NCBI GenBank assembly: GCA_044221725.1
Contig: JBGAON010000001.1
Coordinates: 335,480 to 399,479 of the forward strand
Length of the DNA stretch: 64,000 nucleotides
DNA from: Elusimicrobiota bacterium
GTDB taxonomy: Bacteria; Elusimicrobiota; Elusimicrobia; F11
Direction: 5' to 3'
Shown: positions 1 through 64,000 of the stretch, piece by piece
Numbering within the stretch: position 1 is the first letter of the stretch
How the letters are laid out: each line of letters opens with the position of its first letter
Notes under the pieces: model-generated
What the model was told of the DNA's origin: nothing
Databases searched by the model: none
What the model saw: only the letters and a program-made list of their open reading frames with translations
Program-made: the position numbers and the translations under genes

Positions 1-1
1 C

Positions 2-979
2 GATATTGAACACGATACGCTTTTTCAAGAGTTGGTAAACGCTCGCGCCGAGGGCAAACGTATCATTAAATTTAAACGCTTCGCCCGCACCGGTCTTGCC
101 GGGCAGTTCTATGACAGCCAAGACGTCGACGTTGCCGGAGGCGGTGGCCTTTCTCCTGAGGCATTGCTCGAGCAGAAAAAGCATTTGCTCACAATCATCG
201 AAAAAATCGGGCAAGAGAATTTTGAGAAGCACTTCTTGTACCGCGAAGGAAGTGAAACGGCAGAAGATATTGCTGGAATTTGCGGTCTGACGATGGACGA
301 GGCCAAACAAGTTCAGGAGTTCGTAGTCGATATGTCCGTTCAAGCCGAGTTTTATCATCCCTCGCATCTTCAGCCGTCGGAGCTCGCTCGCCCCACATTA
401 ATAGGACGAATCGTTCAAAACGAGGACCATACATTCTCGATCGCTTTTTTCTCTCCGCATCTGGCGCGTGGTATGTACGAGATCGATCGGGACGCTCTGC
501 GGCGTTGGCAAAGATCAAAAAAATTGGACAGGGCCGCAGCGGCGCGTTTGCGAAAGTACGTGGGAATTTTGGAGCTTTCGAACATGAAGCAAGGGGCGTT
601 TTGGCGCGTGATTGATTATCTGCTCAAGGCACAGAAAGAATATTTTGAGACCCAGGATCCCACGAAAATGAGCCCGGTATCGCTCCGAAAGGTCGCGGCC
701 CATCTGCAGTTTGCGCCAAGCACGATCAGTCGCGTGCTGGCTTCAAAGAGCGTGTTGCTGCCGTGGGACCGAGAAGTGGCTTTATTGAATCTGATGCCAG
801 GGCAGCGCCGAATAATTCTCGAAGTGATGAGCCGCATCGCCGGCGAAGGCAGCCCCCATGTAACCGATATGGCGTTGGCTCGCAAGATTGAAGAACGATT
901 TAAACTGAAGATTTCTCGCCGTACCGTGACAGCCTGCCGGCACGTCCTTGAAAAACAACGCCGCGCCGAAGCCGCCTAA
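2..979 (+). CDS. rpoN: RNA polymerase sigma-54 factor, 5'-truncated at window edge
   Basis: Frame is open from base 2, with no stop upstream of the TTG at 32. C-terminal sigma-54 DNA-binding HTH (LSPVSLRKVAAHLQFAPSTISRVLASKSVLLPWDREVALLNL) and RpoN-box-like ISRRTVTACRHVL. Core-binding region lies upstream. Confidence 0.8.
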   Translation, partial: DIEHDTLFQELVNARAEGKRIIKFKRFARTGLAGQFYDSQDVDVAGGGGLSPEALLEQKKHLLTIIEKIGQENFEKHFLYREGSETAEDIAGICGLTMDEAKQVQEFVVDMSVQAEFYHPSHLQPSELARPTLIGRIVQNEDHTFSIAFFSPHLARGMYEIDRDALRRWQRSKKLDRAAAARLRKYVGILELSNMKQGAFWRVIDYLLKAQKEYFETQDPTKMSPVSLRKVAAHLQFAPSTISRVLASKSVLLPWDREVALLNLMPGQRRIILEVMSRIAGEGSPHVTDMALARKIEERFKLKISRRTVTACRHVLEKQRRAEAA

Positions 980-1018
980 TTACCAACCCACTTCATTGCC
1001 CGTGCTATAATCCCCGTC

Positions 1019-1543
1019 GTGTTTCGCACTGTCTTGTTGTCTTTCAATCGATGTTGTTTGATGCTCGTGCTCACCGGAGTTTTGCCGTTGTGTGCAGAAG
1101 AGGCTTTTAGCACCCCTGTCGATTCCAATCCGATAACGGAGCCATCCCACGCAGCGGTCCCCGCTGATGGGAAGGTGGCGTTTAAGGATCATCCGAAGGT
1201 CTTGGAAATTGAGAGTCTCTGGGATGCCGGAAACAAATCACGAGCAAACCGGGTTCTTAACTCTTGGATGAAACAAGAGAAGCATTCACCGTATCCGTGG
1301 GTTGAGTCCGCGGCGCTGCGGTTTCGCGAAAAGAAATATAAGAATGCGTTAGCGCTTTCGAAAGAGGCGTTGGAAAAATCGCCGCAATGCGCCGAAGCCT
1401 ATTACTGGCGAGGCCGCAGCTACGAAGCGATGAACAAACCGCTCGATGCTGCCAACGAATACCGCGCGGCGTTGCTAGCGAAAGCGAAATACGAAGAAGC
1501 CCAAGAAGGTTTGGACCGCGTGTCCGCTGTTTTGGGATCGTAA
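1019..1543 (+). CDS. secreted TPR-repeat protein
   Basis: N-terminal signal-like hydrophobic segment. TPR-like helices (AEAYYWRGRSYEAMNKPLDAANEYRAAL). No catalytic motif. Confidence 0.5.
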   Translation: MFRTVLLSFNRCCLMLVLTGVLPLCAEEAFSTPVDSNPITEPSHAAVPADGKVAFKDHPKVLEIESLWDAGNKSRANRVLNSWMKQEKHSPYPWVESAALRFREKKYKNALALSKEALEKSPQCAEAYYWRGRSYEAMNKPLDAANEYRAALLAKAKYEEAQEGLDRVSAVLGS

Positions 1544-1557
1544 CAACAAAATTTTAT

Positions 1558-1640
1558 GCGCAGGTGGTGGAACGGCAGACACGCCAGCCTCAGGAGCTGG
1601 TGGGCGAAAGCCCTTGCAGGTTCAAATCCTGTCCTGCGCA
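1558..1640 (+). tRNA. tRNA-Leu(CAG), class II with long variable arm
   Basis: Acceptor GCGCAGG/CCTGCGC, U8, 3-bp D stem, anticodon stem CCAGC/GCTGG with loop CTCAGGA (U33, anticodon CAG, G37). Variable arm hairpin GGGC-GAAA-GCCC, T arm GCAGG-TTCAAAT-CCTGT. No encoded CCA. Not in the ORF track. Confidence 0.85.
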
Positions 1641-1656
1641 AAATTTCGATTGCTAG

Positions 1657-2148
1657 ATGAAGAGAGACGAAGACAAAAAAGATTCCCGCAAAGTTGTTGC
1701 TTCCAACCGCCGGGCTTCCGCCAAATACGAGATCATTGAGACATTGGAAGCAGGAATGGTGTTGACGGGGCCCGAAGTGAAATCGCTGAGGGACGGAGGC
1801 GCGAGCCTTCAGGATGGATTCGCCCGCGTTGATGGGGAACAGGCCTTTCTGTGGAATGTTCACATTGCGCCCTACAACATGGGGTCGTTGCATGTAACTC
1901 AAGATCCGGTGCGGACGCGCAAGTTGTTGTTGCACCACAAAGAAATCCTGCGGTGGATGGGACGAACGATGGTCAAAGGTCTCACGATCGTGCCGCTAGA
2001 AATTTATTTCAACAAGCGTGGGAAAGCGAAAATTGTTCTCGCGCTCGCAAAAGGAAAGCGTGGGCCAGACCGTCGCGATGAAATCAAGCGCCGAACCGTT
2101 GACCGTGAGCTCCGCAAAGAATTCGCTGGTAAGCAGCGCATAAAATAA
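1657..2148 (+). CDS. smpB: SsrA-binding protein SmpB
   Basis: Full-length match to SmpB signature (KYEIIETLEAGMVLTGPEVKSLR, LLLHHKEI, GLTIVPLEIYF, C-terminal basic tail). Confidence 0.9.
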   Translation: MKRDEDKKDSRKVVASNRRASAKYEIIETLEAGMVLTGPEVKSLRDGGASLQDGFARVDGEQAFLWNVHIAPYNMGSLHVTQDPVRTRKLLLHHKEILRWMGRTMVKGLTIVPLEIYFNKRGKAKIVLALAKGKRGPDRRDEIKRRTVDRELRKEFAGKQRIK

Positions 2149-2208
2149 TTTTGTACATCGTCCATGGTCCATATCTATAGGCCATAGACTGTGCGCCGTA
2201 AGCGTATT

Positions 2209-2295
2209 GGAGAGGTGCCTGAGTGGTTGAAAGGGCTCGCCTCGAAAGCGTGTAGGGTCGTAAGACTCTCGTGGGTTCGAATCCCACCCTCTCCG
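2209..2295 (+). tRNA. tRNA-Ser(CGA)
   Basis: Acceptor GGAGAGG/CCTCTCC plus discriminator G, long D loop, anticodon loop CTCGAAA (anticodon CGA), long variable arm, T loop GGTTCGAATCC. 87 nt. Confidence 0.85.
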
Positions 2296-2362
2296 GGTCA
2301 GTCAAATGGTCTATGGTCCAGGACCTATCGTTTATGGACTCAACGACCCCGCGACTCTTACA

Positions 2363-3493
2363 ATGAAAAAAAATATCGCAGCGATCATATTGGTATTCGC
2401 GACATTTGCCGTTGCCCGCATTTCATCCGCTGAGACAGAGATCAACACGCTTCAGCTGCGGGTGGACCCCGCCTATTTCTCCCCCGACGGTGACGGACTC
2501 CAAGACCAAACGTTTTTTTATCCGGTATTGAAATCGCAAGCCGAAGGTTCGCGTTGGACACTTGATATATCGGAAGCAAAACGTCATCGGCGCATAGTGA
2601 GGCTGAGCGGCGCTCGATGCCCGGCGCTGATTAAGTGGAGTGGCAACGATAAAAAAGATCAGATCGTCCCCGATGGTGCCTACGTTGCCAAGTTGACGGT
2701 GAGCGGAAAAAGATCCGAAGTTGTCGCCGAACAGACAGTGGTTGTGGACCGAAAACCACCCCAAGTAACGCTTTCCCTTTCAACCGCCGTTTTTGACAAG
2801 AGTTTTTTAGCCAACGGAGCGATCGCAATGACGCCTCGCGTATTCGACGATTCGCCGGTGGAGCGGTGGATCGTTCAGGTGCTGGATCAAACCGGGCGAA
2901 CCGTAACCGTAATGTCGTCGAGCGGGCCGGTGCATGACGTTGCGTGGGATGGCACGGATCGCAACACGAGCGTGCTGGTTCCACAGGGACGCTATCGCGT
3001 GGCGTTTCAGGCGTGGGACAAGGCCGGTAATCAAAGTGCTCCGTACTTCGCCAATTTAACTGTTAATGTCAGCGCCCGCGAAATGCTCGAACACTCGCTG
3101 CACGAGATCCAAGTAAACGAGACGCCGATGGGACTGATTGTTCAGCTCGATTCAAAAAATTTGTTCGTTGCACGGAAAAATAAAATTGAGTTATCGGATC
3201 CTGGGAAGGATACGCTGCGCGAGGTGGCAATCTTGTTGAACGCTTATCCCGCGGCGACCGTGAAATTGGACGGATATTCGCATCAGAAGAAAACCGCTTC
3301 GCTTGACCAACAGCAAGCGAGCCTGTTTGCCTGGCGAATTTACAGTTACTTGAGCAAAGCCGGCAACGTAAAAGCGTCGCGTGTTACCGTTCGCGGCCGC
3401 GGTCGTTCGGCGATGTTCGATCGCCGATCGGTTTCGGTGCCGCTCACAAAAAATGGTGTCGAAGTGATTTTGGAAGGAAGCGGGCCGTGGTGA
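2363..3493 (+). CDS. OmpA-family peptidoglycan-associated protein with two FlgD-like Ig domains
   Basis: Start moved to ATG 2363 (MKKNIAAIILVFATFAVARISSA signal peptide); the 2306 start would abut the tRNA. Two FSPDGDG.../WDG...VPDGAY beta-sandwich repeats. C-terminal OmpA-like domain (ATVKLDGYSH...RVTVRGRG). Confidence 0.65.
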   Translation: MKKNIAAIILVFATFAVARISSAETEINTLQLRVDPAYFSPDGDGLQDQTFFYPVLKSQAEGSRWTLDISEAKRHRRIVRLSGARCPALIKWSGNDKKDQIVPDGAYVAKLTVSGKRSEVVAEQTVVVDRKPPQVTLSLSTAVFDKSFLANGAIAMTPRVFDDSPVERWIVQVLDQTGRTVTVMSSSGPVHDVAWDGTDRNTSVLVPQGRYRVAFQAWDKAGNQSAPYFANLTVNVSAREMLEHSLHEIQVNETPMGLIVQLDSKNLFVARKNKIELSDPGKDTLREVAILLNAYPAATVKLDGYSHQKKTASLDQQQASLFAWRIYSYLSKAGNVKASRVTVRGRGRSAMFDRRSVSVPLTKNGVEVILEGSGPW

Positions 3494-3539
3494 TTGTGCC
3501 GCTCTCCCGGCGTTCCGAAAAATCTTCTACCATTCCTTT

Positions 3540-4259
3540 ATGAAAATTATTACAGGAATGCATCGCTCGGGCACCTCCATGGTGGCCCGTTTGTTCCATG
3601 CGGTGGGTGCAAACCTTGGAAATGAGAAAACTTTTTACCGCCCTGATAAATGGAATCCGGATGGGTATTTTGAGCAGCCCGATATTCACGCTGTTAATTT
3701 TCCGCTAATCAACGGGCCATTCTGGAAATTCTCTTATCTTTTTCTGCCATCCGAAAAGACGATTTTAAGGCGAGCGCGGTCGATGTCGGACCGCATTCTC
3801 CAAACAGCAGAGAAGTATAAGAACGCGGTCATTAAAGAAACACGTTTTTGTTTAACGCTGCCGGCATGGAAAGAGGCGTCCGCTACCCCCGAAAAAATAC
3901 TGGTATGTCTGCGCGAGCCGATTCAAGTGGCTTCATCATTGAAAAAACGGAATTGGATTAGTCTTCGCATGGGACTCGATTTATGGAAAGTCCACAATGT
4001 TCGACTTTTAAAATATATCGAAAACATTCCACATCGATTTGTGAGTTATCACAACGTGCTCGATCCGGCGATGTTTTCTCGCGAAGTGAAGCCCGCATTG
4101 GCGTTTTTTGGAAATCCAATTTCCGATGACAAATTCGAAGCTTTAAGAAACGAACACGTTAAGCCCGGCATGAACAACAATTCTTTTGTTTCAGAACGAT
4201 ATCCAGCGGACATTCAGGCGTTATGGGACCATCTGCAGAAATTGCACAGCAAACAGTAA
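3540..4259 (+). CDS. sulfotransferase-family protein
   Basis: N-terminal PAPS-binding P-loop-like GMHRSGTSM, typical of bacterial sulfotransferases. Size about 240 aa. Confidence 0.5.
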   Translation: MKIITGMHRSGTSMVARLFHAVGANLGNEKTFYRPDKWNPDGYFEQPDIHAVNFPLINGPFWKFSYLFLPSEKTILRRARSMSDRILQTAEKYKNAVIKETRFCLTLPAWKEASATPEKILVCLREPIQVASSLKKRNWISLRMGLDLWKVHNVRLLKYIENIPHRFVSYHNVLDPAMFSREVKPALAFFGNPISDDKFEALRNEHVKPGMNNNSFVSERYPADIQALWDHLQKLHSKQ

Positions 4260-5242
4260 AAAGTTCGGACGCGACGAGGAGAAGTCCTCCTCCCGCCGTT
4301 GCGTCGGTGTGCGTGTTGATACCGGTGCTTAACGCGGAGGTATCGATCGGGCCTTTAATTGAGACGCTCGTTGCCCAATACGGCAAGGTGTATTCGCAAT
4401 TTGAAATTCTTTTGGTGAACGACGGCAGCACCGATGGCAGTCAGAAGATTATCGAGCAGAAAGTTCAGAAATTTCCTGGCCTGGTTAAAGGGGTCCGTCT
4501 CTCTAAAAACTTTGGCGAACATAATGCCGTGATGTGCGGGTTGAGTTTTGTGCGTGCCGACGCGGTTGTCATCATTGATGACGACTGGCAGAACCCGCCA
4601 TCCGAAATTAAATTGCTGGTGGATAAATTGTCCGAAGGTTACGATGTGGTTTACTGCACCTACGACCAGATTCGGCAGTCGTTATTCCGGCGCCTTGGAA
4701 GTGCGTTCGCCAATTTGGTCGCAACGCGGCTTCTGGGCAAGCCAAAGTCACTTTACTTGTCCAGTTTCAAGGCAATGAACTCTTTCCTGGTGCGTTCGGT
4801 TCTCACATACAAAGGTCCATTCCCTTATTTGGATGGAATCATTCTCAGTCAGACGCAATCCATTGGGCAACAGCGGGTGACACATCAACTGCGCTATGCC
4901 GGTCGATCGAATTATGATCTCTCACGATTGTTTCGCCTTTGGCTTAACATGTTTACTGGGTTTTCGATTCTTCCGTTGCGGGCGGCTTCGCTCCTCGGTT
5001 TCGCTGTGTCGGTGGGCGCGTTTTTCCTGTCCCTGTTTTTTATTTACACGCATTTTCATGGCCCGGTGCTTATCAATAATGCGATTCCACCGGGTTGGGC
5101 CTCTTTGATTGTGGCGGTCACATTTCTTGGTGGCATGCAGCTCTGTGTGTTGGGTTTGGTTGGTGAATATCTTGGACGTCTGTTCCTAACAATCAATCAA
5201 TTGCCTCAATATATTGTGAAAGAGACATTGGGTTTGAACTAA
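4223..5242 (+). CDS. GT2 polyprenyl-phosphate sugar synthase (GtrB/ArnC/DPM1-like) with C-terminal TM helices
   Basis: LIPVLNAE...LLVNDGSTDGS...IIDDDWQNPPSEI DxD region, followed by two C-terminal TM helices. True start may be an internal GTG because 4223 overlaps the upstream gene by 37 nt. Confidence 0.75.
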   Translation: MGPSAEIAQQTVKSSDATRRSPPPAVASVCVLIPVLNAEVSIGPLIETLVAQYGKVYSQFEILLVNDGSTDGSQKIIEQKVQKFPGLVKGVRLSKNFGEHNAVMCGLSFVRADAVVIIDDDWQNPPSEIKLLVDKLSEGYDVVYCTYDQIRQSLFRRLGSAFANLVATRLLGKPKSLYLSSFKAMNSFLVRSVLTYKGPFPYLDGIILSQTQSIGQQRVTHQLRYAGRSNYDLSRLFRLWLNMFTGFSILPLRAASLLGFAVSVGAFFLSLFFIYTHFHGPVLINNAIPPGWASLIVAVTFLGGMQLCVLGLVGEYLGRLFLTINQLPQYIVKETLGLN

Positions 5243-5243
5243 T

Positions 5244-6182
5244 TTGCTCGACCAACTTTCAACGTCGGTTCCTCCGGATTATTACGACCACAATGATTCC
5301 GTGCAGAATTGTTTTTTGTGTGGCGCCCCATCGTATCAGGTCTATCAGAAGTCTCACGATTTCGGACTGCCGTTGGTTTTTCAACAGTGTCGGTGCGGCC
5401 TTATAAAACAAACGCCGCTTCCCAACGAACGTTTTTTTAACTGGTTTTTCAACGCCCCGGTATTTTACAGTGCGGCCCACGCACGCAATGCGAGGATTTG
5501 GGGCTATCAGGATTACTTTGGCGACGAGCGTAGTCGCATGGCAACGGCTCGCCTTCGCTACAAAAAGTTGAGCGTCTATTTCCCGCGCCAATCGGGCCTT
5601 CGTATTTTGAAGATCGGCCCTGCCACCGGAACCTTTCTTAAAGTGGCCAATGATCATGGTCATCACGCGATTGGTTGCGATATTTCTTCAGAATTTGTTG
5701 CCTTTGCGCGCTCGCGTTACGATGTGCGAATTGATCACGGAAGATTTGAGAAGATGCGTTACGAGTCCGAGCAGTTCGATATTGTTGTGTTGTTCAATGT
5801 CATCGAGAATATTCCGAATCAGGACGAGATTTGGAGCGAAATACAGCGTGTTCTTAAACCCAATGGGATTTTTATGTTCAACTATGTTGATATGCAATCG
5901 AACATCATTGCGAAGCTGCAAGGCTCGCGTTATTTTCTATTCCGTCCGCCGGTTTGTTACGCGTTTTCAGCCTCTCTCATTGAGCGACTCCTCGGGCGGT
6001 TCGGTTTTGAGCCCATCGTGACAAAACGCGACACGCGATACATGACACTTGAAAAAATTCTCACGTTGCTTCGACTGAATTATCTCGCTCGGCTGTTTCA
6101 AAGAATAGGAATCGCGAAACTTCCATTCCCAATTTTTGCGTACCCTTCTCGCATTGTCGTCGCGCGAAAACACACAGCGTAA
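5244..6182 (+). CDS. class I SAM-dependent methyltransferase with N-terminal Cys-rich zinc-ribbon-like segment
   Basis: CFLCGAP...CRCG motif, then LKIGPATGTFL (motif I), VVLFNVIENIP, LKPNGIF. TTG start. Confidence 0.7.
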   Translation: MLDQLSTSVPPDYYDHNDSVQNCFLCGAPSYQVYQKSHDFGLPLVFQQCRCGLIKQTPLPNERFFNWFFNAPVFYSAAHARNARIWGYQDYFGDERSRMATARLRYKKLSVYFPRQSGLRILKIGPATGTFLKVANDHGHHAIGCDISSEFVAFARSRYDVRIDHGRFEKMRYESEQFDIVVLFNVIENIPNQDEIWSEIQRVLKPNGIFMFNYVDMQSNIIAKLQGSRYFLFRPPVCYAFSASLIERLLGRFGFEPIVTKRDTRYMTLEKILTLLRLNYLARLFQRIGIAKLPFPIFAYPSRIVVARKHTA

Positions 6183-8488
6183 TGGAAGAAAATCGTTTCT
6201 GGAACAATCGCAGCCTGTTTGCCATTTTGCTGATTGTTCACCCGTTTGTGACGTTGCTGATCCATCCGAACATTATTTACATCGGGTTGCAGCAGGATCC
6301 GGCCCAGGCTCTTGGCGCGATTCTAAACTTCGACTTTCTGCACAACGTGCTCATGAACGACCGGCGATTGGACCGTCTTCCCATGATTTTCTTGAGTTAT
6401 CCTTTCTACAAGGTCTTTCCGGCCATGGTGGCCCACCATCTTCTTTATTTCATTTCCTGCTTGGGTATTCTGACGTTGATGTTTTTCACCACGCGGCTCT
6501 TCGCCCCCGAGCCGAAGGCGATGCTCGCAACCCTTCTCTTCGCAACAAATTTCTGGATTTTGCCAACGTTTGGGGATGTCTATTTGAACCGGTACATGAT
6601 TCTTTTCTTCCTGGCGGGTTTTTATTTTGTCGTTAAAGCTGCTCGGGCGGAGAACCAAATAGCGCGGCCCATGATAAGCGGTTTCTTCGCCGCATGCGCC
6701 TTTTTTTCACACTTCGCGGCGTTGCCACTTCTTTTCGTCGGTCCGCTTTATTTTTTTGTTGAGAAGATCGCACAAAAGAAGTTTTCCATGCGGGAAACTC
6801 TTAATTTCGTTAATTATTTTGCGGACGGTTTCGTGGTTTGCTTCTTGTGTTTCGGGTTGTTCAACTATTTGTTTTTGAACGGGCGTTTCCTCTTCTTCAT
6901 TAATCAGTTTGCCATAAGCCAGGCTGATTACAGCGACCGTGCTTCGGGTTTTGCGGATGTGTTTCAACCGATTTCGAATTCTTTGTTGTTGATCACGTTT
7001 GTGGCGGCAATCGTAACGCTTCGTCAGCAGCGGGAGTCTTCTCGGCAAAGAATCGTCGCGTGGTGGTTTCTTTTTGCGGCGACGCTTTATTTGATGTTGT
7101 GTATCGCAAACGTCTGGTTGCTTCCAAAAAGTCCGATTTTTCCACGAATGTTGATTCGCGAGTTTTTCCGTTTGTGGCCAGTGCCTTTCGCGTTGCTAAC
7201 GCTTTATTGTTGTCTTATTCCTGAAGATTTCAGGTTAACGCCGGTCCGATTGCTGTCTCTTTATGCCGCGCTTATGATCTCGATTTCTCCCGCTTCTTCG
7301 GCGTTCGTTTCACTAACGAAATTGGCGCCGTTGCTGGCGAGAAATACACTAACAATCGCGTTGATTGGGTTTGTCATTGTTGGGTTCGATCGTTATCCCG
7401 GAAACCGAAAATGGATGGCTGGATGCGCATTTGGACTCGCGCTGCTTATGCGGTCTGTGTTGTTTGCCGCGTATCCGGTAAATGCCGCAAACGGGTACGC
7501 CGACCGTTCTTATTATTCCCGCCTGTACCGCGCAAATGCCCTGCTTCAAACTCCATCCGCCTCTCGAAATTTTTATTGGTTAAACAAGAAGCCGGAGGAC
7601 GTCACGCTGTGGGATGAATACAAGACCATTGGTATCTTCTGGCTCTGTGACTACAATCCGATGGTGTTGGGGGGAAATCCCTTCTTCGGGCCCGGCCCGG
7701 CAGGCGTGACCAATTATGTTGAAGAATCCATGAAAGAGAACAGTCGCATTATCCTCGTCGACGAAGATTTGGATGGCAACGCAATTGAACAGAAAAACCC
7801 CGCCTTATTTCCGTACGGTATGCGGCTCCGCGAAGAATCCCGCCAAAAGGTCAGCTCTGATGACAAGAAATACTATCTGATCCGATGCCGAGCGGATCCC
7901 TATTTGGATTTTGCTCATTGGGACAAATCGCTGTTAGCGGAGCACACCGGTCTTACGCACATTGCGAACGGAAATTTTAAAGAGGGCATGGCCGGCTGGG
8001 AGGGGGGCGATTCCAGCGCGTCGTGGCCCGGTAAGGCGCAGTACAAATTTGCGACCTCAAATTACACGTTGAGTCGCAATCCCGACGACCGGAGCTTGTT
8101 GATCGAAACATCGAATCATTTGATCAATATCAACACGCATGTAAAGAATCTGGAAGTGGGAAAGCTGTATTCTTTCTTGATCCGTTTCAAAATTGTTCGA
8201 ACCGATTTGCTAGGAAACAAGCCGCAATCTCTCAAGGCGGAGGATTCCAAAATCAGCGACCTTATTTATTTTTATGACAGCAAAGGCGCCATTCCGATGA
8301 TATCGCCGACGGGGAGTTCTGCCAAAGCCGAATGGCTCGAGGATGGTTTCGCATTTATCGCGCGGGAGGCCGAGTCCTCTTTGTGGATCTATTGTTCGTC
8401 GGATGGAACCTATAAGAATTCTTGTTTTATCGACGACGTCCAAGTAAAGCCGATTACCGCCAATTTGTCCGGTCCGTCCGAAAACTGA
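6182..8488 (+). CDS. polytopic membrane protein, candidate GT-C-fold (ArnT/PMT-like) glycosyltransferase with C-terminal CBM4_9-like domain
   Basis: About 13 predicted TM helices over the first ~540 aa, with an acidic first loop (NDRRLDRLP). C-terminal soluble ~230 aa beginning [14 protein letters not shown], resembling CBM4_9. Follows a GT2 Und-P-sugar synthase. Fold assignment is inference. Confidence 0.4.
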
Positions 8489-8515
8489 TAGAAACAATAC
8501 GTGCATGCAGATTTT

Positions 8516-8602
8516 GGAGAGGTGCGTGAGTGGTTGAAACGGCACGCCTGGAAAGTGTGTAGGGTCGCGAGATCCTCGCGGGTTCGAATCCCGCCCTCTC
8601 CG
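8516..8602 (+). tRNA. tRNA-Ser(GGA)
   Basis: Acceptor GGAGAGG/CCTCTCC plus G, anticodon loop CTGGAAA (anticodon GGA), long variable arm GGTCGCGAGATCCTCGCG, T loop GGTTCGAATCC. 87 nt. Confidence 0.85.
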
Positions 8603-8604
8603 TC

Positions 8605-9612
8605 CTACACTGCTGTTGGTTCCCGGGACAGTTCCGTTTTGGCTTTTTTCAGGAATTCGTGTTGGATCAGTGATTGATCCGTGTCCGTTGCAGTTCGAAG
8701 TAACACGGTCGCTAGAATCGGCTCTCTCCCCGTCGTAAATCGCACGATCGCGCGTTTGTCTGGGTTGGGAACCGAAAAACGCCGGAATACCTCAGTGGCG
8801 GCATTCAATAGCCTTTGTTCGGCTTGCGCCAAATCTGTTTTTCCATCGAACTGAAATTCCACCGGAATTTGCAGCTCCCCTTTTTCGCGAAACGAGACAA
8901 TGTACGATTGGGTGATAAACGAATTTGGAATTAGCACGATCTGCCCAGACAGAGTTTTCATTCGGCTCGAACGCCAACCCATATCCATGATGTATCCCTT
9001 GTGTGTGCCGTATCCGATGCCGCGTTCCAGTTCGAGATAGTCACCGATTTCCACCTGCCGTGAGGCGAGCAGATAAAATCCCGCAAACAAATTGCTGAGC
9101 GTGTCTTGCAGCGCGAGCCCGACGGCCAAAGAACCGACGCCAAGCGCCGTAAGGAAGGGACCGATCGCAATCCCAAAATTGGACAACAGAAGAAGCGCAC
9201 CGAAAACGTAGACCACCACTTGGACGAGGTTTTGAGAAAGACTTGCTGCCGGGAGCGGAAAATTGAGCCGGCTCGCGATGCGCGGAATAACTTCTTTCGC
9301 AATGTGCGCGGCCACCGCGGTCAGAAGCAAAATGACGAGTGCCGCACTCAGTCGATCGGCCAAAATCTCGGCGCGCAGCGAAAGCGGAAAAACGCGCAGG
9401 GAGAAAGCGACACCAGCGACAACACTCCAAATCATCACATGGGTTTTTAAAATTTCGAGGATCGAAGTTAAAAGCGATCGTGCCCGCTGACGCTGCGCTA
9501 GCCGCGTCAGCATTGCCTGCAAAAGAAGCCCGATAACAATGCTTCCCACAATAATGCCGAGAGATACAAAGATCGGTTCCGGATGTTCGTGAAGCGCTCT
9601 GAGATAGTTCAT
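8605..9612 (-). CDS. mscS: small-conductance mechanosensitive channel (MscS family)
   Basis: Three N-terminal TM helices, then MscS core (IGPFLTALGVGSLAVGLALQDTLSNLFAGFYLL...VEIGDYLEL...GYIMDMGWRSSRMKTLSGQIVLIPNS). Confidence 0.85.
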   Translation of the reverse strand: MNYLRALHEHPEPIFVSLGIIVGSIVIGLLLQAMLTRLAQRQRARSLLTSILEILKTHVMIWSVVAGVAFSLRVFPLSLRAEILADRLSAALVILLLTAVAAHIAKEVIPRIASRLNFPLPAASLSQNLVQVVVYVFGALLLLSNFGIAIGPFLTALGVGSLAVGLALQDTLSNLFAGFYLLASRQVEIGDYLELERGIGYGTHKGYIMDMGWRSSRMKTLSGQIVLIPNSFITQSYIVSFREKGELQIPVEFQFDGKTDLAQAEQRLLNAATEVFRRFSVPNPDKRAIVRFTTGREPILATVLLRTATDTDQSLIQHEFLKKAKTELSREPTAV

Positions 9613-9752
9613 GCTGAAGATACGAATGGACGCTGAAGAAAGTTGTGCGCGTAAGAAGTTGCGTTAATAGATTATAATCACGGCCCTTCCCCAAGACTTT
9701 GGGGGCTGTCCCGCTTGATTTTTTATGTAAGGATGGGGCTGCCCGGAACAAC

Positions 9753-9825
9753 GGGGCTGTAGCTCAGCTGGGAGAGCGCATCGTTCGCAACGATGAGGTC
9801 GTCGGTTCGATCCCGATCAGCTCCA
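9753..9825 (+). tRNA. tRNA-Ala(CGC)
   Basis: GGGGCTGTAGCTCAGCTGGGAGAGCGC 5' half with the G3:U70 Ala identity pair. Anticodon loop TTCGCAA (anticodon CGC). 73 nt, no encoded CCA. Confidence 0.85.
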
Positions 9826-9931
9826 CTTTTATTTCTAAATCATAGGCATCCACGCCCCGTGGTTAAAGACCGCTATTTAATCTCCACTATCTATCGAGTT
9901 TAACGCTTCTGCTGGTGTCTCAGAATAAATG

Positions 9932-9967
9932 AAAAGCCCCGCGGGTTGAACATCCGCGAGGCTTTTC
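9932..9967. terminator. bidirectional rho-independent terminator
   Basis: AAAA-GCCCCGCGG-(9 nt loop)-CCGCGAGGC-TTTT, 8/9 bp stem flanked by A and T tracts. Lies between tRNA-Ala (+) and the 3' end of the minus-strand gene 10042..10365. Confidence 0.6.
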
Positions 9968-10041
9968 GGTGTGAATTTTTGCTGAGACCGAATCAATGTC
10001 GCAAGTCGCGACTTGACCCCTTTTATGCTTTTATGAATCTC

Positions 10042-10365
10042 TTAAAGTCCCAAACTTTCGCACGCTTGAACTGTAACAATCATCTTGATTTGGTGGTCGT
10101 AAATGTCGAAAGGAACACCAAGATTGTCACTATCATAATTCCTTGCGTCCGCGATCTCTTGCTGGAGGAACACATCGCCGGATTTGATCGCATCGTTGAT
10201 TGTTTGAAGTTCTTGGCGGAATCGATCACAGTCCGCCGCTACAACGCCGATAATTATTCCGCCTCCTGCTGCTCCGTGAGGGGGGAGCACTTCGGCGCCA
10301 GCAAATGCATGGCTCGACATGCCTAAGCTTGCGCCAATAAGCATCAGTGTTAGGAACTTTTTCAT
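10042..10365 (-). CDS. small secreted hypothetical protein
   Basis: Start set at internal ATG 10365 (MKKFLTLMLIGASLGMSSHAFA signal peptide) with SD AAGGAGA 7 nt upstream. The 5' extension of the ORF-track model lacks an RBS. Confidence 0.55.
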   Translation of the reverse strand: MKKFLTLMLIGASLGMSSHAFAGAEVLPPHGAAGGGIIIGVVAADCDRFRQELQTINDAIKSGDVFLQQEIADARNYDSDNLGVPFDIYDHQIKMIVTVQACESLGL

Positions 10366-10434
10366 AAAACATCTCCTTGATTGTCCGTTAAAGACAAAAC
10401 GGATTTGATTTTTTGTTGCCTGTCTTGACGCATC

Positions 10435-12573
10435 TTGCAACGCTCCGGCCTGCGGTTTCTCGTTTTCCGTCTTGAAAATGAAGCGGTTTTCGGGCACGCT
10501 TGTTTGGTGCGGAGAGGTCGGAAAATCCCCATAAAAATCGCGTTGTTTTTGGTTTTCTTTGGATCCATTTCTGTGTGGGCCGAAGTAAAACTGCGAATTT
10601 ATTTGCAGGACGGTACTCTTCAGGCGGGAAATCTCGTTGCCGAAACAGAAAATTCGTTCGTGATCTTGAACAAAGAAGAACGGTTGGAAATTAAAAAAGA
10701 CAAGATCATGTTCATTAACGGGAAGACGCTAAAACAGTGGCAAGAGCGGCCCGATAAACTTTTTCAAACCGAAATTATTCCTTCCGATATTCCGAACCCT
10801 GCTTATGTGAATGACAAGGCGCCGAACCCTCCGCCGCCGTCGCCTGCAACGCAGGCCGCCGCAAAATCAGCACCGGTTCCGGCGACGGAAAAATCTGTTG
10901 TGCCCGCCACAGGTAAAGCGGCTTCAGCATCTGCCGCAGCAGCATCCGCCACCGCAACAACCGCCGCTCCGCAATCCGCGCCCGTAATTGCTCCGGTAAA
11001 ACCGTTATCCGAGGTCGCCGCCGCGAAGGCCACTCCAACACCAGCACCAACACCCGTGGCAGCGAACCCCACACCGGCACCAACGCCGGCCGCGGCAAAA
11101 CGAACCCCGGCGCCAACCCCAGCGCCCGTCGTTAAGAGTGAAGAGCCCAAGGCTGCGCCCGTGGCAAAAAAAGAAGAACCAAAAGTTGAACCCGTGGTTG
11201 CTGCAGCGCCCGCTGCTCCTGTGGAAAAGCGTCGCAAGAAAAATCGGCACCATCGTTCGGATAAAACCGACGTGGCCGCAGTGCCGCCTGCAAAACCAGC
11301 GCCAGAAAAATCGCTCCCGGTTCCACCCGATCCAACGACGATCCCCACGGAAACAGCAAGTCTTTCTGCGGTTGCCGGGATCGCTCGTCCGTCAGGTTTT
11401 CAGCGGAAGGAGATGGGGGATTATCACTTCGCGCGCGCAGTCGCCTACGAAAAAGCCGGCGCGCGCGGGCAAGCGATTCAAGAACTCCACATTTCCACGT
11501 TGCTCGATCGACAAAATCCTGATTCCGTGTATATGCTCGGGAAACTTTATTTTGATGAAGGGCAGAAAGACCGCGCGGAGAAATATTTCAACCATCCGCT
11601 TGTGAAGAAGCGGCCGGAAATCGAGACGTTTACGAAGCAACTGGAGCAAGCGGAGAAAAAGCAGGAACAAAACAAAAATATTCTCTATGGACTGACGGCC
11701 GTTGGCGCTCTCGCTTGGATTCCCCTGTTGCTGATTGTGCGTCGGTTCCGGAAAAAGACAAAGCGAGTGATCACAGCAGAGTCAATTGAAGTTACGAAGA
11801 ACATCATTGAAGACGTTATAGAGGAAGTGGCTGAAAAAGGTCCGGCGTTTAAACCGCAAATGCCATCACCGGTTCCGCCGCGCACGGCGCCACCGGTCGC
11901 CCCAGTGCTTCCTGAAAATTCCTTCGCCGGAAAGCCGGAGCCGGTCGTTCAGCAAAAACCGGTAACGCCTGCTGTTCCGCCCGCCCCTGTCGTGTCGCCG
12001 GTGCCCCTGTTGCCACCCGCTCCCGTAACGCCACCGGCGCCGATCGTGACCGGAATTCCAGCGCCAATTTCGTTGCCGCCAGCGGTGCCTCCCATTGTTC
12101 CTCCTATTATTACGCCACCCGTGGGAGCGCCCGAGCCAGCCCCCGAACCGGTGGCTGTGCCCGCGTTTTTCAAGAAAGTGGAAGGCCTCGATACCGAATC
12201 GGTGCTTCGACTTGCGAGCATGGTGGACCGCGCCGTCCGGAAAGGCAATGCCTACGCGATCGACAATCAGTACGATCTCGCACGTCGCGAGTATCGAACC
12301 GCGTTGGCACTGAACCCAGCATGCCTCGAAGCGTATCTGGGATTGGGATACTTATGTTTCACTCAGGGCCAATGGGATTTGGCGCTTGAGCACTATTCGA
12401 AAGCGATTGCGATTGATTCGAACTCGGCCGATGCGCATTACGGAATCGGTCGCGTTATGTTAGAAACGGAACACGTTGACGAGGCGGTTTATGAGTTTCA
12501 AAAAACGCTCGCCTTGGACACCATGTTTGACGACGCTCGGGAGACCCTAACCTCCCTCGGCGTCGTCGTTTAG
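10435..12573 (+). CDS. Pro/Ala-rich single-pass membrane protein with C-terminal TPR repeats
   Basis: Long low-complexity APTPAPTP region, one TM helice (LYGLTAVGALAWIPLLLIV), a second Pro-rich segment, and C-terminal TPR units (LNPACLEAYLGLGYLCFTQGQWDLALEHYSKAIAIDSNSADAHYGIG). Start uncertain; TTG 10435 or GTG 10507 preceding an RRGRKIPIKIALFLVFFGSISVWA signal-like segment. Confidence 0.55.
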   Translation: MQRSGLRFLVFRLENEAVFGHACLVRRGRKIPIKIALFLVFFGSISVWAEVKLRIYLQDGTLQAGNLVAETENSFVILNKEERLEIKKDKIMFINGKTLKQWQERPDKLFQTEIIPSDIPNPAYVNDKAPNPPPPSPATQAAAKSAPVPATEKSVVPATGKAASASAAAASATATTAAPQSAPVIAPVKPLSEVAAAKATPTPAPTPVAANPTPAPTPAAAKRTPAPTPAPVVKSEEPKAAPVAKKEEPKVEPVVAAAPAAPVEKRRKKNRHHRSDKTDVAAVPPAKPAPEKSLPVPPDPTTIPTETASLSAVAGIARPSGFQRKEMGDYHFARAVAYEKAGARGQAIQELHISTLLDRQNPDSVYMLGKLYFDEGQKDRAEKYFNHPLVKKRPEIETFTKQLEQAEKKQEQNKNILYGLTAVGALAWIPLLLIVRRFRKKTKRVITAESIEVTKNIIEDVIEEVAEKGPAFKPQMPSPVPPRTAPPVAPVLPENSFAGKPEPVVQQKPVTPAVPPAPVVSPVPLLPPAPVTPPAPIVTGIPAPISLPPAVPPIVPPIITPPVGAPEPAPEPVAVPAFFKKVEGLDTESVLRLASMVDRAVRKGNAYAIDNQYDLARREYRTALALNPACLEAYLGLGYLCFTQGQWDLALEHYSKAIAIDSNSADAHYGIGRVMLETEHVDEAVYEFQKTLALDTMFDDARETLTSLGVVV
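10795..11335 (+). repeat. low-complexity Ala/Pro/Thr codon repeat region (coding)
   Basis: Imperfect tandem reiteration of ccaacaccagcaccaaca / ccggcaccaacgccggc units encoding (A)PTPAPTP. It produces spurious antisense ORFs 10775..11348. Confidence 0.6.
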
Positions 12574-12739
12574 CGCACCAAAAATTCGGTTTTTCCGTCG
12601 AATTGACACTTCCCACCGCTTTTTGTTAGCTTCCGGCCCAACAATTTCCTCCCCTCGTGGTCCAACGACGGACCCATCATCAACACATCAAAGGTGAAAG
12701 TTTTGCATCAGGGGTAACAATCAAGGAGACGTACTTCTT

Positions 12740-14581
12740 ATGGCTACAAAAGATCGCGCCGTTGTCTGGATAGGTGGAGCTGCAGGTGAAGGTATTGCTT
12801 CCACCGGAGATATTTTCTGTAAGACCGCTTCCCGCATGGGTTTGTGGGTATTCGCCTACAATAGTTATCAGTCGGTAATTCGTGGCGGCCACGTCTATTA
12901 CCAGGTTCAAATTGGTGGTGGAGACAAAGTTCTCTCGCAAGGCGACGAACCCGATGTGCTCGTAGCGCTGAACCAAGACACGATTGATCGGCACGCAGGA
13001 AAGGTTCTTGAAGGCGGCGCCATTATCTTTAATAAGGACAAGATCAAAGTTGAAGGCCTCAAAATCCGCAAGAACGTTCAAATTATCGCCATCCCCGTAG
13101 AAGAACTCACCAAAGAATTCGGTCGCAACCCTGTCATGCAAAACACCGTCGACTCCGGCGCGCTCGCGTATGTGTTGGGAATGGATTGGGCCACTTACGA
13201 AGGGGCGATCAAATCCATTTTCGGTTCGAAGAAAAGCGAAATTGCCGACCAGAACATCAAAGTGGCGCTCAAAGGCGCGGAATTCGCGAAAGCCAACTTC
13301 AAACCTCTCGATATTAAACTCAAAGGCGATAGCAAAAAGCGCGCCATTGCTACTGGCAACGCGATGATCGCGTTCGGCGCATTGACCGGCGGTTGCAAAT
13401 TCTACAGCGCGTACCCAATGACGCCAGCGTCGTCGATCATGCATTGGCTCGCGCCGCGCGGTGCCAAGTACGGACTTGTTATGAAACAAATGGAAGACGA
13501 AATTGCTGCAATGGCTTCCACGGTTGGCGCTGGCCATGTCGGCTGCCGTTCAATGACCGGAACTTCGGGCGGCGGGTTCGCTTTGATGACCGAAGCCATT
13601 GGTCTTGCAGCAATGACCGAAACACCGTGTGTTGTTGCGCATGTCATGCGTGGTGGCCCGTCCACCGGTCTTCCGACCAAAACCGAACAAGCCGACCTCT
13701 TCCAAGATATCGGCGCTGGTCAAGGCGATTATCCGAAAGCCATTATCGCTCCCATTACCGTTGATGATTGCTATCACGCGACCATTGAAGCGTTGAACCT
13801 CTCCGAAAAATATCAAACCCCTGTCATTATCGCCTCCGACCTTTTCCTTTCCGAACACGCCGAAACCATTGACGACGGACTTGTTAACCCGAACATCAAA
13901 ATTGAACGCGGCGAAATTGTGACCTCGTGGAAAGCGTCGGACCCGTCGAAAACAGACAAAGATGCCTGGTACGTTGAGAAAAACGCGGACGACTATTTGC
14001 GCTTCAAAGACACGCCGAGCGGTGTTTCGCCGCGCGCGTTGCCGGGCACGGAGAATACGCTCTTCGTTGCGGCGTCGGACGAACATGATGAAGAAGGGAT
14101 CGTTATCTCGGACGTGTTCACGGACGAAAAGATCCGCATCAAAATGATGAACAAGCGCATGCGCAAAATGATCGGTATTGAGAAAGACACGAAAGGCCCG
14201 ATCGTGACCGGCGCAAAGAACGCGGACGTGACGCTGGTGGGTTGGGGCTCCACGTTCCAGATCATCGAAGAAGTGCGCCTCGCGCTCGAGAAGAAAGGCA
14301 AATCCGTTAACCACATCCACTTCCGCACCGTGTGGCCAATTCATGCTGATGAAACCTCGAAGTTGCTCAATGCGGCCAAGAAAACCATCAACATCGAAGT
14401 GAATTTTACGAGCCAGATGGCAAAGATCATTCGCATGGAAACGGGTTATCAAATGCACCATTTCATCAATAAATATGACGGTGAGCCTTACACGTTGGAA
14501 GGGCTCTTGAAAGAAGTTGAGAATTGCATGAGCAGCAAAGCCACCAACAACAAAGTGGCCGAGCTTGCCGGCACAAGGTAA
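12740..14581 (+). CDS. 2-oxoacid:ferredoxin oxidoreductase alpha subunit (fused gamma+alpha domains)
   Basis: N-terminal gamma/catalytic domain (VVWIGGAAGEGIASTGDIFCKTASRMGLWVFAYNSYQSVIRGGHVYYQVQI), then alpha domain (IATGNAMIAFGALTGGCKFYSAYPMTPASSI). 613 aa matches two-subunit OFOR alpha. SD AAGGAG 9 nt upstream. Confidence 0.85.
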   Translation: MATKDRAVVWIGGAAGEGIASTGDIFCKTASRMGLWVFAYNSYQSVIRGGHVYYQVQIGGGDKVLSQGDEPDVLVALNQDTIDRHAGKVLEGGAIIFNKDKIKVEGLKIRKNVQIIAIPVEELTKEFGRNPVMQNTVDSGALAYVLGMDWATYEGAIKSIFGSKKSEIADQNIKVALKGAEFAKANFKPLDIKLKGDSKKRAIATGNAMIAFGALTGGCKFYSAYPMTPASSIMHWLAPRGAKYGLVMKQMEDEIAAMASTVGAGHVGCRSMTGTSGGGFALMTEAIGLAAMTETPCVVAHVMRGGPSTGLPTKTEQADLFQDIGAGQGDYPKAIIAPITVDDCYHATIEALNLSEKYQTPVIIASDLFLSEHAETIDDGLVNPNIKIERGEIVTSWKASDPSKTDKDAWYVEKNADDYLRFKDTPSGVSPRALPGTENTLFVAASDEHDEEGIVISDVFTDEKIRIKMMNKRMRKMIGIEKDTKGPIVTGAKNADVTLVGWGSTFQIIEEVRLALEKKGKSVNHIHFRTVWPIHADETSKLLNAAKKTINIEVNFTSQMAKIIRMETGYQMHHFINKYDGEPYTLEGLLKEVENCMSSKATNNKVAELAGTR

Positions 14582-14592
14582 GGAGAATTTCT

Positions 14593-15480
14593 ATGACCGA
14601 AGCGACAGCAACAGCAACAACGCCTCTCGCGGAATTCCGCTCGAAAGTGGCACCCGACTGGTGCCCAGGTTGCGGCGACTATGGCGTGCTCAGCGCACTG
14701 CAGAAAGCGGCATCCAATTGCAACATTCAGCCGAAAGATTTGATGGTTGTATCCGGGATCGGATGCTCGTCGAACTTGCCGGGATTCATTCGCTCCTACG
14801 GTTTCCATAGTCTTCATGGCCGCGGAGTCGCGGTGGCAACCGGAATGAAACTTGGAAATCCGGATCTCAACGTTGTCGCGACGGGCGGCGACGGTGACGG
14901 TTTCGGCATCGGCGTCGGACACTTCATCCACGCGATGCGCCGCAACGTGAACATCACCTACATCGTGATGAACAACCAAATCTATGGTTTGACCACGGGG
15001 CAAGCATCGCCGACCACGTCGCGCATGCACAAAACGAAATCCACACCAAACGGGAACCTTGAGTTTCCGTTCAACCCAGAAGGCGTCGCGCTTATGGCCG
15101 GTGCCTCGTTCGTGTCGCGCGGTTTCTCGGGTGACGGTGCGGGTCTCGCAAAAATTATGGAACGCGCCATCAAACACAAAGGTTTTTCGCTCGTTGTCGT
15201 GATGAGCCCGTGCGTAACGTACAACAAATTGAACACGTACTCCTGGTTCCGTGACAAGGTGTATAAACTCGAAGATGAAGGTCACGATGTGAACAACTTC
15301 GAATTGGCGCTGAAAAAATCGATGGAATGGGAAAATCGTATTCCGCTCGGCGTGTTTTACGAAACCGACAAGCCGGTCTACGAAGAATCCGAACCGGCGT
15401 ACGAATTCGGCGCACCATCCAAACAAAAACTCGGACTCAAATCCGAAGACTGGAACGTCCTCTACGACAGCTTCCGGTAA
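14593..15480 (+). CDS. 2-oxoacid:ferredoxin oxidoreductase beta subunit (TPP-binding)
   Basis: Start set at ATG 14593, 12 nt after the alpha stop, with SD AAGGAGAA. CPGCGDYG Cys motif and TPP-binding GDGDGFGIG...NNQIYGLTTGQ. Confidence 0.85.
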   Translation: MTEATATATTPLAEFRSKVAPDWCPGCGDYGVLSALQKAASNCNIQPKDLMVVSGIGCSSNLPGFIRSYGFHSLHGRGVAVATGMKLGNPDLNVVATGGDGDGFGIGVGHFIHAMRRNVNITYIVMNNQIYGLTTGQASPTTSRMHKTKSTPNGNLEFPFNPEGVALMAGASFVSRGFSGDGAGLAKIMERAIKHKGFSLVVVMSPCVTYNKLNTYSWFRDKVYKLEDEGHDVNNFELALKKSMEWENRIPLGVFYETDKPVYEESEPAYEFGAPSKQKLGLKSEDWNVLYDSFR

Positions 15481-15503
15481 ATCAAACACTTAAAAACAGA
15501 TGA

Positions 15504-15544
15504 AGACCCAGTTTCGCTAACACGGAGCTGGGTCTTTTCTTTTT
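15504..15544 (+). terminator. rho-independent terminator after oxidoreductase operon
   Basis: AGACCCAG-(16 nt)-CTGGGTCT stem followed by TTTTCTTTTT. Confidence 0.7.
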
Positions 15545-16108
15545 ATGGCGAAACATAAATATTTCCCTTCCGCTCTTAATGTGTGTGACAAAGAATGTCT
15601 CGTGATTGGTGACGACCGCGAAGCCAACGAAAAATCTCAGCGGTTGCGCGATGCGGGAGCGCGCGTGACCGTTGTGGCACCGAAGGATTTCAATCTGTCC
15701 CAAATCAAAGATCAATTTCTCGTGATCTTTTGCCCAAAGACCGATGCTGAGCTCACGAGAAAAGTGGCTGCGGCATGTCGCCAAAAGCGAGTGCTGCTGT
15801 GTGCGATTGACCAGCCCGCGTACTGCGATGTGGTAAATGTCTCTGTATTTGATAAAGGAAGACTGCGCGTCACGATTGGAACGGGCGGAGCCGCGCCGGC
15901 GGTGGCGCGGAAAATTCGTGAAGGGTTGGAAGCATCCCTCAAAGATGTGCCGCTTGAAGATTTTCTCGATGATTTGGCGGCGCTTCGCGAACGGTTGGAA
16001 AAAGAGATACCCAATCCTCCCGACCGAATTCCAAAATTACTAGAAGCAGCCGAGGGATTTGAATTTCGGGCCAGCGTGACGCTGCCCGCAAAATGGAGCA
16101 ACAAATGA
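15545..16108 (+). CDS. precorrin-2 dehydrogenase / sirohydrochlorin ferrochelatase family protein (SirC/CysG N-terminal-like)
   Basis: NAD-binding CLVIGDD...EANEKSQRLRDAGARVTVVAP, and LLCAIDQP...VNVSVFDKGRLRVTIGTGGAAPAVARKIRE, typical of siroheme-synthase N-terminal domain. Confidence 0.7.
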   Translation: MAKHKYFPSALNVCDKECLVIGDDREANEKSQRLRDAGARVTVVAPKDFNLSQIKDQFLVIFCPKTDAELTRKVAAACRQKRVLLCAIDQPAYCDVVNVSVFDKGRLRVTIGTGGAAPAVARKIREGLEASLKDVPLEDFLDDLAALRERLEKEIPNPPDRIPKLLEAAEGFEFRASVTLPAKWSNK

Positions 16109-16902
16109 CGAAGTCTCGCATCGGTTTTTGGTTGTGTTTGATGGTCGCCACCGTGGCACACGCCTCGAACATAGCGCTCGTATATGAAAACGAAGCGGCT
16201 GTTAAACAAGGGAAAGCGACGATCGGCACGGTCGTTTCGGACGGAGTGCTCACATCCGCCCAATTCGCGCTTTCGGCCAGCAAAACAATTTTGATCGCGC
16301 CAGCCGGGCAAGATTTGCGCCGCGGCGTTCTCGTGCGACTCGATAACGATCTTGATCTCGCGGTGCTCCGCCTCGGTGATCTTGTCACCGATCCTATTCT
16401 TCAAGAAGCGAATCGAAAAAAGTCGGAAGCGGTTCTTGCGTTCGCGCCGGCGGGTGTCGCGGCCGCCAACGCGGACGGGACCACATCGTCGCTCTTGCCC
16501 GTTGAGCCCTTGAAGGGCGAAGGCTGGGTTCTCAAAATCAACGACCAAGTGCCCGGCCGTGAACCGATTGAACTTAAGTCCGCGCTCAGCAAGTCGCAAT
16601 TCAAAGTTGAGCTCGTCTATATGAGCACGACGCCCGTGTGGGGATTTTCTTTCAAGCTCATGTCCAGTCCAAAGCTTTCGTTCTGGAAACAAGGTCGGCA
16701 GACGACGCTGAACGAAGTGCCGAAACCTATTTTCATTTACGACCACCAAGCGCTGTTCAGCCCGCTTAAAGGCGGAAAGTCCGTTGTGTTGCCGATGGAA
16801 GCGCATTTCATCGACGAAAAGAAGGAATACAATTTGACGTTCGAAATCACGTCCAAAAAAGCCGAAAAATTCTCGCAGACCGTGCGAGTAATATTTAAAT
16901 AA
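16093..16902 (+). CDS. secreted hypothetical protein with degenerate trypsin-like N-terminal signature
   Basis: Signal peptide (alternative start ATG 16105). GTVVSDGVLTSAQF...DLDLAVLRL resembles the S1C protease N-lobe, but the His of the TNAHV motif is replaced (TSAQF) and no GDSGG is found. Confidence 0.4.
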   Translation: MEQQMTKSRIGFWLCLMVATVAHASNIALVYENEAAVKQGKATIGTVVSDGVLTSAQFALSASKTILIAPAGQDLRRGVLVRLDNDLDLAVLRLGDLVTDPILQEANRKKSEAVLAFAPAGVAAANADGTTSSLLPVEPLKGEGWVLKINDQVPGREPIELKSALSKSQFKVELVYMSTTPVWGFSFKLMSSPKLSFWKQGRQTTLNEVPKPIFIYDHQALFSPLKGGKSVVLPMEAHFIDEKKEYNLTFEITSKKAEKFSQTVRVIFK

Positions 16903-16935
16903 GGCCCGTTCGTTAACTTAGGGCGAGGAGTCTTC

Positions 16936-17883
16936 ATGTCACGAAAGAAAGTAACTGTTGTTGGTGCTGGGAATGTCGGAGCGTCATTGGCGCAGGCCGT
17001 TGCGCTTACAAATTTGGCGGACGTTGTTCTTATCGATATTCCGGAGACCGGTGGTATGCCGGCCGGAAAAGGTTTGGACTTGCTTGAAGCGGGAACGGTG
17101 TATGGTTACAGCACTCACATTTCCGGCGGAACGGATTGGGCGCTTGTGAAAAATTCGGACATCGTGGTGGTCACGGCGGGCGTGCCACGCAAGCCCGGAA
17201 TGTCACGCGATGATCTTTTAGCGATCAACGCGAAGATCGTTGGTGAAGTGGGAAAAAAGATTAAGGCAAACGCGCCAAACGCGCTCGTCATTGTGGTGTC
17301 AAATCCTCTGGATGCAATGTGCACGGTGTTGCAGCGCGCCACCGGTTTCCCACGCGAACGCGTGCTCGGAATGGCCGGTGTGCTCGATTCCGCTCGCATG
17401 AAGGCGTTTATTGCCGAAGAATTGGAAGTGTCCGTCGAGAATGTGGATGGCTTCGTGCTGGGGGGGCACGGTGACACAATGGTGCCACTGCCGCGTTTCA
17501 CAACGGTGTCGGGAATCCCCTTGTCCGAGTTTCTTCCGAAGGAACGTGTGGACGCGATTATGCAGCGCACCCGCGATGGCGGTGCTGAGATTGTGAAGCT
17601 TCTTGAGAAAGGGTCGGCATTTTACGCACCGGCCGCATCCGTATGCGAAATGATCGAAGCCATTCTTCTCGATAAGAAAAAAATTCTCCCCTGCGCCGTT
17701 TTGTTAAACGGCGAGTACGGCGTGAAAGGGCTTTTTGTGGGTGTGCTGGCAAAGCTGGGCTCAAACGGTATGGAGGGTGTGATTAACCTCAAGCTTAACG
17801 CCGAAGAGGAAGCGGGTTTTCGTAAATCGGTCAAAGCCGTCGAGGAATTGGTGGCCGCGGTTGACAAGATGGCGCTCGTCTAG
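16936..17883 (+). CDS. mdh: malate dehydrogenase (LDH-like family)
   Basis: [15 protein letters not shown] Rossmann motif, [18 protein letters not shown], catalytic loop. 315 aa. SD GAGGAG. Confidence 0.9.
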
Positions 17884-17917
17884 CCGAACTCAGCCCCGCC
17901 AGATTCGTAAAACGGAT

Positions 17918-18229
17918 ATGGCGAATGAAAATAAGGCTTTGGCCGCCAACGAGATCGGCAAGCGTTTGAAAGATTTGCCGCAGTGGAGCGAGGCGGAAGA
18001 TTCGCTCGTGCGGGGACAGAAATTCAATTCCTACCGAGACGCACTGGACTTCGTATACGCGGTCGGGAAGGCCGCTGACAAGAACGATCACCACCCCGAC
18101 ATGCGTATCGATTACAAAACTGTCGAAGTGCGTTTCTCAACGCACTCGGCGGGCGGAATCACCGCGTTGGACTTCAAAATGGCCGCTGCGGTCGAAGCGT
18201 TGATCCCAAAATTTCTGAAGCGGTCGTAA
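17918..18229 (+). CDS. 4a-hydroxytetrahydrobiopterin dehydratase (PCD/DCoH)
   Basis: Start moved to ATG 17918, after the mdh stop. HHPDMRIDYKTVEVRFSTHSAGGIT matches the PCD signature. Confidence 0.75.
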   Translation: MANENKALAANEIGKRLKDLPQWSEAEDSLVRGQKFNSYRDALDFVYAVGKAADKNDHHPDMRIDYKTVEVRFSTHSAGGITALDFKMAAAVEALIPKFLKRS

Positions 18230-18300
18230 CAATTTTATTTCGGTGCTGTTACCGAAGGTTTACATCTTCTTAAGACCAACTTAAGCCGGTTGTCGTTTAA

Positions 18301-21300
18301 TTGGCTATGAGACCACCCCTTCTCAAGGCCGTTGCCACGCCTCTCTCTGTTGTTGTTCTCGCCACAAATTGCCTGTTCGCGCACTCCGTCGAAGTAAATT
18401 TTTGGACCGAAAGGCGCACCACCTCGCCAACGTCGATTTCTGCACGTGGAGGTGAAATCCCCGCAAGACCTGGCCTCTGGGGGATTTCTCAATTTGGCAC
18501 CGTCCGTAAGATCTTAAAACCAAGAGGCGTTTCGAAAGGAACGGTTCTGCACATCCAAGACATTCATCGAAATCGCGAAGCACAAACGGCTATTTCCAAA
18601 GCCGTTCAACAATTAATTAACAGCGACTCCATTGATCTCATCGCACTGGAGGGCGCTTTCGGCCCCATCGACCTTTCGTTGTTTCGAAAATTTCCCTCTA
18701 GAAATTCGGTGAAGATTGTTGCCGATTATTTGTTCCGCGAAAATCAAATCGCGGGCGCCATTTTTGCTGCCATCACGAGTGACCGCGGAGGGCCCGCGCT
18801 AATCGGTGTCGACGCGCCCTCCCCTTACGCAGCGAACGTGAATGCGTACAAGCAAGCAAAGCCTTTTGTTCGATCGCGAAAAGAAGAAATTGAGCGGTCC
18901 GCGGAGAAAATTGCGGTCGACAAGAAGCGTCTGTTTAACTCGAAACTGTCGACATTCGATGCGGATGTTCAGCGCTTTCGCAGCGGCGAATTATCGTGGG
19001 GCTACTACGTTCGGCATTTGTGCGCGTACTCCGGCGCCATCCCCGACGACGTTCAAGGTTTTTTGTCGGCGCTCAACATGGAATCTCAGATTGATTATGC
19101 GGGCATGGAATCGGAACGGACCGCGCTCTTAAACAAACTCGTCGGTCATCTCACCGACAAGCAAAAGGCGGAATTGCTGAACGCGAGCGCCGCCTATCGG
19201 GCGGGGCAGCTCGGCCATTCTGATTTTTATCTTTATCTAAAACGACTGTCTGTTAAGCGTGGGATTTCGTTGGCAGCGTACCCGGTCTTTAACCGTTACG
19301 TTCGTTACGCACGGCTGGCTGACAGCGTCGATGCCGAAAAGGTTCTCGAAGAAACGACCGCCATGGAAAAAGCGATTTATTCCCGGCTGGCGGTTACCGA
19401 TGCGGAGAAACGGCTCGTTCAAAAATCGCGCGAGCTTTATTTGATCCGCAAACTTGTGGAATTTGCGCTGACGAAAAGGGAGTGGGAGGAACTAAAGCTG
19501 TCGCCCTGGAACGCCTTAATCCAGGGCCCACTTTCTTCCGCGAAAATGACGGATCTGCAGCCTTTCGCAGAATTTTACAAGCAAGCCGAGCTTCGCGATG
19601 AAGCAATGGCCAGCAATTTTTTAAATTGTCTCCGATGTACGAAGCACCCCGTACGAAGTGCCTTTGTCCTGATTACGGGTGGCTTCCACTCCACAGGCAT
19701 TGACCAACGACTTGTTGATGCGGGTTACACGATCGTTGCCTTTGTTCCGAAAATTTCGAAGGTCGAATCCTCGGGTGGCACAAGTTATCTGACGGTATTC
19801 GCCCAAGAAAAAACGCCGCTCGAAAAATTGTTTGCGGGCGAAAAGCTTTTTGTGAGTCCTCCCGTGGTTCCGAAAAATCTTTTTCCCGCAAAGATAATGC
19901 TGGATCAGCATGTGTCTTTGTTGCGAACAAAGTGGGAAGGCAACGACGAGCGAACCGTGACCACGCGGGCCCGCGGCTTTGGTTTGACCACCACCTTCGC
20001 ACGGAACAAAATTGTTTCCTCGAGAATCGTCTTGGCAAATGAGCCTGTGCCGGCCGGCACCGCGACCGGCCATGCGTTTGGAAATGCGGGCCGGTGGTAC
20101 GGTCTCCGCGGCTTCTTGCTGGGGGGCTTTGTGAACGCGTTGTTTGCCTTCTTTGTGATGTATCCGTACGGGGATTTTTCAAACGTGTACGTGCGGGGGG
20201 GAATCGCCGCGGTGGCTCTTTTCGGCGGTGTTTATGGCGTCGTTGGTTTTCGGTCAATCTTTAATACCTACGGGAACGAACTTGTCGGTTACCATCTAAT
20301 GGCGCGCACCCGAAAGATTGCGGTGGAAAAAGCAGCGCGCTTGGGTTTGTCACGACCGGAAAACGTTCTCTATATTCCGCTGCTCAAAACGCATATTTGG
20401 CTCAACCGAAAGTTTGATCGCAGTCGTGGAATTCAGCGTTGGATTGCGAATCCCATGATTCTTTCCCATGAGATATTCCCGTATCACACCTTCGGCATGA
20501 TCGGCATGGTCTTCCTGCCCCTCACATTGTTGGTTCAAGCGATCTGGGTATGGAACAACGAATGGGTCACACATCCGCTCGAGCGGCAGAAACTTCTTGA
20601 TCAAGAAATTCGGCATTTCGTGCGCATGACCGGAATCGCTGACGGAGATGCGAACGCCTTGATTCGCGATCTTCGCAAACGAACCATTGTGGTTCAGAGC
20701 CGAGGGGAAGCGTTTTGGCGAATGTTGGTATCAAACACCATTTTTTTTGTTCCGCTCGTCGGTGCGCTCACGACGGTACTAATTTTTTATCAACAACCGA
20801 TCGAGATGGTGGTGTTCCCGGCTATGTTCGGAGCTCTAATGATTATCGTTTTATCGGCTTCCTCTGCGTTCGGAGAATTTCTTGGTGTTGCATTGCCGTT
20901 TTTGAACCTCATCTTGATTATGGATGAACAGATGCACAGCGATCACCTTCGTGGAGAAGTTATTTTTCACGAGTTGACGCACCATGTTTTCCCCGATTGG
21001 CGTACCGGCCGGGAATCGGTCGCGTATGCGGCTTCCTATATGGAAACGCTTCGGCGTGTGGAGCGGGGATACTCCGAGCAGACCGATACCGAGCTTGAGC
21101 GGATTCGTCGCGATATAAGTTCCGCGCCGCTGGACCAGTTGGTCAAGCGATACAAAAAAAAGGCCATTTTTACGGTCGCCCAAGATTCGCTCCGTGGCGA
21201 TCATTTTGTTGAAGATACGATTGAACCTCGGTTCAGTTATCCCTTTGGAAAGGAACTCGCCTACGTAGCGCTTGAATTGTTAAAGAATGACCCTCACAAA

Positions 21301-24078
21301 TTTCACCGAGCGTACGAGATTGGTGTTGAACTGGCGCAAGGCATTCCGCTTGATAGAGCGTTTCACAATCGAAAAGTAAAAATTTTGTTGGCCGATGAAA
21401 TGCCCGAGGCAAAAATAAATGCGCTCGTCGCTGAATATGGCGGACTCGTCGAGTTGGTGTCCCAAAACGGAGTTCGAGCCAGCGAAGGAAGAACCGCGAA
21501 GCAGAATTTGCTCGAAATTATTCGGCGTAAAAAGCCGACGATAATGGTTGTTCGTTCCGGAACAAAACCGGACGGCGAAATTCTCGAAGAAGCGTTTCGA
21601 CAAAACCCCGGTTTTGAAATTGTTCGAGCCGGAATGGGGCTTGATGGGGTTGATTTGCAGAAGGCCGATGAGTTGGGGGTTGCTGTTAAGCGGACAGGAG
21701 GAAGCGAAAACTCGGTCGCCAACTTGGCTCTGCGTTTTTTCTTGGCGGGACTTCGAAAGCAAGACCGGAATTCGACGCGACCCGCAACTGTCCAAGCGGC
21801 GCTCGACATCGCAAACGATGCGGAGTGGAAACAAAAATTGGGCTTAATCAATCTTTTGGAGTTTAGCGGAGCCGCCGAAAAATCCGCAGCGGACGGGCGC
21901 GGACGGCTTGCGGATGACGAGTTCCGCGCAATTTTCGAACCGATGTCCGTTGATCAAGTAAGAAGACTGGTTGAATCCCGTTTTTCTGGCAAGACGATTG
22001 GTCTGTATGGTTGGGGCGCCATTTCACAAGCTTTTGCGAGCAAGCTCAAAGCCCTGCGAGACCTGACCGGAGGGACGTTTAACATTGCGGCGTATTCACC
22101 GGCGCTCCGCAGAGGGCTTGTGGACGCTCGTGTGAAGGCCGAAGCGCTCGATGTCGAGAGTATGTCCGAGCACGAATTGCTGACGCAAGCGCACGTCATC
22201 TCGCTTCACATTCCTCTCGATGAATCAACACGCTGGAAATTCGTTCCGGATAGTTTTGTCGGTAATCCGAATATCGAAATGCTTATCAATACGGCGCGAC
22301 CTTCTATTGTGCAAGCAGCGCTTGTGGATGCGGCAGTCCGCGATCGCCACGAAGGATTTTTTTACTTTGCAGACGGAAAATTCGCTGAGTTGGACGCCTT
22401 GCGTGGCAAATATCCGGCGAACGTTTTTATCACACCCCACATCGGCGCAAACACGAAAGACGGAATTGACGGCGTGGAAAAAAACACCGTGCGCACGTTG
22501 CGCGCCTCACTTCAGGAGCGCATTCGCCGTGGAAAGGGCGATATAACGCTCCTGATTATTCTCGTGGTAACTTTTGGAGCATGGGCTTCAAGGACGTCCT
22601 ATTTTTTAATCCCTCTGTTGAGTGTGCTCGCTTTCGCGATTTGGCCACGGATGGCCGGAGGCGCCTTTTTGTTTCCTTCGCCGAACGGTGAAGAAAGTCC
22701 TCTGGAAAAAACGGCCGAACAGAAGCGGGAAGAGATGGGGAGTGGTTTTTCGAGTTCGTTGGGCGTTGATCCAACCGATCTGGAAGTCGGGTCGATTGTT
22801 GGCGAGGAATATGTTGCAAATGCTCCAACGCTCGAAAGCGAAAGCATTCTGCGGGCCGAGCGTTACATTTTCATCATCGCATTAACGGCCACGGCGCTAT
22901 TGGGCGCCTTTCGAGTACCCATCGAAATGCTTTGGAAGATCAGCGTCATCTTGTTGCTGCTGCCCAACCTTGGCGTTGCGCTCTCCATTGTGGTGCAACA
23001 TTGGCGTCGCGTCCTGATTAAAGTGGCCGATGTGCCTTTGTTGTATATGGTGAAGCGCGCCAAATGGAGCGATCGCCTAGCGATTGGCTTCGGTTCGATT
23101 TTCTTTAACTTCGTCCCGAGCTTGCTATTCCTGCTGCCATTGATTGCTTTGTTGTTCGTCTTTGCGCTATTCCCAAATTTCAAACCCGTCGAGCGGCGGG
23201 CGTGGGTGTTCCTGCCGTTGTTTTTCTTTGCGTCTTATTTTCTGGTTCCAAAGCTCGAGCACGTTATTTTGTCGATAAAGATTTATTTGCACACGAAATT
23301 TAATGTCTGGCGCGGCAAGAAGTCGCTAGCGACCGTGCCACCGTCAACGAATGGCATGGCCGACCAGCTCCCCGAGTCACGTTTGGTGGAAACTGTCAGC
23401 GCAGACTTACAGGCCCGCTTGGTTCGCGGGTTGGAAGATGCGGTGCCAAATCTTCCTTCATCCGTTGGTGGCGCAGAGGAATTGACGAATCAGCTTAAAC
23501 ATCATGCGATTCCGGCTGCGGTGCGGTCGGCGGCCGTAGGTTTGGATCAGGCTTTAAACCGGGCGTTCCAACCGAAAATCAACAATATTCAAATTTTCCA
23601 CGTCGCTTCACCTGAAGACGTTCGTGATCTCGAGTCTGTTATTCTCCAAATGAAGAAAAACAACGCGCAGCGCGATGATGGGATCAGCTGCGTATGTGTC
23701 GTTCTTGCTCGGGGAGTGGATTCCGAAATTGATTGGAGTGTTCAAAAGTTGCGGCGAGCAACCGTTACCTGGGATTGGGTCGAAATCATTAAGGAGGAGC
23801 GGTTGATCGCGCCCGGCACGAATAAAATCGACTATAAATCACTGTTCAAAATTGCCCAAGAGGGGTTCCTCGCAAAACCGGAGCCGACGAAGCTCTTTCG
23901 TGAACTTTATGAGGGCAACTACGCGGATAAGCGCCTCGTCGTCTGGGGACATTCCAATATCCGCTACGAGGCCGACGAGAACCTGCTTCCAATTCTTACG
24001 CTTGTTGTTCGAGTGGCAGGCGAAATCTATGGTGTTCTCGATCTGCGGAATTGGCGCGAGCGGGCCACCGCCGCTTGA
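18301..24078 (+). CDS. 1925-aa polytopic membrane multidomain protein: Tiki/TraB/GumN-like periplasmic domain + HExxH-containing TM region + internal D-2-hydroxyacid dehydrogenase domain + unknown C-terminal domain
   Basis: Signal peptide. GTVLHIQDIH...IDLIALEG and C-terminal VLITGGFHSTG GxxH motifs (TraB/GumN/Tiki-like). TM cluster 1 containing VIFHELTHHVF (HExxH). 2-Hacid_dh catalytic plus NAD domains (RAGMGLDGVDLQKADELGVAVKRTGGSENSVANLAL; GKTIGLYGWGAIS; NTARPSIV; TPHIGANT). TM cluster 2. ~260-aa C-terminal domain with no recognisable family. Confidence 0.6.
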   Translation: MAMRPPLLKAVATPLSVVVLATNCLFAHSVEVNFWTERRTTSPTSISARGGEIPARPGLWGISQFGTVRKILKPRGVSKGTVLHIQDIHRNREAQTAISKAVQQLINSDSIDLIALEGAFGPIDLSLFRKFPSRNSVKIVADYLFRENQIAGAIFAAITSDRGGPALIGVDAPSPYAANVNAYKQAKPFVRSRKEEIERSAEKIAVDKKRLFNSKLSTFDADVQRFRSGELSWGYYVRHLCAYSGAIPDDVQGFLSALNMESQIDYAGMESERTALLNKLVGHLTDKQKAELLNASAAYRAGQLGHSDFYLYLKRLSVKRGISLAAYPVFNRYVRYARLADSVDAEKVLEETTAMEKAIYSRLAVTDAEKRLVQKSRELYLIRKLVEFALTKREWEELKLSPWNALIQGPLSSAKMTDLQPFAEFYKQAELRDEAMASNFLNCLRCTKHPVRSAFVLITGGFHSTGIDQRLVDAGYTIVAFVPKISKVESSGGTSYLTVFAQEKTPLEKLFAGEKLFVSPPVVPKNLFPAKIMLDQHVSLLRTKWEGNDERTVTTRARGFGLTTTFARNKIVSSRIVLANEPVPAGTATGHAFGNAGRWYGLRGFLLGGFVNALFAFFVMYPYGDFSNVYVRGGIAAVALFGGVYGVVGFRSIFNTYGNELVGYHLMARTRKIAVEKAARLGLSRPENVLYIPLLKTHIWLNRKFDRSRGIQRWIANPMILSHEIFPYHTFGMIGMVFLPLTLLVQAIWVWNNEWVTHPLERQKLLDQEIRHFVRMTGIADGDANALIRDLRKRTIVVQSRGEAFWRMLVSNTIFFVPLVGALTTVLIFYQQPIEMVVFPAMFGALMIIVLSASSAFGEFLGVALPFLNLILIMDEQMHSDHLRGEVIFHELTHHVFPDWRTGRESVAYAASYMETLRRVERGYSEQTDTELERIRRDISSAPLDQLVKRYKKKAIFTVAQDSLRGDHFVEDTIEPRFSYPFGKELAYVALELLKNDPHKFHRAYEIGVELAQGIPLDRAFHNRKVKILLADEMPEAKINALVAEYGGLVELVSQNGVRASEGRTAKQNLLEIIRRKKPTIMVVRSGTKPDGEILEEAFRQNPGFEIVRAGMGLDGVDLQKADELGVAVKRTGGSENSVANLALRFFLAGLRKQDRNSTRPATVQAALDIANDAEWKQKLGLINLLEFSGAAEKSAADGRGRLADDEFRAIFEPMSVDQVRRLVESRFSGKTIGLYGWGAISQAFASKLKALRDLTGGTFNIAAYSPALRRGLVDARVKAEALDVESMSEHELLTQAHVISLHIPLDESTRWKFVPDSFVGNPNIEMLINTARPSIVQAALVDAAVRDRHEGFFYFADGKFAELDALRGKYPANVFITPHIGANTKDGIDGVEKNTVRTLRASLQERIRRGKGDITLLIILVVTFGAWASRTSYFLIPLLSVLAFAIWPRMAGGAFLFPSPNGEESPLEKTAEQKREEMGSGFSSSLGVDPTDLEVGSIVGEEYVANAPTLESESILRAERYIFIIALTATALLGAFRVPIEMLWKISVILLLLPNLGVALSIVVQHWRRVLIKVADVPLLYMVKRAKWSDRLAIGFGSIFFNFVPSLLFLLPLIALLFVFALFPNFKPVERRAWVFLPLFFFASYFLVPKLEHVILSIKIYLHTKFNVWRGKKSLATVPPSTNGMADQLPESRLVETVSADLQARLVRGLEDAVPNLPSSVGGAEELTNQLKHHAIPAAVRSAAVGLDQALNRAFQPKINNIQIFHVASPEDVRDLESVILQMKKNNAQRDDGISCVCVVLARGVDSEIDWSVQKLRRATVTWDWVEIIKEERLIAPGTNKIDYKSLFKIAQEGFLAKPEPTKLFRELYEGNYADKRLVVWGHSNIRYEADENLLPILTLVVRVAGEIYGVLDLRNWRERATAA

Positions 24079-24218
24079 ACCGCAAGCAAAAATTCCGGTT
24101 GCGGCGGTGGGGGGCGATGTGATATACACGCACCCTGATTCGAACACCTCCCCTTGTCGTCATCCCCTTGTAATGGCTTTGAGGTTCTGGTGAATTATTT
24201 TTTTGGAGTTTATTGTCT

Positions 24219-24653
24219 ATGGCAAAACCTTTAGCGGCGGAACGTTCATACGAGTGTCTTTTCGTGTGTCCCTCCGACACGCCACAGAAAAACATCGATC
24301 TTTTCATTGAGAAGATCAAAACAACCATTGCACCGACAAAAGGTGTTTTGCGCAGCGTCCAGATTTGGGGGCGCCGAAAGTTAACTTACTCAATCAAACA
24401 CCAGAAAGACGGGCTTTATATCTTTATCGATTTCACCGGCGAACGCGGCACCGCCGAAGCGTTGCGCGGGCTTTTCCGCGTCACGGATTTCGTGATCCGC
24501 AACGTGATCACTGACAAAGTAAATTTGCGACCGCCCTACGTCCGTAAATTCCCGACGCCCACCGATGGTGCGGCCGAAGGAGCAGCAGCGGCACCGGCGG
24601 CGACCGCGACAGCAACTCCCTCGACAGAAACAACCAAGGTTACTCCCTCATAA
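24219..24653 (+). CDS. rpsF: 30S ribosomal protein S6 with Ala/Thr-rich C-terminal tail
   Basis: YECLFVCPSD...IWGRRKLTYSI...FRVTDFVIRNVI S6 core. Start set at ATG 24219 with SD GGAG. Confidence 0.85.
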   Translation: MAKPLAAERSYECLFVCPSDTPQKNIDLFIEKIKTTIAPTKGVLRSVQIWGRRKLTYSIKHQKDGLYIFIDFTGERGTAEALRGLFRVTDFVIRNVITDKVNLRPPYVRKFPTPTDGAAEGAAAAPAATATATPSTETTKVTPS

Positions 24654-24667
24654 ATTAGGAGTCCCGA

Positions 24668-25150
24668 ATGGCAAACTTGCGATTGCACAGTCTCAATGAC
24701 GTAAAAATTGTCGGGCGGTTAACGCGCGATCCCGAACTTCGGTACACGCCTCAAGGAACAGCGGTGTGTCATTTTCGTGTGGCGGTCAGCCGCAGCTACA
24801 AAGCGCCGAACTCGAACGAATGGAAAGAAGAAGTGGCGTTCGTTCCGTGCACCGTGTGGCGAGAAACCGCGGAGCGTTGCGGTCAACGGCTTAAGAAAGG
24901 AAGTCCGGTTTTTGTTGAAGGTCGTTTGAAGTCACGCGAATGGCAAACGAAAGAAGGCCAGAAGCGGACCGATTTGGAAGTCGATATTCAACGCATTCAA
25001 TTTTTGGAAATGATGGGCGATGGTGGTGGCAGTTCGAACGCGGAACCGTCCGGTGATGAATCCGGAGAATCCGCTTCTGTGGGTGCCGGCAGTTTTGGCT
25101 CATCTTCTCCTTCAGCACAATCACATAACGATGACGAGGTACCATTTTAA
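24668..25150 (+). CDS. ssb: single-stranded DNA-binding protein
   Basis: OB-fold N-terminus (VKIVGRLTRDPELRYTPQGTAVCHFRVAV), Gly/Ser-rich linker, acidic tip DDEVPF. Confidence 0.9.
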   Translation: MANLRLHSLNDVKIVGRLTRDPELRYTPQGTAVCHFRVAVSRSYKAPNSNEWKEEVAFVPCTVWRETAERCGQRLKKGSPVFVEGRLKSREWQTKEGQKRTDLEVDIQRIQFLEMMGDGGGSSNAEPSGDESGESASVGAGSFGSSSPSAQSHNDDEVPF

Positions 25151-25536
25151 TGGAAACATCTGACAAACCTTCGACACCGACCAGTTCGTACCGGCCGAAA
25201 CCGGCTGGCGCGACCGGCGGATACACGCCACGGCCCGCGGGAGCTACGGGTTCCACCGGATACAAACCGGGAGGCCGCCCTCCAATGGGAGCCGGTGGTC
25301 CAGGAATGGGTCGCGGTGGTCGTCCACCAATTCGTCGTCGCGTGTGCCGTATTTGCATGGATCGTCAGGGCGGTGTGGATTGGAAGGCCGCCAATTTCCT
25401 GCGCAATTTCATCACCGAGCGCGGAAAAATTCTTTCGGGTCGTTCCACCGGAACCTGCGCACGATGCCAACGCCAACTTACACAAGCGATTAAACGCGCG
25501 CGCAACATTGCGCTGATTCCAACGTCGCCAGTTTAA
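25150..25536 (+). CDS. rpsR: 30S ribosomal protein S18 with ~60-aa Gly/Pro-rich N-terminal extension
   Basis: C-terminal S18 core (VDWKAANFLRNFITERGKILSGRSTGTCARCQRQLTQAIKRARNIALIP). ATG overlaps the ssb stop (TAATG). Confidence 0.85.
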   Translation: METSDKPSTPTSSYRPKPAGATGGYTPRPAGATGSTGYKPGGRPPMGAGGPGMGRGGRPPIRRRVCRICMDRQGGVDWKAANFLRNFITERGKILSGRSTGTCARCQRQLTQAIKRARNIALIPTSPV

Positions 25537-25562
25537 ACGCCCTTCGAACCGAGGTTATTACT

Positions 25563-26093
25563 ATGCCACAGTCCGTTATTCTTCTTGCCGATGTCCCAGG
25601 TTTGGGGCAGCTCGGCGATCACTGCAAAGTTAAAGAAGGCTTTGCGCGCAACTATTTAATTCCCGAGCGTCTCGCTATGTACGCGACGACCGATGCGCTT
25701 AAGCGTTTCGAAAAACAGAAAGCGAAGCTCGTTCAAGAGCGCGAGAAGCAACTGGCGCGTTCGAAATCTCTTTCCGAAAAAATTGGCCAAGTCGGTCTCG
25801 TGTTTGATCGGCCGGTTGGTCAAGGCGGTCGTTTGTTCGGATCCGTCACACCGATGGATATCGCCGCTGAGCTCTCGAAACAAGGCGCTTCGGTGGAAAA
25901 GAAATCCATCCTCATGAATGGCCCGATCAAAACAATTGGGGATCATTCCATCCGTGTCCGCATTCATTCTCAAGTTGTTGTTGATGTTCCTGTGAAAGTG
26001 ATCGGTCGCGAAGCCAAGAAAACCAGCGAACACGCGGAGCACGCGGACTCGCTTGTTGAAACGCCGTTCGGCGAGCCGGACGAAGATTATTAA
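25563..26093 (+). CDS. rplI: 50S ribosomal protein L9
   Basis: VILLADVPGLGQLGDHCKVKEGFARNYLIPERLA N-domain. 176 aa. Confidence 0.9.
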   Translation: MPQSVILLADVPGLGQLGDHCKVKEGFARNYLIPERLAMYATTDALKRFEKQKAKLVQEREKQLARSKSLSEKIGQVGLVFDRPVGQGGRLFGSVTPMDIAAELSKQGASVEKKSILMNGPIKTIGDHSIRVRIHSQVVVDVPVKVIGREAKKTSEHAEHADSLVETPFGEPDEDY

Positions 26094-26102
26094 AGCCGTC
26101 GT

Positions 26103-26135
26103 CCTGGCACGTCGTTAGCCAGGATCCGTTTTTCC
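26103..26135 (+). terminator. rho-independent terminator after rplI
   Basis: CCTGGC-(9 nt)-GCCAGG hairpin, then ATCCGTTTTT. Confidence 0.55.
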
Positions 26136-26228
26136 TAGATTAACTTGGGCCCTGGATTGAGACGTTCCAGGGCGACGACTTGTTTCCGATGACGATCTCT
26201 TGCGGATCGCCCTTTTCTTCCCGAATAG

Positions 26229-26234
26229 TATAAT
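26229..26234 (+). promoter_or_regulatory. candidate -10 hexamer TATAAT only 13 nt upstream of the dnaB ATG
   Basis: Exact TATAAT. No convincing -35 at 17+/-1 spacing. Would imply a very short leader. Confidence 0.25.
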
Positions 26235-26246
26235 CGTTCACCCCTT

Positions 26247-27614
26247 ATGACCGAACAAAACGAAAGTTTACCCCCGCACAGTCTCGAAGCTGAGATGGCT
26301 GTTTTGGGCAGTATGCTCGTCGAGCGCGACGCGGTTGTGAAGGCCGCCGACATTCTTAAAGCCGACGACTTCTACAAAGAAAACCACCGTAAAATTTTTG
26401 CCGCGATCATGCGGCTTAGCCACTCGAATGTTGAAGCCGATATCATTACCGTTGGCGAGGCGCTAAAGAATGAAGTGGGCTTCGGAAGTTCGGGCGGCCC
26501 GGCGCTGCTCTTGGAATTGGCCGAACGCGTGCCGACCGCTCTGCACGTTGAACACTACGCAAAAATTGTCCACGAGAAGGCGCTGTTGCGGGCGCTCATC
26601 ACGAACGCGCGCGATTTGATTCGCGACGCGCATTCCGACAAAATTCCGGCGAACGAGCTCGTCGATAAAGCGCAAGAACACTTCTTTACTGTGGGTCAAC
26701 AAAAGGCGCGCCGCGATTTTTATAGCGCGGGCGATTTGATGCAAAGCGCTGTTGAATCGCTCGAGCAAATGGCGAACGCCGGAAAACTTGTGACCGGTGT
26801 GCCCACCGGTTATATTGAACTCGATACGATGATGGCGGGGCTTCAGCCGGCGAATATGATCATCGTCGCCGGTCGTCCGTCGATGGGGAAAACATCGCTC
26901 GTTATGAACATGGCGGAACATGTGGCGATCGATAACAAAACGCCGGTGGTTTTCTTCTCGCTGGAAATGAGTCAGCAGGAATTGGCGTTGCGGCTTCTGT
27001 GTTCGCGGGCTCTGTTGAACATGGGCGAAGTTCGTCGGGGATATCTTGCTCGCAAGAATTGGCCTCGTATCACCAGCACCGCGTCCGAAATTGCCGAAGC
27101 TCCGCTCTATTTTGATTTTTCCACTTCACCGACGGTTCTTGAAATTCGCTCCGCATCGCGGCGCTATGCGCACGAACTTCAGCGGAAAAATATGAAGCTG
27201 GGATTGATCATCATCGATTACTTGCAGCTCATGCGCGGGGACGGATCGATTGAAAGTCGCCAACAAGAAATTTCTGAAATCTCCCGAAGCTTGAAAGGTC
27301 TCGCGCGCGAACTGAATGTTCCCGTGATCGCGCTCTCTCAGCTAAACCGCAAACCCGAAGATCGCACGCGCGACGGTCGCCCGCAATTGTCCGACTTGCG
27401 TGAGTCGGGCGCTATCGAACAAGATGCCGACGTTGTTATGGCCATTTACCGCGAAGAAGTGTACAAACGGGATGACCCGGATCTTAAGGGCAAGGCGAAA
27501 ATTTTTGTGTTGAAACAACGTAACGGTCCGATCGGTGATGTATCGCTGACGTTCCTGGATGAGTGCACGCGATTTGTTAACCCTGAGCGAGAGCTTGAAC
27601 CCACCCCCGTCTAA
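26247..27614 (+). CDS. dnaB: replicative DNA helicase DnaB
   Basis: N-terminal PHSLEAEMAVLGSML, Walker A GRPSMGKTS, H3/H4 motifs, arginine finger region. 455 aa. Confidence 0.92.
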   Translation: MTEQNESLPPHSLEAEMAVLGSMLVERDAVVKAADILKADDFYKENHRKIFAAIMRLSHSNVEADIITVGEALKNEVGFGSSGGPALLLELAERVPTALHVEHYAKIVHEKALLRALITNARDLIRDAHSDKIPANELVDKAQEHFFTVGQQKARRDFYSAGDLMQSAVESLEQMANAGKLVTGVPTGYIELDTMMAGLQPANMIIVAGRPSMGKTSLVMNMAEHVAIDNKTPVVFFSLEMSQQELALRLLCSRALLNMGEVRRGYLARKNWPRITSTASEIAEAPLYFDFSTSPTVLEIRSASRRYAHELQRKNMKLGLIIIDYLQLMRGDGSIESRQQEISEISRSLKGLARELNVPVIALSQLNRKPEDRTRDGRPQLSDLRESGAIEQDADVVMAIYREEVYKRDDPDLKGKAKIFVLKQRNGPIGDVSLTFLDECTRFVNPERELEPTPV

Positions 27615-27651
27615 GCCCGCACCCTCCGCGGACTCCTCGTCGTCGGTAAAA

Positions 27652-28761
27652 ATGTACCGGCCGACGTGGGTGGAAATTTCCACACGCGCATTCTCCTCCA
27701 ATCTTCGTCAATTAAAGCTGCTGGCGGGCCCCGGTGTAGCGGTCATGGCTGTTCTCAAGGCCGATGCTTACGGTCATGGTGGAAAACCATTGGCCAAGCG
27801 CGCCGTCGAGGACGGTGCATCGTTAATTGGGGTGTCGAGTCTCGAAGAAGGAATTGCGCTGCGCGAGTGCGGAATTGAAGCTCCCATCCTATTGCTCGGA
27901 GGAATATATCCGCTCGAAAATTTTGCCGTAGCGATTGAAAACAATCTGACGCCCACCGTCTCAAGTCTCGATGCGGTTAAGTCGCTCGGTGAAATAGCGA
28001 GCGCGCGCAAAATAAAAGTTTCGTTTCATTTGAAGGTGGACACCGGCATGGGCCGCATCGGCGTGTCGCCGATCGGAGCCAAAACAATCTTTTCGTGGCT
28101 TAGCGGCCAGCCGCAATTGAACTTGGCCGGCGTCTACAGTCACTTCGCATGCGCGGATTCGGATCCCACGGTGACGCAAGACCAATTGCGCGATTTCTTA
28201 AGCGTGCGTGAGCTTGCGACCGGTTTCGGATTTAAAAATACCAAGTTCCACATCGCCAATTCGGCCGCGGCCATTCGTTATCCCGAAAGTCGCCTTGATC
28301 TTATTCGTCCGGGCATCGCACTTTATGGCGTTCCAACCGTTTCAGTGGCAGAGGATATTCATTTGCAGCCGGTGCTTAGTTGGCATTCCCGAATTGTGTT
28401 TCTGAAAAAAGTCCCGAGCGGAACACCGATTAGTTATGGGGCATCGTTTCGCACGAAACGGGAATCGGTGATTGCGACGTTGCCCGTTGGGTACGCGGAC
28501 GGAATTCCGCGTCTTGCGTCCAATAAAGGATTTGTTCTGATTAAAGGACGACGGTGTCCGATTGTCGGGCGTGTGACCATGGATCATATTATGGTGGACG
28601 TTACCGACATTCCGGTGGACATTGGAGAAATTGTCACGTTAATTGGTCGACAAAGCGATGCTGTGATCTCGGCTTCCGAATGGGGCGCGTGGGCCGATAC
28701 AATTTCCTATGAGATTTTTTGCGGCATTTCGAAACGCGTGCCTCGGATCGTGACCCAATGA
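27652..28761 (+). CDS. alr: alanine racemase
   Basis: PLP lysine motif VLKADAYGHGG. 370 aa from ATG 27652; the ORF-track 5' extension overlaps dnaB. Confidence 0.85.
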   Translation: MYRPTWVEISTRAFSSNLRQLKLLAGPGVAVMAVLKADAYGHGGKPLAKRAVEDGASLIGVSSLEEGIALRECGIEAPILLLGGIYPLENFAVAIENNLTPTVSSLDAVKSLGEIASARKIKVSFHLKVDTGMGRIGVSPIGAKTIFSWLSGQPQLNLAGVYSHFACADSDPTVTQDQLRDFLSVRELATGFGFKNTKFHIANSAAAIRYPESRLDLIRPGIALYGVPTVSVAEDIHLQPVLSWHSRIVFLKKVPSGTPISYGASFRTKRESVIATLPVGYADGIPRLASNKGFVLIKGRRCPIVGRVTMDHIMVDVTDIPVDIGEIVTLIGRQSDAVISASEWGAWADTISYEIFCGISKRVPRIVTQ

Positions 28762-29546
28762 CCTGGATTGCTTGGCTCGGTGCCGTCACATTGGACACAG
28801 CGGAGGCCCTGGGCCGCGTGGCCGCAATGGTTCGAAAATCTTTTTCGCTTATTTCCAAAGGCAAATGGGAGCCGGCGCTCTCGGTCACACAAATGAACGA
28901 GATTGGCGTGGCCTCTTTTCCGGTGGTTGGTCTCACTTCTCTTTTTACGGGCATGGTGCTGGCGTTTCAAAGTGGTTTCTCGTTTATGAAGGTTTTCAAC
29001 GAGCCAATTTACGTCGGTTCCGTGGTCGGCCTGTCTCTGGTGAAGGAGCTGGGGCCTGTTTTGACATCGGTTGTTATCGCGGGGCGCGTCGGTGCCGCAA
29101 TTACGGCCGAGCTCGGAACCATGAACGTGACGGAGCAGATCGACGCGTTGTACACGCTGGGAACAAGTCCGGTTCGCTATTTGGCCGTACCCCGTTACAT
29201 TGCGATGATGATCATGGTGCCGATTCTCGCGGCGCTCGCAAACATTATCGGAATCATTGGTGGTTGGATTGTGGCCGTGTCGCAATTAAAAATTCCCGGC
29301 AGTGTGTATTGGGATGAAGTGCGAACGTTCGTGGAACTCAACGACGTTTCGCACGGCATAATAAAATCTTTTTTCTTCGGGCTTATCATTGTCACGACTT
29401 CCTGTTACATGGGATTCAATTGCTCGGGAGGCGCCGAAGGCGTGGGGCGAGCCACGACGCGCGGCGTCGTTATTTCGATGGTTCTCATTCTTGTTGGAGA
29501 CTATTTTTTGAGCGCGCTCTTGGTGTCGGTGGGTATTGGCGGATGA
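28758..29546 (+). CDS. mlaE: phospholipid ABC transporter permease MlaE
   Basis: MlaE/YrbE family (QMNEIGVASFPVVGLTSLFTGMVLAFQ...EQIDALYTLGTSPVRYLAVPR). ATGA overlap with the alr stop. Confidence 0.85.
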   Translation: MTWIAWLGAVTLDTAEALGRVAAMVRKSFSLISKGKWEPALSVTQMNEIGVASFPVVGLTSLFTGMVLAFQSGFSFMKVFNEPIYVGSVVGLSLVKELGPVLTSVVIAGRVGAAITAELGTMNVTEQIDALYTLGTSPVRYLAVPRYIAMMIMVPILAALANIIGIIGGWIVAVSQLKIPGSVYWDEVRTFVELNDVSHGIIKSFFFGLIIVTTSCYMGFNCSGGAEGVGRATTRGVVISMVLILVGDYFLSALLVSVGIGG

Positions 29547-30304
29547 TCAAGATCGAAGGTGTCGAAAAGGCGTTCGGGCGCAACCGCGTGTTGCGCGGTG
29601 TCGATCTTGAAATCAAAGAGGGTGAAACGCTCACCATCATGGGTGGGTCCGGTACCGGAAAAAGTGTGCTCATCAAGCACATGGTGGGGCTGTTGAAGCC
29701 GGACCATGGACGTATATATGTCGACAACAAAGAAATCACAAATATGAACGAAGATCAGTTGTTTCAGATTCAGCGGCGCTTCGGGTATTTGTTTCAAGGC
29801 GCTGCGTTGTTCGATTCGTTAACGGTGGGAGAAAATATTTCGTTTGGAATTCAGAATCTTCGACCCGACGTGAAGAATTTAAAAGATGTGGTGGTGGAAA
29901 AACTTGCGCTCGTGGGACTGCGGCCAGAAGTAGCCAACCTTAAGCCGGCCGAGTTATCCGGAGGAATGAAAAAACGCGTTGGATTGGCGCGTGCGATCGC
30001 CTATGAGCCAGATTATATTTTGTACGATGAACCAACGACGGGATTGGATCCGATCATGTCCGATGTGATCAACGATTTGATTCTTGGACTGCAAAAAAAG
30101 TTGGGCGTGACGTCCGTGGTCGTCACGCACGACATGACATCGGCGTATAAGATCTCCAACCGCATGGCGATGCTGTATCAAGGGAAAATCGTGGCGATCG
30201 GCACGCCCGCGGAAATTCGGAACACGTCCAACCCGTTGGTGAAGCAATTCATCACCGGCTCCTCTCAAGGGCCGATCCAAATGCAAATAAGGGCGGTTGA
30301 ATAG
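29543..30304 (+). CDS. mlaF: phospholipid ABC transporter ATP-binding protein MlaF
   Basis: Walker A GGSGTGKS, signature LSGGMKKRV, Walker B ILYDEP. ATGA overlap with the mlaE stop. Confidence 0.88.
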   Translation: MIKIEGVEKAFGRNRVLRGVDLEIKEGETLTIMGGSGTGKSVLIKHMVGLLKPDHGRIYVDNKEITNMNEDQLFQIQRRFGYLFQGAALFDSLTVGENISFGIQNLRPDVKNLKDVVVEKLALVGLRPEVANLKPAELSGGMKKRVGLARAIAYEPDYILYDEPTTGLDPIMSDVINDLILGLQKKLGVTSVVVTHDMTSAYKISNRMAMLYQGKIVAIGTPAEIRNTSNPLVKQFITGSSQGPIQMQIRAVE

Positions 30305-31663
30305 TTGAACACCGAAACAAAAGTCGGCCTGTTTTTGTTGGCGGCCTTGAGCGTGATACTGACGTCAATTCTCACGCTCGGTAATGTTCAATTTTTCAGT
30401 CGCAATCACCGCTACTACGTTGATTTTGCGAACGTCGAAGCGCTTCCCGCGAAAGCGTTGGTCAAAGTGGCCGGCGTCGAAATCGGAAAAGTACGCAAAG
30501 TGTCGCTCGTGGAAGGTCACGCCCGCGTTACGATTGATATTGATCCCGAAGTGGAGCTGCACGAAAACGCATCGGCGCGCGTGGAGTCAACCGGTATCAT
30601 TGGAACAAAATTTATCGAGTTGCGTCCCGGCAGTTCCTCTCTTCCAATCCTTCCAAACAAATCCGCGATCCGTGGTGAAGAAGCCGCTGGTTTGAATCAG
30701 ATGATCAACAAGCTCAGCACGCTGTTTGAAAGCGACGAGAAAAACGGCAACGCCGTCGATAATTTTAAAGAGACGATGGCCAACATCCGCAACATTACGC
30801 GCGCGTTGAATGTGGCGATGGGCAATCATGCTGGAGAAATGGAAGAGATCGTCATGAACGTTCGCGATTTGACCGCCAGCTTGAAAGTTTTCTCGGCGCA
30901 TCTCGAAGAAATTTCCACCGAGAAGAAAGAGGATTTCAAAACAGCGATCACGAAGTTCAAGGACGTGGGTGACAAGTTGGACGCGCTGTTGGCCAAGGTG
31001 AGCCGCGGCGAGGGAACGATCGGTGCGCTGATGACCGACAAGCAGACGGAGCAAAATGTAAAAGAAGCGGTCGCGTCCATTAAAGACTCGGCCAATTCCG
31101 CAAAGAAGATTTTGGGTCGTTTCACGGCCGTGAATATTTATTGGGATTACCGGTATCGCTATGACATGACGGACAACGAGGGAAGGCACGATCTTGCGCT
31201 CAAGTTTGTGCCACGGCCCGGAAAATTTTATGCGCTCGGTGTGACGAACATGAGCGTGAACGATCAGTCGGATGAAGAACACACATTGTTTGAGCGTCGC
31301 AATCGCGTCCTGGCCGTCATGGGGAACGATCTTGGCCCATTTACCGGATACATTGGTGCGGTGCGATCACGCGGGGGCGGTGGCCTAAATTTCCGTCCGT
31401 TCTTCTTTAACCCGAAGTGGGATCGCCGCGTTGAATTGAACGCTGAGCTGTCCGACCCAATGCGGGACCGGCTGGTGCAGGGCCGTCATTTGGACACGCC
31501 GTGGGTCGGCGTTGGGGCGCACGTGGCGTTGAACAAATGGTTATGGATTGGCGCGCGCGCAGAAGATATTTTTGAGCGGGTTGCGTATCAAGCGTATATG
31601 AACATCAACTTCCGCGATCAAGATTTGGCGTATATGTTCGGTCTCGCCAGCGTGGCGAGATAA
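30305..31663 (+). CDS. mlaD: MCE-domain protein MlaD with long C-terminal extension
   Basis: TTG start adjacent to the mlaF stop. Single N-terminal TM, MCE domain (VKVAGVEIGKVRKVSLVEGHARVTIDID), extended coiled-coil-like C-terminal region (452 aa). Confidence 0.8.
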   Translation: MNTETKVGLFLLAALSVILTSILTLGNVQFFSRNHRYYVDFANVEALPAKALVKVAGVEIGKVRKVSLVEGHARVTIDIDPEVELHENASARVESTGIIGTKFIELRPGSSSLPILPNKSAIRGEEAAGLNQMINKLSTLFESDEKNGNAVDNFKETMANIRNITRALNVAMGNHAGEMEEIVMNVRDLTASLKVFSAHLEEISTEKKEDFKTAITKFKDVGDKLDALLAKVSRGEGTIGALMTDKQTEQNVKEAVASIKDSANSAKKILGRFTAVNIYWDYRYRYDMTDNEGRHDLALKFVPRPGKFYALGVTNMSVNDQSDEEHTLFERRNRVLAVMGNDLGPFTGYIGAVRSRGGGGLNFRPFFFNPKWDRRVELNAELSDPMRDRLVQGRHLDTPWVGVGAHVALNKWLWIGARAEDIFERVAYQAYMNINFRDQDLAYMFGLASVAR

Positions 31664-31674
31664 GGAGCAATAAA

Positions 31675-32205
31675 ATGGCAGGAAAGGTAGTTCCAACCCG
31701 ATTGTATTCGCTGTCTCAAGTCGGTGGACAGTGCGTAATGGTTCTCGAGGAAATTGACGGGCCGCGTTTGTTGCCCATTTGGATCGGCCTTTATGAAGGA
31801 GGCGCCATTGGCATGGCATTGTCCGGCCAGCAATTTCCCCGTCCGCTCACGCACGACCTGTTTATGATTGTCATGCAGCAGCTCGGCGGCAAAATGAAGC
31901 ACATGGAAATTACCGAGCTCAAAGATTCAACCTTCTACGCCGAAATTTGTTTGACGAGTGGGCCCAACGATATCATCATTGATGCGCGTCCCAGTGACTC
32001 GGTGGCGCTGGCCGTGCGCGCCAACTGTCCGATTCTCGTGAACGAAAAAGTTTTCAAAGCGTGTCCCGAATTGTTGAAGCCCATTAGCGAAGACGAAGTG
32101 AACGATTTCAAAAAAAAGTTGGACACAATGACGCCGGAAGACTTTTTCAAAGATCTCAAGAAGAAAGACGAGCCTCCATCAGGAAAAGAACCGCCGCAAG
32201 AATAG
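31675..32205 (+). CDS. bifunctional nuclease (BFN/DUF151) domain protein
   Basis: VMVLEEIDGPRLLPIWIG...PLTHDL...DARPSDSVALAVR is typical of the BFN domain. Acidic Lys-rich tail. Confidence 0.65.
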   Translation: MAGKVVPTRLYSLSQVGGQCVMVLEEIDGPRLLPIWIGLYEGGAIGMALSGQQFPRPLTHDLFMIVMQQLGGKMKHMEITELKDSTFYAEICLTSGPNDIIIDARPSDSVALAVRANCPILVNEKVFKACPELLKPISEDEVNDFKKKLDTMTPEDFFKDLKKKDEPPSGKEPPQE

Positions 32206-32232
32206 TCGTCGACAAATAAGGAGACATTTCGA

Positions 32233-33285
32233 ATGTTTCATGTGTTAAGAGGATTGCTGTTGCTCGTAGGGCCCATTATTGGTTATTCGGTTGGTAAAAC
32301 CGCCGACGCCGCGCTTGTAGGATTGGGTGTGTCCGCATTCGTTGTAGCGATTGAACTGGTGATTGAGCGCATTCCATTGGACGTTTTAATTTTTGGTGCG
32401 ATTGGAGCGTTTGGCGGTGTCATTATTGCGAAAGGAATTGACTGGCTTGTTTTCCGGCTCGACAATCCGGCGATCTATCAATTCATTTCAAACAAGTCGC
32501 TGCTAGTGAATCTTGTGTTCGCGTATCTCGGTTGCATGATCGCGGTTCGAAAAAAAGGCGAACTCGATCTCCTCGATAAAAATCTCGTTGTTAAGTCCAC
32601 AAAATCCAAAGAAGTCAAAATTATCGACACGTCCGTTCTCATTGATGGACGACTCGCCGACGTCGTGGAAACCGGTTTTCTTTCGGGGAATCTTATCGTG
32701 CCACGATTCGTGTTGCATGAGCTCCAGGTCGTCGCCGACTCGTCGGACGGAACGAAACGTCAGCGTGGGCGTCGGGGGCTTGATATTTTAAAGCGGTTGC
32801 AAGACAGCCAAGAAGTAACGGTCAAAATTTACGACAAAGATTATCCGAACATAAAAGAAGTGGACTCGAAGCTCGTTGAACTCGCAAAAGAAATGGACGG
32901 CAAGGTTGCGACAACGGATTTCAACTTAAGCAAAGTGGCCGCGCTTCAAGGCGTGCCCGTGTTGAACGTGAACGATTTGGCCGGAGCGCTTAAGTCGGTG
33001 GTTCTTCCGGGCGATACGTTGATTCTTTATCTCGCGAAGGAAGGCAAAGAAAAACAGCAGGCTGTCGGATATCTCGACGATGGAACCATGGTTGTTGTGG
33101 ATGACGGCCGCCGCTATTTGGGTAAGCGCGTGAGCGCTTACGTGAATTCAATTCTTCAAACGCCTGCCGGCCGTATGATTTTTGCTCGCGCGCAGGAAGT
33201 AAAAGAGATGCCCCACGTGGAAGAAAAGCATCCGCTGCCAGGATCTCCGTCCGCGTCGAACGAATCTCATCCACCCCATTCCTAA
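32233..33285 (+). CDS. yacL: PIN/TRAM-domain membrane protein (YacL-like)
   Basis: N-terminal TM helices, PIN domain (IIDTSVLIDGRLADVVETGF...LHELQVVADS), C-terminal TRAM-like region. Sits upstream of ispD-ispF as in Bacillus. Confidence 0.7.
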   Translation: MFHVLRGLLLLVGPIIGYSVGKTADAALVGLGVSAFVVAIELVIERIPLDVLIFGAIGAFGGVIIAKGIDWLVFRLDNPAIYQFISNKSLLVNLVFAYLGCMIAVRKKGELDLLDKNLVVKSTKSKEVKIIDTSVLIDGRLADVVETGFLSGNLIVPRFVLHELQVVADSSDGTKRQRGRRGLDILKRLQDSQEVTVKIYDKDYPNIKEVDSKLVELAKEMDGKVATTDFNLSKVAALQGVPVLNVNDLAGALKSVVLPGDTLILYLAKEGKEKQQAVGYLDDGTMVVVDDGRRYLGKRVSAYVNSILQTPAGRMIFARAQEVKEMPHVEEKHPLPGSPSASNESHPPHS

Positions 33286-33290
33286 TTGGT

Positions 33291-33959
33291 ATGAAGTCGG
33301 GTGTGGTGTTGCTTGCGGCCGGATCCGGGCGACGGTTCGGTGGACGCCAACCCAAACAGTTTCTCTTTGTTAACGGCAAACCGCTTTTTTTTCTTCCGCT
33401 GAAAACTTTTTTGGAAAAGCCCTCGGTGAAAGAAGTCGTGATCGTGGGCGCGCCCGTGCATCGCGCCAAAATTTCACGCTGGGTCGCAGCGATGCGAACA
33501 AACAAGCCAATCGCCGTGGTCGACGGGGGCGCCATTCGAGGAGAATCGGTTCGAAATGGCGTACAAGCGTTATCGAACTCCGTCGATGTCGTGCTTGTGC
33601 ACGATTCGGCGCGTCCGTTGGTATCGCGCGACATTATTGACCGGGTTGAAAAAGCGGCGAAGCGAACAGGGGCCGCGTTGGCCGCGTGGCCGCTGGCCGA
33701 CACGTTGAAGTTGGCCACGCCGAGCTTGCTCGTTAAGAAAACCATTCCAAGGGAGAAGCTTTGGCTTGCGCAAACACCGCAGGGATTTCGACGGGATGTG
33801 GCTCAAAAATGTTTGATGGCGCCGTCCGCTGGTGCGACGGACGATGTGGAACTCGCGCAACGCAAAGGGTACAAGGTCGCAATTGTTGAGGGGAGCGCCA
33901 CCAATTTTAAGGTCACGTATCCCACGGATTTAACGTTATGTCGATTACTTCAAAAATAA
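33291..33959 (+). CDS. ispD: 2-C-methyl-D-erythritol 4-phosphate cytidylyltransferase
   Basis: VVLLAAGSGRRFGGRQPKQFL N-terminal signature. 222 aa. Confidence 0.88.
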   Translation: MKSGVVLLAAGSGRRFGGRQPKQFLFVNGKPLFFLPLKTFLEKPSVKEVVIVGAPVHRAKISRWVAAMRTNKPIAVVDGGAIRGESVRNGVQALSNSVDVVLVHDSARPLVSRDIIDRVEKAAKRTGAALAAWPLADTLKLATPSLLVKKTIPREKLWLAQTPQGFRRDVAQKCLMAPSAGATDDVELAQRKGYKVAIVEGSATNFKVTYPTDLTLCRLLQK

Positions 33960-34432
33960 GTCGGACCGGATTCGGTTTCGATTCGCACCTGTTCTCGTCC
34001 AGCGGTACGTTGGTGCTGGGCGGAATCAAATTTAAAAACATGCCGATCCTCAAAGGGCATTCGGACGGCGATGCTGTTTTGCATGCGCTGATCGATGCGC
34101 TTTTGGGCGCCGCCTCGTTGGGCGACATTGGCGAGATGTTCCCGGATACGTCATCGGCGCTCAAGGGGATTGATAGTGCGTTGCTTTTGAAACGCGCCGT
34201 CGACCGCGTAAAAAAAGCCGGCTGGACGCCGGAACATGTGGACGTCACAATTCTTGCGGACGACCCGCGCCTATCGCCGGTCAAAGAAAAAATGAAGAAA
34301 GGGTTAGCGAAACTACTGGGTATGCATGCGAGCGACGTGAACGTAAAAGCCAAAACTCAAGAAGGGTTAGCGATATTCAAACAGCCCGGCGGAATTGCCG
34401 TTTGGGCCGTCGCCACACTGGGTGGTAGATGA
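33938..34432 (+). CDS. ispF: 2-C-methyl-D-erythritol 2,4-cyclodiphosphate synthase
   Basis: GFGFDSH...HSDGDAVLHALIDALLGAASLGDIGEMFPDT matches the IspF signature. Confidence 0.9.
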   Translation: MSITSKISRTGFGFDSHLFSSSGTLVLGGIKFKNMPILKGHSDGDAVLHALIDALLGAASLGDIGEMFPDTSSALKGIDSALLLKRAVDRVKKAGWTPEHVDVTILADDPRLSPVKEKMKKGLAKLLGMHASDVNVKAKTQEGLAIFKQPGGIAVWAVATLGGR

Positions 34433-35835
34433 GACCGTTGCATTTCCATAACACGTTGTCGGGCAAGAAAGAGGAACTCAAACCGCTCGTCGCCGGCAAA
34501 GTCGGACTTTACGTTTGCGGGATTACGCCGTACGACGAATCCCACATTGGGCACGCGCGCTGTTATGTCGTGTTCGATATATTGAAACGGGTGCTACTGG
34601 CAAACGGTTACCAAGTCAAACACGTTCAGAACTTCACCGATGTCGATGACAAAATTATCAAGCGCGCAAACGAAATGAACGTGCCGGCGGAATCTTATCC
34701 GAAGCCGTTCATGAAAGGTTTTCTGGATCACATGAAAAAGTTGAACGTGCTGCCCGCCGACACCTACCCGCTTGTAACGACGCACATGAACGAAATTGTT
34801 GCTCTCATTGAGAGGCTCATCGCTCGCGGATTCGCCTATGAGATAGGCGGTGACGTGTATTATTCCGTGCGAAAATTTGGAACGCGTTACGTGGAATTGT
34901 CGAAACGAAATCTTGAAGAGATGATCGCCGGTGCGCGTGTGGAAGTGGACGAACGGAAAAACGATCCGCTCGACTTCGCGTTATGGAAGAAATCGAAGGA
35001 GAACGAGCCGGCTTGGCCATCGCCGTGGGGAAACGGGCGGCCCGGTTGGCACATTGAATGTTCGGCGATGGCGATGAAATACCTGGGCGACGAATTTGAC
35101 ATTCATGGCGGCGGAATGGATTTGATTTTTCCACACCACACGAATGAAATCGCCCAGTCGGTGGGCGCCTCCGGCAAAGCGTTTGCAAAGATGTGGGTGC
35201 ACAACGGGTTTGTCACGATCGACAATGAAAAGATGTCGAAGTCGCTCGGGAATTTTTTCACGATTAAAGAGGTGCTTGCCAAGTTTGATCCGATGACGCT
35301 TCGGTATTTTCTGCTTTCGCAGCATTACCGAAGCCCGCTCAATTTTTCGGACCACGCGCTCACCGTGGCCCAAACCACGTGGTTCCAACGAATCATCGGA
35401 GCTTATCGTATTGCAGAGGGCTGGGAGCATCGTCGTTCCCGCGAAGGCGGGAACCTAGACACCCCCGGTGGGGCGACAGAGAAGTTTCACGCCGCACTCG
35501 CTAACGACTTGAACACGCCCGAAGCGCTCGCGGAAATCAATCAATATTGTTCGCTTATTTACGAGCACGAGAAATCACAAGAGCCAATGCCGGAGGCGAA
35601 GTCGGTGTTGGATGCGATGTTCAATACGCTCGGGCTGGTTCCCGCGCAAGAGGAAAAGTGGTCCGATGAAATTCTCGCAATCGTCAAAGATCGGGAGACC
35701 GCGCGTAAAAACAAAGAGTGGAAGCGCTCCGACGAGCTGCGTGATTTGCTGAAGTCAAAAGGCGTGCTCGTTGAAGATTCGTCATCGGGCCAGCGTTTGA
35801 AAAAAATGGGAGACGGCGTTGGCGTGGCGAAATAA
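34429..35835 (+). CDS. cysS: cysteine--tRNA ligase
   Basis: HIGH motif (ESHIGHAR), KMSKS motif present, Zn-binding Cys. Confidence 0.92.
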   Translation: MRPLHFHNTLSGKKEELKPLVAGKVGLYVCGITPYDESHIGHARCYVVFDILKRVLLANGYQVKHVQNFTDVDDKIIKRANEMNVPAESYPKPFMKGFLDHMKKLNVLPADTYPLVTTHMNEIVALIERLIARGFAYEIGGDVYYSVRKFGTRYVELSKRNLEEMIAGARVEVDERKNDPLDFALWKKSKENEPAWPSPWGNGRPGWHIECSAMAMKYLGDEFDIHGGGMDLIFPHHTNEIAQSVGASGKAFAKMWVHNGFVTIDNEKMSKSLGNFFTIKEVLAKFDPMTLRYFLLSQHYRSPLNFSDHALTVAQTTWFQRIIGAYRIAEGWEHRRSREGGNLDTPGGATEKFHAALANDLNTPEALAEINQYCSLIYEHEKSQEPMPEAKSVLDAMFNTLGLVPAQEEKWSDEILAIVKDRETARKNKEWKRSDELRDLLKSKGVLVEDSSSGQRLKKMGDGVGVAK

Positions 35836-36598
35836 GTCGAATCGCTCCGACCGTGCGGAGGATTCCTCGGCGGACCTTGTGTACGGTCGCTGGCCCGTGC
35901 GCGAAGCATTGGCCGCCGGGCAAGTCGCCAAAATTTTTGTCGCGCGGGGAGTGAACGGCGGTCCCGTAGAAGAAATCTTACGAATCGCTCGCGATAAGAA
36001 AGTGCCCTTTCATTGGGTCGAGCGTCAGAAAATTGACGAGCTTGCCGGCGATGAAGCCGTTCATCAGGGCGTTGCCGCGTACGCGACGCCGATAAAATTT
36101 TCCGACGTGAACGAAATTATTGGATTGGCCAAAAATTTCCGAGACAAAAGACCTGCGGCGATTTTTCTCGATGGCGTTACCGACCCGCACAACCTCGGCT
36201 CCATTTTGCGCAGCGCCGTTTTTTTCGGAGTGCCCGCTGTTGTGATTCCGAAATGGCGCGCCGCAACGTTGACGGGAACCGTCGTGCGCTCCTCCGCAGG
36301 TGCGGCGCGGCTTATCTCCATTGCACAGGTACCGAACCTGGTCGGTGCAATGGAACTCGCTCGAAAAGCGGGCGTTTGGCTGGTGGGTGCCGATATGTCG
36401 GGCGATGACATTAAGCAAGTTGATCTCCCTCAACCGTATATATTGGTGATGGGAGGAGAGGGTGAAGGGCTCCACGAGTTGGTGAGAAAGAAGTGCGACA
36501 TGTTGATTAGCCTTAAAGGGCATGCCAACAGGAAAGGAATCGATTCGTTAAACGTGGGCGCCGCCACCGCTGCTTTGCTTCACTCGGTTTCCTCTTAA
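35819..36598 (+). CDS. rlmB: 23S rRNA (guanosine-2'-O-)-methyltransferase RlmB (SpoU/TrmH family)
   Basis: YGRWPVREALAAG...IFLDGVTDPHNLGSILRSAVFFGV. Alternative GTG start at 35879 would avoid overlap with cysS. Confidence 0.8.
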   Translation: MAWRNKSNRSDRAEDSSADLVYGRWPVREALAAGQVAKIFVARGVNGGPVEEILRIARDKKVPFHWVERQKIDELAGDEAVHQGVAAYATPIKFSDVNEIIGLAKNFRDKRPAAIFLDGVTDPHNLGSILRSAVFFGVPAVVIPKWRAATLTGTVVRSSAGAARLISIAQVPNLVGAMELARKAGVWLVGADMSGDDIKQVDLPQPYILVMGGEGEGLHELVRKKCDMLISLKGHANRKGIDSLNVGAATAALLHSVSS

Positions 36599-36680
36599 CT
36601 AGAACGGTTTTGAACACCGGTAACCGGTTTGCTAATCGAGCGTGTTTTTATACGATCGGTTCGCTGTTTGGACTCTGAAC

Positions 36681-36752
36681 GCCGATGTAGCTCAATGGCA
36701 GAGCAACGGTTTTGTAAACCGTAGGTTGGGGGTTCGAGTCCCTTCATCGGCT
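36681..36752 (+). tRNA. tRNA-Thr(TGT)
   Basis: GCCGATGTAGCTCAATGGCAGAGCA 5' half. Anticodon stem ACGGT/ACCGT with loop TTTGTAA (anticodon TGT). T loop GGTTCGAGTCC. Confidence 0.8.
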
Positions 36753-36833
36753 TATAAAAGTTTTTCACTCTGTTAGCCCCCTCCCTAACGAGATTTCACC
36801 ATCGATATTTCTGTACAAAGGAACTTACGACCA

Positions 36834-38129
36834 ATGAAAAGAATGACCTGGCTTCTTGTTCTGACAGTTGTTGCATCACCGTTTTTATCTTCGTGCAAAG
36901 GTTCAAAGGCTTCCGGAAGTGAAGCGGTTGTTGTTTGGCACTGGATGACCGATCGCGATGAAGCATTTCAGCACTTGGCTCAGGAATACAAGAAGGAAAC
37001 TGGCAAAGACGTGCAATTCCAGCTTTATGCTCCCTCGGACGTTTACTCTCAAAAAGTTCGAGTCGGTGCACAGACGAACAGCCTTCCCGATATCTTTGGC
37101 GTTTTGGGTGACGCCCGCGACCTGGCAAGCTTTATTGAAGCGGAGCACGTAGCGAACCTCACGAAGGAATTGGGCGATGGCCCAGGGTCGTGGAAATCAC
37201 GTTTTTACGAGGAAGCATTGGCGACCACGTTCTACAAAGCAGGCAACAGCTTTCAGGTTCCCGAAGGCTATTACGGAATTCCAATTGATGTCACCACGAT
37301 TCCGATGATTTACAACAAAAAACTTTTCCAGAAAGCGGGCCTGGATCCAAACAATCCGCCAAAAACCTGGGATGATTTTATTGCCGCGGGTGTCGCATTG
37401 AAGAAGAGCGGTGTGACCGGATTCGTCAGCGGTTGGGCCGAAACCTGGCTCATCTACTCGTTGGCCACCGATTTGGCTCACAATTTGATGGGCGAGGCGA
37501 AAGTGATGGACACGTTCGCGGGCAAGGTGCCTTACACGGATCCCGACTGGATTACAATCTTTACGGCATTTGAAAAATTGCAGAAAGCCGGATTCGCCGA
37601 TCCGAGCCTTGTAACCTTGGGCAACAAAGCCGCCGAACAGGCCTTCTCGCAAGAGCGATCGGGTATGACGTTCAATGGTTCGTGGGCCGTCAATGTGTAC
37701 GCGGGAATGAACCCGAAACTTGAATATGCACCGTTCCGTCCGTCAGCGCTTGGAAACAAATATCCTCAAACCGTTTGGGGAGGAGCGGGAACGGTTTTTC
37801 TTGTGAACGCGAAGTCAACAGCGAAAGACAACGCCGTGGCATTCCTCAAATGGTTATCGGACAAAAAGCAGGCCGGCTATTTGGTCTCCTCGACAAAGAA
37901 CTTGCCGGCGGTGAACGATGCCGAAAGCGCCGATATTTCTCCGGTGCTCAAGCAGTTTGCCGATCTCATGAAAAATTCGATCCATCCGAACCGCTTCTCT
38001 GTTTCAGAGGATCCGAAGGTGCAAGAGGTGTTCACGAAGGGCATTCAATCGATTCTCATTGCGGAGAAGACGCCGCAACAAGTTGCGGCGGAAACGCAGA
38101 AAGCGAAGGAGAAGTCGAAAGTTCAATAG
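36834..38129 (+). CDS. sugar ABC transporter substrate-binding lipoprotein (family 1 SBP)
   Basis: Lipobox FLSSC, then the MalE/UgpB-like fold typical of carbohydrate SBPs. Confidence 0.75.
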   Translation: MKRMTWLLVLTVVASPFLSSCKGSKASGSEAVVVWHWMTDRDEAFQHLAQEYKKETGKDVQFQLYAPSDVYSQKVRVGAQTNSLPDIFGVLGDARDLASFIEAEHVANLTKELGDGPGSWKSRFYEEALATTFYKAGNSFQVPEGYYGIPIDVTTIPMIYNKKLFQKAGLDPNNPPKTWDDFIAAGVALKKSGVTGFVSGWAETWLIYSLATDLAHNLMGEAKVMDTFAGKVPYTDPDWITIFTAFEKLQKAGFADPSLVTLGNKAAEQAFSQERSGMTFNGSWAVNVYAGMNPKLEYAPFRPSALGNKYPQTVWGGAGTVFLVNAKSTAKDNAVAFLKWLSDKKQAGYLVSSTKNLPAVNDAESADISPVLKQFADLMKNSIHPNRFSVSEDPKVQEVFTKGIQSILIAEKTPQQVAAETQKAKEKSKVQ

Positions 38130-38131
38130 AT

Positions 38132-39049
38132 ATGAGCGAACCGTCGAGCGCAACAACGAAAACGCCGTCAAGATTTAGCTGGCACATGGCCAGCAACTAT
38201 CTATTCGTTTTGCCGGCGCTGCTCATGTTTTTAACGTTCAACTTTTATCCTTACATTCAGGTTTTCTTCCTTTCGGTTTTTAAGTGGAACGGAATCTCTG
38301 TCCACAAAGTGTTCCTCGGATTAGCGAATTACAAGGACATCTTCGTGGACAATCCGGCGTGGTGGACTTCGATGAGAAACGCCGGATACGTAACCTTCTT
38401 GGCGCTCACGGTTCAAAATGGCGTGGCTTTGATGCTCGCGTGGCTCGTGGACCGCGATATTCGCGGCGGTCAAATTTATCGTTCCATTTTTTTCTTGCCG
38501 CCGATTCTGTCCGGGATCGTTGTTGGTTTGATCTGGAACTGGATTTACCAGGGCGATTATGGATTGCTCAACGCCTGGTTGGAAGAGCTGGGTCTGCATT
38601 CCTACAAGCACGCCTGGTTGGCCGAACCGCAGACGGCGCTCACGGCGCTGGCGGTGGTGCACATGTGGAAAGGCTTTGGTTGGGGCTTCATTATTTTGTT
38701 GGCGGGGCTTCAAGGAATTCCGCGTGAGTTATACGAGGCCGCGCGGGTGGACGGCGCCAGCGAGGCGCGTATTTTTTGGAAAATTACGGTTCCGCTCATG
38801 ATCCCGGTGTTCATTCTCGTTAGTGTTCTCACGATTTTGGGTACCATGCAGATGTACGATCTTGTTATCACCACAACCCGCGGCGGACCGGGGCTTCACA
38901 CCGAAGTGCCGATGAAGCGAATTCTCGATGAAATTACGCCTGGTTCGCGAGTGGGTTATGCGTCGGCCATGGGGGTTGTATTCGGAGCGGTATTGCTCGT
39001 TGTGTCCATGATCCAAATTCAGCTTTCAAAGTGGTTCAAGGCAGAATAA
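38132..39049 (+). CDS. sugar ABC transporter permease (MalF/UgpA-like)
   Basis: Start set at ATG 38132, 2 nt after the SBP stop. EAA-loop region (GASEARIFWKITVPLMIPV). 6 TM helices. Confidence 0.8.
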   Translation: MSEPSSATTKTPSRFSWHMASNYLFVLPALLMFLTFNFYPYIQVFFLSVFKWNGISVHKVFLGLANYKDIFVDNPAWWTSMRNAGYVTFLALTVQNGVALMLAWLVDRDIRGGQIYRSIFFLPPILSGIVVGLIWNWIYQGDYGLLNAWLEELGLHSYKHAWLAEPQTALTALAVVHMWKGFGWGFIILLAGLQGIPRELYEAARVDGASEARIFWKITVPLMIPVFILVSVLTILGTMQMYDLVITTTRGGPGLHTEVPMKRILDEITPGSRVGYASAMGVVFGAVLLVVSMIQIQLSKWFKAE

Positions 39050-39050
39050 T

Positions 39051-39956
39051 ATGAATCGCACAATTCCCATGGAAGACCAGTTAATTAATCCCGTACGAAA
39101 GCGCTTTACGGCGGAGCGGATTCGACTGCGTGTGACGCGAGCGGTCAAAAACGTCATCAAGCACACGATTCTTATTTTGGTCGCCATCAGCTGCGTTTTC
39201 CCTCTTGTCTGGATGTTGTCTTCCGCATTAAAAACTCAAGCCACTGTTTTCACCGATCTCAGCCTTATCCCGTCCGACCCGCAATTTGTGAATTTTGCTG
39301 ACGCGTGGACAAAAGGAAAATTCGCGGTTTATTTCTTTAACAGTGTGCTTTACACGGTGTCGTGTGTGTTTGGCGTGTTGCTAATTTCCTCATTGGCCGC
39401 TTTCGCCTTCGCGCGGCTTCAGTTCCCCGGCAAGAATGCTCTTTACTATCTTTTCTTGATTACCCTGATGATTCCCGTGCCCGGCGCCATTGTGGCGCTG
39501 TATGTTTTGCTCATCAAACTCGGCATCATTAATACGCGTATTGGTTACATGCTTCCACAGATTAATGGCGGGCTCGCGTTGGGCTTGTTTATCTTGCGCC
39601 CGTTCTTCGAGCGTATTCCAAAAGATCTTGAGGATGCGGCGCGCATTGATGGCTGCGGTCGGTTGGGAATCTATTGGAATGTGGCAATTCCGTTGGCAAA
39701 ACCTGCGCTCGCGGTGGTCGCCTTATTCACGTCGCTTTCTGTTTGGAATGAATTCATGTTGGCTCAACTTGTGTTGCAGTCGCAGTCCCTCATGCCGCTG
39801 CAGTTGGGGCTCGTTAAATTTTGGGGAGGCACGCTCACCGAATATCCGCTGCTTATGGCCGGCATGGCCATTTCTGTCATACCTATTATTATCGCGTACA
39901 TCTTTCTGCAGCGGCACATCATCGCCGGTGTTACAGCCGGCGCATTAAAAGGGTAA
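39051..39956 (+). CDS. sugar ABC transporter permease (MalG/UgpE-like)
   Basis: EAA motif DAARIDGCGRLGIYWNVAIPLAKPAL. 6 TM helices. Confidence 0.8.
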   Translation: MNRTIPMEDQLINPVRKRFTAERIRLRVTRAVKNVIKHTILILVAISCVFPLVWMLSSALKTQATVFTDLSLIPSDPQFVNFADAWTKGKFAVYFFNSVLYTVSCVFGVLLISSLAAFAFARLQFPGKNALYYLFLITLMIPVPGAIVALYVLLIKLGIINTRIGYMLPQINGGLALGLFILRPFFERIPKDLEDAARIDGCGRLGIYWNVAIPLAKPALAVVALFTSLSVWNEFMLAQLVLQSQSLMPLQLGLVKFWGGTLTEYPLLMAGMAISVIPIIIAYIFLQRHIIAGVTAGALKG

Positions 39957-39987
39957 GCCTTCGCCAATTGAATTACGCCACCAACCA

Positions 39988-41952
39988 ATGAAAAAAATCT
40001 TGGTTCTCTTGATGACGGTGGCGGGTCTCACTCCGATCTTCGCCGACGATTCCTATGTGGAGCCGGGATCGCTCCGCCTCTCTCACGAAATTGTAATTGA
40101 AAATGTGATGCACCGTTTGGATTCCGGTTGGCGCGCAACGAATAACAATCTCGATAAGACCTACACGAAAGACGGTTCCGGTAATCCACCGTGGAAATCC
40201 GAATGGGGGGAATCTCTTTTAACCGAAGCGGCGACGCGCATCACGCCGGATATATTTGGTCGCGTGCTTTTCGAAATGCAAGGCGATTACGCGGATCGGT
40301 TCTGGCGGCCGAACAACATCGAGCATGACATTGATAATAAGGACCGGTATGTTTTTCTAAGGCAAGCGGAGGCGCGTGTCGATAAAGATGAGTGGTTCGT
40401 GCATGGCTTCCAAGGGGTCGGTCACAACGACTGGTACGACAAAGGGGATTTCTTCCATTTGTATCCGGCGTCATACCCCGACGACGATTATCTTGGCCGC
40501 TCCGGTGCATTTGGAATTTATCCCGATCCGTTTAAACAAGATAACTTTCTCAATATTTCGAAACGACATGCGCCGCGCGGCGTCGAGGGCGGGGTAAACG
40601 CCTTCGGAATGGACTTCGGCGCTGCGCTCGGTAACGAGCTCAACTTCGGTTACAACGAAGCCGCGTATGGTCGCGTGTCTGCGCCGATCGGATCAACCCG
40701 ACTCACGTTCGTTTACAAAAACGAGGATGTGCCTTACATGAAAGCGGTGGATCCTGATAATAATGAGCGCGACCGCGCGTACGCGTTGTCCTGGCGGGCT
40801 CCGTTTGAAGCCGGACATGTGTTCGAAGCCGGTGTAAAATACCGGCCGTTTCGCGTGGGCCAGAATTATTTAATGGCGAACGACGTTTCCGCAGGTTCAG
40901 GGCTGCAAGGCTCCTCGACGGAAATCACCGAGGGAAAGACCGGGACGAAGGACGCGTTTGCGGAACGCATTCGATACGAGCATCACGCGTCTCTCAAAGA
41001 CCGGGTTGTTGTGTTGTCGGCGGATGTCACGCATGCGGGCCTTGTCGCTGGGAACAAAAATGAAATTGATTTGAGTGCGGCCACCGACATAGTTCCCGTG
41101 TTTCGCGGCATTCTTGATTACACGTATCGCAAGCCGCTGGAAGGACCAATTCCGCTGTTGTATGAGGGAACACCCGCAAATATGGGTGCCATTGCGGCGA
41201 ATCCACGCAGCCCAGAAAGCCCGTTTACCGTCGATTGGGATAATCGCGAAGCTGTTTTTCTTACAGCGACATTCATTTTCGATCCTACTCCCGGAACGAG
41301 CATGCTCAAGTACAATCCGAGCAGTTTGCAAATGTGGAACGTAAATTCAGAAGAAAATGCACCGTTTAATGTCGCGTTCCAATACAAGATGAGCGATTAT
41401 CGCACCGCCACCGACCGGCTTACGTACATCGATGCGGAAGGAAATTACGTTTTCGAACCGGCCGGCCACGAGGGCGCCTGGGCAACCGACCATCCGATTA
41501 GCGCGTACAGTCTAATGTTGCTTGGCCATCCTCATCGCTGGAGCTGGATGCTCGGTATTTCGGGCGGACAAATGCTCGCGTATCAGAGCTTGGCGTATAC
41601 CACCGACACCAGTGTCAATAAACCCATCACCGATTTTTATTCGATCGAAGCAAAACTTGAACGTTGGCCGTATACATTGTGGGCGCATTACGGTTATGGT
41701 GTTTGGGGACCGGAAAATTATCAGGCGCAATTTGGTGAGGCGTTTGATCGATTGTGGGGTCTGGGTCTAAGTTATAAGATCACCGTCAATACAACCGTCG
41801 ATGTAAGTTATTTGGCGGCGCGCCAAGACGACAACTTGTTTGTCGCCCCCGACCTTGGCTCGTACGACGAAATTCGCACGTTATTTTCTCATCGCTTTGG
41901 TTTTCAATTTCAATTTGTTGAAGCTGCGCGCAGCGGTTACCAAGCGCGATAG
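39988..41952 (+). CDS. secreted, probable outer-membrane beta-barrel / porin-like protein
   Basis: Signal peptide MKKILVLLMTVAGLTPIFA. Aromatic and Gly-rich alternating segments. Follows a sugar ABC importer that lacks its own ATPase. Function is inference. Confidence 0.35.
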   Translation: MKKILVLLMTVAGLTPIFADDSYVEPGSLRLSHEIVIENVMHRLDSGWRATNNNLDKTYTKDGSGNPPWKSEWGESLLTEAATRITPDIFGRVLFEMQGDYADRFWRPNNIEHDIDNKDRYVFLRQAEARVDKDEWFVHGFQGVGHNDWYDKGDFFHLYPASYPDDDYLGRSGAFGIYPDPFKQDNFLNISKRHAPRGVEGGVNAFGMDFGAALGNELNFGYNEAAYGRVSAPIGSTRLTFVYKNEDVPYMKAVDPDNNERDRAYALSWRAPFEAGHVFEAGVKYRPFRVGQNYLMANDVSAGSGLQGSSTEITEGKTGTKDAFAERIRYEHHASLKDRVVVLSADVTHAGLVAGNKNEIDLSAATDIVPVFRGILDYTYRKPLEGPIPLLYEGTPANMGAIAANPRSPESPFTVDWDNREAVFLTATFIFDPTPGTSMLKYNPSSLQMWNVNSEENAPFNVAFQYKMSDYRTATDRLTYIDAEGNYVFEPAGHEGAWATDHPISAYSLMLLGHPHRWSWMLGISGGQMLAYQSLAYTTDTSVNKPITDFYSIEAKLERWPYTLWAHYGYGVWGPENYQAQFGEAFDRLWGLGLSYKITVNTTVDVSYLAARQDDNLFVAPDLGSYDEIRTLFSHRFGFQFQFVEAARSGYQAR

Positions 41953-41991
41953 CGGATTGGATGAATAGTCTTAACACGGAGGAGTGTTCAC

Positions 41992-42696
41992 ATGAATAAG
42001 AATAAGACAGTGTTGTCGTTGCTCTTGGGAGCCGCATTGGTTGGTGCCGGTGTGCTTTCGGCAGCGACACCGGATAAGAAAAAAGCAGGCAAGACCGCAG
42101 GAGCGGCCGCTTCAGACGATGTGTTTTATATCTATACCGAGCGTGGATCCCGATTGAACCATTACGTTCCGTCCGGTTGGATGGGCGATTACGGCGACAT
42201 CAAAATGAACCAAGGTTGGGTCAAAAATGCGCCAGCCAAAGATGCAAAAAAAGATTCAAAAGCTCCGTCCAAGGCGGAAGAGCCGAAACCAGGCGAAGAC
42301 ACCGTCATTCAGGTCAAATATTCGGCTGAGCGGAAGCAAGGCGCGGGATGGGCTGGAATTTATTGGCAGCATCCGGCCAACAACTGGGGCGACAAGCGCG
42401 GTGGCTTTGATTTGTCGTCCTATTCAAAACTGACGTTCATGGCGAAAGGTGAGCAGGGCGGCGAAGTCATCGATAAATTCTTCATTGGCGGCATTACCGG
42501 CCAAACGGAAGAAGGCGATTCCGATGAGGCTTCCTTGAGCCCGGTGACGCTCACAAAAGATTGGAAAAAATACGAAGTGTCGCTCAAAGGGCTTGATATG
42601 AGCCACATCATCGGTGGCTTTGGTTTCGCGGCGAACGCGGACGCCAACCCGAACGGCTTCACGATGTATCTCGACGACATCCGGTTGGAAAAATAA
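41992..42696 (+). CDS. secreted protein with CBM-like beta-sandwich module (copy 1 of a recurring module)
   Basis: Signal peptide; Lys/Ala-rich linker. Module GWAGIYWQHPANNWGDKRGGFDLSSYSKLTFMAKGE...MYLDDIRL is paralogous to modules in 42760..43911 and 53165..57142. Confidence 0.5.
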   Translation: MNKNKTVLSLLLGAALVGAGVLSAATPDKKKAGKTAGAAASDDVFYIYTERGSRLNHYVPSGWMGDYGDIKMNQGWVKNAPAKDAKKDSKAPSKAEEPKPGEDTVIQVKYSAERKQGAGWAGIYWQHPANNWGDKRGGFDLSSYSKLTFMAKGEQGGEVIDKFFIGGITGQTEEGDSDEASLSPVTLTKDWKKYEVSLKGLDMSHIIGGFGFAANADANPNGFTMYLDDIRLEK

Positions 42697-42759
42697 ATCT
42701 TCGCTTTGCCCCGTTCCGTCGTTCGCCTTGGCGAGCGGCGGAACGGGACGGAGATTTGA

Positions 42760-43911
42760 GTGAATTGGCGAAGTCACTTAGCATCCCCTCTTTTTTGCGG
42801 TTTTCTTTTGATAACCGCGCTCTCCACTAACAACTCTCAGGAACGATTGGGCGAAGCGCCCAAATCAGACGGCACCCCAAAAACCGTCGACTACAATATC
42901 ACGCGTGGTGAAGCGATTCCGGTCCCCGCAAAAAAGACCCGATTGCCGCTGGTGGTTTATGGCGACAGCAAAGGCGCCGTCGGCAGTTTCGCCCCAAGCG
43001 GATACATGGGCGATGTTGAATCGTTAAGAATCAAAGGCGCGGACTTTTCGGCACCGCTGACATCGTTGGGAGACGGAAGTTCGTGTTTGCGAGTTGAAGT
43101 GGTTCCTCGGGGTCGGCAAGGTTGGGCCGGACTCTATTGGCAAACGCCGGCCAACAATTGGGGAAAAATAAAAGGCGCGGGTTACGATCTTACGAAGGCG
43201 CAGCGGCTAACATTCTGGGCGCGCGGCGAAAAAGGCGGTGAGTTGATTGCGCAATTTTCGGTGGGAGGGCTTGTTGGTCCCTACCCCGATACCGATTCCG
43301 CGAAGCTTGGCCCCATTCGTCTCAACAAAGAGTGGACGCAGTATGTGATCGATCTCACAGCAAAAGATTTGCGCCACATTGTCGGAGGGTTTGAATTTAT
43401 CGTGCGGCGAACAGACAATCCACGCGGCGCGGTTTTCTACTTGGATGAAATTATTTTTCAAGGAGATGTGACCGTCAGCGAAGCACCGCCGCAGCCGCTC
43501 CCACCGCACCACGATTTAACGACGCAGCAGTTTCCCGAACCGTTGCCAACGATGCCGAAGCTAACAAAATCCGTTTTGGTGGTTGTTCCTTTTGACTCAG
43601 CAAAAACGGCGTTCGGCAAGGAAGGAACGGATTTGCTGAATGAAATTGCTGCCGTTTCGCACAAATACGCGGACGCTGCCATTCTTATTGAGGGTCACAC
43701 CGATAGCACGGGACCCGAAGCGGTCAATCAAAAACTATCCGAGATGCGTGCGAAAGCGGTGGCTGACTATTTGGTGACGAAAAACGTACCGCGCGAACGT
43801 ATGACGATAAAAGGGCACGGATCGGAACGGCCGGTACGCGAAGGAGCCAATTTGACGCCGGAAGGCCGAATGAAAAACCGTCGCGTGGAAGTAACGCTGG
43901 TGGCCCAGTGA
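42760..43911 (+). CDS. OmpA-family protein with N-terminal CBM-like beta-sandwich module
   Basis: GTG start. Module GWAGLYWQTPANNWGKIKGAGYDLTKAQRLTFWARGE...FYLDEIIF. Pro-rich linker. C-terminal OmpA domain (ILIEGHTDSTGPEAVNQKLSEMRAKAVADYL...RRVEVTLV). Confidence 0.65.
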   Translation: MNWRSHLASPLFCGFLLITALSTNNSQERLGEAPKSDGTPKTVDYNITRGEAIPVPAKKTRLPLVVYGDSKGAVGSFAPSGYMGDVESLRIKGADFSAPLTSLGDGSSCLRVEVVPRGRQGWAGLYWQTPANNWGKIKGAGYDLTKAQRLTFWARGEKGGELIAQFSVGGLVGPYPDTDSAKLGPIRLNKEWTQYVIDLTAKDLRHIVGGFEFIVRRTDNPRGAVFYLDEIIFQGDVTVSEAPPQPLPPHHDLTTQQFPEPLPTMPKLTKSVLVVVPFDSAKTAFGKEGTDLLNEIAAVSHKYADAAILIEGHTDSTGPEAVNQKLSEMRAKAVADYLVTKNVPRERMTIKGHGSERPVREGANLTPEGRMKNRRVEVTLVAQ

Positions 43912-44576
43912 AAAACCGAAACTTTTTCTTTTTGCTCGGAACGCTCGCTCTCGTGCCGGCCTGCGAGAAAAATCCTGTCGACAAACTGACGAATCCGTTG
44001 CCGAACGGTAGCGTTCCCCGATCCAGCGGTATTTATCCGATTTATCATGACGAGCTGGAAACGGGGGGTGGGCTTGGATTCATTCCTGGTGGCGAAAACC
44101 AGGTGATCGATTTGTTTGATAATTCGAGCCCCCGTCAGACCGCGCGTCAAATCCGCTACACATGGAATGGCGGCGATGTATCGGATGCGGAACACAGCAC
44201 CACCGCGCACACGTTTGCCGGTTTTTCGTTGTTGGTGACGCCAAACTTCTCCACCCTTTCGGCGGCGCCGGCAAAAGATCTTTCCACGGCCGGATACACA
44301 AAACTTACGCTTCTTCTCCGCGGTTCGTTGTCCACCGGCACCAAGCTGCGCGTTGAGGGGCCCAGCGACGGAACGGCAACCCCTGCTCGACAAGAGTTGG
44401 ATGCCGCGCAAATATCTCAAGCCTGGCAACTCGTGACGGTGGCCGTTCCGCCGTCTGATTTCTCCAATATCAAAACCTTCGCGACCATTTCGATTCAATA
44501 CACGCAGCCGCCTCGCACGACCAATCCAGGAGAAGGCGGAACAATTTACGTGACGCAGATTCAATATGAACGCTAG
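43908..44576 (+). CDS. hypothetical lipoprotein
   Basis: GTGA overlap with the upstream stop. Lipobox LVPAC. No recognisable catalytic motif. Confidence 0.5.
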   Translation: MKNRNFFFLLGTLALVPACEKNPVDKLTNPLPNGSVPRSSGIYPIYHDELETGGGLGFIPGGENQVIDLFDNSSPRQTARQIRYTWNGGDVSDAEHSTTAHTFAGFSLLVTPNFSTLSAAPAKDLSTAGYTKLTLLLRGSLSTGTKLRVEGPSDGTATPARQELDAAQISQAWQLVTVAVPPSDFSNIKTFATISIQYTQPPRTTNPGEGGTIYVTQIQYER

Positions 44577-45150
44577 GGCCGCGCTGTCTTTTCTATTGGT
44601 GACCCAAATGGCGGTAGCGTCGTGGGCGGCGGATTCTTCAGCGAGCGCGGCGGCATCTTCCGAAAGAGGAAACTACATTGGCGAAGCGGCCGAGGCGACC
44701 GTGGGGCGCGTGTTTGGTGTTGAGGGAGACGCCGCCGAAATAAATTATCACGTGTTTGAACTCACCTCTCATTCTCCGGCGAACGCGGCCATTCGCTCCG
44801 GCATCATCCCGGGTTGGGGACAGTATTTCAATAACGAGCGCGTGAAGGGTTCGGTTTTGTTCTTGGCCACATTGGGCGCGGTCGTCGCGAGCGTGCATCT
44901 TCACAATTCTGCCGAGAAATCTTACGACGATTACCAGGCGCTCGGACAGAAAGACAGTTCGTTGTACGATGATTACGAACGGGCGTACACCGGTTCCATC
45001 GTTCTTGGAAGCGCCGCTGCCGTTTTGTGGTTGGTTGGAATTTGGGACGCGCACCACAATGCGTATCATCCGCTCTATTCGAAAAATGTCACGGTGGATG
45101 TGGCGTACGCGGACAACACCTCTCAAATTCGCGTAAAGAAAAGTTTCTAG
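44566..45150 (+). CDS. hypothetical secreted/membrane protein with IIPGWGQYF motif
   Basis: Signal peptide. Internal hydrophobic helix (SVLFLATLGAVVASV) and C-terminal hydrophobic segment. Confidence 0.45.
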   Translation: MNARAALSFLLVTQMAVASWAADSSASAAASSERGNYIGEAAEATVGRVFGVEGDAAEINYHVFELTSHSPANAAIRSGIIPGWGQYFNNERVKGSVLFLATLGAVVASVHLHNSAEKSYDDYQALGQKDSSLYDDYERAYTGSIVLGSAAAVLWLVGIWDAHHNAYHPLYSKNVTVDVAYADNTSQIRVKKSF

Positions 45151-45204
45151 AAAAATTTCTTGTGCGAGCGCACCTTGATTTAATATTTTGTGCGTGGAGA
45201 ACCT

Positions 45205-46104
45205 ATGTTTTTACCCACTTTATTCAACCGTTTGAATAAAATCTGGCCCTGCGCATTCGTGGCGGGCATGATCGCAACAACTCTTATGCTGCCTGGCTGC
45301 AAAAAGAAAGAACGGCTCACCGCTTCGACGTTTTCATTTTCGATTACGCCTCCCGCCTCCACTGTTTTGAAGACCGAATCGATCACGCTCATGGCAAAAG
45401 GTTCGTCGGCGAGCGGATCGGTGGACGTGAACCCCACGTGGAGCGTGTCGCCCACAACGCTGGGTTCTTTGAACACCACAATCGGACGCAGCGTCGTTTT
45501 TCAACCGACCGGTCTGGGAGACGTGGTGGTCACCGGCGTGTATGACGGCATTGCGGCGACATCACAAATTGCGATTGTGACCTACAAGCCCACCGCAAAC
45601 ACATTTGATATTTATAACGACAACGGACTTCCCGCCGGCAGCGACGTGGACAGCGATATTTTTACGTCGGGCGGGCTTTCTCTCACCGAGCTTTCGAGCG
45701 GGTACACACCGGAAGGTTCAAAGTACGAACACACCACCAATGCGATCACGAACAATTTTTGGGGCGTGACCGTTGATAAACTGAATACGGGGAAGCGAAA
45801 AGATCTTTCGGGATTTTCATCCGGCGCTCTGAAATTCTCGTTGCGCCTTGCGCGGTCGCTTTCCGTGACAGAAAGCATTCGAATCGATATTGTAGATTCG
45901 GCGCAAACGGTTTCGTACACGTTGAGCAGCGGTTCCGATAATTACAATCGACTGAGCACCGATTGGCAAGAAATTTCGTTGTCGTTGCCAGCACGATTTG
46001 CAACATTGGATAGCGCTCATGTAAAAGTACCGTTTGTAATTGTTCCGACGGCGCTGGGTGCGCCGTTGACCTTTGACGTTGATGCCGTTCGTTGGGAGCG
46101 GTAG
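45205..46104 (+). CDS. hypothetical lipoprotein
   Basis: Start set at ATG 45205 with SD GGAGA. Lipobox-like LMLPGC. Thr/Ser-rich beta-rich sequence. Confidence 0.45.
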   Translation: MFLPTLFNRLNKIWPCAFVAGMIATTLMLPGCKKKERLTASTFSFSITPPASTVLKTESITLMAKGSSASGSVDVNPTWSVSPTTLGSLNTTIGRSVVFQPTGLGDVVVTGVYDGIAATSQIAIVTYKPTANTFDIYNDNGLPAGSDVDSDIFTSGGLSLTELSSGYTPEGSKYEHTTNAITNNFWGVTVDKLNTGKRKDLSGFSSGALKFSLRLARSLSVTESIRIDIVDSAQTVSYTLSSGSDNYNRLSTDWQEISLSLPARFATLDSAHVKVPFVIVPTALGAPLTFDVDAVRWER

Positions 46105-46145
46105 CCGGCGAAGAAAATTTTTTGATCGAATTAAAGCGCTTGAAT

Positions 46146-47423
46146 ATGAATGGACATCGGAGAACAACAGTTGATTTAAATTTTTGGGTGATGCCGAATG
46201 CGGGTATCGCCACGCGGCATATTTTAAAAAGCTTTATCGATGAGTTTGAGCAGCTTCATCCGGAAGTTCGCGTCAATCTCGTAATCCACCCATGGTCGCT
46301 GGCGTGGAATCGGGTCATGGATGTGGTGAAAGGACGCAACACGCGCAGTGTTCCCGACGTCATGCAAATTGGAACTACCTGGGTTACCACTCTTGGTTAT
46401 CTGGGAGCGCTCGAAGAAGTCCCCGACGTTCCGTTCGGGCCACGGGATCAACGCATTGCCACATCCATCGGAGATTCAAGTGCGTTTTGTATTCCGTGGT
46501 TTATCGACATTCGGGTGCTGTATTACCGAAAAGATATTTTTCAGGCGTTTCGAATTGACCCGGCACTTCTAAACGATTGGAAGGGGTTTGCGCGGGCGTG
46601 CGCGGAACTCAAAAAAAACCTTTCAAGCAAGTCCGGCAAATTCTCTCGGATCATTGCGCCCTTGGGGATTCCGGGGCAAAAGCCCGGCGTTTTGATGCAC
46701 GACTTGGCCCCGTGGGTGTGGGAAGCGGGTGGCGACTTTTGCGCCGATGATTTGCGCGACACGAATTTAAATCAGGCGACGCTCATCGACGGATGCAAAT
46801 TTTATTTTGACCTCATCGATCAAGGTTTTATGCCGGTGCCAAACAGCGCCTTGCCGGCCGGAAATTTTTTCACGGGACATTACGCCATGCAGTTTTCGGG
46901 CAGCTGGCCGATCGATTCTTATTTGAATCCGACGTGGACCTACGCTGATCCCGACGTTGCAGCAAACGCCGGAGTGATGCCACTTCCCGAAGGACCTCAG
47001 GGGCGATACACGTTTTTGGGCGGCAGCAATTTGGCGGTACCGTCCTCGGCTCGGCATCGTGAAATCGCCTGGGAATTTGTGAATTTTCTTGTCGACCCTG
47101 TCCGGATCGTCAAGCATGCTCGGGGCATTGGTGCGTTACCCGCACGGCTGTCCGGTATGGAAAACTTGTTTGAACGGTTCCCGGCGGCCAAAGAAGTGTT
47201 TTTTAGTTCGTTCGGTTACGCGCGGCGTTTGCCCCGACTTGTGGAGCTCGGATCCATCGAGCAGATTATCTACAAGATGGGCGGTCGTTTGCTGTCCGCC
47301 GTTCGCGAAGGCTCTTACAACCAGAAGCGACTCCAGCAAGAAATAAACACCGCGAACAATGAAATTCGCTCGTTGCTGTCGATACACCGGTATGGTACGC
47401 GAATTTCGCAGGTAACCGCATGA
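46146..47423 (+). CDS. family-1 solute-binding-protein homologue lacking an obvious signal peptide
   Basis: MalE/UgpB-like conserved N-lobe (NLVIHPWSLAWNRVMD...TWVTTLGYLGALEEV). No hydrophobic leader at either candidate start (46092 or 46146). Stop overlaps the downstream GGDEF gene start (ATGA). Confidence 0.55.
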   Translation: MNGHRRTTVDLNFWVMPNAGIATRHILKSFIDEFEQLHPEVRVNLVIHPWSLAWNRVMDVVKGRNTRSVPDVMQIGTTWVTTLGYLGALEEVPDVPFGPRDQRIATSIGDSSAFCIPWFIDIRVLYYRKDIFQAFRIDPALLNDWKGFARACAELKKNLSSKSGKFSRIIAPLGIPGQKPGVLMHDLAPWVWEAGGDFCADDLRDTNLNQATLIDGCKFYFDLIDQGFMPVPNSALPAGNFFTGHYAMQFSGSWPIDSYLNPTWTYADPDVAANAGVMPLPEGPQGRYTFLGGSNLAVPSSARHREIAWEFVNFLVDPVRIVKHARGIGALPARLSGMENLFERFPAAKEVFFSSFGYARRLPRLVELGSIEQIIYKMGGRLLSAVREGSYNQKRLQQEINTANNEIRSLLSIHRYGTRISQVTA

Positions 47424-48982
47424 GCCAATTTCGTGCCCTCTTGGTATACGAAGAATTGTTGCGCTGTTTTCAGAACCACATGACGGCCTCGCACTTGGGA
47501 ATGGAACAGGCCTTTGAGTCGGGTTTTGGCTATTTGGCTTCGCGTCTGCGCCTCGAGCATGTGAGTTTGTTTTGGTGGGACCCTCATCGGCACGCGTTTA
47601 CCATGCAATATATTTTGCAAGACGGCGCGCTCATGGAAGGCGAGGATGAGATCGTCGTTGATGAGACAAGCGCGCTGCGTCCGTTGATTCAAGAGCGACG
47701 TCCGGTCGTTGTTTCCGAAAAGAAACCGTGGGCTGCGTTTCTACCGCTACAAATTGGAACGGAATTGTTGGGGGCGGTTCGACTGCAGCGGGCGCATCCG
47801 TTACCGAAAGGAAAAGTTTTGCTTCCGCTTTCACCGCTTATTACTCCGCTCGGTTCCCGAGCGAACGGGAATGGCAAACACTCGACAAAAGATCGGCTCA
47901 TGCCGTTTCTCGAAGACCTTGGCGACATATTCTCGATCCGATTTCATCAGTTGATTCGTGATGAAAAACACAAAAAGAAGGCCCAGGTTCTTCAAGCCAG
48001 CTCCGAAGTTGCGACCGCTGTTTTTGAGCGGCCGCGCTTGCGCGATATGTTGGAAGCGGTTTCCCGCAGCATTGTGCGAAATCTCGGGTTTGATCGCGTG
48101 CGCGTGTTTCTTGTGGACGTTGAGCAAACAAAACTCGAAGGAATTCTCGGACTGCAAATTCCCGACATGCTATTGGACATGACGGGCGAAAGTTATCCGC
48201 TGAGACCCAACACGAATTCGTTGGTTGACATGGTTCTCTCAGCAAAAGGGGCGTCGCACGTTCATCTCGTGGGGGGCCGTGTGGTTTACGTGCCGCTGAT
48301 TGTGAATAGCCAAGTGATTGGTTGTTTGGCGGCCGATAACTTGCTCAGTCAGCAATTGATAGACGAGGAGCAAATGGAAGCGCTTCGCACACTTACCGGC
48401 CAGATAGGCATGGCCGTGTTGAACGCGCGACTCTTCGAAGACATTGAACAGCAAGCGATCACGGACGGATTAACAAAGCTTTATGTGCACCGGTACTTCC
48501 AGCAGCGTCTCAAGGAAGAGATTGATCGCGCGGATCGCTACTCGTACAACATTGCTTTGATCATGATGGATGTCGATCACTTCAAGGCGCTGAACGACAG
48601 CCATGGGCATTTGATGGGCGACAAGGCGCTCGAGTATTTGTCGCAAGTGATTCGAAGCAACATTCGCCGAATCGATTTGGCCGCTCGGTATGGCGGGGAC
48701 GAGGTGGTGCTCGTTCTGCCGGAAATCACCGAACAGGAAGCGCTGCTGATGGGGGAGCGTTTGCTAAACGCAGTAAAAAAGGGAGTTCTTATTTCGTCGG
48801 ATGGGGCGAAGGTGCAAATGTCGGTTAGCATGGGTGCGGCGCTTTATTCGACGGACGCCCGCAACGCCCGGGACCTCATTGATGCGGCGGACAAAGCCCT
48901 GTTTTGGTCGAAGAAAAATGGGCGCGGCAACATCTGTTTCTACCGAACGATCCCCGCGCCGACCGAAAAAACAACGGCTTAA
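47420..48982 (+). CDS. GAF-domain diguanylate cyclase (GGDEF)
   Basis: Two GAF-like regions, then the GGDEF domain (DGLTKLYVHRYF...ALIMMDVDHFKALNDSHGHLMGDKAL...RYGGDEVVLVLP), active-site variant GGDEV. No TM segment. Confidence 0.85.
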   Translation: MSQFRALLVYEELLRCFQNHMTASHLGMEQAFESGFGYLASRLRLEHVSLFWWDPHRHAFTMQYILQDGALMEGEDEIVVDETSALRPLIQERRPVVVSEKKPWAAFLPLQIGTELLGAVRLQRAHPLPKGKVLLPLSPLITPLGSRANGNGKHSTKDRLMPFLEDLGDIFSIRFHQLIRDEKHKKKAQVLQASSEVATAVFERPRLRDMLEAVSRSIVRNLGFDRVRVFLVDVEQTKLEGILGLQIPDMLLDMTGESYPLRPNTNSLVDMVLSAKGASHVHLVGGRVVYVPLIVNSQVIGCLAADNLLSQQLIDEEQMEALRTLTGQIGMAVLNARLFEDIEQQAITDGLTKLYVHRYFQQRLKEEIDRADRYSYNIALIMMDVDHFKALNDSHGHLMGDKALEYLSQVIRSNIRRIDLAARYGGDEVVLVLPEITEQEALLMGERLLNAVKKGVLISSDGAKVQMSVSMGAALYSTDARNARDLIDAADKALFWSKKNGRGNICFYRTIPAPTEKTTA

Positions 48983-49181
48983 GAATTTCCTTCGAAACGG
49001 CGGTCAAAAGTGGTAGAAAGCCGCCGCTAAAAACAACATCCCCCTCCCTAACAAAACGCGTTGAAACGACGGGTTCTTTTGCGCCCAAAATGTTTGCAGC
49101 TTTTTAACGATTTCTTAAGGAGATCTTAAGGGAGGGTTGTCTAGAATCGAAGTAACCGATGTCGGACCTTCGGTGTCTTAG

Positions 49182-50171
49182 ATGAGTTGGATTATGGGCA
49201 TGAAACGCAACGGCGTGCATTTCTTGAAATTCCTTTTCCTCGGGCTGATGTTGAACGCGGGGATTTCGTGCACAGCATCCGCTGCTTTTCAAGAAGCTCT
49301 CTGGGGCGCTCGCCCCGCTTCTCTTGTTGGTGCCTACACCGCTCTTGCCGATGACTCAAATTCGCCCGCCTACAACCCCGCCGGAATCAGCATGCTCTCG
49401 CAGAATGAACTCACGTTTATGTACGCCCGGCTTTTCTCGGGTGTTAATTTTTATGCCGGGGAAGACACCTCGCGTTTGGGTCTCGGTTATTTCAGTTTCG
49501 CTCCAAACATTCGGGACAAGAAATACGGCAGTTACGCGATCAGTTGGAGCAATTTCGCCGCCACAAATCTTTACCGTGAAGACACTCTTACTTTTACCGC
49601 CGCCGATTCGTACCAGTTTGAATCGGTAAATTCCAAACCGATTTTATCGTATGGCGCGAATTTGAAATTCTTGCGCCGTTCGTTTTCGACCGATCAACGC
49701 ACGGACCAAGATCCCGTGTTCAAAAACGGGCGGGATTCAACAGGGGTAACACTTGATGCCGGTCTTCAATTGCGCCCGAACTGGAACGTTTTGCCCGGTT
49801 TGCGTTTCGGTTTAACCGGACAAAATTTAACCGAACCCGACATTGGTTTGGCCGCTACCGATCGCGTCCCGCTCCGCGTGGCTTTTGGCGCCGCTTACCA
49901 AGATCCGAACCTTCCGCTTTTTGGCCCCGCTGTGGAAATTTCTCAGCGCTCGGGTCGCACGCTCGTTACGGGCGCCTGGGAAACGTGGGTCTCAAAAAAC
50001 ACGCTCGCGTTTCGCGCCGGTGCGAACGCCGATGAAATCGGCGGCGGCGTGGGATATCAATTTCGTCTGCTAAGCAAAATGATGATGCGTTTCGATTACG
50101 CGATTCTGTGGCCGCTGAACATTGACGGCACCAACGGAAGTCATCGCGTGTCGATCTCAGCATCGTTTTGA
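49182..50171 (+). CDS. outer-membrane beta-barrel protein, FadL/PorV/PorP-SprF-like
   Basis: Signal peptide (alternative start ATG 49200 MKRNGVHFLKFLFLGLMLNAGISCTASA). NPAG motif (SPAYNPAGIS). C-terminal aromatic residue (...RVSISASF) typical of OM beta-barrels. ~300 aa mature. Confidence 0.55.
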   Translation: MSWIMGMKRNGVHFLKFLFLGLMLNAGISCTASAAFQEALWGARPASLVGAYTALADDSNSPAYNPAGISMLSQNELTFMYARLFSGVNFYAGEDTSRLGLGYFSFAPNIRDKKYGSYAISWSNFAATNLYREDTLTFTAADSYQFESVNSKPILSYGANLKFLRRSFSTDQRTDQDPVFKNGRDSTGVTLDAGLQLRPNWNVLPGLRFGLTGQNLTEPDIGLAATDRVPLRVAFGAAYQDPNLPLFGPAVEISQRSGRTLVTGAWETWVSKNTLAFRAGANADEIGGGVGYQFRLLSKMMMRFDYAILWPLNIDGTNGSHRVSISASF

Positions 50172-50231
50172 TCAGCAGATGAATGTTGTTCAGGCTTTGT
50201 AGAAAAGTAATTGGCTCAAAGGAGAGCAAAA

Positions 50232-51065
50232 ATGAAAAAGAAACTAGCAGTACTCGCGTTTGTCGCAACAGCGATCGGCGCATGGACGCCGTCGTGGGCG
50301 TTCCAGTTGGTTCAAATCGAAACAGTAACCGCGACGGCGGTGACAGGAGGAGCGAAGGTTGCGCGGTTTAACTTCGTTATTCGTGACGCTGCGAACGTAA
50401 ACGGCCCGAACCGTCCGAACCTCGGATGGTCCGGTGTTGATCCTCTGTCAACCCAATGGAAAATGTCAGATCAGGTTATCGTGATGGCTTCCACGGTTAC
50501 CGACGCTGCCGGTGGTATTCAGATCCACACCGACAACACGGCGGCCGATGCATCGCCGAAGTTTGTTGATCCGACCCCGGGCAACCTCATTAATCCAGAT
50601 TCGAACGCTGCCGGTTTGTTGCAGGGCACCTCGGGAGTAACGTCAACGGTTTTGCCGATGGCGTGGAGCATTAAGGACTCGTCGCGTACCGTTGAAAGTG
50701 GAACCGTCAATACCGGAATCGGCGCCGCCGATCCAAACAACGGCCCAATCACGGCGGTCTACAACACGAAGTATCAGTGGCTGTTCGTGACCGATAAATT
50801 CAACGTGCAAGGTATCGACTACAGCGGTGATGGGCTCGTAACGCCTGGTCCAAATTCTCCGGACGCCGCTCCGTTCGTGAATGGCGCCAAGTACATCACG
50901 ATGCGCAACTCGACCGGTATTCACTTCGGTCAAGCGGATGGTGAGTTTGCGTCGGTTCCTCAGGGACAAACGAACTATGTTTACTTCGAAGCCAACTTCT
51001 TGGGTTCGCAAGTGCAACAGACGTATCAAACAACGACTCTGCGTCTGGAAGCCTTCATCCAATAA
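50232..51065 (+). CDS. secreted protein sharing a C-terminal module with the 1325-aa surface protein
   Basis: Start at ATG 50232 with SD AAAGGAGAG. Signal peptide cleaved before AFQLVQIET. The region IQIHTDNTAADASPKFVDPTPGNLINPDSNAAGLL...MAWSIKDSS...YVYFEANF aligns to the last ~200 aa of 53165..57142. Confidence 0.6.
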   Translation: MKKKLAVLAFVATAIGAWTPSWAFQLVQIETVTATAVTGGAKVARFNFVIRDAANVNGPNRPNLGWSGVDPLSTQWKMSDQVIVMASTVTDAAGGIQIHTDNTAADASPKFVDPTPGNLINPDSNAAGLLQGTSGVTSTVLPMAWSIKDSSRTVESGTVNTGIGAADPNNGPITAVYNTKYQWLFVTDKFNVQGIDYSGDGLVTPGPNSPDAAPFVNGAKYITMRNSTGIHFGQADGEFASVPQGQTNYVYFEANFLGSQVQQTYQTTTLRLEAFIQ

Positions 51066-51068
51066 CGA

Positions 51069-51884
51069 TTGTTCGGAGTTTCGATCATGATTAAAACGCC
51101 AGAGTGGTGGAACCGAAAGGTTCCGCCACTCGGCGGTTTTTTCACGTTGCTTCTTTTGGCGGGTGCGCCCCCTGCGGCGCGCGCGTTCGAAATTGCGCCG
51201 TCTTACCAGTTGTTAAAGGCGCAGCCCGGGAAATCCGTGGACTCGCAATTAACATTAACGAACACCGACCAGGAAGAAATCAGCGTTGAACCAGAAGCCA
51301 AGGATTGGCAATCGCTCGAGGTGAACCGTGGGATCAAGGTGGCTGATTGGTTGTCTGTGGATAAGAAAATGTTTTTCTTGAAGCCCGGCCAATCGCGAAC
51401 CATTAAGTTCTCGGCGCGTGTGCCAAAAAATGCGCACGGCGAGCTTATGGGAATGCTTTCTTTTGCCACGAAAAAGGAATCGGCTCAATCCATCACGTTC
51501 AAACTGAGCTCAGCGGTTTATGTCGAAGTGGTTGGTACACAAAAGATCGACGCGCACGTGGACGCTATTACGATTCAATTGTCATCAAACACGCAGGTGG
51601 GATTGCTTGTGATCAATCGAGGGAACATCCATGTTCGTCCTCACTCCTACGTTCAGATTCTCAACGAAAAAAAGAGCCCGGTAGGCAACGTGGTCATTGC
51701 GCAGAATGAGCCTGTTTTCCCCGGAATACCAAAGCCAATTTTCGGAACCATTAGAAATTTTCGTTTGCCCGCGGGGACGTACACCGCACAGATTTCGATG
51801 CAAGACACGGACCACAACATGGAATTTCAGCCCGTGACAAAAAAGTTTTCGCTTTCGGAGAAAGGGGAGTTGACCGAAAAATAG
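51069..51884 (+). CDS. periplasmic hypothetical protein, possible PapD-like/Ig-fold chaperone-like
   Basis: N-terminal hydrophobic leader. Mature N-terminus AFEIAPSYQLL. Beta-strand-rich with LTLTNTDQEEISVEP and LKPGQSRTIKF, resembling pilus-chaperone N-domains. Weak. Confidence 0.3.
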   Translation: MFGVSIMIKTPEWWNRKVPPLGGFFTLLLLAGAPPAARAFEIAPSYQLLKAQPGKSVDSQLTLTNTDQEEISVEPEAKDWQSLEVNRGIKVADWLSVDKKMFFLKPGQSRTIKFSARVPKNAHGELMGMLSFATKKESAQSITFKLSSAVYVEVVGTQKIDAHVDAITIQLSSNTQVGLLVINRGNIHVRPHSYVQILNEKKSPVGNVVIAQNEPVFPGIPKPIFGTIRNFRLPAGTYTAQISMQDTDHNMEFQPVTKKFSLSEKGELTEK

Positions 51885-51890
51885 CTTTGT

Positions 51891-53165
51891 ATGAGAGACC
51901 GGAAACGTAAAAATAATTGGAGTGGCGGCTTCGCTCTGGTGCTTGGTTTGGCGCTGGCTGCTTTCTTGCGCCCTGTTTCTGCATTCCAGATTGTGCAGAC
52001 CTCCAATGTTACGTGCCGCGTGGTGATTGGCGGAGTTCCTCCGGGCAAATTGAAGTTCCAGCATAATCCTCTTCAAAAGGTTTCCCCGGTGGACGATATG
52101 ATCATTATCATGGGTCAGGCTGGTTCCGAAGTTTTACCGACCCAGCCCACGTACGAAGAGTCGCTTAAAACGAATTCGGATTTTGGGCCAGCAGAAGATC
52201 GGAAGATCCGCGTCGTTGTTCAATACCGATTTGTTCCCTCGCTCGATAATCAAGACTCCGTGCCGTTCGTAACGTCGAGCAATATCGAGGGTCCGGATCC
52301 TACACCGTTTGCTTTTCAAATTGATCCGGCGTCCGTTCAACCCGGTTTCTTCCAATATCGGTTTGTCGCAACCGGATTGAATTTCGTGAACGGGCAGCTT
52401 GTCCCGATTTCACAAACAACCGGAGAATTGTTTACGGTTGGTGTGCAGGCCAACGCAAGCCAGGTTTTCGGCCCGGCGGGCGGCACGTTTATTCTTGCGA
52501 ACGGAAACCAAGCAGTCGGCCAAACATCGTTGGCAATTCCTTCCGGTGTGTTTCGGCAGCCAACAACGGTTTCAATCGATGAGATTCCCTCGAATAGCCC
52601 CAGTGTTCCTGCTGGACTTAACAATCCAATCAGCGTGTTTCATCTTGATTCCGACGGGCCGGCACGCGGAATTTTCCAGTTATCGCTTGTGTATCCGGAC
52701 TTTGAATATCCGCGAGGTCGCGACGGGGTTGTTGATGGCACGAATATTCCGGTTCAAAACCTTTCAATCCAGTGGTGGGACGGGTTTGTGTGGCGCGGTG
52801 GCGGCGGGACAATCAACACAAAGACAAATACAATCTCGACGCGCATCAGCGCTTTGAGTTTCGTCGCAATAATGGCGGCGCCTGTGATGACGCCGGAGGA
52901 TCGGCGACCGCTGGAACGCGTGATCACACCGAATAGCGACGGCATTAACGATGTGCTCAATTTTGCGTTTGGTGATTTGGCCGAAGATGTAAAAGTGGAG
53001 ATTTTTGATGTCGGCGGTCACCGCGTGCGAACGCTTCATAGTTTGACAAACATGCAATGGGATGGTCGCGATGATGACGGCAAAGTGGTGGAAAGCGGTG
53101 TTTACATTTATCAATACGACGTCAACAGCAAACGCATCAGCGGCGTCGTCGCGGTGGCGAAATAA
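51891..53165 (+). CDS. secreted protein with T9SS type-B (gliding-motility-associated, CHU_C-like) C-terminal sorting domain
   Basis: Signal peptide cleaved before AFQIVQTSN. C-terminus ITPNSDGINDVLNF...VKVEIFDVGGHRVRTL...WDGRDDDGKVVESGVYIYQYDV matches the type-B CTD. Confidence 0.65.
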   Translation: MRDRKRKNNWSGGFALVLGLALAAFLRPVSAFQIVQTSNVTCRVVIGGVPPGKLKFQHNPLQKVSPVDDMIIIMGQAGSEVLPTQPTYEESLKTNSDFGPAEDRKIRVVVQYRFVPSLDNQDSVPFVTSSNIEGPDPTPFAFQIDPASVQPGFFQYRFVATGLNFVNGQLVPISQTTGELFTVGVQANASQVFGPAGGTFILANGNQAVGQTSLAIPSGVFRQPTTVSIDEIPSNSPSVPAGLNNPISVFHLDSDGPARGIFQLSLVYPDFEYPRGRDGVVDGTNIPVQNLSIQWWDGFVWRGGGGTINTKTNTISTRISALSFVAIMAAPVMTPEDRRPLERVITPNSDGINDVLNFAFGDLAEDVKVEIFDVGGHRVRTLHSLTNMQWDGRDDDGKVVESGVYIYQYDVNSKRISGVVAVAK

Positions 53166-56100
53166 TGGAAGCGAATAACTATTGTCGTCATTCCCGCGAA
53201 AGCGGGAATCTAGGTCTCAAGCAATTTTTTGAATTCAGGCTCAAAGCCTGGATTCCCGCTTTCGCGGGAATGACGTTATTGCTTTTGCCCGGACTGGTTC
53301 ATTCCGAAGCGACGAAGGAATATACGCGCGACGCCGGAATTTATAGCGCGAACCCGTTCAGTATCTTCACGTTCTCGTTTAGCTCGATCAACGTTGATTT
53401 TGATTCCACGTCGGACCCGAACCCGCCAGAGGGATTAAAAGTCGCGAGCACAACCGTCGCGACCCAATGGGGAGGATGGGGAATATTCAATACGACCGCG
53501 ATGGGCAACAACGTCGTTACCGATTTGAATTTTTCGGACTATGTGAACGGGCATTTGCGATTCTGGTTAAAAAGCCAAATTGCGCTTGATGTAAAGATCG
53601 AATATCAGCAGGGGTCGAATGCCGTGCAAGTTTCCAGCAGCGTGGCCAGCACAGGCAACGCGTGGAAAGAAATTGTAATTCCATTGCAGTCGGGTGGCTT
53701 TGGTCTAAACAACGGTCAGATGAACCGCATCCGTTCTCCATTTATTGTGGTGGCTCCGCAAACGACCGGCGTGCAAAAGCAATGGTTCATCGATCACGTG
53801 CGCTGGACAAAACCTGTCACGTCCATCGTTATGTATCCGCCGTCGACCACGGTTCAACAAGGTTTCCACCGCTTGTTTACCGCGGAAGGTCGCGATGCCG
53901 CGAACGAACGTGTCATTATTTACCCCACGTTCAGTGTTTCTCCGACGGTCGGAACATTTACTCCGGCTGACCCGACTCCGGTCACAGCGTCACGCTTGAA
54001 CGCGACCGGCGCGAGCGGCGTTGCAAACGCGGTTTTTTCACCGCTATCGGCGTCCTCCGTGGTCACCATTACCGGATCTCACATTAATGACGAGCTTGGG
54101 TTGCTTAGTGAAACAATCCCGTCGTCGTTGATCCTTAATACTGACAGCGAGTTGGATGTGTCCTCGGGCGGCGGCGGGACGGATCCGGTGTTATTGGATG
54201 AATCGAGCAGTGATGTACGGGAGGGCGTGCGCCGTTTTAAAACGACCATCAGCGCGCAGCCGGCGAATGGCTTTAGCGGGTGGTTTATTCAATGGAGTAC
54301 GAACGCCGCGAACACGGTGACACGCGACATGAGCAATTATTACGACGGATCGTTGCGGTTCTGGTTCAAAGGTCCGGCCGCTCTACAAAACGTACTCCAG
54401 ATTTCTGTTCGGTCCGGAAATACCGAAGCGGGCACCGAACTATCAAAAGTGAATCTCAAGAACTACGTGACGTTCGATGACACGTGGCGACCGGTTGTCA
54501 TTCCCATTTCCGATTTCACTGGTGCGCGGCCCAAAGCCGATTTGTCGCGCATGAAAATATTGTTCGGAGCTTTTGCGGTCGGTGCCGTTGGAAGCGTACA
54601 AACGTTCTATATCGATAATCTTCGCTGGGACACAAATATTCCCGGCGCGCTGGCATCGCTCACGGTGTCGCCAGCATCGGTGACGGTTCCGCTTTCAGCG
54701 AAACGCCAATTCGTCGCCAAAGGCTTCGACGCGAACGGCGTGTCCGTTGACATCTTCCCAACATGGACAATCACCGGTGGCATCGGTTCGGTAAACCCAT
54801 CGCAGGGGGCCATCACGCAATTGACCGCCGCCAGCTCCGCGCAATCGGGAACTCTCAAAGCCAGTCAAGGAGCGGTATCAGCGACCGCGTCGGTAAACGT
54901 GGCCGATGTTCAATGGGTGCAGTCGTTCAACGTGTATTCGGACAATGGGTCTGGCGGATTTGTTGGAGTTGCTAAGGGAACGAACAACGGCACCGTGATG
55001 AATTTGAGCGAGCAAAATTTGGGCGCGGGCGTGGCGCCCGAAGGAAAATTTGTGCGCCAATCGAACTACACACTCGTTAACAATCCGAATCTTCAAGACG
55101 CGTTCGCGATTTGGTTCACCAACGCGGACGCGGGCACCGGCTCGCGCTTCATGCATTACTTTGATACGGGCTATCTTTATTTTTGGGTACGCACGACTCA
55201 GGACCTACAAATCTCGATTCGCTCCGCCAACATAACAGCGGGGAACGAGCGTTCGAAATTTCGATTGAGTGAGCTTGGTGTTCCGCTCGACAACAATTGG
55301 CAGAAAGTGGTGATCGCGCTTGCCGATTTCAAGAACCGCGAACCGCTTTTGGATTTTGACCAGATTCAAACGTATTTCGCTATCGGCGCCGTGTCGTCGC
55401 AGATTGGGCCTGTTACGAACCAAACGTTTGACGTCGATGATGTGAAATGGCTCACGAACAATCCGGGCCAGCCCGACGACAACAAGATTTACATTGGTCT
55501 CAAAGAGAAACAGGCCGCGGGGGGGCTTGTGCGGTCGTTCGATACGTTGCTCGATGCGTACACCTACGATCAGGCGCTTGCCGCTATGAATTACACGTAC
55601 CGAAAGGACGTGGCGTTATCCAAAAAAGTTTTTGACGTTTATAAATATGTCCATGATAATTACGGCGGTACCTTCAGCGGTTTTCACGAGGATTACAACA
55701 TCAATTCGGCGGTGGGCGGGTACACGGTGCTGAATAGCAGTCGCGTCGCCGGGCCAAACGCTTGGATTCTTCTCGCGATGATTCATTACCGGAATGTAAC
55801 GGGTTCCACCGCGTACGACACGGTGATTAACGACGTGGCGGCGTGGTTGCGCGGATTGCAGGGGGCTGACGGTGCTGTGCAGTTTGGGCGTGTAAATTCG
55901 ACATTGATCACTCTTAAATCCACCGAACACAATTTCGATGTGGTGGCCGCGTTTCGCGCGTACGCAAAAATGAGTGGCAACAGTGCGTACAACAGTTACG
56001 CGGACGCCGCGCGCAATTGGCTTCAGACACAAATGTACGTTCCCGCCCAGCAACGTTTTAACGTGGGCACGTACGCGAACGGAACCACAAACACGGATCG

Positions 56101-57142
56101 TGCGCTCGACGCTTATTCGTGGGCCCCTCTCGCCCTTTCCTCCTTCACGAACGTGTTGACGACCGCCGAGACCGATTTCAAGAACACAAAGGTGTGTGAT
56201 TTGACGGGACTCAGTGTCACGGGATTTGATTTTTCGGGTCCACCCAACTTTGGCCCCGACTTGGACGCGGTGTGGTTGGAGGGAACAGGCCAAATGGCGC
56301 TTGCCTATTACCTTACCGACAATCTCGCGAAAGGCGATTTTTACCTGCAAGAGCTCGATAAAGCGATCGTGAACACGTCCGCCAACGGCCAGGGCATGGC
56401 GTACGCGACGAACAACGGCACCGCCTACGGTTTTAATATGAATTCGCTGAATCCAGCCATAAGTTCAATGGCGTGGTATCTGTTTGCAAAGCAGAAATTC
56501 AATCCGTTCAAGCCTTATCCGATTTATGAGTTAAAAATCATGGACACGGCGTCCGGGACCGAACGTTCGTCGGTTGGCTTTACGGTTTCGGTTCCCGCGG
56601 CATGGGTGCGAGCGGATCAATACATCAAGCTCGATGTGCAACCGAATTCGGTCGATCCGTGGGGCTTGCAAATTTTGACGGATAACACGCAGCCAACCGT
56701 GGTTCCTCGTTTTGTTGATCCCACGCCGGGAACAACGTCCAATTCGGACTCGAATCCAGCGGGACTCCTTTTGGAATTGACCGGTCAAACAACAACGCCG
56801 TACCAAATCAACATGGCGTGGAGCGTCAAGGATACGAGCGCAACCGCCACCATGCCAATCGCAACCGATCCAAATTCCGGCGCGCCAAACTCCTTTCAGT
56901 GGATTTTTATGAAAGACCGCGCGACTCCAGACATTCCTTCAATGAACACGGTCGCGTTTGCGAACGGGCAAGATGATGTGATTGTTCGAAAAGCCGTGAG
57001 CGGAAGTCATACGTCCCAGGGACCTGCCGGATACACCGCTTCCGTTTCGCCGGACTACTTATTTCTAGAAGCAAATTTTAATTCCGCTGCGGCCCAGGTC
57101 CGCTACTTAGCGCATATCACGTTCGAATTTTTCCTGCAATGA
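53165..57142 (+). CDS. 1325-aa secreted multidomain surface protein (3 CBM-like beta-sandwich modules, 2 Big_2 Ig-like domains, alpha/alpha-toroid-like domain, C-terminal shared module)
   Basis: ATG overlaps the upstream stop (TAATG), but the first 35 codons are the translation of the palindromic element (SRESGN / IPAFAGMT). A more plausible start is ATG 53270. Repeated ...LRFWLKS / LRFWFKG / LYFWVRT modules. Big_2 segments (TVSPASVTVPLSAKRQFVAKGFDANG). Central GPNAWILLAMIHY...TG module. Last ~200 aa paralogous to 50232..51065. Confidence 0.6.
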   Translation: MEANNYCRHSRESGNLGLKQFFEFRLKAWIPAFAGMTLLLLPGLVHSEATKEYTRDAGIYSANPFSIFTFSFSSINVDFDSTSDPNPPEGLKVASTTVATQWGGWGIFNTTAMGNNVVTDLNFSDYVNGHLRFWLKSQIALDVKIEYQQGSNAVQVSSSVASTGNAWKEIVIPLQSGGFGLNNGQMNRIRSPFIVVAPQTTGVQKQWFIDHVRWTKPVTSIVMYPPSTTVQQGFHRLFTAEGRDAANERVIIYPTFSVSPTVGTFTPADPTPVTASRLNATGASGVANAVFSPLSASSVVTITGSHINDELGLLSETIPSSLILNTDSELDVSSGGGGTDPVLLDESSSDVREGVRRFKTTISAQPANGFSGWFIQWSTNAANTVTRDMSNYYDGSLRFWFKGPAALQNVLQISVRSGNTEAGTELSKVNLKNYVTFDDTWRPVVIPISDFTGARPKADLSRMKILFGAFAVGAVGSVQTFYIDNLRWDTNIPGALASLTVSPASVTVPLSAKRQFVAKGFDANGVSVDIFPTWTITGGIGSVNPSQGAITQLTAASSAQSGTLKASQGAVSATASVNVADVQWVQSFNVYSDNGSGGFVGVAKGTNNGTVMNLSEQNLGAGVAPEGKFVRQSNYTLVNNPNLQDAFAIWFTNADAGTGSRFMHYFDTGYLYFWVRTTQDLQISIRSANITAGNERSKFRLSELGVPLDNNWQKVVIALADFKNREPLLDFDQIQTYFAIGAVSSQIGPVTNQTFDVDDVKWLTNNPGQPDDNKIYIGLKEKQAAGGLVRSFDTLLDAYTYDQALAAMNYTYRKDVALSKKVFDVYKYVHDNYGGTFSGFHEDYNINSAVGGYTVLNSSRVAGPNAWILLAMIHYRNVTGSTAYDTVINDVAAWLRGLQGADGAVQFGRVNSTLITLKSTEHNFDVVAAFRAYAKMSGNSAYNSYADAARNWLQTQMYVPAQQRFNVGTYANGTTNTDRALDAYSWAPLALSSFTNVLTTAETDFKNTKVCDLTGLSVTGFDFSGPPNFGPDLDAVWLEGTGQMALAYYLTDNLAKGDFYLQELDKAIVNTSANGQGMAYATNNGTAYGFNMNSLNPAISSMAWYLFAKQKFNPFKPYPIYELKIMDTASGTERSSVGFTVSVPAAWVRADQYIKLDVQPNSVDPWGLQILTDNTQPTVVPRFVDPTPGTTSNSDSNPAGLLLELTGQTTTPYQINMAWSVKDTSATATMPIATDPNSGAPNSFQWIFMKDRATPDIPSMNTVAFANGQDDVIVRKAVSGSHTSQGPAGYTASVSPDYLFLEANFNSAAAQVRYLAHITFEFFLQ
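53187..53274. repeat. MITE-like palindromic element: perfect 24-bp terminal inverted repeats flanking 40 bp
   Basis: GTCATTCCCGCGAAAGCGGGAATC (53187-53210) and its exact reverse complement GATTCCCGCTTTCGCGGGAATGAC (53251-53274). Each arm is itself a hairpin (ATTCCCGC-GAAA-GCGGGAAT). The central 40 bp contains a further hairpin AGGCT-CAA-AGCCT. Confidence 0.75.
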
Positions 57143-59319
57143 TTCTCGATCCGTCGCCGATTTCTGCGTCCGATCGAAAGTTAAAACATCCTTCCGCAGA
57201 AAAGAAATCGGGGCGGCGCGAAAAGGTCGGATTTGCGTTGCTGATCCTGTTGGCGTTTGTCGGGTCTTTCGGCATCTGGAGATGGGAGCCGAAATGGGCC
57301 AAGCCATCCGTCCCGCCCGTTGAAAAGCCGCTGGTACGGCTTCCCGTGCCAGACACCATCGATGAGCGCCACCGCGAACACATTAAAAACGTTTTGTCGG
57401 TGATCGAATCCAACATCAATCCCGAAACCTACCTCGCCTACAGTTTCAGTGGAGACAAAAGACTCGAGTATTGGAGCGTTGTCTACGACAATTGCATTCG
57501 CGCGATCGTTCACTTGCAAACCGGACAGCCGGAGCTCGCCAAGAAAATAATCGACTACTTCATCGATAACACCGCGATCCAAAAAATCGGTTGGGTTCGG
57601 AAGAATCACCGGTTGGTGGCTCGGACGGGGTGGGTCATAAATATTGTCGATGCGTCGGAATCGCGTGCGGGCGGTCGTGGCATCGAACATATTGCGCATA
57701 CCGGCCCCAACGCTTACCTCGGAATTGCAGCGCTCCATATTTTTGAAGTGACGGGGGAGCAAAAATATTTGCGGTTCGCCAAGAAACAGTGGGAATTATT
57801 AAAGGATTTGCAGAACGAAGATCCGCAAGATCCGAATTTCGGCGGAATTCGTATGGGGCCCATGGGCAATCCCGCCAATCCACGCGAGCAGCGCTTGGAT
57901 TTTAAACCATCGAATCCGTCGTTCTATGAGTTTTATAACGGTGAGCATGCGGCGGATTTTAAAGCGTTTTCCGAACTCCTTTCGGTTTACGATCTCGAAA
58001 ATCAAGAACGCTATGAAAAAGCAGTGGATCTCATTGAGACGTGGGATCACCGAATTTACGATGCCGAAAAACATTTGTTTTATATCGGTACCACCGAAAA
58101 GAAATTTTTTGATCCAAACATCGGGCAATGGATAAGCGTCGGGGTAATTCCGATGTATCCACTCGATACAAGCTCGTTAAAGATTTCCGCCTATGGAGTT
58201 GATGGATTGGAACAGTTTGAGAAGAACGCCGCGCAGAAAATTCGCAAAGCGATCGATGACAACTTCAAGGTGACCGTGAGGATCCCCGATGGCAGCGGAG
58301 GTTTCAAGTCCGTTTCCGGTTATGACTTTGTTTGCAATTCGGACCGAGCGCGACTGATTCGCTTCGTTGAAATGGGACACTACGGCGACCGAAAAATAAA
58401 CGAAGGCATCGGACGCGAACCGCTGCTCAGTGACGAATGGTCGAATTGGGTAGCGCTCGCCGATCTTCGACTCACCGCTGACTTTGAAAAGAAAAACGAC
58501 AACCGAAAGGCCACGATGTATTCAAACGCTTACTATGAAAACGCGCTCGTGAGCTCGATGAAAACGTCGATGTCGGTCGATGGGGGGCTTGCATATCCCT
58601 ACGCGCAACCGCTGCCCGATTCGTTAAACAAGCCGGTCGGTTTCGGTTGGAACACACATCACGAGCCGTACGCGATCATTGGCGGTGCCGCGCGAATTCT
58701 GGGCATTTTGCGATTTGATCCGTTTCTCGCGCGTGGCGGGGATCGATCAACGACGGTCAATGTCGAGGTGAAGAAACTGGGCAGGCCCATCGGAGAAATG
58801 CGTGACAAGGCCGTACTTTACACCGAGGCCGAGCTGTATTTGCGCGATGCGTGGCGGGATTTGCGCGTGGCACAAATCAATGGACCGAAAGCGGAGTTGT
58901 ACTGGAGCTGTGCTCGAGCCACGTGTGAGAGGATGCTTCGTGAACACCAAGATTGGGTTGATGTGGCGATGTCGCAGAACAACAGTTTAAGACTCTCGCG
59001 GCAGCCATTTCCTCTCACGGGGGTTGCGAATTTGACGGAACGAGATTTGGAGCCGGTTTATCGAAAATATTGGGCGCTTTATCATATCGGCACCGCGGAA
59101 TTTATTTTGGTCGTTGCCAATGCGGGGCTGCGCGATATTTACCGCGAGCGCGGCGACGTTGGGCGTGCCGACGCATTGAATCTAAAAGCCATTGAAGCGG
59201 CAAAACGAATTAAAAAAGATTTTTGTTTTGCGCAGTCTTACGACGAGGGCGGTTGGTTATGGCAACCCGCGCAAGCCATTAACGAATACGTTGATCTCGC
59301 GGGGCCGATAAATCACTAA
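57139..59319 (+). CDS. membrane-anchored protein with alpha/alpha-toroid-like module
   Basis: ATGA overlap with the upstream stop. Single N-terminal TM (VGFALLILLAFVGSFGIW). Module GPNAYLGIAALHIFEVTGEQKYLRFAKKQWELL is paralogous to the central domain of 53165..57142. Confidence 0.5.
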   Translation: MILDPSPISASDRKLKHPSAEKKSGRREKVGFALLILLAFVGSFGIWRWEPKWAKPSVPPVEKPLVRLPVPDTIDERHREHIKNVLSVIESNINPETYLAYSFSGDKRLEYWSVVYDNCIRAIVHLQTGQPELAKKIIDYFIDNTAIQKIGWVRKNHRLVARTGWVINIVDASESRAGGRGIEHIAHTGPNAYLGIAALHIFEVTGEQKYLRFAKKQWELLKDLQNEDPQDPNFGGIRMGPMGNPANPREQRLDFKPSNPSFYEFYNGEHAADFKAFSELLSVYDLENQERYEKAVDLIETWDHRIYDAEKHLFYIGTTEKKFFDPNIGQWISVGVIPMYPLDTSSLKISAYGVDGLEQFEKNAAQKIRKAIDDNFKVTVRIPDGSGGFKSVSGYDFVCNSDRARLIRFVEMGHYGDRKINEGIGREPLLSDEWSNWVALADLRLTADFEKKNDNRKATMYSNAYYENALVSSMKTSMSVDGGLAYPYAQPLPDSLNKPVGFGWNTHHEPYAIIGGAARILGILRFDPFLARGGDRSTTVNVEVKKLGRPIGEMRDKAVLYTEAELYLRDAWRDLRVAQINGPKAELYWSCARATCERMLREHQDWVDVAMSQNNSLRLSRQPFPLTGVANLTERDLEPVYRKYWALYHIGTAEFILVVANAGLRDIYRERGDVGRADALNLKAIEAAKRIKKDFCFAQSYDEGGWLWQPAQAINEYVDLAGPINH

Positions 59320-61391
59320 TGCCCCGCTACTTCGGGTGGGGGAGCGGACGGAATTAATTTGTTCGCACGGCAGAACCAATAGACAAACAGAAAATCCGTC
59401 GATGGATAAATCTTCGCGCCGTCGCCTTTCAGGCGTCGCGGATTGCGTTGCCATAGGAAGGAATCTTTCGGTCGATGGGACACCGGAAGCGGTTCGCGAG
59501 AAAAGCCGCTCCATTCCCCGCCACCGATCGTGTCCGCCAGTTCACGATCGTGCGCATCCCAAAATTCTTTTCCATATCCGTGACGGTTTTCCGGGTAAAG
59601 TGAAAGATCGCGCAGCACCTGTTCCATGTCGCCCTGCTCCTTTTTGGACGCAAGGCAATTGAACGCCGTAACCATCGGATTGTCTTCGCCGCGGTACGAA
59701 CTCCATTCCCGTTTCAGTAGGGAACGGTAACTCGCTTGAACCGTCGGATTTTTTTCCAACGAAATAAGATTCATGAGAGCCAGTGTTCCTAGGTAACCCC
59801 GGCGTTCCGAATTCGCGCGTGGATTGCCAGCGGTTAATTGCGTAAGTTCATCTTCAATCCCGTACCAATCGAGTGCCGTTTTCAGAAGTGCATCTTGCGA
59901 ATAAAGATTCTCCCGATAGTAATCGCGAAATGTCGATTTCTCCGTGATCTCGGCCGCGGTTTTCACAATGTGAAGCGAAATTAACGCGTTGGACGCCAAT
60001 ATTTTTAGATCGGAGAATTCTCGTAGGCGTTGACCATCCTCTTTTTTCGGAAACCGTTTTAAAAGTGTCGTCAGCATGTCCGCCAATTTGATTCCGGGAT
60101 ACTCTTTGTTTGTGTAGCGTTTGGGGAACAAGTCCTGACGATATTGTTCGCGCAGCACATCACGAACGCGCTCACCCAGCAGAAACACTCCGTTCATCGT
60201 AGGCAATGTCAATTCGAAACACCGTTGCTCGTCTTCCGCTTCAAGCGCCTTAATCACTTCTTTCATTCCGGGCCATAGTTCGCCGAACGGTAGGTAGCGT
60301 CGCGACATTTTGAGATTCTTGACGAACTGGTGAACGTCTTTTTTGTCGTCCAATAGTTTGCGAATGCCCGAGCGAATTTCCGACTCTGAAAGGTACGGCG
60401 TGAGACTGAACAATGTTTTGCTGCCGCTTTTTACGGCCAGATCATCACGCAAAAACTTCGTCGCGATACGGTCCACGTCATCTCTCATTTGCTTTTTTAG
60501 CGCGGGGTTCGTGATCCGCGGATAGGCGACGGACATCGCGAGAAAGAACGAAGTGTAAACGTCCTTGCTTGGAATTTTTGAAAACGGGTTTCCATCGACG
60601 TCGACGTAACGTGTGATGATGGGTTCGTCAAATGTTCCTTTGATCGCGTTGTGCAAGGTCGCGAGCCCATTTTCGAGCGCCTGATAGGTAAGCGCATCGC
60701 CGGTGGCCGCGTACTTCCATGCGAGCGACGTGACATAGAATCCGGTGTAGGTGGTGGCGTCGCCTGTCTCATCGGGCGCTCCGTTCAACTCCCGGGAAAC
60801 CACGAAGCCGTTTTCCAGATGATCATGCGCCAGCTTGTCGGCAAGGCGCGTTGCCTTCTGTTCAATCGCTGTTAGGGATACCTCAGAAAACCGCTCAAAT
60901 TGGATCGAACTGATTTCACCGTTCGCGAGCCCAATCCAGTACACACGCGGTTCGATTGTGTGTCGCTCCCGGCTTTCCATCGAAAACTCCAACCAGCGCG
61001 GCTCGTAGCGGTTGGGCCCCGAAAAATCTGCAATCTGGAGCTCGCGCTGCGCGATGAGTTTGTCGGTGGTTGTATCCCAGAGCTCAATTCGGAAAAGCCC
61101 GTAAGATGAAAACAATAATCCTTTCTTCGGATAATGACCGCGTCGCATTTCGAACGTGGCGCGATAGAGTCCGGGTTCCAGGAACAGCGGATCCTTAAGT
61201 CCCGAGATGGCGTAACCCGGACGATCCCGCTTGTAGTCCAACTCCCATCCTCGAAATCCCGCTTTTCCGACGGAGTGGAGGGCTTCTGTTTTTACAACGA
61301 TTTCTCGCACCATCGTGCGAGGAGGAGCGGTCACTTCGGCGGTCGCCGCGGCGGCCAGCAAAATTCCGACGAGAAAAGATGCTTTTTTCAT
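59316..61391 (-). CDS. secreted hypothetical protein, possible third alpha/alpha-toroid-like paralogue
   Basis: Start set at ATG 61391 (MKKASFLVGILLAAAATA signal peptide) with SD AAGGGA. Weak similarity of YTGFYVTSLAWKYAATGDALTY to the GPNA...TG module. Convergent with and overlapping the 3' end of the upstream gene. Confidence 0.4.
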   Translation of the reverse strand: MKKASFLVGILLAAAATAEVTAPPRTMVREIVVKTEALHSVGKAGFRGWELDYKRDRPGYAISGLKDPLFLEPGLYRATFEMRRGHYPKKGLLFSSYGLFRIELWDTTTDKLIAQRELQIADFSGPNRYEPRWLEFSMESRERHTIEPRVYWIGLANGEISSIQFERFSEVSLTAIEQKATRLADKLAHDHLENGFVVSRELNGAPDETGDATTYTGFYVTSLAWKYAATGDALTYQALENGLATLHNAIKGTFDEPIITRYVDVDGNPFSKIPSKDVYTSFFLAMSVAYPRITNPALKKQMRDDVDRIATKFLRDDLAVKSGSKTLFSLTPYLSESEIRSGIRKLLDDKKDVHQFVKNLKMSRRYLPFGELWPGMKEVIKALEAEDEQRCFELTLPTMNGVFLLGERVRDVLREQYRQDLFPKRYTNKEYPGIKLADMLTTLLKRFPKKEDGQRLREFSDLKILASNALISLHIVKTAAEITEKSTFRDYYRENLYSQDALLKTALDWYGIEDELTQLTAGNPRANSERRGYLGTLALMNLISLEKNPTVQASYRSLLKREWSSYRGEDNPMVTAFNCLASKKEQGDMEQVLRDLSLYPENRHGYGKEFWDAHDRELADTIGGGEWSGFSREPLPVSHRPKDSFLWQRNPRRLKGDGAKIYPSTDFLFVYWFCRANKLIPSAPPPEVAGH

Positions 61392-61528
61392 TTCCCTTGA
61401 GGGTATCCCCAAGAGTCTTCGTTTTCGAGTCGGTTGCCCGTCGAAAACGAGCCGAAAAGACTAAGTGTTGCTTTGCTCGGTCTTTGATAGCATTATCGCG
61501 GTCCAAAAAAACAAGATAGGGAGGATGT

Positions 61529-62014
61529 ATGAAGAAGCTCGTAGCAATTAGCGTAGCAGCGTTGACGATGGCGCCCTCGTTGGTTTTGGCAAAAGGCAAC
61601 CATCCTATGGCAGGATGCGGACTCGGTTATGTGTTGTTGTCCAATAAAGACAATTCAAAAGTGACTCAGATTCTCGGCGCAACGACGAACGGCACCTCTG
61701 GAAACCAGACGTTCGGAATCAGCTCCGGAACCTCGGGTTGTACCGAAGACGGAGCCGTTAAAGTGGTGAAAGCGGCCGAAGTGTATGCCGAGGTAAACCT
61801 CGATAGTCTTCGCCATGATATGGCGGCGGGTGACGGCGAATTTGTTCGGACCTTTGCCTCGCTTCTTGGTGCCAGCGATGCAAATGTGCCGGCTCTCGTG
61901 AGCGTGTTTCACGCGAACTATGCGTCTCTTTTCCCGAGCGCAACAATCTCCACCGGTGACATGCTCGATCAGCTCAGCAGCGTGTTGTCCAGCCACAAAG
62001 ATCTTTTGAGCTAA
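61529..62014 (+). CDS. DUF3015-family secreted protein
   Basis: Signal peptide, then the conserved MAGCGLG ... SGTSGC pair of Cys motifs and Ala-rich C-terminus typical of DUF3015. Confidence 0.6.
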   Translation: MKKLVAISVAALTMAPSLVLAKGNHPMAGCGLGYVLLSNKDNSKVTQILGATTNGTSGNQTFGISSGTSGCTEDGAVKVVKAAEVYAEVNLDSLRHDMAAGDGEFVRTFASLLGASDANVPALVSVFHANYASLFPSATISTGDMLDQLSSVLSSHKDLLS

Positions 62015-62036
62015 TTTCCGTCCCCTCCTCAAATCG

Positions 62037-62086
62037 CCCCTCATCCGACCGAAGCTCCGTGCGACGGCGGATGAGGGGTTTTTTTT
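62037..62086 (+). terminator. strong rho-independent terminator
   Basis: CCCCTCATCCG-(20 nt)-CGGATGAGGGG, 11-bp stem, followed by TTTTTTTT. It ends 4 nt before the next ATG. Confidence 0.8.
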
Positions 62087-62089
62087 GAC

Positions 62090-63973
62090 ATGAAACGTTC
62101 CCGAAATCTTGTTGTCTTCATTCTTCTGTCCCTTGCTGGCGTTCCGTCGCACGCTTCGGTGGAGGAATTAATTTTGAAGGCCCACGAAAGAAATGTTGCG
62201 CAGGATTCCTATTGGTTGCGGCTGCTGCATTACAAACGTGGCGTGTTCGGTGGCATGAAAAGCGACATTGATGGGAATAACTTCTTTTTGTCCAAAGACG
62301 GGCGCCACGATCCCACGGCCGAACTGGACGCCACGCTTCGGGCGTTTTACGATCCGATTCCGGCGAGCAGCGATACGCAACATCCGCAATGCCGTTATCC
62401 GGCGCGATTTGCTTGGTTAAACGAGCGGCTCCAATTTGGCACCGATATGCCGCGCACGCGTTGCGAGCGTTTCGAATCGTGGGAGCAAAAAATGGAACCG
62501 GAGTCGCTGTCGATTGTTTTCGCTGGTTACTATTTGAACAATCCCGCGTCGATGTACGGACATACGTTTCTTCGGGTGGGGCGTGCGACGCATCGTGGTA
62601 GCGAGAAGCCACTGTTGGATTACACCATCAACTTTGCAGCGAACACGCCCACGCGAAACGGGATTGTTTTTGCGGCAATGGGGCTTGCTGGCGGCTATCC
62701 GGGCACGTTCACGGCTCTTCCTTATTATATGAAGGTCCAGCAGTACAACAATTTGGAGTCACGCGATTTGTGGGAATATCAGCTAAATTTTTCGTCCGCG
62801 TCCGTCCATCGGTTGCTTGCGCACGTGTGGGAACTGGGTCCCACGTCGATCTCCTATTACTTTCTCAACAAAAATTGCTCGTACCAACTTTTGCCGTTGC
62901 TGGAAGTTGCGGATCCAAAACTGAATCTTTCGGGCCAATTTCATTTTCGTGCAATTCCAATTGATACGCTGCGGACCGTGATTGAACAACCGCAAATCGT
63001 GTCAAAGCGCGTATTTCGGCCGTCGGCGTTGCGGCGAATGATTGCTTCTCGTGATGTGTTGACGCACGATGAGCGGGCGGTTGCTCAGAAATTTCCGGAA
63101 TCGGATTTGTCTCGATATTCGGCTCCGGAGCAACGTCGTATTCTCGACGCGTCGTACGATTATCTGCGTTACAAATACGGTTACAAAAGAAATCAATCGA
63201 ACGACATGCGCGAGCGCGAACAGAAGATTTTGCTTGCCATGAACAAACTTCCGAAAGATCCGGCGATCGCGCCTTCAATAAATATTGCGGAACCGGCTCC
63301 GCCGGAGTCTTCTCACCGAACGGGGCGGATCGGACTGGCGTTTGGTGCAACGCGCGACACGACGTTCGAAGAAATTTCGGCGCGAGGTGCGCTGCACGAT
63401 TTTGAGTCAAGCCAAAACGGATTTGTGGAAGGCAGTCAGTTGGAAATGCTGTCGTTTCGTGCACGTTGGAATAATGAGAATGGTCACGCGACCGTGGAAG
63501 ATTTTACGGCGATCAGTGTGTTGTCGATGACGCCGCGTGAAGAATGGGTTAAGAAACCATCGTGGCATTTAAAGATCAACTACGGACACGCGCATGACTT
63601 GGGAAAATCACCGGACGGCGACGGTTATGCCGGCGTGGGCGGTGGATCCGGTGCGTCCGTGCGTGTTCCGATTTTGCGAGGTGGCATTGCCTACGCCATG
63701 GTGGATGTGGACAGTGGCGTTGGCGGCGTTTTCCGGGATTATTATCGATTGGGCGCCGGTGGTTCGACGGGCGTGGTGCTTGGCGTAACGAAAATTTGGC
63801 GCGCGCACTTCATCGGTTCTTATATCCGCTATGGAATTGGCGACATCAGTTCGGCCAATCGGTTGCGGCTTGTTCAGGCCGTGGAACTGCCGAAGGATTT
63901 CGAATTGCGTCTGACACTAAATCGCGAAAACTATTACCGCGACGGAATTTTCTCCCTAAACCGCTATTTCTGA
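62090..63973 (+). CDS. DUF4105 (Lnb N-terminal-like) periplasmic domain fused to probable outer-membrane beta-barrel
   Basis: Signal peptide. SYWLRLLHYKRG... hallmark of DUF4105. Gly-rich C-terminal half with alternating hydrophobic pattern, ending ...IFSLNRYF with a terminal aromatic (beta-barrel signature). Confidence 0.55.
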   Translation: MKRSRNLVVFILLSLAGVPSHASVEELILKAHERNVAQDSYWLRLLHYKRGVFGGMKSDIDGNNFFLSKDGRHDPTAELDATLRAFYDPIPASSDTQHPQCRYPARFAWLNERLQFGTDMPRTRCERFESWEQKMEPESLSIVFAGYYLNNPASMYGHTFLRVGRATHRGSEKPLLDYTINFAANTPTRNGIVFAAMGLAGGYPGTFTALPYYMKVQQYNNLESRDLWEYQLNFSSASVHRLLAHVWELGPTSISYYFLNKNCSYQLLPLLEVADPKLNLSGQFHFRAIPIDTLRTVIEQPQIVSKRVFRPSALRRMIASRDVLTHDERAVAQKFPESDLSRYSAPEQRRILDASYDYLRYKYGYKRNQSNDMREREQKILLAMNKLPKDPAIAPSINIAEPAPPESSHRTGRIGLAFGATRDTTFEEISARGALHDFESSQNGFVEGSQLEMLSFRARWNNENGHATVEDFTAISVLSMTPREEWVKKPSWHLKINYGHAHDLGKSPDGDGYAGVGGGSGASVRVPILRGGIAYAMVDVDSGVGGVFRDYYRLGAGGSTGVVLGVTKIWRAHFIGSYIRYGIGDISSANRLRLVQAVELPKDFELRLTLNRENYYRDGIFSLNRYF

Positions 63974-64000
63974 AGCGCGGCGGAGAAAAAGTCGGCAACC

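What the first reader, a model, noticed from the sequence alone, without database searches (positions are those of the whole stretch)
49182..61412. Modular cell-surface / secretion locus: PorP/FadL-like beta-barrel, three secreted proteins with a shared mature N-terminus, a T9SS type-B CTD cargo, a 1325-aa adhesin-like protein and two toroid-module paralogues
Eight consecutive genes are almost all translationally coupled (TAATG at 53165, ATGA at 57139, 4-nt gaps at 51065/51069 and 51884/51891). The first four encode a ~300-aa OM beta-barrel with an NPAG motif, a 277-aa secreted protein, a possible chaperone-like periplasmic protein and a protein ending in a gliding-motility type-B C-terminal sorting domain. 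Next come a 1325-aa protein built from 3 CBM-like modules, 2 Big_2 domains and an alpha/alpha-toroid-like module, then a TM-anchored toroid-module paralogue and a secreted paralogue on the opposite strand. In Bacteroidota, type-B CTD cargo genes are normally adjacent to a PorP/SprF-family barrel. Here the barrel is followed by extra proteins that share modules with one another, but no T9SS core genes are in the window. This looks like a self-contained surface glycan-binding or processing apparatus whose export or anchoring partner is the adjacent barrel, and it is possibly a new variant of type-B cargo attachment.
Basis: partly seen in the sequence, partly recalled or inferred. Interest (0 to 1): 0.8.

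Follow-up and report, generated by a model that had tools for sequence, protein, structure and literature searches.

The report
Usher-less chaperone-type surface fibre locus
This conserved five-gene operon of uncultured Elusimicrobiota most likely builds an adhesive surface fibre with a pilus-type chaperone, but it has no usher pore and instead pairs a small outer-membrane barrel with a tail domain otherwise known from Bacteroidota type IX secretion.

Summary
The genes and their tight spacing are real, but the block is not a self-evident T9SS cargo operon. The window comes from an Elusimicrobiota MAG.

The conserved unit is five genes, found in all 10 independent related loci:
- g1, a PorV/PorQ/PorP-like barrel that scores below every curated cut-off.
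- g2, a 277-aa protein from an unannotated family of 620 clusters.
- g4, which shares only its mature N-terminal strand with g2 and ends in a CHU_C domain.
- g5, a large protein with CBM-like modules.

A very stable hairpin follows g2 in 10 of 10 loci. No usher or T9SS core gene lies in any flank.

Best reading (confidence about 0.5): a chaperone-assisted, donor-strand-type fibre, with g5 at the tip, g2 as the shaft and g4 as the base docked on g1. The export route is unknown. g6 is an occasional accessory, and g7 is unrelated. The fibre-subunit assignment of g2 rests on weak fold matches and on architecture.

The parts
46092..47423 (+). Cytoplasmic solute-binding-protein-like gene; a conserved upstream neighbour and possible sensor partner of the diguanylate cyclase
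   Evidence: Pfam SBP_bac_1 4e-26. No signal peptide. Found directly upstream, together with the GGDEF gene, in L003-L005, L007, L009-L012, L016, L018 and L020.
47420..48982 (+). GAF-GGDEF diguanylate cyclase; a conserved neighbour and candidate c-di-GMP regulator of the locus (inferred)
   Evidence: Pfam GGDEF 4e-42 plus GAF. No transmembrane segment. 33-76% identical orthologues lie immediately upstream of the barrel in 13 related loci.
49194..50171 (+). g1: outer-membrane beta-barrel (325 aa), a distant member of the PorV/PorQ/PorP/UPF0164 superfamily; proposed docking site for the g4 C-terminal domain
   Evidence: UPF0164 scores 26.1 bits (cut-off 21.4). NF033709 PorV_fam scores 38 bits (cut-off 90). 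All 5 orthologues hit PorV_fam, PorV2 and PorQ, and 2 of 5 hit PorP/SprF. It is the most conserved protein of the locus (59-68% identity). It ends in a C-terminal Phe.
50232..51065 (+). g2: 277-aa secreted protein, proposed major fibre subunit. It has a signal peptide, a conserved ~20-aa N-terminal extension (FQLVQIETVTATAVTGG) and a beta-sandwich body.
51097..51142 (+). Intrinsic-terminator-like hairpin plus U-run, 32 nt after the g2 stop and overlapping the g3 signal-peptide codons; proposed attenuator that raises g2 expression above that of the downstream genes
   Evidence: dG -34.1 kcal/mol, z -6.6. An equally stable hairpin with a different sequence lies within 110 nt of the g2 stop in 10 of 10 complete related loci (also in the truncated L009). 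In most loci it is the most stable in ±4 kb.
51087..51884 (+). g3: periplasmic two-domain Ig-like chaperone with a PapD-like fold
51891..53165 (+). g4: 424-aa secreted protein. Its mature N-terminal strand resembles that of g2 and it ends in a CHU_C/type-B-like domain (aa 343-412). Proposed base or terminator subunit anchored on g1.
   Evidence: CHU_C 42.9 bits, TIGR04131 33.7 bits. Only columns 1-60 align with the g2 family (hhalign 93%). The N-terminal 20 aa are more alike within a genome than between genomes (8.6 against 5.5 of 20; permutation p 0.0012).
53165..57142 (+). g5: 1325-aa proposed tip adhesin or enzyme carrier. It has three CBM30-like modules, two Ig-like modules, a helical module, and a C-terminal g2-like domain (aa ~1121-1325; nt 56525-57139) without the N-terminal extension.
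   Evidence: g2 against the g5 C-terminus: 5e-22. Internal repeats. CBM30. In 38 of 39 multi-domain family representatives the domain is C-terminal and starts at profile position 35-59. Short versions, with one CBM plus the domain, occur in L017 and L020.
57139..59319 (+). g6: transmembrane-anchored 726-aa helical protein; an accessory gene translationally coupled to g5 and not part of the conserved core
   Evidence: ATGA overlap. A 67%-identical orthologue sits in the same position only in L005/L006. A 23%-identical relative lies upstream of g2 in L019. It is absent from L003, L004, L007 and L012. No family or PDB match.

Best explanation
The locus encodes a chaperone-assisted surface fibre (pilus) that is specific to Elusimicrobiota and assembled by donor-strand complementation.

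Proposed roles:
- g2 is the abundant shaft subunit. Its conserved ~20-residue N-terminal strand would complete the beta-sandwich of the neighbouring subunit.
- g3 is a periplasmic PapD-fold chaperone that caps subunits before assembly.
- g5 is the tip. In other genomes the tip is a ~400-aa protein made of one CBM plus the subunit domain. The tip carries carbohydrate-binding modules on a C-terminal subunit domain that can accept a strand but has none to donate.
- g4 is the base. It has the donor strand but no subunit body. Its CHU_C domain docks on the PorV/PorQ/PorP-like barrel g1, in the way type-B CTD proteins sit on PorP-like barrels.
- The hairpin after g2 sets a high ratio of shaft subunit to accessory proteins.
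- The neighbouring SBP-GGDEF pair may place the fibre under c-di-GMP control.

Shown here: the homologies, domain architectures, chaperone fold, synteny and hairpin.

Inferred: polymerisation, the order of subunits, g4-g1 docking, and regulation.

Unresolved: how subunits cross the outer membrane. There is no usher, and g1 is too small for folded subunits. Either g1 passes unfolded chains, as the FapF barrel does for amyloid subunits, or a separate secretion machine is used.
For: - The fold matches for g2 are weak, but they go almost exclusively to donor-strand fibre subunits. The best is the environmental fibril TLP-1b (PMC11494351).
- The g2 N-terminal extension is conserved (A23, F24 and A34 in over 90% of sequences) yet is not placed by AF2 (pLDDT ~55). 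The TLP-1 donor strand was reported to behave the same way.
- g5 ends in a g2-like domain.
- Across 1.8 billion proteins the family has three architectures. In the multi-domain forms the domain is always C-terminal and lacks the extension.
- The minimal tips are one CBM plus the subunit domain.
- g4 shares only the extension with g2, and the two vary together within genomes.
- g1-g2-g3-g4 plus a tip protein are found together in 10 independent Elusimicrobiota loci. This includes rearranged and distant ones: L017, L019 (Endomicrobium) and the P0067 locus.
- A hairpin follows g2 in 10 of 10 loci.
- g1 relates to the CTD-binding barrels PorV, PorQ and PorP.
- Type-B CTD proteins bind PorP-like barrels (PMC9143113).
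Against: - No usher was found, and no route across the outer membrane is identified.
- g3 shows no sequence match to the PapD families. Its nearest sequence family is WxLIP, which is not known to build polymers.
- My residue-coupling analysis (Meff 136) recovered core sheet contacts but gave no clear register for the N-terminal strand.
- The rest of the genome could not be searched.
- No complex prediction could be run.
Confidence: 0.5

Rival explanations
1. One reading: this is a T9SS type-B cargo operon. On this view g4, and perhaps g2 and g5, are exported by a type IX secretion system encoded elsewhere. g4 is then anchored on its cognate PorP/SprF-like barrel g1, and the other proteins are co-cargo.
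For: - CHU_C passes the Pfam cut-off in g4 and in its orthologues.
- The barrel family gives sub-threshold hits to PorV, PorQ and PorP models.
- Adjacent type-B CTD and PorP-like pairs are established in Bacteroidota (PMC9143113).
Against: - All related loci come from Elusimicrobia/Elusimicrobiota.
- No paper in the library links T9SS to this phylum.
- No T9SS core gene lies in the 64-kb window or in the flanks of 10 loci.
- The window barrel fails the PorP and PorV cut-offs, and TIGR04131 is just below its cut-off.
- g2 and g5 have no CTD.
- This view does not explain the PapD-fold chaperone, the shared subunit domain or the shared N-terminal strand.
Confidence: 0.15
2. A WxL-cluster-like, non-polymeric surface display complex. 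On this view the g2-type domain is a cell-envelope-binding module. It is carried alone (g2) or at the C-terminus of a large binding protein (g5). g3 is a WxLIP-like partner that stabilises it by inserting a strand. No fibre is formed.
For: - 13 of 13 g3 relatives give sub-threshold WxLIP_PGBD hits (best 1e-6).
- WxL clusters have the same logic: a small protein, a large protein with the same C-terminal domain, and a two-Ig-domain partner (PMC10599100).
Against: - g3 has no C-terminal transmembrane helix.
- No WxL-domain hit appears in 46 g2 relatives at E<=1.
- The host is diderm.
- The conserved N-terminal extension shared by g2 and g4 but absent from g5-type proteins is better explained by a polymer with a tip, shaft and base. 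So is the attenuator hairpin after g2.
Confidence: 0.2
3. A glycan-capture or glycan-processing outer-membrane complex without a fibre. On this view g5 and g6 act as surface enzymes or lectins, g1 is a FadL-like uptake channel for the products, and g2-g4 are accessory binding proteins.
For: - CBM30-like modules in g5.
- Helical modules of possible glycosidase type in g5 and g6 (only an insignificant GH47 hint, E 0.15).
- SBP-type genes nearby.
Against: - The barrel matches FadL in only 1 of 5 orthologues, at E 0.021.
- No catalytic family was detected.
- g6 is absent from most loci.
- The short tip proteins carry only one CBM.
- This view does not account for the chaperone fold or for the pattern of domain and strand sharing.
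Confidence: 0.08

Closest known systems
Chaperone-usher pili (Fim, Pap, Saf, Csu, CFA/I)
   Same: - A small abundant subunit with an N-terminal extension.
- A tip protein made of a lectin or CBM part followed by a C-terminal subunit domain without the extension.
- A base protein that has the extension only.
- A stem-loop after the major-subunit gene.
   Different: - No usher.
- The outer-membrane component is a ~300-aa PorV/PorQ/PorP-like barrel.
- The base subunit ends in a CHU_C domain.
- The subunit is larger (~250 aa) and belongs to an unannotated family.
- There is no sequence match to PapD_N or PapD_C, or to known pilins.
T9SS type-B CTD protein / PorP-like barrel pairs (PG1035-PorP, SprB-SprF)
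   Same: A protein ending in a CHU_C (PF13585) domain is encoded in the same operon as a barrel of the PorV/PorQ/PorP superfamily. Docking of the CTD on the barrel is the likely common principle.
   Different: - The host phylum is Elusimicrobiota.
- The barrel is below every curated cut-off.
- No T9SS core genes are nearby.
- The pair is embedded in a chaperone-plus-subunit operon.
WxL / WxLIP cell-surface clusters of Firmicutes
   Same: There is a small protein, a large protein carrying the same domain at its C-terminus, and a two-Ig-domain partner. g3 is a consistent sub-threshold DUF916 relative. WxLIP is predicted to insert a strand into its partner.
   Different: - No WxL domain.
- No transmembrane helix on g3.
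- A diderm host, with an outer-membrane barrel and a CTD protein.
TLP-1a/b freshwater fibrils (CryoSeek) and TasA-type donor-strand fibres
   Different: The match is weak and there is no sequence similarity. The reported TLP-1 relatives are from Flavobacteriales, and the genes that build TLP-1 are unknown.

Membership tests
T9SS type-B CTD cargo with PorP/SprF partner | C-terminal domain matching TIGR04131 / Pfam CHU_C | tested here: met
   PF13585 scores 42.9 bits (cut-off 27) at aa 343-412. Orthologues score 40.6 and 40.8 bits. TIGR04131 scores 33.7 bits, just under its cut-off of 35.
T9SS type-B CTD cargo with PorP/SprF partner | Adjacent barrel is a PorP/SprF family member (TIGR03519 / PF11751) | tested here: not met
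   The window barrel gives no PorP hit at E<=0.1. Only 2 of 5 orthologues hit TIGR03519 (best 3.9e-9), below the curated cut-off.
T9SS type-B CTD cargo with PorP/SprF partner | T9SS core machinery (SprA, PorK/L/M/N, PorU/V) present in the genome | not testable with these tools
   Only 64 kb of the genome is available. None is present in the window or in the ±10 kb flanks of 10 related loci. The hosts are Elusimicrobiota.
PorV/PorQ family (NF033709) | Score above the curated cut-off of the family model | tested here: not met
   38.2 bits against a cut-off of 90. All 5 orthologues hit, but below the cut-off (best 3e-14). Pfam UPF0164 is passed narrowly (26.1 against 21.4).
FadL/TodX transporters (PF03349) | Match to the Toluene_X model | tested here: not met
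   Only 1 of 5 orthologues hits, at E 0.021.
Chaperone-usher pilus system | Periplasmic PapD-like two-domain chaperone | tested here: met
   [not shown]
Chaperone-usher pilus system | Outer-membrane usher (PF00577) encoded with the chaperone and subunits | tested here: not met
   No usher is present in the window ORFs scanned or among the called genes of 10 related loci. The rest of the genome was not searchable.
Chaperone-usher pilus system | Subunits with an incomplete Ig-like fold completed by a donor strand | tested here: inconclusive
   [not shown]
Chaperone-usher pilus system | Tip adhesin made of a binding domain plus a C-terminal subunit domain lacking the N-terminal extension | tested here: met
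   g5, and 38 of 39 multi-domain family representatives, carry the domain at the extreme C-terminus starting at profile position 35-59. The minimal forms are one CBM plus the domain.
WxL / WxLIP cluster | WxLIP: DUF916 plus DUF3324 plus a C-terminal transmembrane helix | tested here: not met
   DUF916 hits are consistent but below the cut-off (13 of 13; window 22 bits against 27.3). There is no DUF3324 hit, and g3 has no C-terminal transmembrane helix.
WxL / WxLIP cluster | WxL domain in the small and large partner proteins | tested here: not met
   No WxL-domain hit appears in 46 g2-family members at E<=1.
TLP-1 / TasA-type donor-strand fibre subunits | Significant fold or sequence similarity of the subunit | tested here: inconclusive
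   [not shown]

The most novel reading that the evidence does not exclude
This would be a previously unrecognised pilus-biogenesis pathway of diderm bacteria. A PapD-fold chaperone feeds donor-strand subunits to an outer-membrane platform that is not an usher. The platform is a small PorV/PorQ/PorP-like barrel together with a base subunit bearing a CHU_C domain. On this reading the CTD-barrel docking module known from type IX secretion works outside T9SS. The system links chaperone-usher pili, Gram-positive WxL/WxLIP clusters and T9SS attachment complexes, and it may be the kind of machinery that builds orphan environmental fibrils such as TLP-1.
Probability: 0.35. Interest if true: 0.85.

Novelty: new variant of a known kind. 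Interest (0 to 1): 0.7.

Why it matters
- All known chaperone-dependent donor-strand pili of diderm bacteria need a large usher pore. A conserved operon with the chaperone, shaft, tip and base logic but a T9SS-like barrel and CTD pair in place of the usher would add a new assembly route.
- It would show that the CTD-barrel anchor is older or more mobile than T9SS itself.
- It would give a function to a 620-cluster unannotated protein family in a phylum with almost no cultured members.
- It offers concrete candidates for matching orphan cryo-EM fibrils from the environment to their genes.
- It identifies likely carbohydrate-binding adhesins of Elusimicrobiota, including termite-gut Endomicrobium.

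Tried and rejected
- Sequence searches of g1, g3, g4, g5, g6 and g7, and of the g2 and g3 profiles, against PDB found nothing meaningful. The ETV6 hits to the g3 profile are repeat artefacts.
- The afdb50 fold library was unavailable.
- A single-sequence homologue search for g3 found only itself. A three-sequence profile was needed.
- The genome scan with the g2 alignment failed because no stretch was conserved enough. The barrel alignment was used instead.
- Pfam on g5 sub-segments gave no Big_2 hit and no toroid or glycosidase family. g6 and g7 remain unassigned.
- Paralogy between g6 and g7 was rejected.
- Mean-field coupling analysis of 145 full-length g2 relatives recovered core sheet contacts. 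One N-terminal-strand pair ranked 11th (T35-F184). No diagonal stood out (best z 3.2 among 428), so it neither supports nor refutes strand insertion.
- The CryoSeek paper has no supplementary text on file, so TLP-1 sequences could not be compared directly.
- The OmpA protein upstream is a generic OmpA_C protein and not specifically PorE-like.
- Literature searches found no description of this system.

Full report
**Observation.** ORF listing confirms eight ORFs at 49182-61412. The junctions read from the sequence are TAATG at 53163-53167 (g4/g5), ATGA at 57139-57142 (g5/g6) and a 6-nt gap between g3 and g4. g2 most likely starts at ATG 50232, preceded by AGGAG. g3 most likely starts at ATG 51087, preceded by GGAG. 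Gene callers on an identical public contig chose the same starts. The window is chromosomal: it carries DnaB, alanine racemase, CysS and five tRNAs, at GC ~52%.

**Host.** Identical proteins lie on an 870,953-bp NCBI contig and on metagenome contigs. Every named relative of g2, g3 or the barrel comes from an Elusimicrobia/Elusimicrobiota MAG. All 11 loci found in 185,579 species genomes with the barrel probe are from this phylum. They include Ca. Obscuribacterium magneticum and Ca. Endomicrobium labiotermitis. This is not a Bacteroidota genome.

**g1, the barrel.**
- It passes Pfam UPF0164 narrowly (26.1 bits against 21.4).
- It hits NCBIfam PorV_fam at 38 bits, far below the cut-off of 90.
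- All five orthologues hit PorV_fam, PorV2 and PorQ. Two of five hit PorP/SprF, and one hits FadL at E 0.021.
- It is therefore a distant relative of the T9SS-associated barrels, but not a member of any of them.
- It is the best-conserved protein of the locus (59-68% identity).

**g4.**
- It has a genuine Pfam CHU_C domain (42.9 bits). TIGR04131 is just under its cut-off (33.7 against 35).
- Profile-profile comparison aligns g4 with the g2 family only over the signal peptide and the first ~25 mature residues (probability 93%).

**g2.**
- It belongs to an unannotated family with no consistent Pfam hit in 46 members.
- The family has 67 close relatives and 620 clusters among 1.84 billion representatives.
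- The AF2 model is confident (pLDDT 88.9, pTM 0.82), except for the signal peptide and the mature N-terminal ~20 residues (pLDDT ~55). Those residues are nevertheless conserved (A23, F24 and A34 in over 90% of sequences).
- Foldseek has no significant hit. Its top three are TasA, CfaB and CanA.
- TLP-1 is a freshwater fibril of unknown origin built by donor-strand exchange. Its donor strand was likewise left disordered by AlphaFold (PMC11494351).
- There is no sequence similarity to any solved structure.

**g3.**
- With a 13-sequence alignment the AF2 model is confident (pLDDT 88.9).
- At the sequence level all 13 members give sub-threshold hits to WxLIP_PGBD (DUF916). None hits the PapD families.

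**g5.**
- It contains three homologous CBM30-like modules, two related Ig-like modules and a helical module.
- Its last ~205 residues are homologous to g2 (5e-22).
- The alignment starts at the first core strand of g2, so the N-terminal extension is absent.
- The same holds across the family. Standalone proteins of 230-290 aa match the whole profile.
- In 38 of 39 multi-domain representatives (360-1393 aa) the domain sits at the extreme C-terminus and starts at profile position 35-59.
- The short versions consist of a signal peptide, one CBM-like module homologous to those of g5, and the domain. This is the architecture of FimH/PapG-type tip adhesins.

**Synteny.**
- HMMs of g1-g4 run over all fetched loci show g1, g2, g3, g4 and a tip-type protein together in 10 independent loci. 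Some differ in order or context.
- In L017 the order is g1-g2-g3-tip-g4. In L019 it is g2-g3-tip-g4-g1. The P0067 locus has two g2 paralogues in unrelated flanks.
- g6 is present only in L005/L006 (67% identity). A remote relative lies in L019.
- g7 and g8 have no counterpart anywhere.
- No usher or T9SS core family appears among the called genes of any locus.

**Shared N-terminal strand.** The mature N-termini of g2 and g4 resemble each other in each genome. One example is L015, with ATPVAGSARVFLASATTGG against ASPVPGSAQVFTAGVTVGG. They are more alike within genomes than between them (8.6 against 5.5 identities of 20; permutation p 0.0012). This result rests heavily on a few genomes.

**Hairpin.** A canonical terminator-like hairpin (dG -34.1 kcal/mol, z -6.6, followed by a U-run) begins 32 nt after the g2 stop. 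An equally stable hairpin with an unrelated sequence lies within 110 nt of the g2 stop in 10 of 10 loci. In most it is the most stable structure in ±4 kb. This fits a highly expressed major structural gene followed by less-expressed accessory genes. That is inference; papA-type operons behave this way, from my own knowledge.

**Interpretation.**
- The simplest model that uses all of these facts is a chaperone-assisted, donor-strand-type fibre.
- g5, or a short CBM protein, forms the tip: it has a groove but no donor strand.
- g2 forms the shaft: it has both a donor strand and a groove.
- g4 forms the base: it has only a donor strand, plus a CHU_C domain.
- g4 docks on the barrel g1, by analogy with type-B CTD proteins bound to PorP-like barrels (PMC9143113).
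- Polymerisation, subunit order and docking are all inferred.
- The step across the outer membrane is unexplained. g1 (~300 mature residues) is too small for folded 25-kDa subunits. Either it passes unfolded chains or another secretion system is used.
It does not explain the chaperone or the module logic, and it lacks T9SS genes and the right phylum.
- A WxL-like non-polymeric complex remains a serious rival because of the DUF916 signal (PMC10599100).

**Limits.**
- The coupling analysis was inconclusive.
- Literature searches found no description of such a system.

**Verdict.** This is a real, conserved, phylum-specific locus. It combines parts known from three different systems in a way not described before. 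I rate it a new variant of a known kind, with interest 0.7 and confidence about 0.5 in the fibre model.

Noticed in passing
window 53186-53275: A 90-bp palindromic MITE/REP-like element (29-nt arms, 97% complementary, each containing ATTCCCGCGAAAGCGGGAAT) sits in frame inside codons 8-37 of g5. It lengthens the signal peptide to ~47 aa. Orthologues have ordinary short signal peptides ending ..A|EATKE[YF]. A degenerate third copy of the core lies at 35435-35454.
   Followed up: partly
window 46092-48982: A solute-binding-protein-like gene without a signal peptide overlaps a cytoplasmic GAF-GGDEF diguanylate cyclase. The pair is kept directly upstream of the barrel in 13 related loci, including L005 and L020 where the farther flanks differ. 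This suggests c-di-GMP control.
   Followed up: partly
window 39988-46104: An envelope gene block (654-aa unknown, 234-aa unknown, OmpA_C protein, 222-aa unknown, DUF5683, 304-aa unknown) is conserved upstream in most loci. An OmpA-like gene and DUF5683 also lie upstream in the distant Endomicrobium locus L019. The 234-aa protein is paralogous to the N-terminal half of the OmpA protein.
   Followed up: partly
L007/L014 5837-7528 (L007 coordinates), and the P0067 locus: A PMT-family glycosyltransferase is inserted between the GGDEF gene and the barrel in Ca. Obscuribacterium magneticum. One also lies just upstream of the barrel in a distant locus. This hints that the fibre proteins may be glycosylated in some lineages.
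   Followed up: no
L003 17139-20825 and beyond: A giant ORF (8710 aa as called) follows the g5 orthologue directly in one related metagenome contig.
   Followed up: no
L019 3850-5313: A 487-aa protein 23% identical to g6 lies directly upstream of the g2 homologue in Ca. Endomicrobium labiotermitis. The helical g6-type module therefore recurs near the locus in distant lineages.
   Followed up: partly
window 18301-24078: A 1925-aa ORF whose only family matches are D-2-hydroxyacid dehydrogenase domains, embedded at aa ~1077-1405.
   Followed up: no
window 2306-3493: A 395-aa protein combines an internal FlgD_ig-like domain with an OmpA_C domain (a weak Lsa66-like hit). This shows that FlgD/CTD-like sandwiches occur here in non-C-terminal positions.
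   Followed up: no
window 59316-61412 (-) and 62090-63973 (+): g7 is a 698-aa secreted protein with no family match. The Lnb_N/DUF7843/DUF7840 protein is encoded downstream. Neither has a counterpart in any related locus, so both look like unrelated neighbours.
   Followed up: yes

Follow-up and report, generated by a model that had tools for sequence, protein, structure and literature searches.

Three consecutive genes of an Elusimicrobiota genome, here called A, B and C, encode secreted proteins that seem to begin, once their signal peptides have been removed, with the same short pattern, F-[QE]-[LI]-[VA]-[QP]. Do they really share a mature N-terminus and, if so, what might it be used for? 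The earlier note that pointed out this likeness, on the 64-kb stretch of DNA analyzed here (the window), held chance to be an insufficient explanation and was reminded of donor strands and of type IV pilin-like leaders. The sequence bears out the N-termini themselves, ...PSWA↓FQLVQIETVTA for A (from the ATG at 50232), ...AARA↓FEIAPSYQLL for B and ...PVSA↓FQIVQTSNVTC for C (arrows, proposed cleavage). Our sequence comparisons indicate that the likeness of A and C is real and that the match of B is a coincidence.

The three proposed cleavage sites all fit the -3/-1 rule, with a helix-breaking proline at positions -4 to -6. A simple predictor preferred a different site in gene A, AIGA↓W, which is not conserved in its homologues; the A↓F site is conserved (Ala in 86% and Phe in 88% of 143 members of the gene A family). 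These are ordinary Sec signal peptides, in which the hydrophobic stretch precedes the cleavage site instead of following it, which excludes a type IV pilin-like leader. The five-residue pattern has three matches in the six-frame translation of the 64 kb, all of them at these sites after signal peptides. Of 136 signal-peptide-like open reading frames (ORFs) taken from the window and the related loci, those with Phe at position +1 or +2 all belong to the A and C families or to the family of outer-membrane barrels encoded just upstream (predicted mature start in the window, A↓AFQE), the B protein of the window being the one further case. Secreted proteins of the window and the related loci do not, then, generally start in this way.

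Between A and C, the similarity extends well beyond five residues, with 9 of 17 positions identical (BLASTP E 7e-4) and a family-wide consensus A↓F-[QT]-S-V-x-x-x-T-x-T-A-x-[AV]-x-x-G-G. In the A family, Ser is present in 81% of the 143 members, Gly in 81%, and the Ala at position 11 is invariant (100%); the corresponding figures in the C family are F 24/30, S 21/30, A 23/30 and GG 23-26/30, with conservation of 0.50 in the peptide, 0.58 in the folded part and 0.24 in the signal peptide. BLASTP confines the similarity to the first 25-29 residues, which rules out simple paralogy, and an HMM of the A family aligns with C proteins over no more than their signal peptide and N-terminal peptide. Beyond it the two proteins are unrelated, A continuing as a jelly-roll-like core and C as a string of Ig/Fn3-like domains that ends in CHU_C. 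The A and C peptides are closer to each other within a genome than between genomes (7.9 versus 6.1 identities out of 17, permutation p ~1e-4). Recent gene conversion between the two genes is ruled out because their DNA shows synonymous differences. With a 17-residue HMM trained on the N-termini of A, the top ranks among 1284 ORFs went to A and some C proteins, but not every C protein, and in particular not that of the window, received a useful E-value from so short a model; the full-length A HMM performed better.

The B orthologues, by contrast with A and C, have an [LI]-x-V-x-P type of start. Ten of them have Leu or Ile in first place and then x-[VIA]-x-P, the Pro being invariant and the Phe found in the window genome only ([LIF]-x-[VIA]-x-P over all 11 aligned sequences). 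FEIAP corresponds to the first strand of the Ig-like domain of B itself, so that a donor-strand role, also envisaged for B, does not hold for this protein.

Genes A, B and C are part of a larger cassette (Table 1). The order PorV-like barrel, A, B, C, D is conserved, with synteny in more than nine Elusimicrobiota loci, and the barrel is present in every related locus. In the window, the barrel matches the NCBIfam model PorV_fam with E 1.3e-9, yet its 38 bits remain far under the cutoff of 90. Synteny extends upstream to the solute-binding protein gene in four loci (L002, L003, L005 and L009) and to the GAF-GGDEF gene in the same four and L006. The cassette contains no usher, no SprA-like translocon and no dedicated signal peptidase.

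Table 1. Features of the locus, with positions in the window and the role assigned to each.
Feature	Position	Strand	Observation	Assigned role
SBP_bac_1 solute-binding protein	46092..47423	+	Pfam SBP_bac_1, E 4e-26	Likely sensory input
GAF-GGDEF diguanylate cyclase	47420..48982	+	Pfam GGDEF, E 4e-42, plus GAF	Candidate upstream regulator of the cassette
PorV/PorQ/UPF0164-like outer-membrane beta-barrel	49182..50171	+	Pfam UPF0164, 26.1 bits (cutoff 21.4)	Candidate site at which C docks through its CHU_C domain
Gene A	50232..51065	+	Signal peptide, N-terminal peptide, jelly-roll-like core	Predicted fibre shaft subunit
N-terminal peptide of A, FQLVQIETVTATAVTGGAKV	50301..50360	+		Proposed donor strand
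Position 3 of the A peptide	50307-50309		Leu (family Ser)	
His99 of the A core, in GGIQIHTDN	50526..50528	+	Tyr in 94% of family members	Residue proposed to touch donor position 3
Gene B	51069..51884	+	Periplasmic two-domain Ig-like protein, distant DUF916/WxLIP likeness	Candidate chaperone
Gene C	51891..53165	+	Signal peptide, N-terminal peptide, Ig/Fn3-like domains, C-terminal CHU_C	Predicted donor-only anchor or initiator
N-terminal peptide of C, FQIVQTSNVTCRVVIGGVP	51984..52040	+		Proposed donor strand
Position 3 of the C peptide	51990-51992		Ile (family Ser)	
CHU_C domain of gene C	52917-53138		Pfam CHU_C, E 5.5e-11, 42.9 bits (cutoff 27)	
Gene D (1325 residues)	53165..57142	+	Signal peptide, CBM30-type and other modules, proline-rich linker, A-type core	Predicted acceptor-only tip with glycan-binding payload
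C-terminal A-type core of D	56525-57139		No N-terminal peptide	
Leu1171 of the D core, in PWGLQILTDN	56675..56677	+	Tyr in other D-type proteins	

The gene A family is large (65 word-indexed homologues, 561 representative clusters) and corresponds to no Pfam family: 54 members searched at E up to 10 gave no match, neither to WxL nor to Peptidase_M73, and the A profile found no chain among the PDB sequences. AlphaFold2 models the core of A with confidence (pLDDT 91.4) and leaves its N-terminal peptide unpaired and without any DSSP strand (pLDDT 69-84). The best fold match in the PDB found with Foldseek is the TasA fibre 8aur, although it is weak (E 0.016, TM ~0.3, rmsd 11 Å), and another donor-strand fibre, CanA (9hdi), is the other weak top neighbor. 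The model of C has a pLDDT of 87, with a disordered N-terminal peptide (below 50, no secondary structure), and its Foldseek matches are Ig/Fn3 arrays, PorU and PorZ among them. CHU_C is present in 35 of the 41 C-family matches; against TIGR04131, gene C of the window scores 33.7, slightly under the cutoff of 35.

The most informative partner, the large protein D, had been overlooked in the earlier note. Its gene starts within the stop codon of C (TAATG), and its 205 C-terminal residues (1121-1325) align in BLASTP with residues 53-284 of A, that is, with the core from its first strand (E 5e-22; numbering of the 284-residue form of A that starts at TTG 50211). The linker NPFKPYP lies before this core, and a CBM30 module is detected with E 1e-8; SGBP_B_XBD, CBM11 and GH2 are also found among the payloads of D-type proteins. 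The N-terminal peptide is absent from all 38 D-type relatives, whose core is C-terminal and whose match to the A profile begins at position 39-60. Such peptide-less C-terminal cores occur in D-type proteins of eight loci, and small cap proteins consisting of just a signal peptide and a core are found as well. In some metagenomic relatives (P0101 and P0103), an A-type core lacking the peptide is fused directly to CHU_C, which implies that the anchor is not always a donor.

This distribution of peptide and core suggests a division of labor. We propose, with a probability of about 0.55, that A and C offer their peptide in trans as a donor strand and that the cassette encodes a tip-shaft-anchor fibre comparable to that of TasA and TapA, a reading based on the shared motif, the distribution of domains, synteny, the AlphaFold models of the peptide and the covariation described below. 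The peptide would insert into the jelly-roll-like core of another A subunit or into that at the C-terminus of D, to yield a polar, non-covalent, sugar-binding surface fibre. Because its core has no peptide and can just accept a strand, D would occupy the distal tip and display its glycan-binding modules. A, having both peptide and core, would polymerize head to tail into the shaft, and C, which has the peptide without the core and could only donate, would stand at the cell end of the fibre, where it would finish or start it. The PorV-like barrel would hold the Ig-like stalk and CHU_C domain of C once the subunits had crossed the outer membrane, as the model supposes they do. B, in the periplasm, would probably keep the cores soluble before polymerization, and the solute-binding protein and the GGDEF cyclase would probably tie expression or assembly to a sugar signal. 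The donor-strand idea of the earlier note thus survives for A and C, whose shared peptide is left out of the fold in both AlphaFold models and co-varies with the A-type core.

This covariation links position 3 of the peptide with the Tyr of the core motif GGIQIYTDN (profile columns 27 and 100, Fisher p 8e-5, a signal that comes from five sequences and was spotted post hoc). The Tyr is missing in four of the five members with Leu at position 3, which share only 28-50% mutual identity, versus 7 of the 144 others. In D-type proteins the equivalent Tyr is found in 7/7 other loci and in the 36 of the 38 representatives whose site a pattern search located, and it is invariant in the alignment of all 38. 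The window genome alone has exchanged Ser3 for Leu in the A peptide and for Ile in the C peptide, and the Tyr for His in the A core and for Leu in the D core. Since C has no core and D no peptide, only a contact in trans makes sense of their changes, and the paired exchanges point to its exact place: His99 in A and its counterparts would face donor position 3. A general covariation scan between peptide and core (mutual information with APC correction, parallel and antiparallel strand registers) brought out no diagonal of significance, the best of 458 reaching z 2.8. Its three highest-ranking parallel offsets, 73, 75 and 77, include the Ser27-Tyr100 register, none being significant.

For B, the proposal of the earlier note that it is chaperone-like appears plausible, on the basis of Ig-like DUF916/WxLIP matches that all lie below threshold. 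WxLIP_PGBD is hit by 10 of the 11 B orthologues (best E 3e-5), with 21.9 bits for B of the window against a gathering score of 27.3, and a flagellar PapD-like model by one of the 11 (E 0.007). DUF3324 is not matched by any of these orthologues, B has no hydrophobic C-terminal helix and no sequence match in the PDB, and a word-indexed homologue search with it returned B alone. An alternative ATG start of this gene lies at 51087.

Other explanations of the shared peptide can be envisaged. The five-residue pattern was defined post hoc, and by our estimate composition alone would yield roughly one match in 128,000 translated residues, so that a chance similarity of three short N-termini deserves consideration; it does account for B. 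As an explanation of the whole its probability is close to nil, the motif of A and C being kept across hundreds of sequences, in loci down to ~30% identity; the family alignments refute chance for these two proteins. It is unlikely that the peptide is instead a sorting or export signal, read by B or by the PorV-like barrel and steering A and C to the surface in the manner of the type IX C-terminal signal, only N-terminal and after Sec export. Its position at the extreme mature N-terminus of two unrelated proteins encoded beside a PorV-like barrel and an Ig-like protein would suit such a signal, as would its predicted disorder, common in recognition peptides. Against this, D and the small cap proteins of the cassette lack the peptide, which is therefore unneeded for their export, and C already has in CHU_C a candidate targeting or anchoring module. 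Moreover, it is an A-type core residue that co-varies with the peptide, the core of D having changed in step, whereas inspection of the B alignment revealed no such change.

The peptide could also act exclusively in cis, as a latch or edge strand of its own fold and as a short module shuffled between A and C. The moderately confident segment in the model of A (pLDDT 69-84) may indeed pack on its own core, and TasA monomers are self-complemented prior to assembly (PMC9674648). This would leave the peptide of C, modelled as disordered, with no A-type core to pack on, and would account neither for the matching Tyr-to-Leu change in the core of D, which has no peptide, nor for the covariation of A and C peptides within genomes, and we regard it as quite improbable. 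It is, to our mind, very improbable that A↓F-x-S simply marks the proteins for dedicated processing, by a specialized signal peptidase (the part played by SipW for TasA and TapA) or an N-terminal modification, without being a binding element. The confinement of Phe at +1/+2 to the barrel, A and C families of the cassette would agree with it, and systems of the TasA type do have a signal peptidase of their own (10.64898/2026.01.04.697558). Nevertheless, no S24/S26 peptidase or modifying enzyme is encoded within ~10 kb of the cassette in L002, L003 and L005, nor in the window cassette, the 17 conserved residues past the cleavage site, with their invariant Ala at position 11, go far beyond what a peptidase site needs, and the covariation with the core would be left unexplained.

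Donor-strand complementation is already known to build the chaperone-usher pili of Gram-negative bacteria and the TasA-like fibres, the latter described as confined to monoderm bacteria and archaea. If the donor strand acts in trans as we propose, the cassette would represent a third arrangement, in a poorly known, uncultured diderm phylum and without usher or dedicated signal peptidase, in which tip, shaft and anchor are clearly divided and the tips carry carbohydrate-binding modules. It is possible, though we advance it tentatively, that Elusimicrobiota build in this way an unrecognized usher-free fibre, with D-type tips that accept, A subunits of ~250 residues that donate and accept, a barrel-held CHU_C protein that donates the last strand, and a DUF916-like chaperone. 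Given that the A family comprises 561 clusters with neither Pfam family nor annotation, assigning it a function would give meaning to a considerable set of proteins now listed as hypothetical.

Parts of the cassette recall several known systems. As in type IX secretion, a PorV/PorQ-like barrel gene lies beside a gene for a protein ending in CHU_C (type B), whose fold matches include the type IX proteins PorU and PorZ. However, this C-terminal domain is borne by C alone, not by A or D, no SprA, PorK/L/M/N or PorU sortase was seen in the 64-kb window and the flanks of the cassettes, and Elusimicrobiota are not a phylum known for type IX secretion. With chaperone-usher pili (Fim, Pap, Csu, CupE) the proposed logic would share a tip adhesin whose pilin-type domain has no N-terminal extension, shaft subunits that are extended by alternating small and hydrophobic residues, a donor at the cell end and a periplasmic two-domain Ig-like helper. 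The peptide is indeed present in the 143 short members and in 0/38 D-type proteins, an analogy of logic and not of fold: chaperone-usher subunits are incomplete Ig folds, whereas A has a jelly-roll-like core of ~230 residues, and the barrel is a small one of PorV/FadL type. Neither a Pfam Usher domain nor a PapD-family chaperone was found in the window cassette or the related loci.

The WxL/Csc clusters of Gram-positive bacteria encode a small and a large WxL protein, a WxLIP protein (DUF916+DUF3324) and an LPxTG protein (PMC9772566, PMC10599100, PMC1534035). The cassette has the same four-part logic, with a small single-domain protein, a large one with the same C-terminal domain, a two-domain Ig-like protein of DUF916 type and a separate anchor; the core of A matches the C-terminus of D, whose N-terminal modules are binding or carbohydrate-active. 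In AlphaFold predictions, the WxL sandwich receives its completing strand from WxLIP (PMC10599100). The differences are that Pfam WxL (PF13731) has no match in the A members or D, that WxLIP has a C-terminal transmembrane helix lacking in B, that the anchor of WxL/Csc is LPxTG with peptidoglycan and that of the cassette CHU_C with an outer-membrane barrel, and that a shared N-terminal donor peptide is not described for WxL clusters.

The closest parallel may be the TasA superfamily (AbpA, AbpX, CanA, Tafi), in which, as is predicted for A, a jelly-roll-type beta-sandwich follows a Sec signal peptide, and the mature chain has an aromatic residue at position 1-2 and then an amphipathic strand. 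At the sequence level, Phe at +1/+2 recurs at the frequencies given above for the A and C families, and AbpX has at donor position 2 a conserved aromatic that serves as a clamp (10.64898/2026.01.04.697558). In Tafi loci, too, there are genes for a tip adhesin and for an anchor (10.64898/2026.01.04.697558). The cassette nonetheless differs from TasA: no sequence or profile homology was found (hhalign of A with a TasA sequence gave a probability of 3.6%, only the signal peptide being aligned), the fold match is weak, a dedicated signal peptidase is missing, and there are additional parts, namely an outer-membrane barrel, a periplasmic protein of Ig-like type and putative acceptor-only glycan-binding tips. 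Its host phylum is diderm; for TasA-like filaments, a restriction to monoderms has been described (10.1101/2024.12.30.630787). C finds its counterpart in the minor accessory protein TapA of Bacillus subtilis, which bears on an unrelated, Ig-like body an N-terminal peptide resembling the TasA donor strand and which has been connected with anchoring or initiation (PMC9674648, PMC10151520). If our reading is right, the cassette would connect the Gram-positive TasA/TapA and WxL/Csc systems with a diderm counterpart and define a new route of assembly at the outer membrane.

Comparison of whole protein families indicates that the mature N-terminus common to the proteins of genes A and C, two of four consecutive secreted-protein genes downstream of a PorV-like barrel, is real. 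The two proteins resemble each other over their first ~29 residues only (BLASTP E 7e-4), with 9 of 17 residues identical from the Phe onward; we call this conserved 17-residue stretch, which spans residues 24-40 of A and 32-48 of C and is FQIVQTSNVTCRVVIGG in gene C of the window, the peptide, and its Phe donor position 1. Gene A has 65 homologues in a word-indexed search and 561 representative clusters in a full profile search, and no Pfam family or name was found for either set. The consensus for the mature N-terminus of 143 full-length members is A(86%)↓F(88%)-[T/Q]-S(81%)-V-x-x-x-T(69%)-x-T(74%)-A(100%)-x-[A/V]-x-x-G-G(81%), the arrow marking cleavage. The C family carries the same motif (F in 24/30, S in 21/30, A in 23/30 and GG in 23-26/30), and when a profile of the full A family is run against C proteins, only their signal peptide and peptide match (E down to 1e-6, with a small set).

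The earlier note had ascribed a common start, F-[QE]-[LI]-[VA]-[QP], to A, B and C alike, likening it to a donor-strand or sorting peptide. This holds for A and C, where the motif is family-wide, but not for B. Ten B orthologues from related loci begin with Leu or Ile followed by x-[V/I/A]-x-Pro, the Pro being invariant, and Phe occurs at the mature start in this genome alone. The FEIAP of B opens its own Ig-like domain, and its match to the A/C motif is a coincidence; 10 of 11 B orthologues give sub-threshold matches to the DUF916/WxLIP_PGBD model. At each of the three proposed cleavage sites, residues -3 and -1 are small and a proline precedes the site by 4-6 residues. A crude signal-peptide predictor of our own agrees with the sites of B and C and favours for A an upstream site that homologues do not conserve. 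In the six-frame translation of the window, F[QE][LI][VA][QP] occurs three times, always at these cleavage sites, and of 136 signal-peptide-like ORFs taken from the window and from related loci, only members of three cassette families and the window's B have Phe at +1 or +2; the objection that the motif is common in unrelated secreted proteins therefore does not apply. The third family is the barrel, whose mature N-terminus (near 49284) is conserved as A↓A-F-[QK]-[ED]-x-x-W-G-A-R-P in every orthologue seen. It may be a trait of that family, as opposed to a third occurrence of the A/C motif, because the NCBIfam PorV model spans this region.

Secreted-protein genes of the cassette and the barrel upstream of them (window coordinates; arrow, proposed cleavage site)
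Feature	Position	Strand	Mature N-terminus	Remarks
PorV-like barrel	49182-50171	+		
Gene A	50232-51065	+	AWA↓FQLVQ	ATG start; TTG at 50211 also possible
Gene B	51069-51884	+	ARA↓FEIAP	
Gene C	51891-53165	+	VSA↓FQIVQ	
Gene D	53165-57142	+		1325 residues; CBM30 module

A scan of species-representative genomes recovered 11 loci, 10 from Elusimicrobiota (including Candidatus Obscuribacterium magneticum) and one labelled Clostridia. In at least nine loci, the cassette is syntenic, in the order solute-binding protein, GAF-GGDEF cyclase, PorV/UPF0164-like barrel, A (one or two copies), B, C and D; its genes are closely packed, the start of D overlapping the stop of C. The barrel scores above the Pfam UPF0164 cutoff and far under the NCBIfam PorV cutoff, and the C-terminal domain of C is a CHU_C domain (42.9 bits, cutoff 27). 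Some loci have two A paralogues (L013:9932-11535, L015:8268-10708), each with the peptide, which suggests mixed or alternative shafts; L015 also has two B paralogues. The gene after D (57139-59319; 726 residues, N-terminal membrane anchor, faint GH47-like match only) is not conserved at that position in the other loci examined; it may be co-expressed with D, because it overlaps its stop codon. Farther off, a protein at 2306-3493, similar to the Leptospira adhesin Lsa66, has FlgD-Ig/CHU_C-like repeats together with a peptidoglycan-binding OmpA domain, so that such modules serve elsewhere in this genome without a type IX context. The 1925-residue secreted-looking protein at 18301-24078 is an odd combination, its residues ~1228-1406 resembling the NAD-binding domain of D-2-hydroxyacid/phosphoglycerate dehydrogenases (E 1.3e-19).

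Beyond its peptide, A consists of a jelly-roll-like core that also occurs without the peptide. The last 205 residues of D are homologous to residues 53-284 of A (E 5e-22; numbering of the 284-aa form that starts at the TTG), the alignment beginning at the first beta-strand of the A core. What comes before it in D is the last part of a carbohydrate-binding-like module, together with a linker rich in proline (in the window, NPFKPYP). Long proteins make up 38 of 204 family members and carry the core 0-9 residues from the C-terminus; in all 38, the profile match starts at position 39-60, and the peptide (positions 25-41) is never covered. Their N-terminal payloads include CBM30 (seven proteins), the xyloglucan-binding SGBP_B_XBD (four), CBM11, a GH2 barrel and PKD domains. 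A few small proteins, such as L014:1593-2291, consist of signal peptide and core only. Three classes can thus be read from the alignments: A has both peptide and core, C has the peptide on an unrelated body, and D and the small cap proteins have the core without the peptide. Several cluster proteins also share a short strand that closes a module (IQYER, VDAVRWER, IDHVRWTK, IDNLRWDT, VDDVKWLT), found at 43908-44576, at 45190-46104 and in three internal stretches of D. It suggests a repeated carbohydrate-binding-like module common to two lipoproteins and D, of which Pfam recognises one copy only, as CBM30.

AlphaFold2, run with family alignments, gave confident models of A (pLDDT 91.4, pTM 0.83) and C (pLDDT 87.1). 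In the A model, residues 44-52 form the first strand of the core, and none is assigned to the initial 20 residues of the mature protein, whose pLDDT is 69-84; in the C model, the peptide lies within the sole internal region of pLDDT <50. The C peptide is nonetheless conserved nearly as well as the folded part, with a top-residue frequency of 0.50 against 0.58, the signal peptide having 0.24. The closest PDB structure to A in Foldseek is the TasA fibre 8aur, a weak match (E 0.016, probability 0.66, TM ~0.3), with jelly rolls of viral proteins and CanA, a cannula protein, ranking next. The hits of C are strings of Ig/Fn3-like domains, PorU and PorZ among them.

The main rival to a donor strand is that the peptide is a sorting signal. 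It is weakened both by D and the cap proteins, which lack the peptide, and by the co-variation of peptide and core. Across 13 genomes, A and C peptides from the same genome share 7.9 identities versus 6.1 across genomes (permutation p ~1e-4), or BLOSUM scores of 34 within and 23 between genomes. Recent gene conversion is ruled out, since synonymous positions differ between the window's two peptides, and the likeness is due to selection. At donor position 3, where both families have Ser, the window has Leu in A and Ile in C. We searched for core columns in which the window's A leaves a strong consensus, and the clearest is the Tyr of GGIQIYTDN, 94% conserved, which is His99 in the window's A and Leu1171 in its D. 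This Ser/Tyr pair was picked out post hoc: of the five members that have Leu at donor position 3, four lack the Tyr, versus 7 of 144 others (Fisher p 8e-5), and those five, with mutual identities of only 28-50%, are not one recent lineage. The D-type Tyr is kept in 7/7 other loci and, of 38 representatives, in all 36 for which a pattern search located the site, and is invariant in the D-type alignment of all 38. A general covariation scan found no significant strand register, its top parallel offsets including the Ser/Tyr pair. As C has no A-type core and D no peptide, their share in this four-way change is explicable only by contact between molecules.

The best-supported reading, to which we give a probability of about 0.55, is that the peptide acts as a donor strand that would complete the next subunit's A-type core or dock on it. 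D, able only to accept, would form the distal tip with its glycan-binding payload; A, donating and accepting, the shaft; and C, which only donates, would close or start the fibre at the cell. The PorV-like barrel may hold the CHU_C domain of C there, much as PorU and PorZ are retained by PorV and PorQ during type IX secretion. B may be a periplasmic chaperone, and the solute-binding protein and GGDEF cyclase suggest sugar-responsive c-di-GMP control. The analysis itself establishes the domain logic, the conservation, how the models treat the peptide, and the covariation; insertion of the strand, fibre polarity, the parts played by B and the barrel, and the way out through the outer membrane are inferred. 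That last step leaves a gap, since neither an usher nor a large translocon turned up among the cassette genes. The channel may be the 654-residue secreted protein upstream (39988-41952), a candidate that has no Pfam or NCBIfam family and is conserved in related loci, its counterparts there sometimes having 770-940 residues and an OmpA-like C-terminus (L005, L013, L015). Two metagenomic relatives of C from another lineage (P0101, P0103) have the Ig and CHU_C part in direct fusion with an A-type core that lacks the peptide; an anchored protein of this kind would accept rather than donate, reversing the proposed polarity.

Several known systems offer parallels. The N-terminus of TapA resembles the TasA donor strand and nucleates fibres (PMC9674648, PMC10151520), and AbpX has at donor position 2 a conserved aromatic that works as a clamp (10.64898/2026.01.04.697558), arrangements mirrored by the A/C pair. 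However, homology with TasA is not demonstrable, no signal peptidase adjoins the cassette, and filaments of the TasA-like kind are described as a feature of monoderms only (10.1101/2024.12.30.630787), whereas the host here is diderm. The Gram-positive WxL/Csc clusters, for which a role in carbohydrate acquisition has been proposed (PMC1534035, PMC9772566), have the same four parts: a small protein, a large one that ends in the same domain and adds binding domains, an Ig protein of the DUF916 type and an anchor. An AlphaFold prediction has a WxLIP strand completing the WxL sandwich (PMC10599100). By contrast, the WxL model matches neither A nor D, and the transmembrane helix of WxLIP is missing from B. 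With chaperone-usher pili, the logic of tip, shaft and terminator is common but the fold and machinery are not. Because of these likenesses and differences, we file the locus as one that would work like a donor-strand fibre while belonging to none of the TasA, WxL/Csc and chaperone-usher families; if true, an uncultured diderm phylum would have a variant donor-strand-type system, and one whose proposed contact can be tested directly.

Follow-up and report, generated by a model that had tools for sequence, protein, structure and literature searches.

What is the 90-nt palindrome at the junction of two co-directional genes in an Elusimicrobiota MAG, and does it belong to the protein in whose open reading frame it lies? 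The junction was studied within a 64,000-nt stretch of DNA, referred to here as the window. The protein encoded by the upstream gene (51891..53165, plus strand) is 424 aa long and has a CHU_C type IX secretion C-terminal domain (PF13585, E = 5.5e-11). The downstream gene (53165..57142, plus strand), conserved together with its neighbours in Elusimicrobiota MAGs, encodes a secreted protein of 1325 aa in which a CBM30-like domain is recognised. The best overall explanation, to which we assign a probability of about 0.7, is that the palindrome is a dimer of CGTC-1 REPs, lying in frame within the signal-peptide codons of the large gene and mobilised in the manner of RAYT systems.

Anatomy and family of the repeat

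The element occupies positions 53186..53275, without strand, and its 90 nt correspond to exactly 30 codons. It consists of two REP units arranged head-to-head, with the CGTC tags pointing outward and the CTAGG/CCTGG tails inward. The left unit (53186..53214, plus strand) comprises CGTC (53186-89), ATTCCCGC (53190-97), GAAA (53198-53201), GCGGGAAT (53202-09) and CTAGG, with a folding energy of -13.6 kcal/mol (z = -4.1). The right unit (53247..53275, minus strand) is CGTC-ATTCCCGC-GAAA-GCGGGAAT-CCAGG; its plus-strand reading is WIPAFAGMT, with an ATG at 53270-53272. Between the two lies a strandless spacer of 32 nt (53215..53246), or 42 nt if counted between the 20-mers.

An earlier note, made from the letters of the window alone, had described an 88-bp palindrome, and this is borne out: GTCATTCCCGCGAAAGCGGGAATC at 53187-53210 is separated by 40 nt from its exact reverse complement (53251-53274). 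The inverted repeat is in fact 29 nt per arm (53186-53214 / 53247-53275), at 97% complementarity. The hairpin that had been seen within each arm, ATTCCCGC-GAAA-GCGGGAAT, is likewise found, with an 8-bp stem of about -13.5 kcal/mol in each. A hairpin attributed to the core itself did not hold up, the fold of the spacer alone being not significant (z = -1.4). RNA of the region 53160-53300 folds with -68.6 kcal/mol (z = -8.8), and the DNA fold gives z = -10.7. Chance is excluded as the source of the repeat, since the 20-mer with up to three mismatches occurs three times, against 0.00 expected from 100 shuffles. The sister sample SRR28480386, assembled independently (L252), has an identical element.

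CGTC-1 REPs are defined by a CGTC tag, an 8-bp stem starting with AT, a 4-nt loop, a CCA-like tail and a spacer of 20-100 nt (PMC3733652). Here, the tag is present as CGTC at 53186-89 and as GACG at 53272-75 in the other arm (TGTC and CCTC are also allowed), and both arms have a 4-nt loop and an 8-bp stem that opens with A and T. The tail is CCA(GG) in the right arm and CTA(GG), with one mismatch, in the left; CTA tails are also seen elsewhere among the 125 dimers listed. The units are head-to-head, their spacer falls within 20-100 nt and, as in a REPIN, the two inverted REPs are able to form a single long hairpin. The ATTCCC-N8-GGGAAT motif, which the earlier note had likened to small dispersed repeats of other bacteria, is that of the Neisseria dRS3 repeat, classed as a CGTC-1 REP (PMC3733652), and the ends of the element are identical over 32 nt to an N. 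gonorrhoeae dRS3 unit (sequence quoted in PMC7593972). Judged by its sequence, the element consists of two CGTC-1 type REPs in head-to-head arrangement, a dimer also known as a REPIN, in an Elusimicrobiota MAG: a known kind of repeat for which Elusimicrobiota is a newly reported host phylum.

Membership of a dispersed family is further supported by a scan of genome contigs for dimers with exact arms and spacers of 20-50 nt, which returned at least 120 dimers, all of those listed being outside the host genome. Among the matches listed, such dimers are found in at least 14 bacterial phyla, including Elusimicrobia and CPR lineages, and spacers recur within genomes of Hatepunaea, Rhodocyclales, Dyella and Terriglobia, which indicates that the dimer is copied as a unit. 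Most of the listed dimers are flanked by co-directional or convergent ORFs; many lie 1-60 nt past a stop codon, while 11 of 105 fall inside the first 60 codons of an ORF. The occurrence of the same 20-mer, tag and tail across at least 14 phyla fits poorly with strictly vertical REPIN-RAYT inheritance.

The earlier note had seen just this copy in the window, a statement that needs amending. A related REP singleton, cgtcGTTCCCGCgaagGCGGGAACcta, lies inside cysS (35431..35459, plus strand), and a second family of CGTC-tagged hairpins is represented at 19499-19532 and 26144-26177; the latter gave 0 matches in a scan of viral sequences. The singleton is located in the variable linker ahead of the DALR domain, where it encodes RRSREGGNL. 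It was considered as a clean insertion and rejected as such: the window protein exceeds its closest orthologue by just about 4 residues in this hypervariable linker, and there is no clear empty site. Some 71 kb of host genome thus contain one dimer, one variant singleton and two hairpins of the second family. No further REP was found in the 7.2 kb past the right end of the window (L250), and no other dimer copy, and so no NIME-type tandem cluster, within 17 kb of the element, while a relative (L122) has three dimers in 15 kb. Two Logan contigs end at the right arm, where they overlap by 30 nt. Such a break is to be expected of an arm that recurs in the sample, and it suggests that further copies exist there. 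A search of JGI metagenomes with a 22-mer of the window spacer found no second copy, the one match being unrelated A+T-rich coding sequence.

The gene junction and the start of the large protein

The stop codon TAA of the CHU_C gene overlaps the ATG at 53165 in the sequence TAATG (53163..53167, plus strand), with GGTGG 7 nt upstream, and the gene pair is kept as a unit in seven loci. The element begins 20 nt past the upstream stop codon, a typical position for a REP, and its plus strand is open only in the frame of the 1325-aa ORF. At three orthologous sites (L125, L127 and L128) the element is absent; the downstream genes start 0-3 nt after the same upstream stop and encode 20-aa signal peptides that end before EATKE. 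At two others (L122 and L123) different REP dimers occupy the same place, 23-28 nt past the stop and in frame with the n-regions before them (MTKRKAIK and MQKTKY, respectively), which have normal starts; the latter locus also has a Shine-Dalgarno-like AGAGGAG upstream. In all three occupied orthologues the element ends in ...MT, followed by a hydrophobic run.

The earlier note regarded the first ~35 codons of the large ORF as almost certainly not genuine protein, and placed the real start probably at ATG 53270 or beyond it. The comparison argues otherwise: the element-free orthologues start at the equivalent of ATG 53165, the element is exactly 90 nt long in the sole open frame, and the L122 and L123 dimers are also in frame. 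From the N-termini of 20 homologues, a signal-peptide region of 47 codons is proposed (53165..53305, plus strand), made up of MEANNYC, the 30 REP codons and LLLLPGLVHS, with cleavage predicted before EATKEY (53306) from the same comparison together with counts of charge and of the hydrophobic run. Read from ATG 53165, the presequence has five K/R and an uncharged run of 20 residues; a start at ATG 53270 would leave 12 residues and zero charge, against 20-31 residues with 2-6 K/R in the element-free orthologues. A start beyond 53270 is not possible for a secreted protein, because the conserved mature end, EATKEY, follows directly. Probably, therefore, translation begins at ATG 53165 and includes the 35 N-terminal codons, in a long signal peptide that is then cleaved.

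The main competing view, which is less likely but has points in its favour, is that the element is extragenic in a 105-nt spacer, that gene calling has wrongly extended the ORF to 53165, and that the true start is GGGAATGAC at 53270..53272 (plus strand), donated by the arm. Most REP dimers are intergenic, and where one overlaps an N-terminus, as in the cases counted above, mis-annotation is often the cause. ATG 53165 could be fortuitous, since MEANNYC lacks the positive charge that the orthologues carry as MKK. The shared ...MT ending also means that the arm's ATG is always in frame. By estimate, an open, start-bearing extension would arise by chance with a prior of ~8%, and retention of frame at three loci amounts only to about p = 0.01-0.04. 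On the other side, ATG 53270 is buried in the 3' arm of the 29-bp stem, has GGGA directly abutting it instead of a spaced Shine-Dalgarno sequence, and would yield the short uncharged presequence, whereas L122 and L123 have genuine-looking starts and n-regions upstream of their in-frame elements.

If translation does begin at 53165, the following course of events may be envisaged. A copy would have landed ~20 nt past the stop of a co-directional pair, the usual place for a REP, and since the two genes abut in TAATG, this point would already have been within signal-peptide codons. The copy would have survived because it measures exactly 30 codons in the only stop-free frame. Arms and spacer would supply K/R charges and WIPAFAGMT would start the hydrophobic core; the presequence of 47 residues would be removed before EATKEY, leaving the mature protein unchanged.

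WIPAFAGMT is hydrophobic and is accompanied by an in-frame ATG, and the three occupied orthologues have different dimers at the boundary of n-region and h-region. These observations are the basis of a more speculative proposal, that REP dimers are recurrently taken up as Sec signal-peptide code. Put forward separately, and also unlikely, is what the spread of one 20-mer over at least 14 phyla would imply: frequent horizontal transfer, or else some very widely conserved protein that recognises this hairpin.

For annotation, RHSRESGN, VIPAKAGI, SFPRKRES, DSRFRGND, IPAFAGMT and the like are what a single repeat arm encodes in its six reading frames, so that peptides of the RHSRESGN/IPAFAGMT type flag a REP and not a protein family. 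This ORF should not be trimmed on account of the repeat, because its only plausible signal peptide would be lost.

Mobility and possible effects on the transcript

The term MITE, applied to the element in the earlier note, is only loosely right: no target-site duplication was found at any offset among 122 exact-arm dimers from other genomes in the matches listed, as is expected of REPIN-RAYT systems. From its sequence the element is properly classed as a REP dimer or REPIN. A classical MITE would be a deletion derivative of a DDE-transposase IS, with terminal inverted repeats and target-site duplication. The perfect inverted termini of 24-29 nt recall such an origin, as does TATTG, present on both sides of the element (53180-84 and 53277-81), each time 1 nt from the arm. 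Yet each supposed terminal repeat is itself a hairpin and is also found alone as a singleton, which is REP behaviour, and a parent IS is not known in the literature; with duplications lacking throughout the 122 dimers, this origin is scarcely credible.

The TATTG pair was rejected as a target-site duplication: it is absent family-wide, and taking out an insertion of 97 nt would break the frame. The match is best read as chance, since no flank repeat occurs in the 122 family members. A palindromic target was considered too. At the window copy the outer flanks (AAGCGAATAAC and GTTATTGCTT) complement each other, but at least seven of ten flank bases are complementary in just 13% of the listed dimers (against 1.3% of controls), making this a minority trait in the family.

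The Neisseria family has been tied to a RAYT (Y1/HUH) transposase, not to a DDE enzyme (bioRxiv 10.1101/2021.07.10.451892). In the window, no RAYT gene was detected by Pfam on 17 ORFs or by tblastn with one RAYT-like query. A wider search of ~250 loci and the window, with tblastn and a motif pattern, revealed one RAYT-like ORF and no enrichment; this ORF (L237), one from the 120 foreign loci, scores 72.8 bits with NF047646, for which the cut-off is 80, and lies 3 kb from a dimer without flanking REPs. Elements of this kind are non-autonomous; by analogy with Neisseria, their single-stranded hairpins are most likely copied by a single-copy RAYT of the Y1/HUH type, without duplication of the target.

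In Neisseria, dRS3 is a target of filamentous prophages and of IS110-family recombinases. Could the element be such a recombination or integration site? Its sequence is identical to that of dRS3-type units, and REPs of Neisseria and other genera figure among the listed targets of IS. The window copy, however, contains no insertion, Pfam found no recombinase or prophage genes among the neighbours scanned, and a role of this kind would be a side-effect, not the reason for the copy's existence. It is accordingly regarded as very improbable.

At the RNA level, the 29-bp stem (-68.6 kcal/mol) starts 21 nt after AUG 53165 and would hide AUG 53270, so that expression of the large gene should need ribosomes coming from, or initiating beside, the upstream cistron. 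The stem could also act as a barrier to 3'-exonucleases or as an RNase III site, setting the ratio of the two products. Compatible with the REP-dimer reading, but unlikely, is the suggestion that the hairpin serves mainly as an intrinsic terminator or attenuator uncoupling the CHU_C gene from the large gene. Behind this very stable hairpin comes TTATTGCTTTTG, whose first 8 bases include 5 T, and REPs are believed to influence transcripts at the 3' ends of genes. A consensus terminator scan made no call at the element, whose loop does not fit the scan's rule, and no promoter-like site follows it. Moreover, the proposed downstream signal peptide spans the element, the pair is conserved in the seven loci, and if termination were complete, the conserved gene for the 1325-aa protein would be silent.

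Comparison with known repeat systems

The closest counterparts are the CGTC-1 REPs (PMC3733652), with which the element shares its tag, stem, loop, head-to-head homodimer and spacer range, as well as its site just past a stop codon between co-directional ORFs, these REPs also occurring occasionally in the 5' end of an ORF. It differs in its left tail, CTA instead of CCA, and in its host, as Elusimicrobiota lies outside the five phyla of that paper (PMC3733652; Di Nocera, De Gregorio and Rocco 2013). CGTC-type REPs are thereby extended to Elusimicrobiota and to many phyla beyond those five of 2013.

To our knowledge, no cognate transposase for CGTC REPs has been demonstrated outside Neisseria. 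With the dRS3/NIME/REPIN elements of that genus the window copy has in common the ATTCCC-N8-GGGAAT core and the dimer with outward tags, CGTCATTCCCGCGAAAGCGGGAATCTAGGTCT being the sequence identical over 32 nt to the gonococcal unit. The Neisseria REPINs have the master sequence ATTCCCGCGCAGGCGGGAATC and the Group 2 RAYT NMAA_0235 (bioRxiv 10.1101/2021.07.10.451892). Their spacers are 55-61 nt, compared with 42 nt here between the 20-mers, and their units are often arrayed as NIMEs, whereas the window element is solitary. The REPIN-RAYT systems of Pseudomonas and Enterobacteria (GTAG REPs, BIMEs) are alike in that two inverted REP hairpins make up one long hairpin copied as a unit, without target duplication and usually at the 3' ends of genes; the tag is GTAG there and CGTC here.

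Rfam gave no match at the site at gathering thresholds. Below threshold (45.4 bits, E = 1e-8; gathering threshold 65.3), the element aligns end to end with RF02625, WsnRNA46 of Wolbachia, the model of which is a GTCAT...CCAG / CTGG...ATGAC repeat dimer. The Wolbachia unit, named for a small RNA, differs in its longer stem and loop.

The Rickettsia palindromic elements, of which RPE-6 corresponds to CGTC-1 and RPE-4 to CGTC-4 (PMC3733652), are likewise palindromic repeats found in frame in coding genes whose orthologues lack them. In the same way, the 90-nt insert keeps the large ORF open while L125, L127 and L128 are without it. The difference is that the insertion here falls in a predicted cleaved signal peptide and not in the mature protein. 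With three independently occupied and three empty sites, the locus thus appears to be a natural example of a palindromic repeat tolerated in a signal peptide that is cleaved off.

Anatomy and family of the element

The palindrome at 53187-53274, whose sequence is exactly as the earlier note gave it, is real and non-random. A repeat finder delimits two 29-nt arms, 53186-53214 and 53247-53275, which are 97% complementary, lie 32 nt apart and each contain an 8-bp/4-nt hairpin, so that the dimer measures exactly 90 nt. The 20-mer ATTCCCGCGAAAGCGGGAAT has an expectation of 0.00 in shuffles with 3 mismatches permitted. The RNA of 53160-53300 folds at -68.6 kcal/mol (z = -8.8) and the DNA of the element at z = -10.7; a single arm on its own folds at about -13.5 kcal/mol, and the spacer folded alone has no significant structure. 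The same element, base for base, is present in contig L252 of a sister sample (SRR28480386) and is therefore not an assembly artefact.

CGTC-tagged repetitive extragenic palindromes (REPs) were defined by Di Nocera et al. (PMC3733652). A CGTC-1 unit combines an unpaired CGTC tag with an 8-bp stem starting AT, a 4-nt loop and a CCA-type tail; its units, which include Neisseria dRS3 and Rickettsia RPE-6, are mostly arranged as head-to-head dimers with spacers of 20-100 nt (PMC3733652). Each of these features is found in the window element, which by structure belongs to the family. The suspicion in the earlier note that it was a dispersed repeat was thus right, and the family is long known and very widespread. 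What is new is a member in a phylum not previously listed for it, the Elusimicrobiota.

Empty and occupied junctions and the start of the 1325-aa ORF

The host of the window is not a Neisseria. Homologues of the 1325-aa protein come from Elusimicrobiota MAGs, as do those of the window cysteinyl-tRNA synthetase (CysRS). A conserved cluster spans 49182-59319 of the window and recurs at L122-L128, seven Elusimicrobiota loci in which gene order is kept: a gene for a UPF0164-like outer-membrane protein comes first, followed by two genes for ~270-aa proteins with no family match, a CHU_C protein (type IX secretion) and the giant, 1300-aa CBM30-like protein. A GGDEF gene and one for a solute-binding protein often lie upstream of it.

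In most homologues of the 1325-aa protein the N-terminus is a classical signal peptide, with EATKE directly after it. The orthologous site at the junction with the upstream gene is empty in some loci and occupied in others, with the dimer retained in frame. In L125, L127 and L128 it is empty, the presequence has 20 residues and the start codon lies 1-3 nt past the upstream stop. The database starts of P0014 and P0011 (L127 5968, L128 5968) are internal ATGs and too late, the DNA of both loci encoding full 20-residue signal peptides from 2-3 nt past that stop. L122 carries an 85-nt heterodimer 23 nt past the stop, and L123 a GTCATTCTGAGCG-type element 28 nt past it, with AGAGGAG upstream. Each continues the reading frame of an ordinary n-region, MTKRKAIK in L122 and MQKTKY in L123. 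The arms in L122, L123 and the window are all intact yet differ in subtype, and the proteins share only 45-55% identity; the three dimers therefore look to have inserted independently and to have been filtered for an open frame (p ~ 0.01-0.04, an estimate). At L126 5915-5975 the orthologue P0004, which is annotated from too late a start (MRSSIYA), has MNQNKNNLDFRQRYLRMT ahead of its hydrophobic core; the end ...GAGGATGAC occupies the position of the dimers and looks like a REP arm that has decayed. The apparently repeated in-frame capture of such dimers in a signal peptide is a minor point of wider note.

Translation of the window protein is predicted, with a probability of roughly 60%, to begin at ATG 53165 and run through the element. 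This ATG overlaps the upstream stop (TAATG), is equivalent in position to the starts of the empty-junction orthologues and has GGTGG 7 nt upstream. The presequence would contain 5 K/R as well as an uncharged stretch of 20 residues, AWIPAFAGMTLLLLPGLVHS, and the plus strand of the dimer is stop-free only in the frame of this ORF. The earlier note held the N-terminal codons to be almost certainly spurious, a view that finds no support in the sole open frame, the starts in L125, L127 and L128 or the in-frame dimers of L122 and L123. A start at ATG 53270 is less likely: it lies inside a 29-bp stem and would leave a presequence, MTLLLLPGLVHS, of just 12 residues with zero charge. In its favour, MEANNYC, the opening from ATG 53165, is without the usual lysines, which counts against read-through, and for this reason ATG 53165 could be fortuitous. 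A start still further downstream, also envisaged earlier, is incompatible with secretion, since 53306 already marks the conserved mature end.

With initiation at ATG 53165, ribosomes would read the element as part of a signal peptide that is then cleaved. The long RNA stem may mask AUG 53270 and leave expression dependent on coupling with the upstream cistron; it could also present an exonuclease barrier or RNase III site. The element may be a terminator, there being 5 T within 8 nt after the stem. A consensus terminator scan, whose loop rule does not suit the element, made no call there, and no promoter-like site follows it.

Copies elsewhere and mode of insertion

The earlier note saw only one copy in the window, which is incomplete, since further CGTC-tagged hairpins lie at 35431-35459, 19499-19532 and 26144-26177. 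The first is a variant CGTC-1 singleton, cgtcGTTCCCGCgaagGCGGGAACcta, on the plus strand inside cysS (34429-35835), where it encodes RRSREGGNL in a hypervariable linker before the DALR domain. There the window CysRS is only ~4 residues longer than its closest orthologue, and therefore no clean empty site is demonstrable. The others form a second CGTC-tagged family, [ct]gtcGCCCTGGA-N9-TCCAGGGCcca, that is, GCCCTGGA-N9-TCCAGGGC with a cca tail, which had no match in viral contigs. That at 19499-19532 is on the plus strand inside a 1925-aa ORF (peptide LSPWNALIQGPL), and the minus-strand copy at 26144-26177 sits between rplI (L9) and dnaB, 51 nt past the L9 stop. The relative with P0003 (L122, GCA_973584095.1) has two more head-to-head CGTC dimers, 14257-14320 and 14614-14678, within the gene that follows the giant ORF; compensatory changes distinguish their stems (ATCCCGGC, GCTCCGGC), and the lineage is REP-rich.

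The right arm is the break point of two independent Logan contigs, L252 ending at 53275 and L250 starting at 53246. Logan assemblies use k = 31, and the 30-nt overlap looks like the k-1 overlap expected where a de Bruijn graph branches, which would place the right arm, probably, in more than one context in these samples. In this organism, other contigs stop at tRNA genes (window ~9825 and ~36726). A metagenome scan with the spacer-specific sequence of the element returned nothing relevant.

Genomes scanned for dimers with exact arms and a spacer of 20-50 nt, a range that leaves out the usual Neisseria units (55-61 nt), yielded at least 120 matches. Among those listed, record titles name Alpha-, Beta-, Gamma- and Zetaproteobacteria and Magnetococcales; the others include Desulfobulbaceae, Acidobacteriota, Dehalococcoidia, Brocadiia, Gemmatimonadota, Binatia, Hydrogenedentota, Omnitrophota, Elusimicrobia, Spirochaetales, Prevotellaceae and Candidatus Hatepunaea (phylum Electryoneota). 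Dimers of the same 20-mer arms, tagged NGTC and tailed CCAG, are spread over at least 14 phyla, CPR (Falkowbacteria, Saccharibacteria) included, well past the 5 phyla reported in 2013; this identity is likewise of minor wider note. A viral collection searched for the repeat also matched, with the matches listed as a minimum. Spacers are lineage-specific and, among the matches listed, the same spacer recurs at several loci inside individual genomes; the copying unit is therefore the whole dimer, and the enzyme responsible would be of the RAYT type (a Y1/HUH transposase), acting on the single-stranded hairpin.

In 122 dimers no direct target duplication was found at any offset, which argues against a DDE-type MITE and fits HUH/Y1 chemistry. 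The term MITE in the earlier note is imprecise. The GTC/GAC tags pair in 98% of these dimers and the fourth outer base, outside the tag, in 83%. At least 7 of 10 further flank bases are complementary in 13%, versus 1.3% of controls, and the outer flanks of the window copy are complementary (53169-53179, AAGCGAATAAC, versus 53276-53285, GTTATTGCTT); either some units exceed the REP pair, or they sit in palindromic targets. A crude ORF call puts 79 of 105 dimers in intergenic positions: 54 between co-directional genes, 17 between convergent and 8 between divergent ones. In many cases the dimer follows a stop codon by 1-60 nt, and 11 dimers fall within the first 60 codons of an ORF. The window copy, beginning 20 nt past a stop between co-directional genes, is typically placed. 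A Sulfuricella MAG (L237, 7238-7918) contains a RAYT-like ORF (LMTNHVHLL, YIELNPVRA) that scores 72.8 bits against NF047646, below the cut-off of 80; it lies 3 kb from an exact CGTC-1 dimer, with no REPs flanking the ORF.

Relation to Neisseria and Wolbachia repeats

A full-text search with the 20-mer led to a paper quoting a Neisseria gonorrhoeae region with CGTCATTCCCGCGAAAGCGGGAATCTAGGTCT...CCTGGATTCCCACTTTCGTGGGAATGACG (PMC7593972), the left 32 nt of which are identical to the window element. The Neisseria units are REPINs according to Bertels and Rainey, with the master sequence ATTCCCGCGCAGGCGGGAATC in 241 copies, and are tied to a Group 2 RAYT transposase (bioRxiv 10.1101/2021.07.10.451892).

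No Rfam family matches the element at gathering level. The best sub-threshold match is WsnRNA46 (RF02625) at 53168-53294, which scores 45.4 bits (E = 1e-8), the gathering threshold being 65.3. RF02625 is described as a Wolbachia small RNA, and its model seems to represent a Wolbachia REP dimer from the superfamily to which the window element belongs; its matches in other genomes may just flag such dimers.
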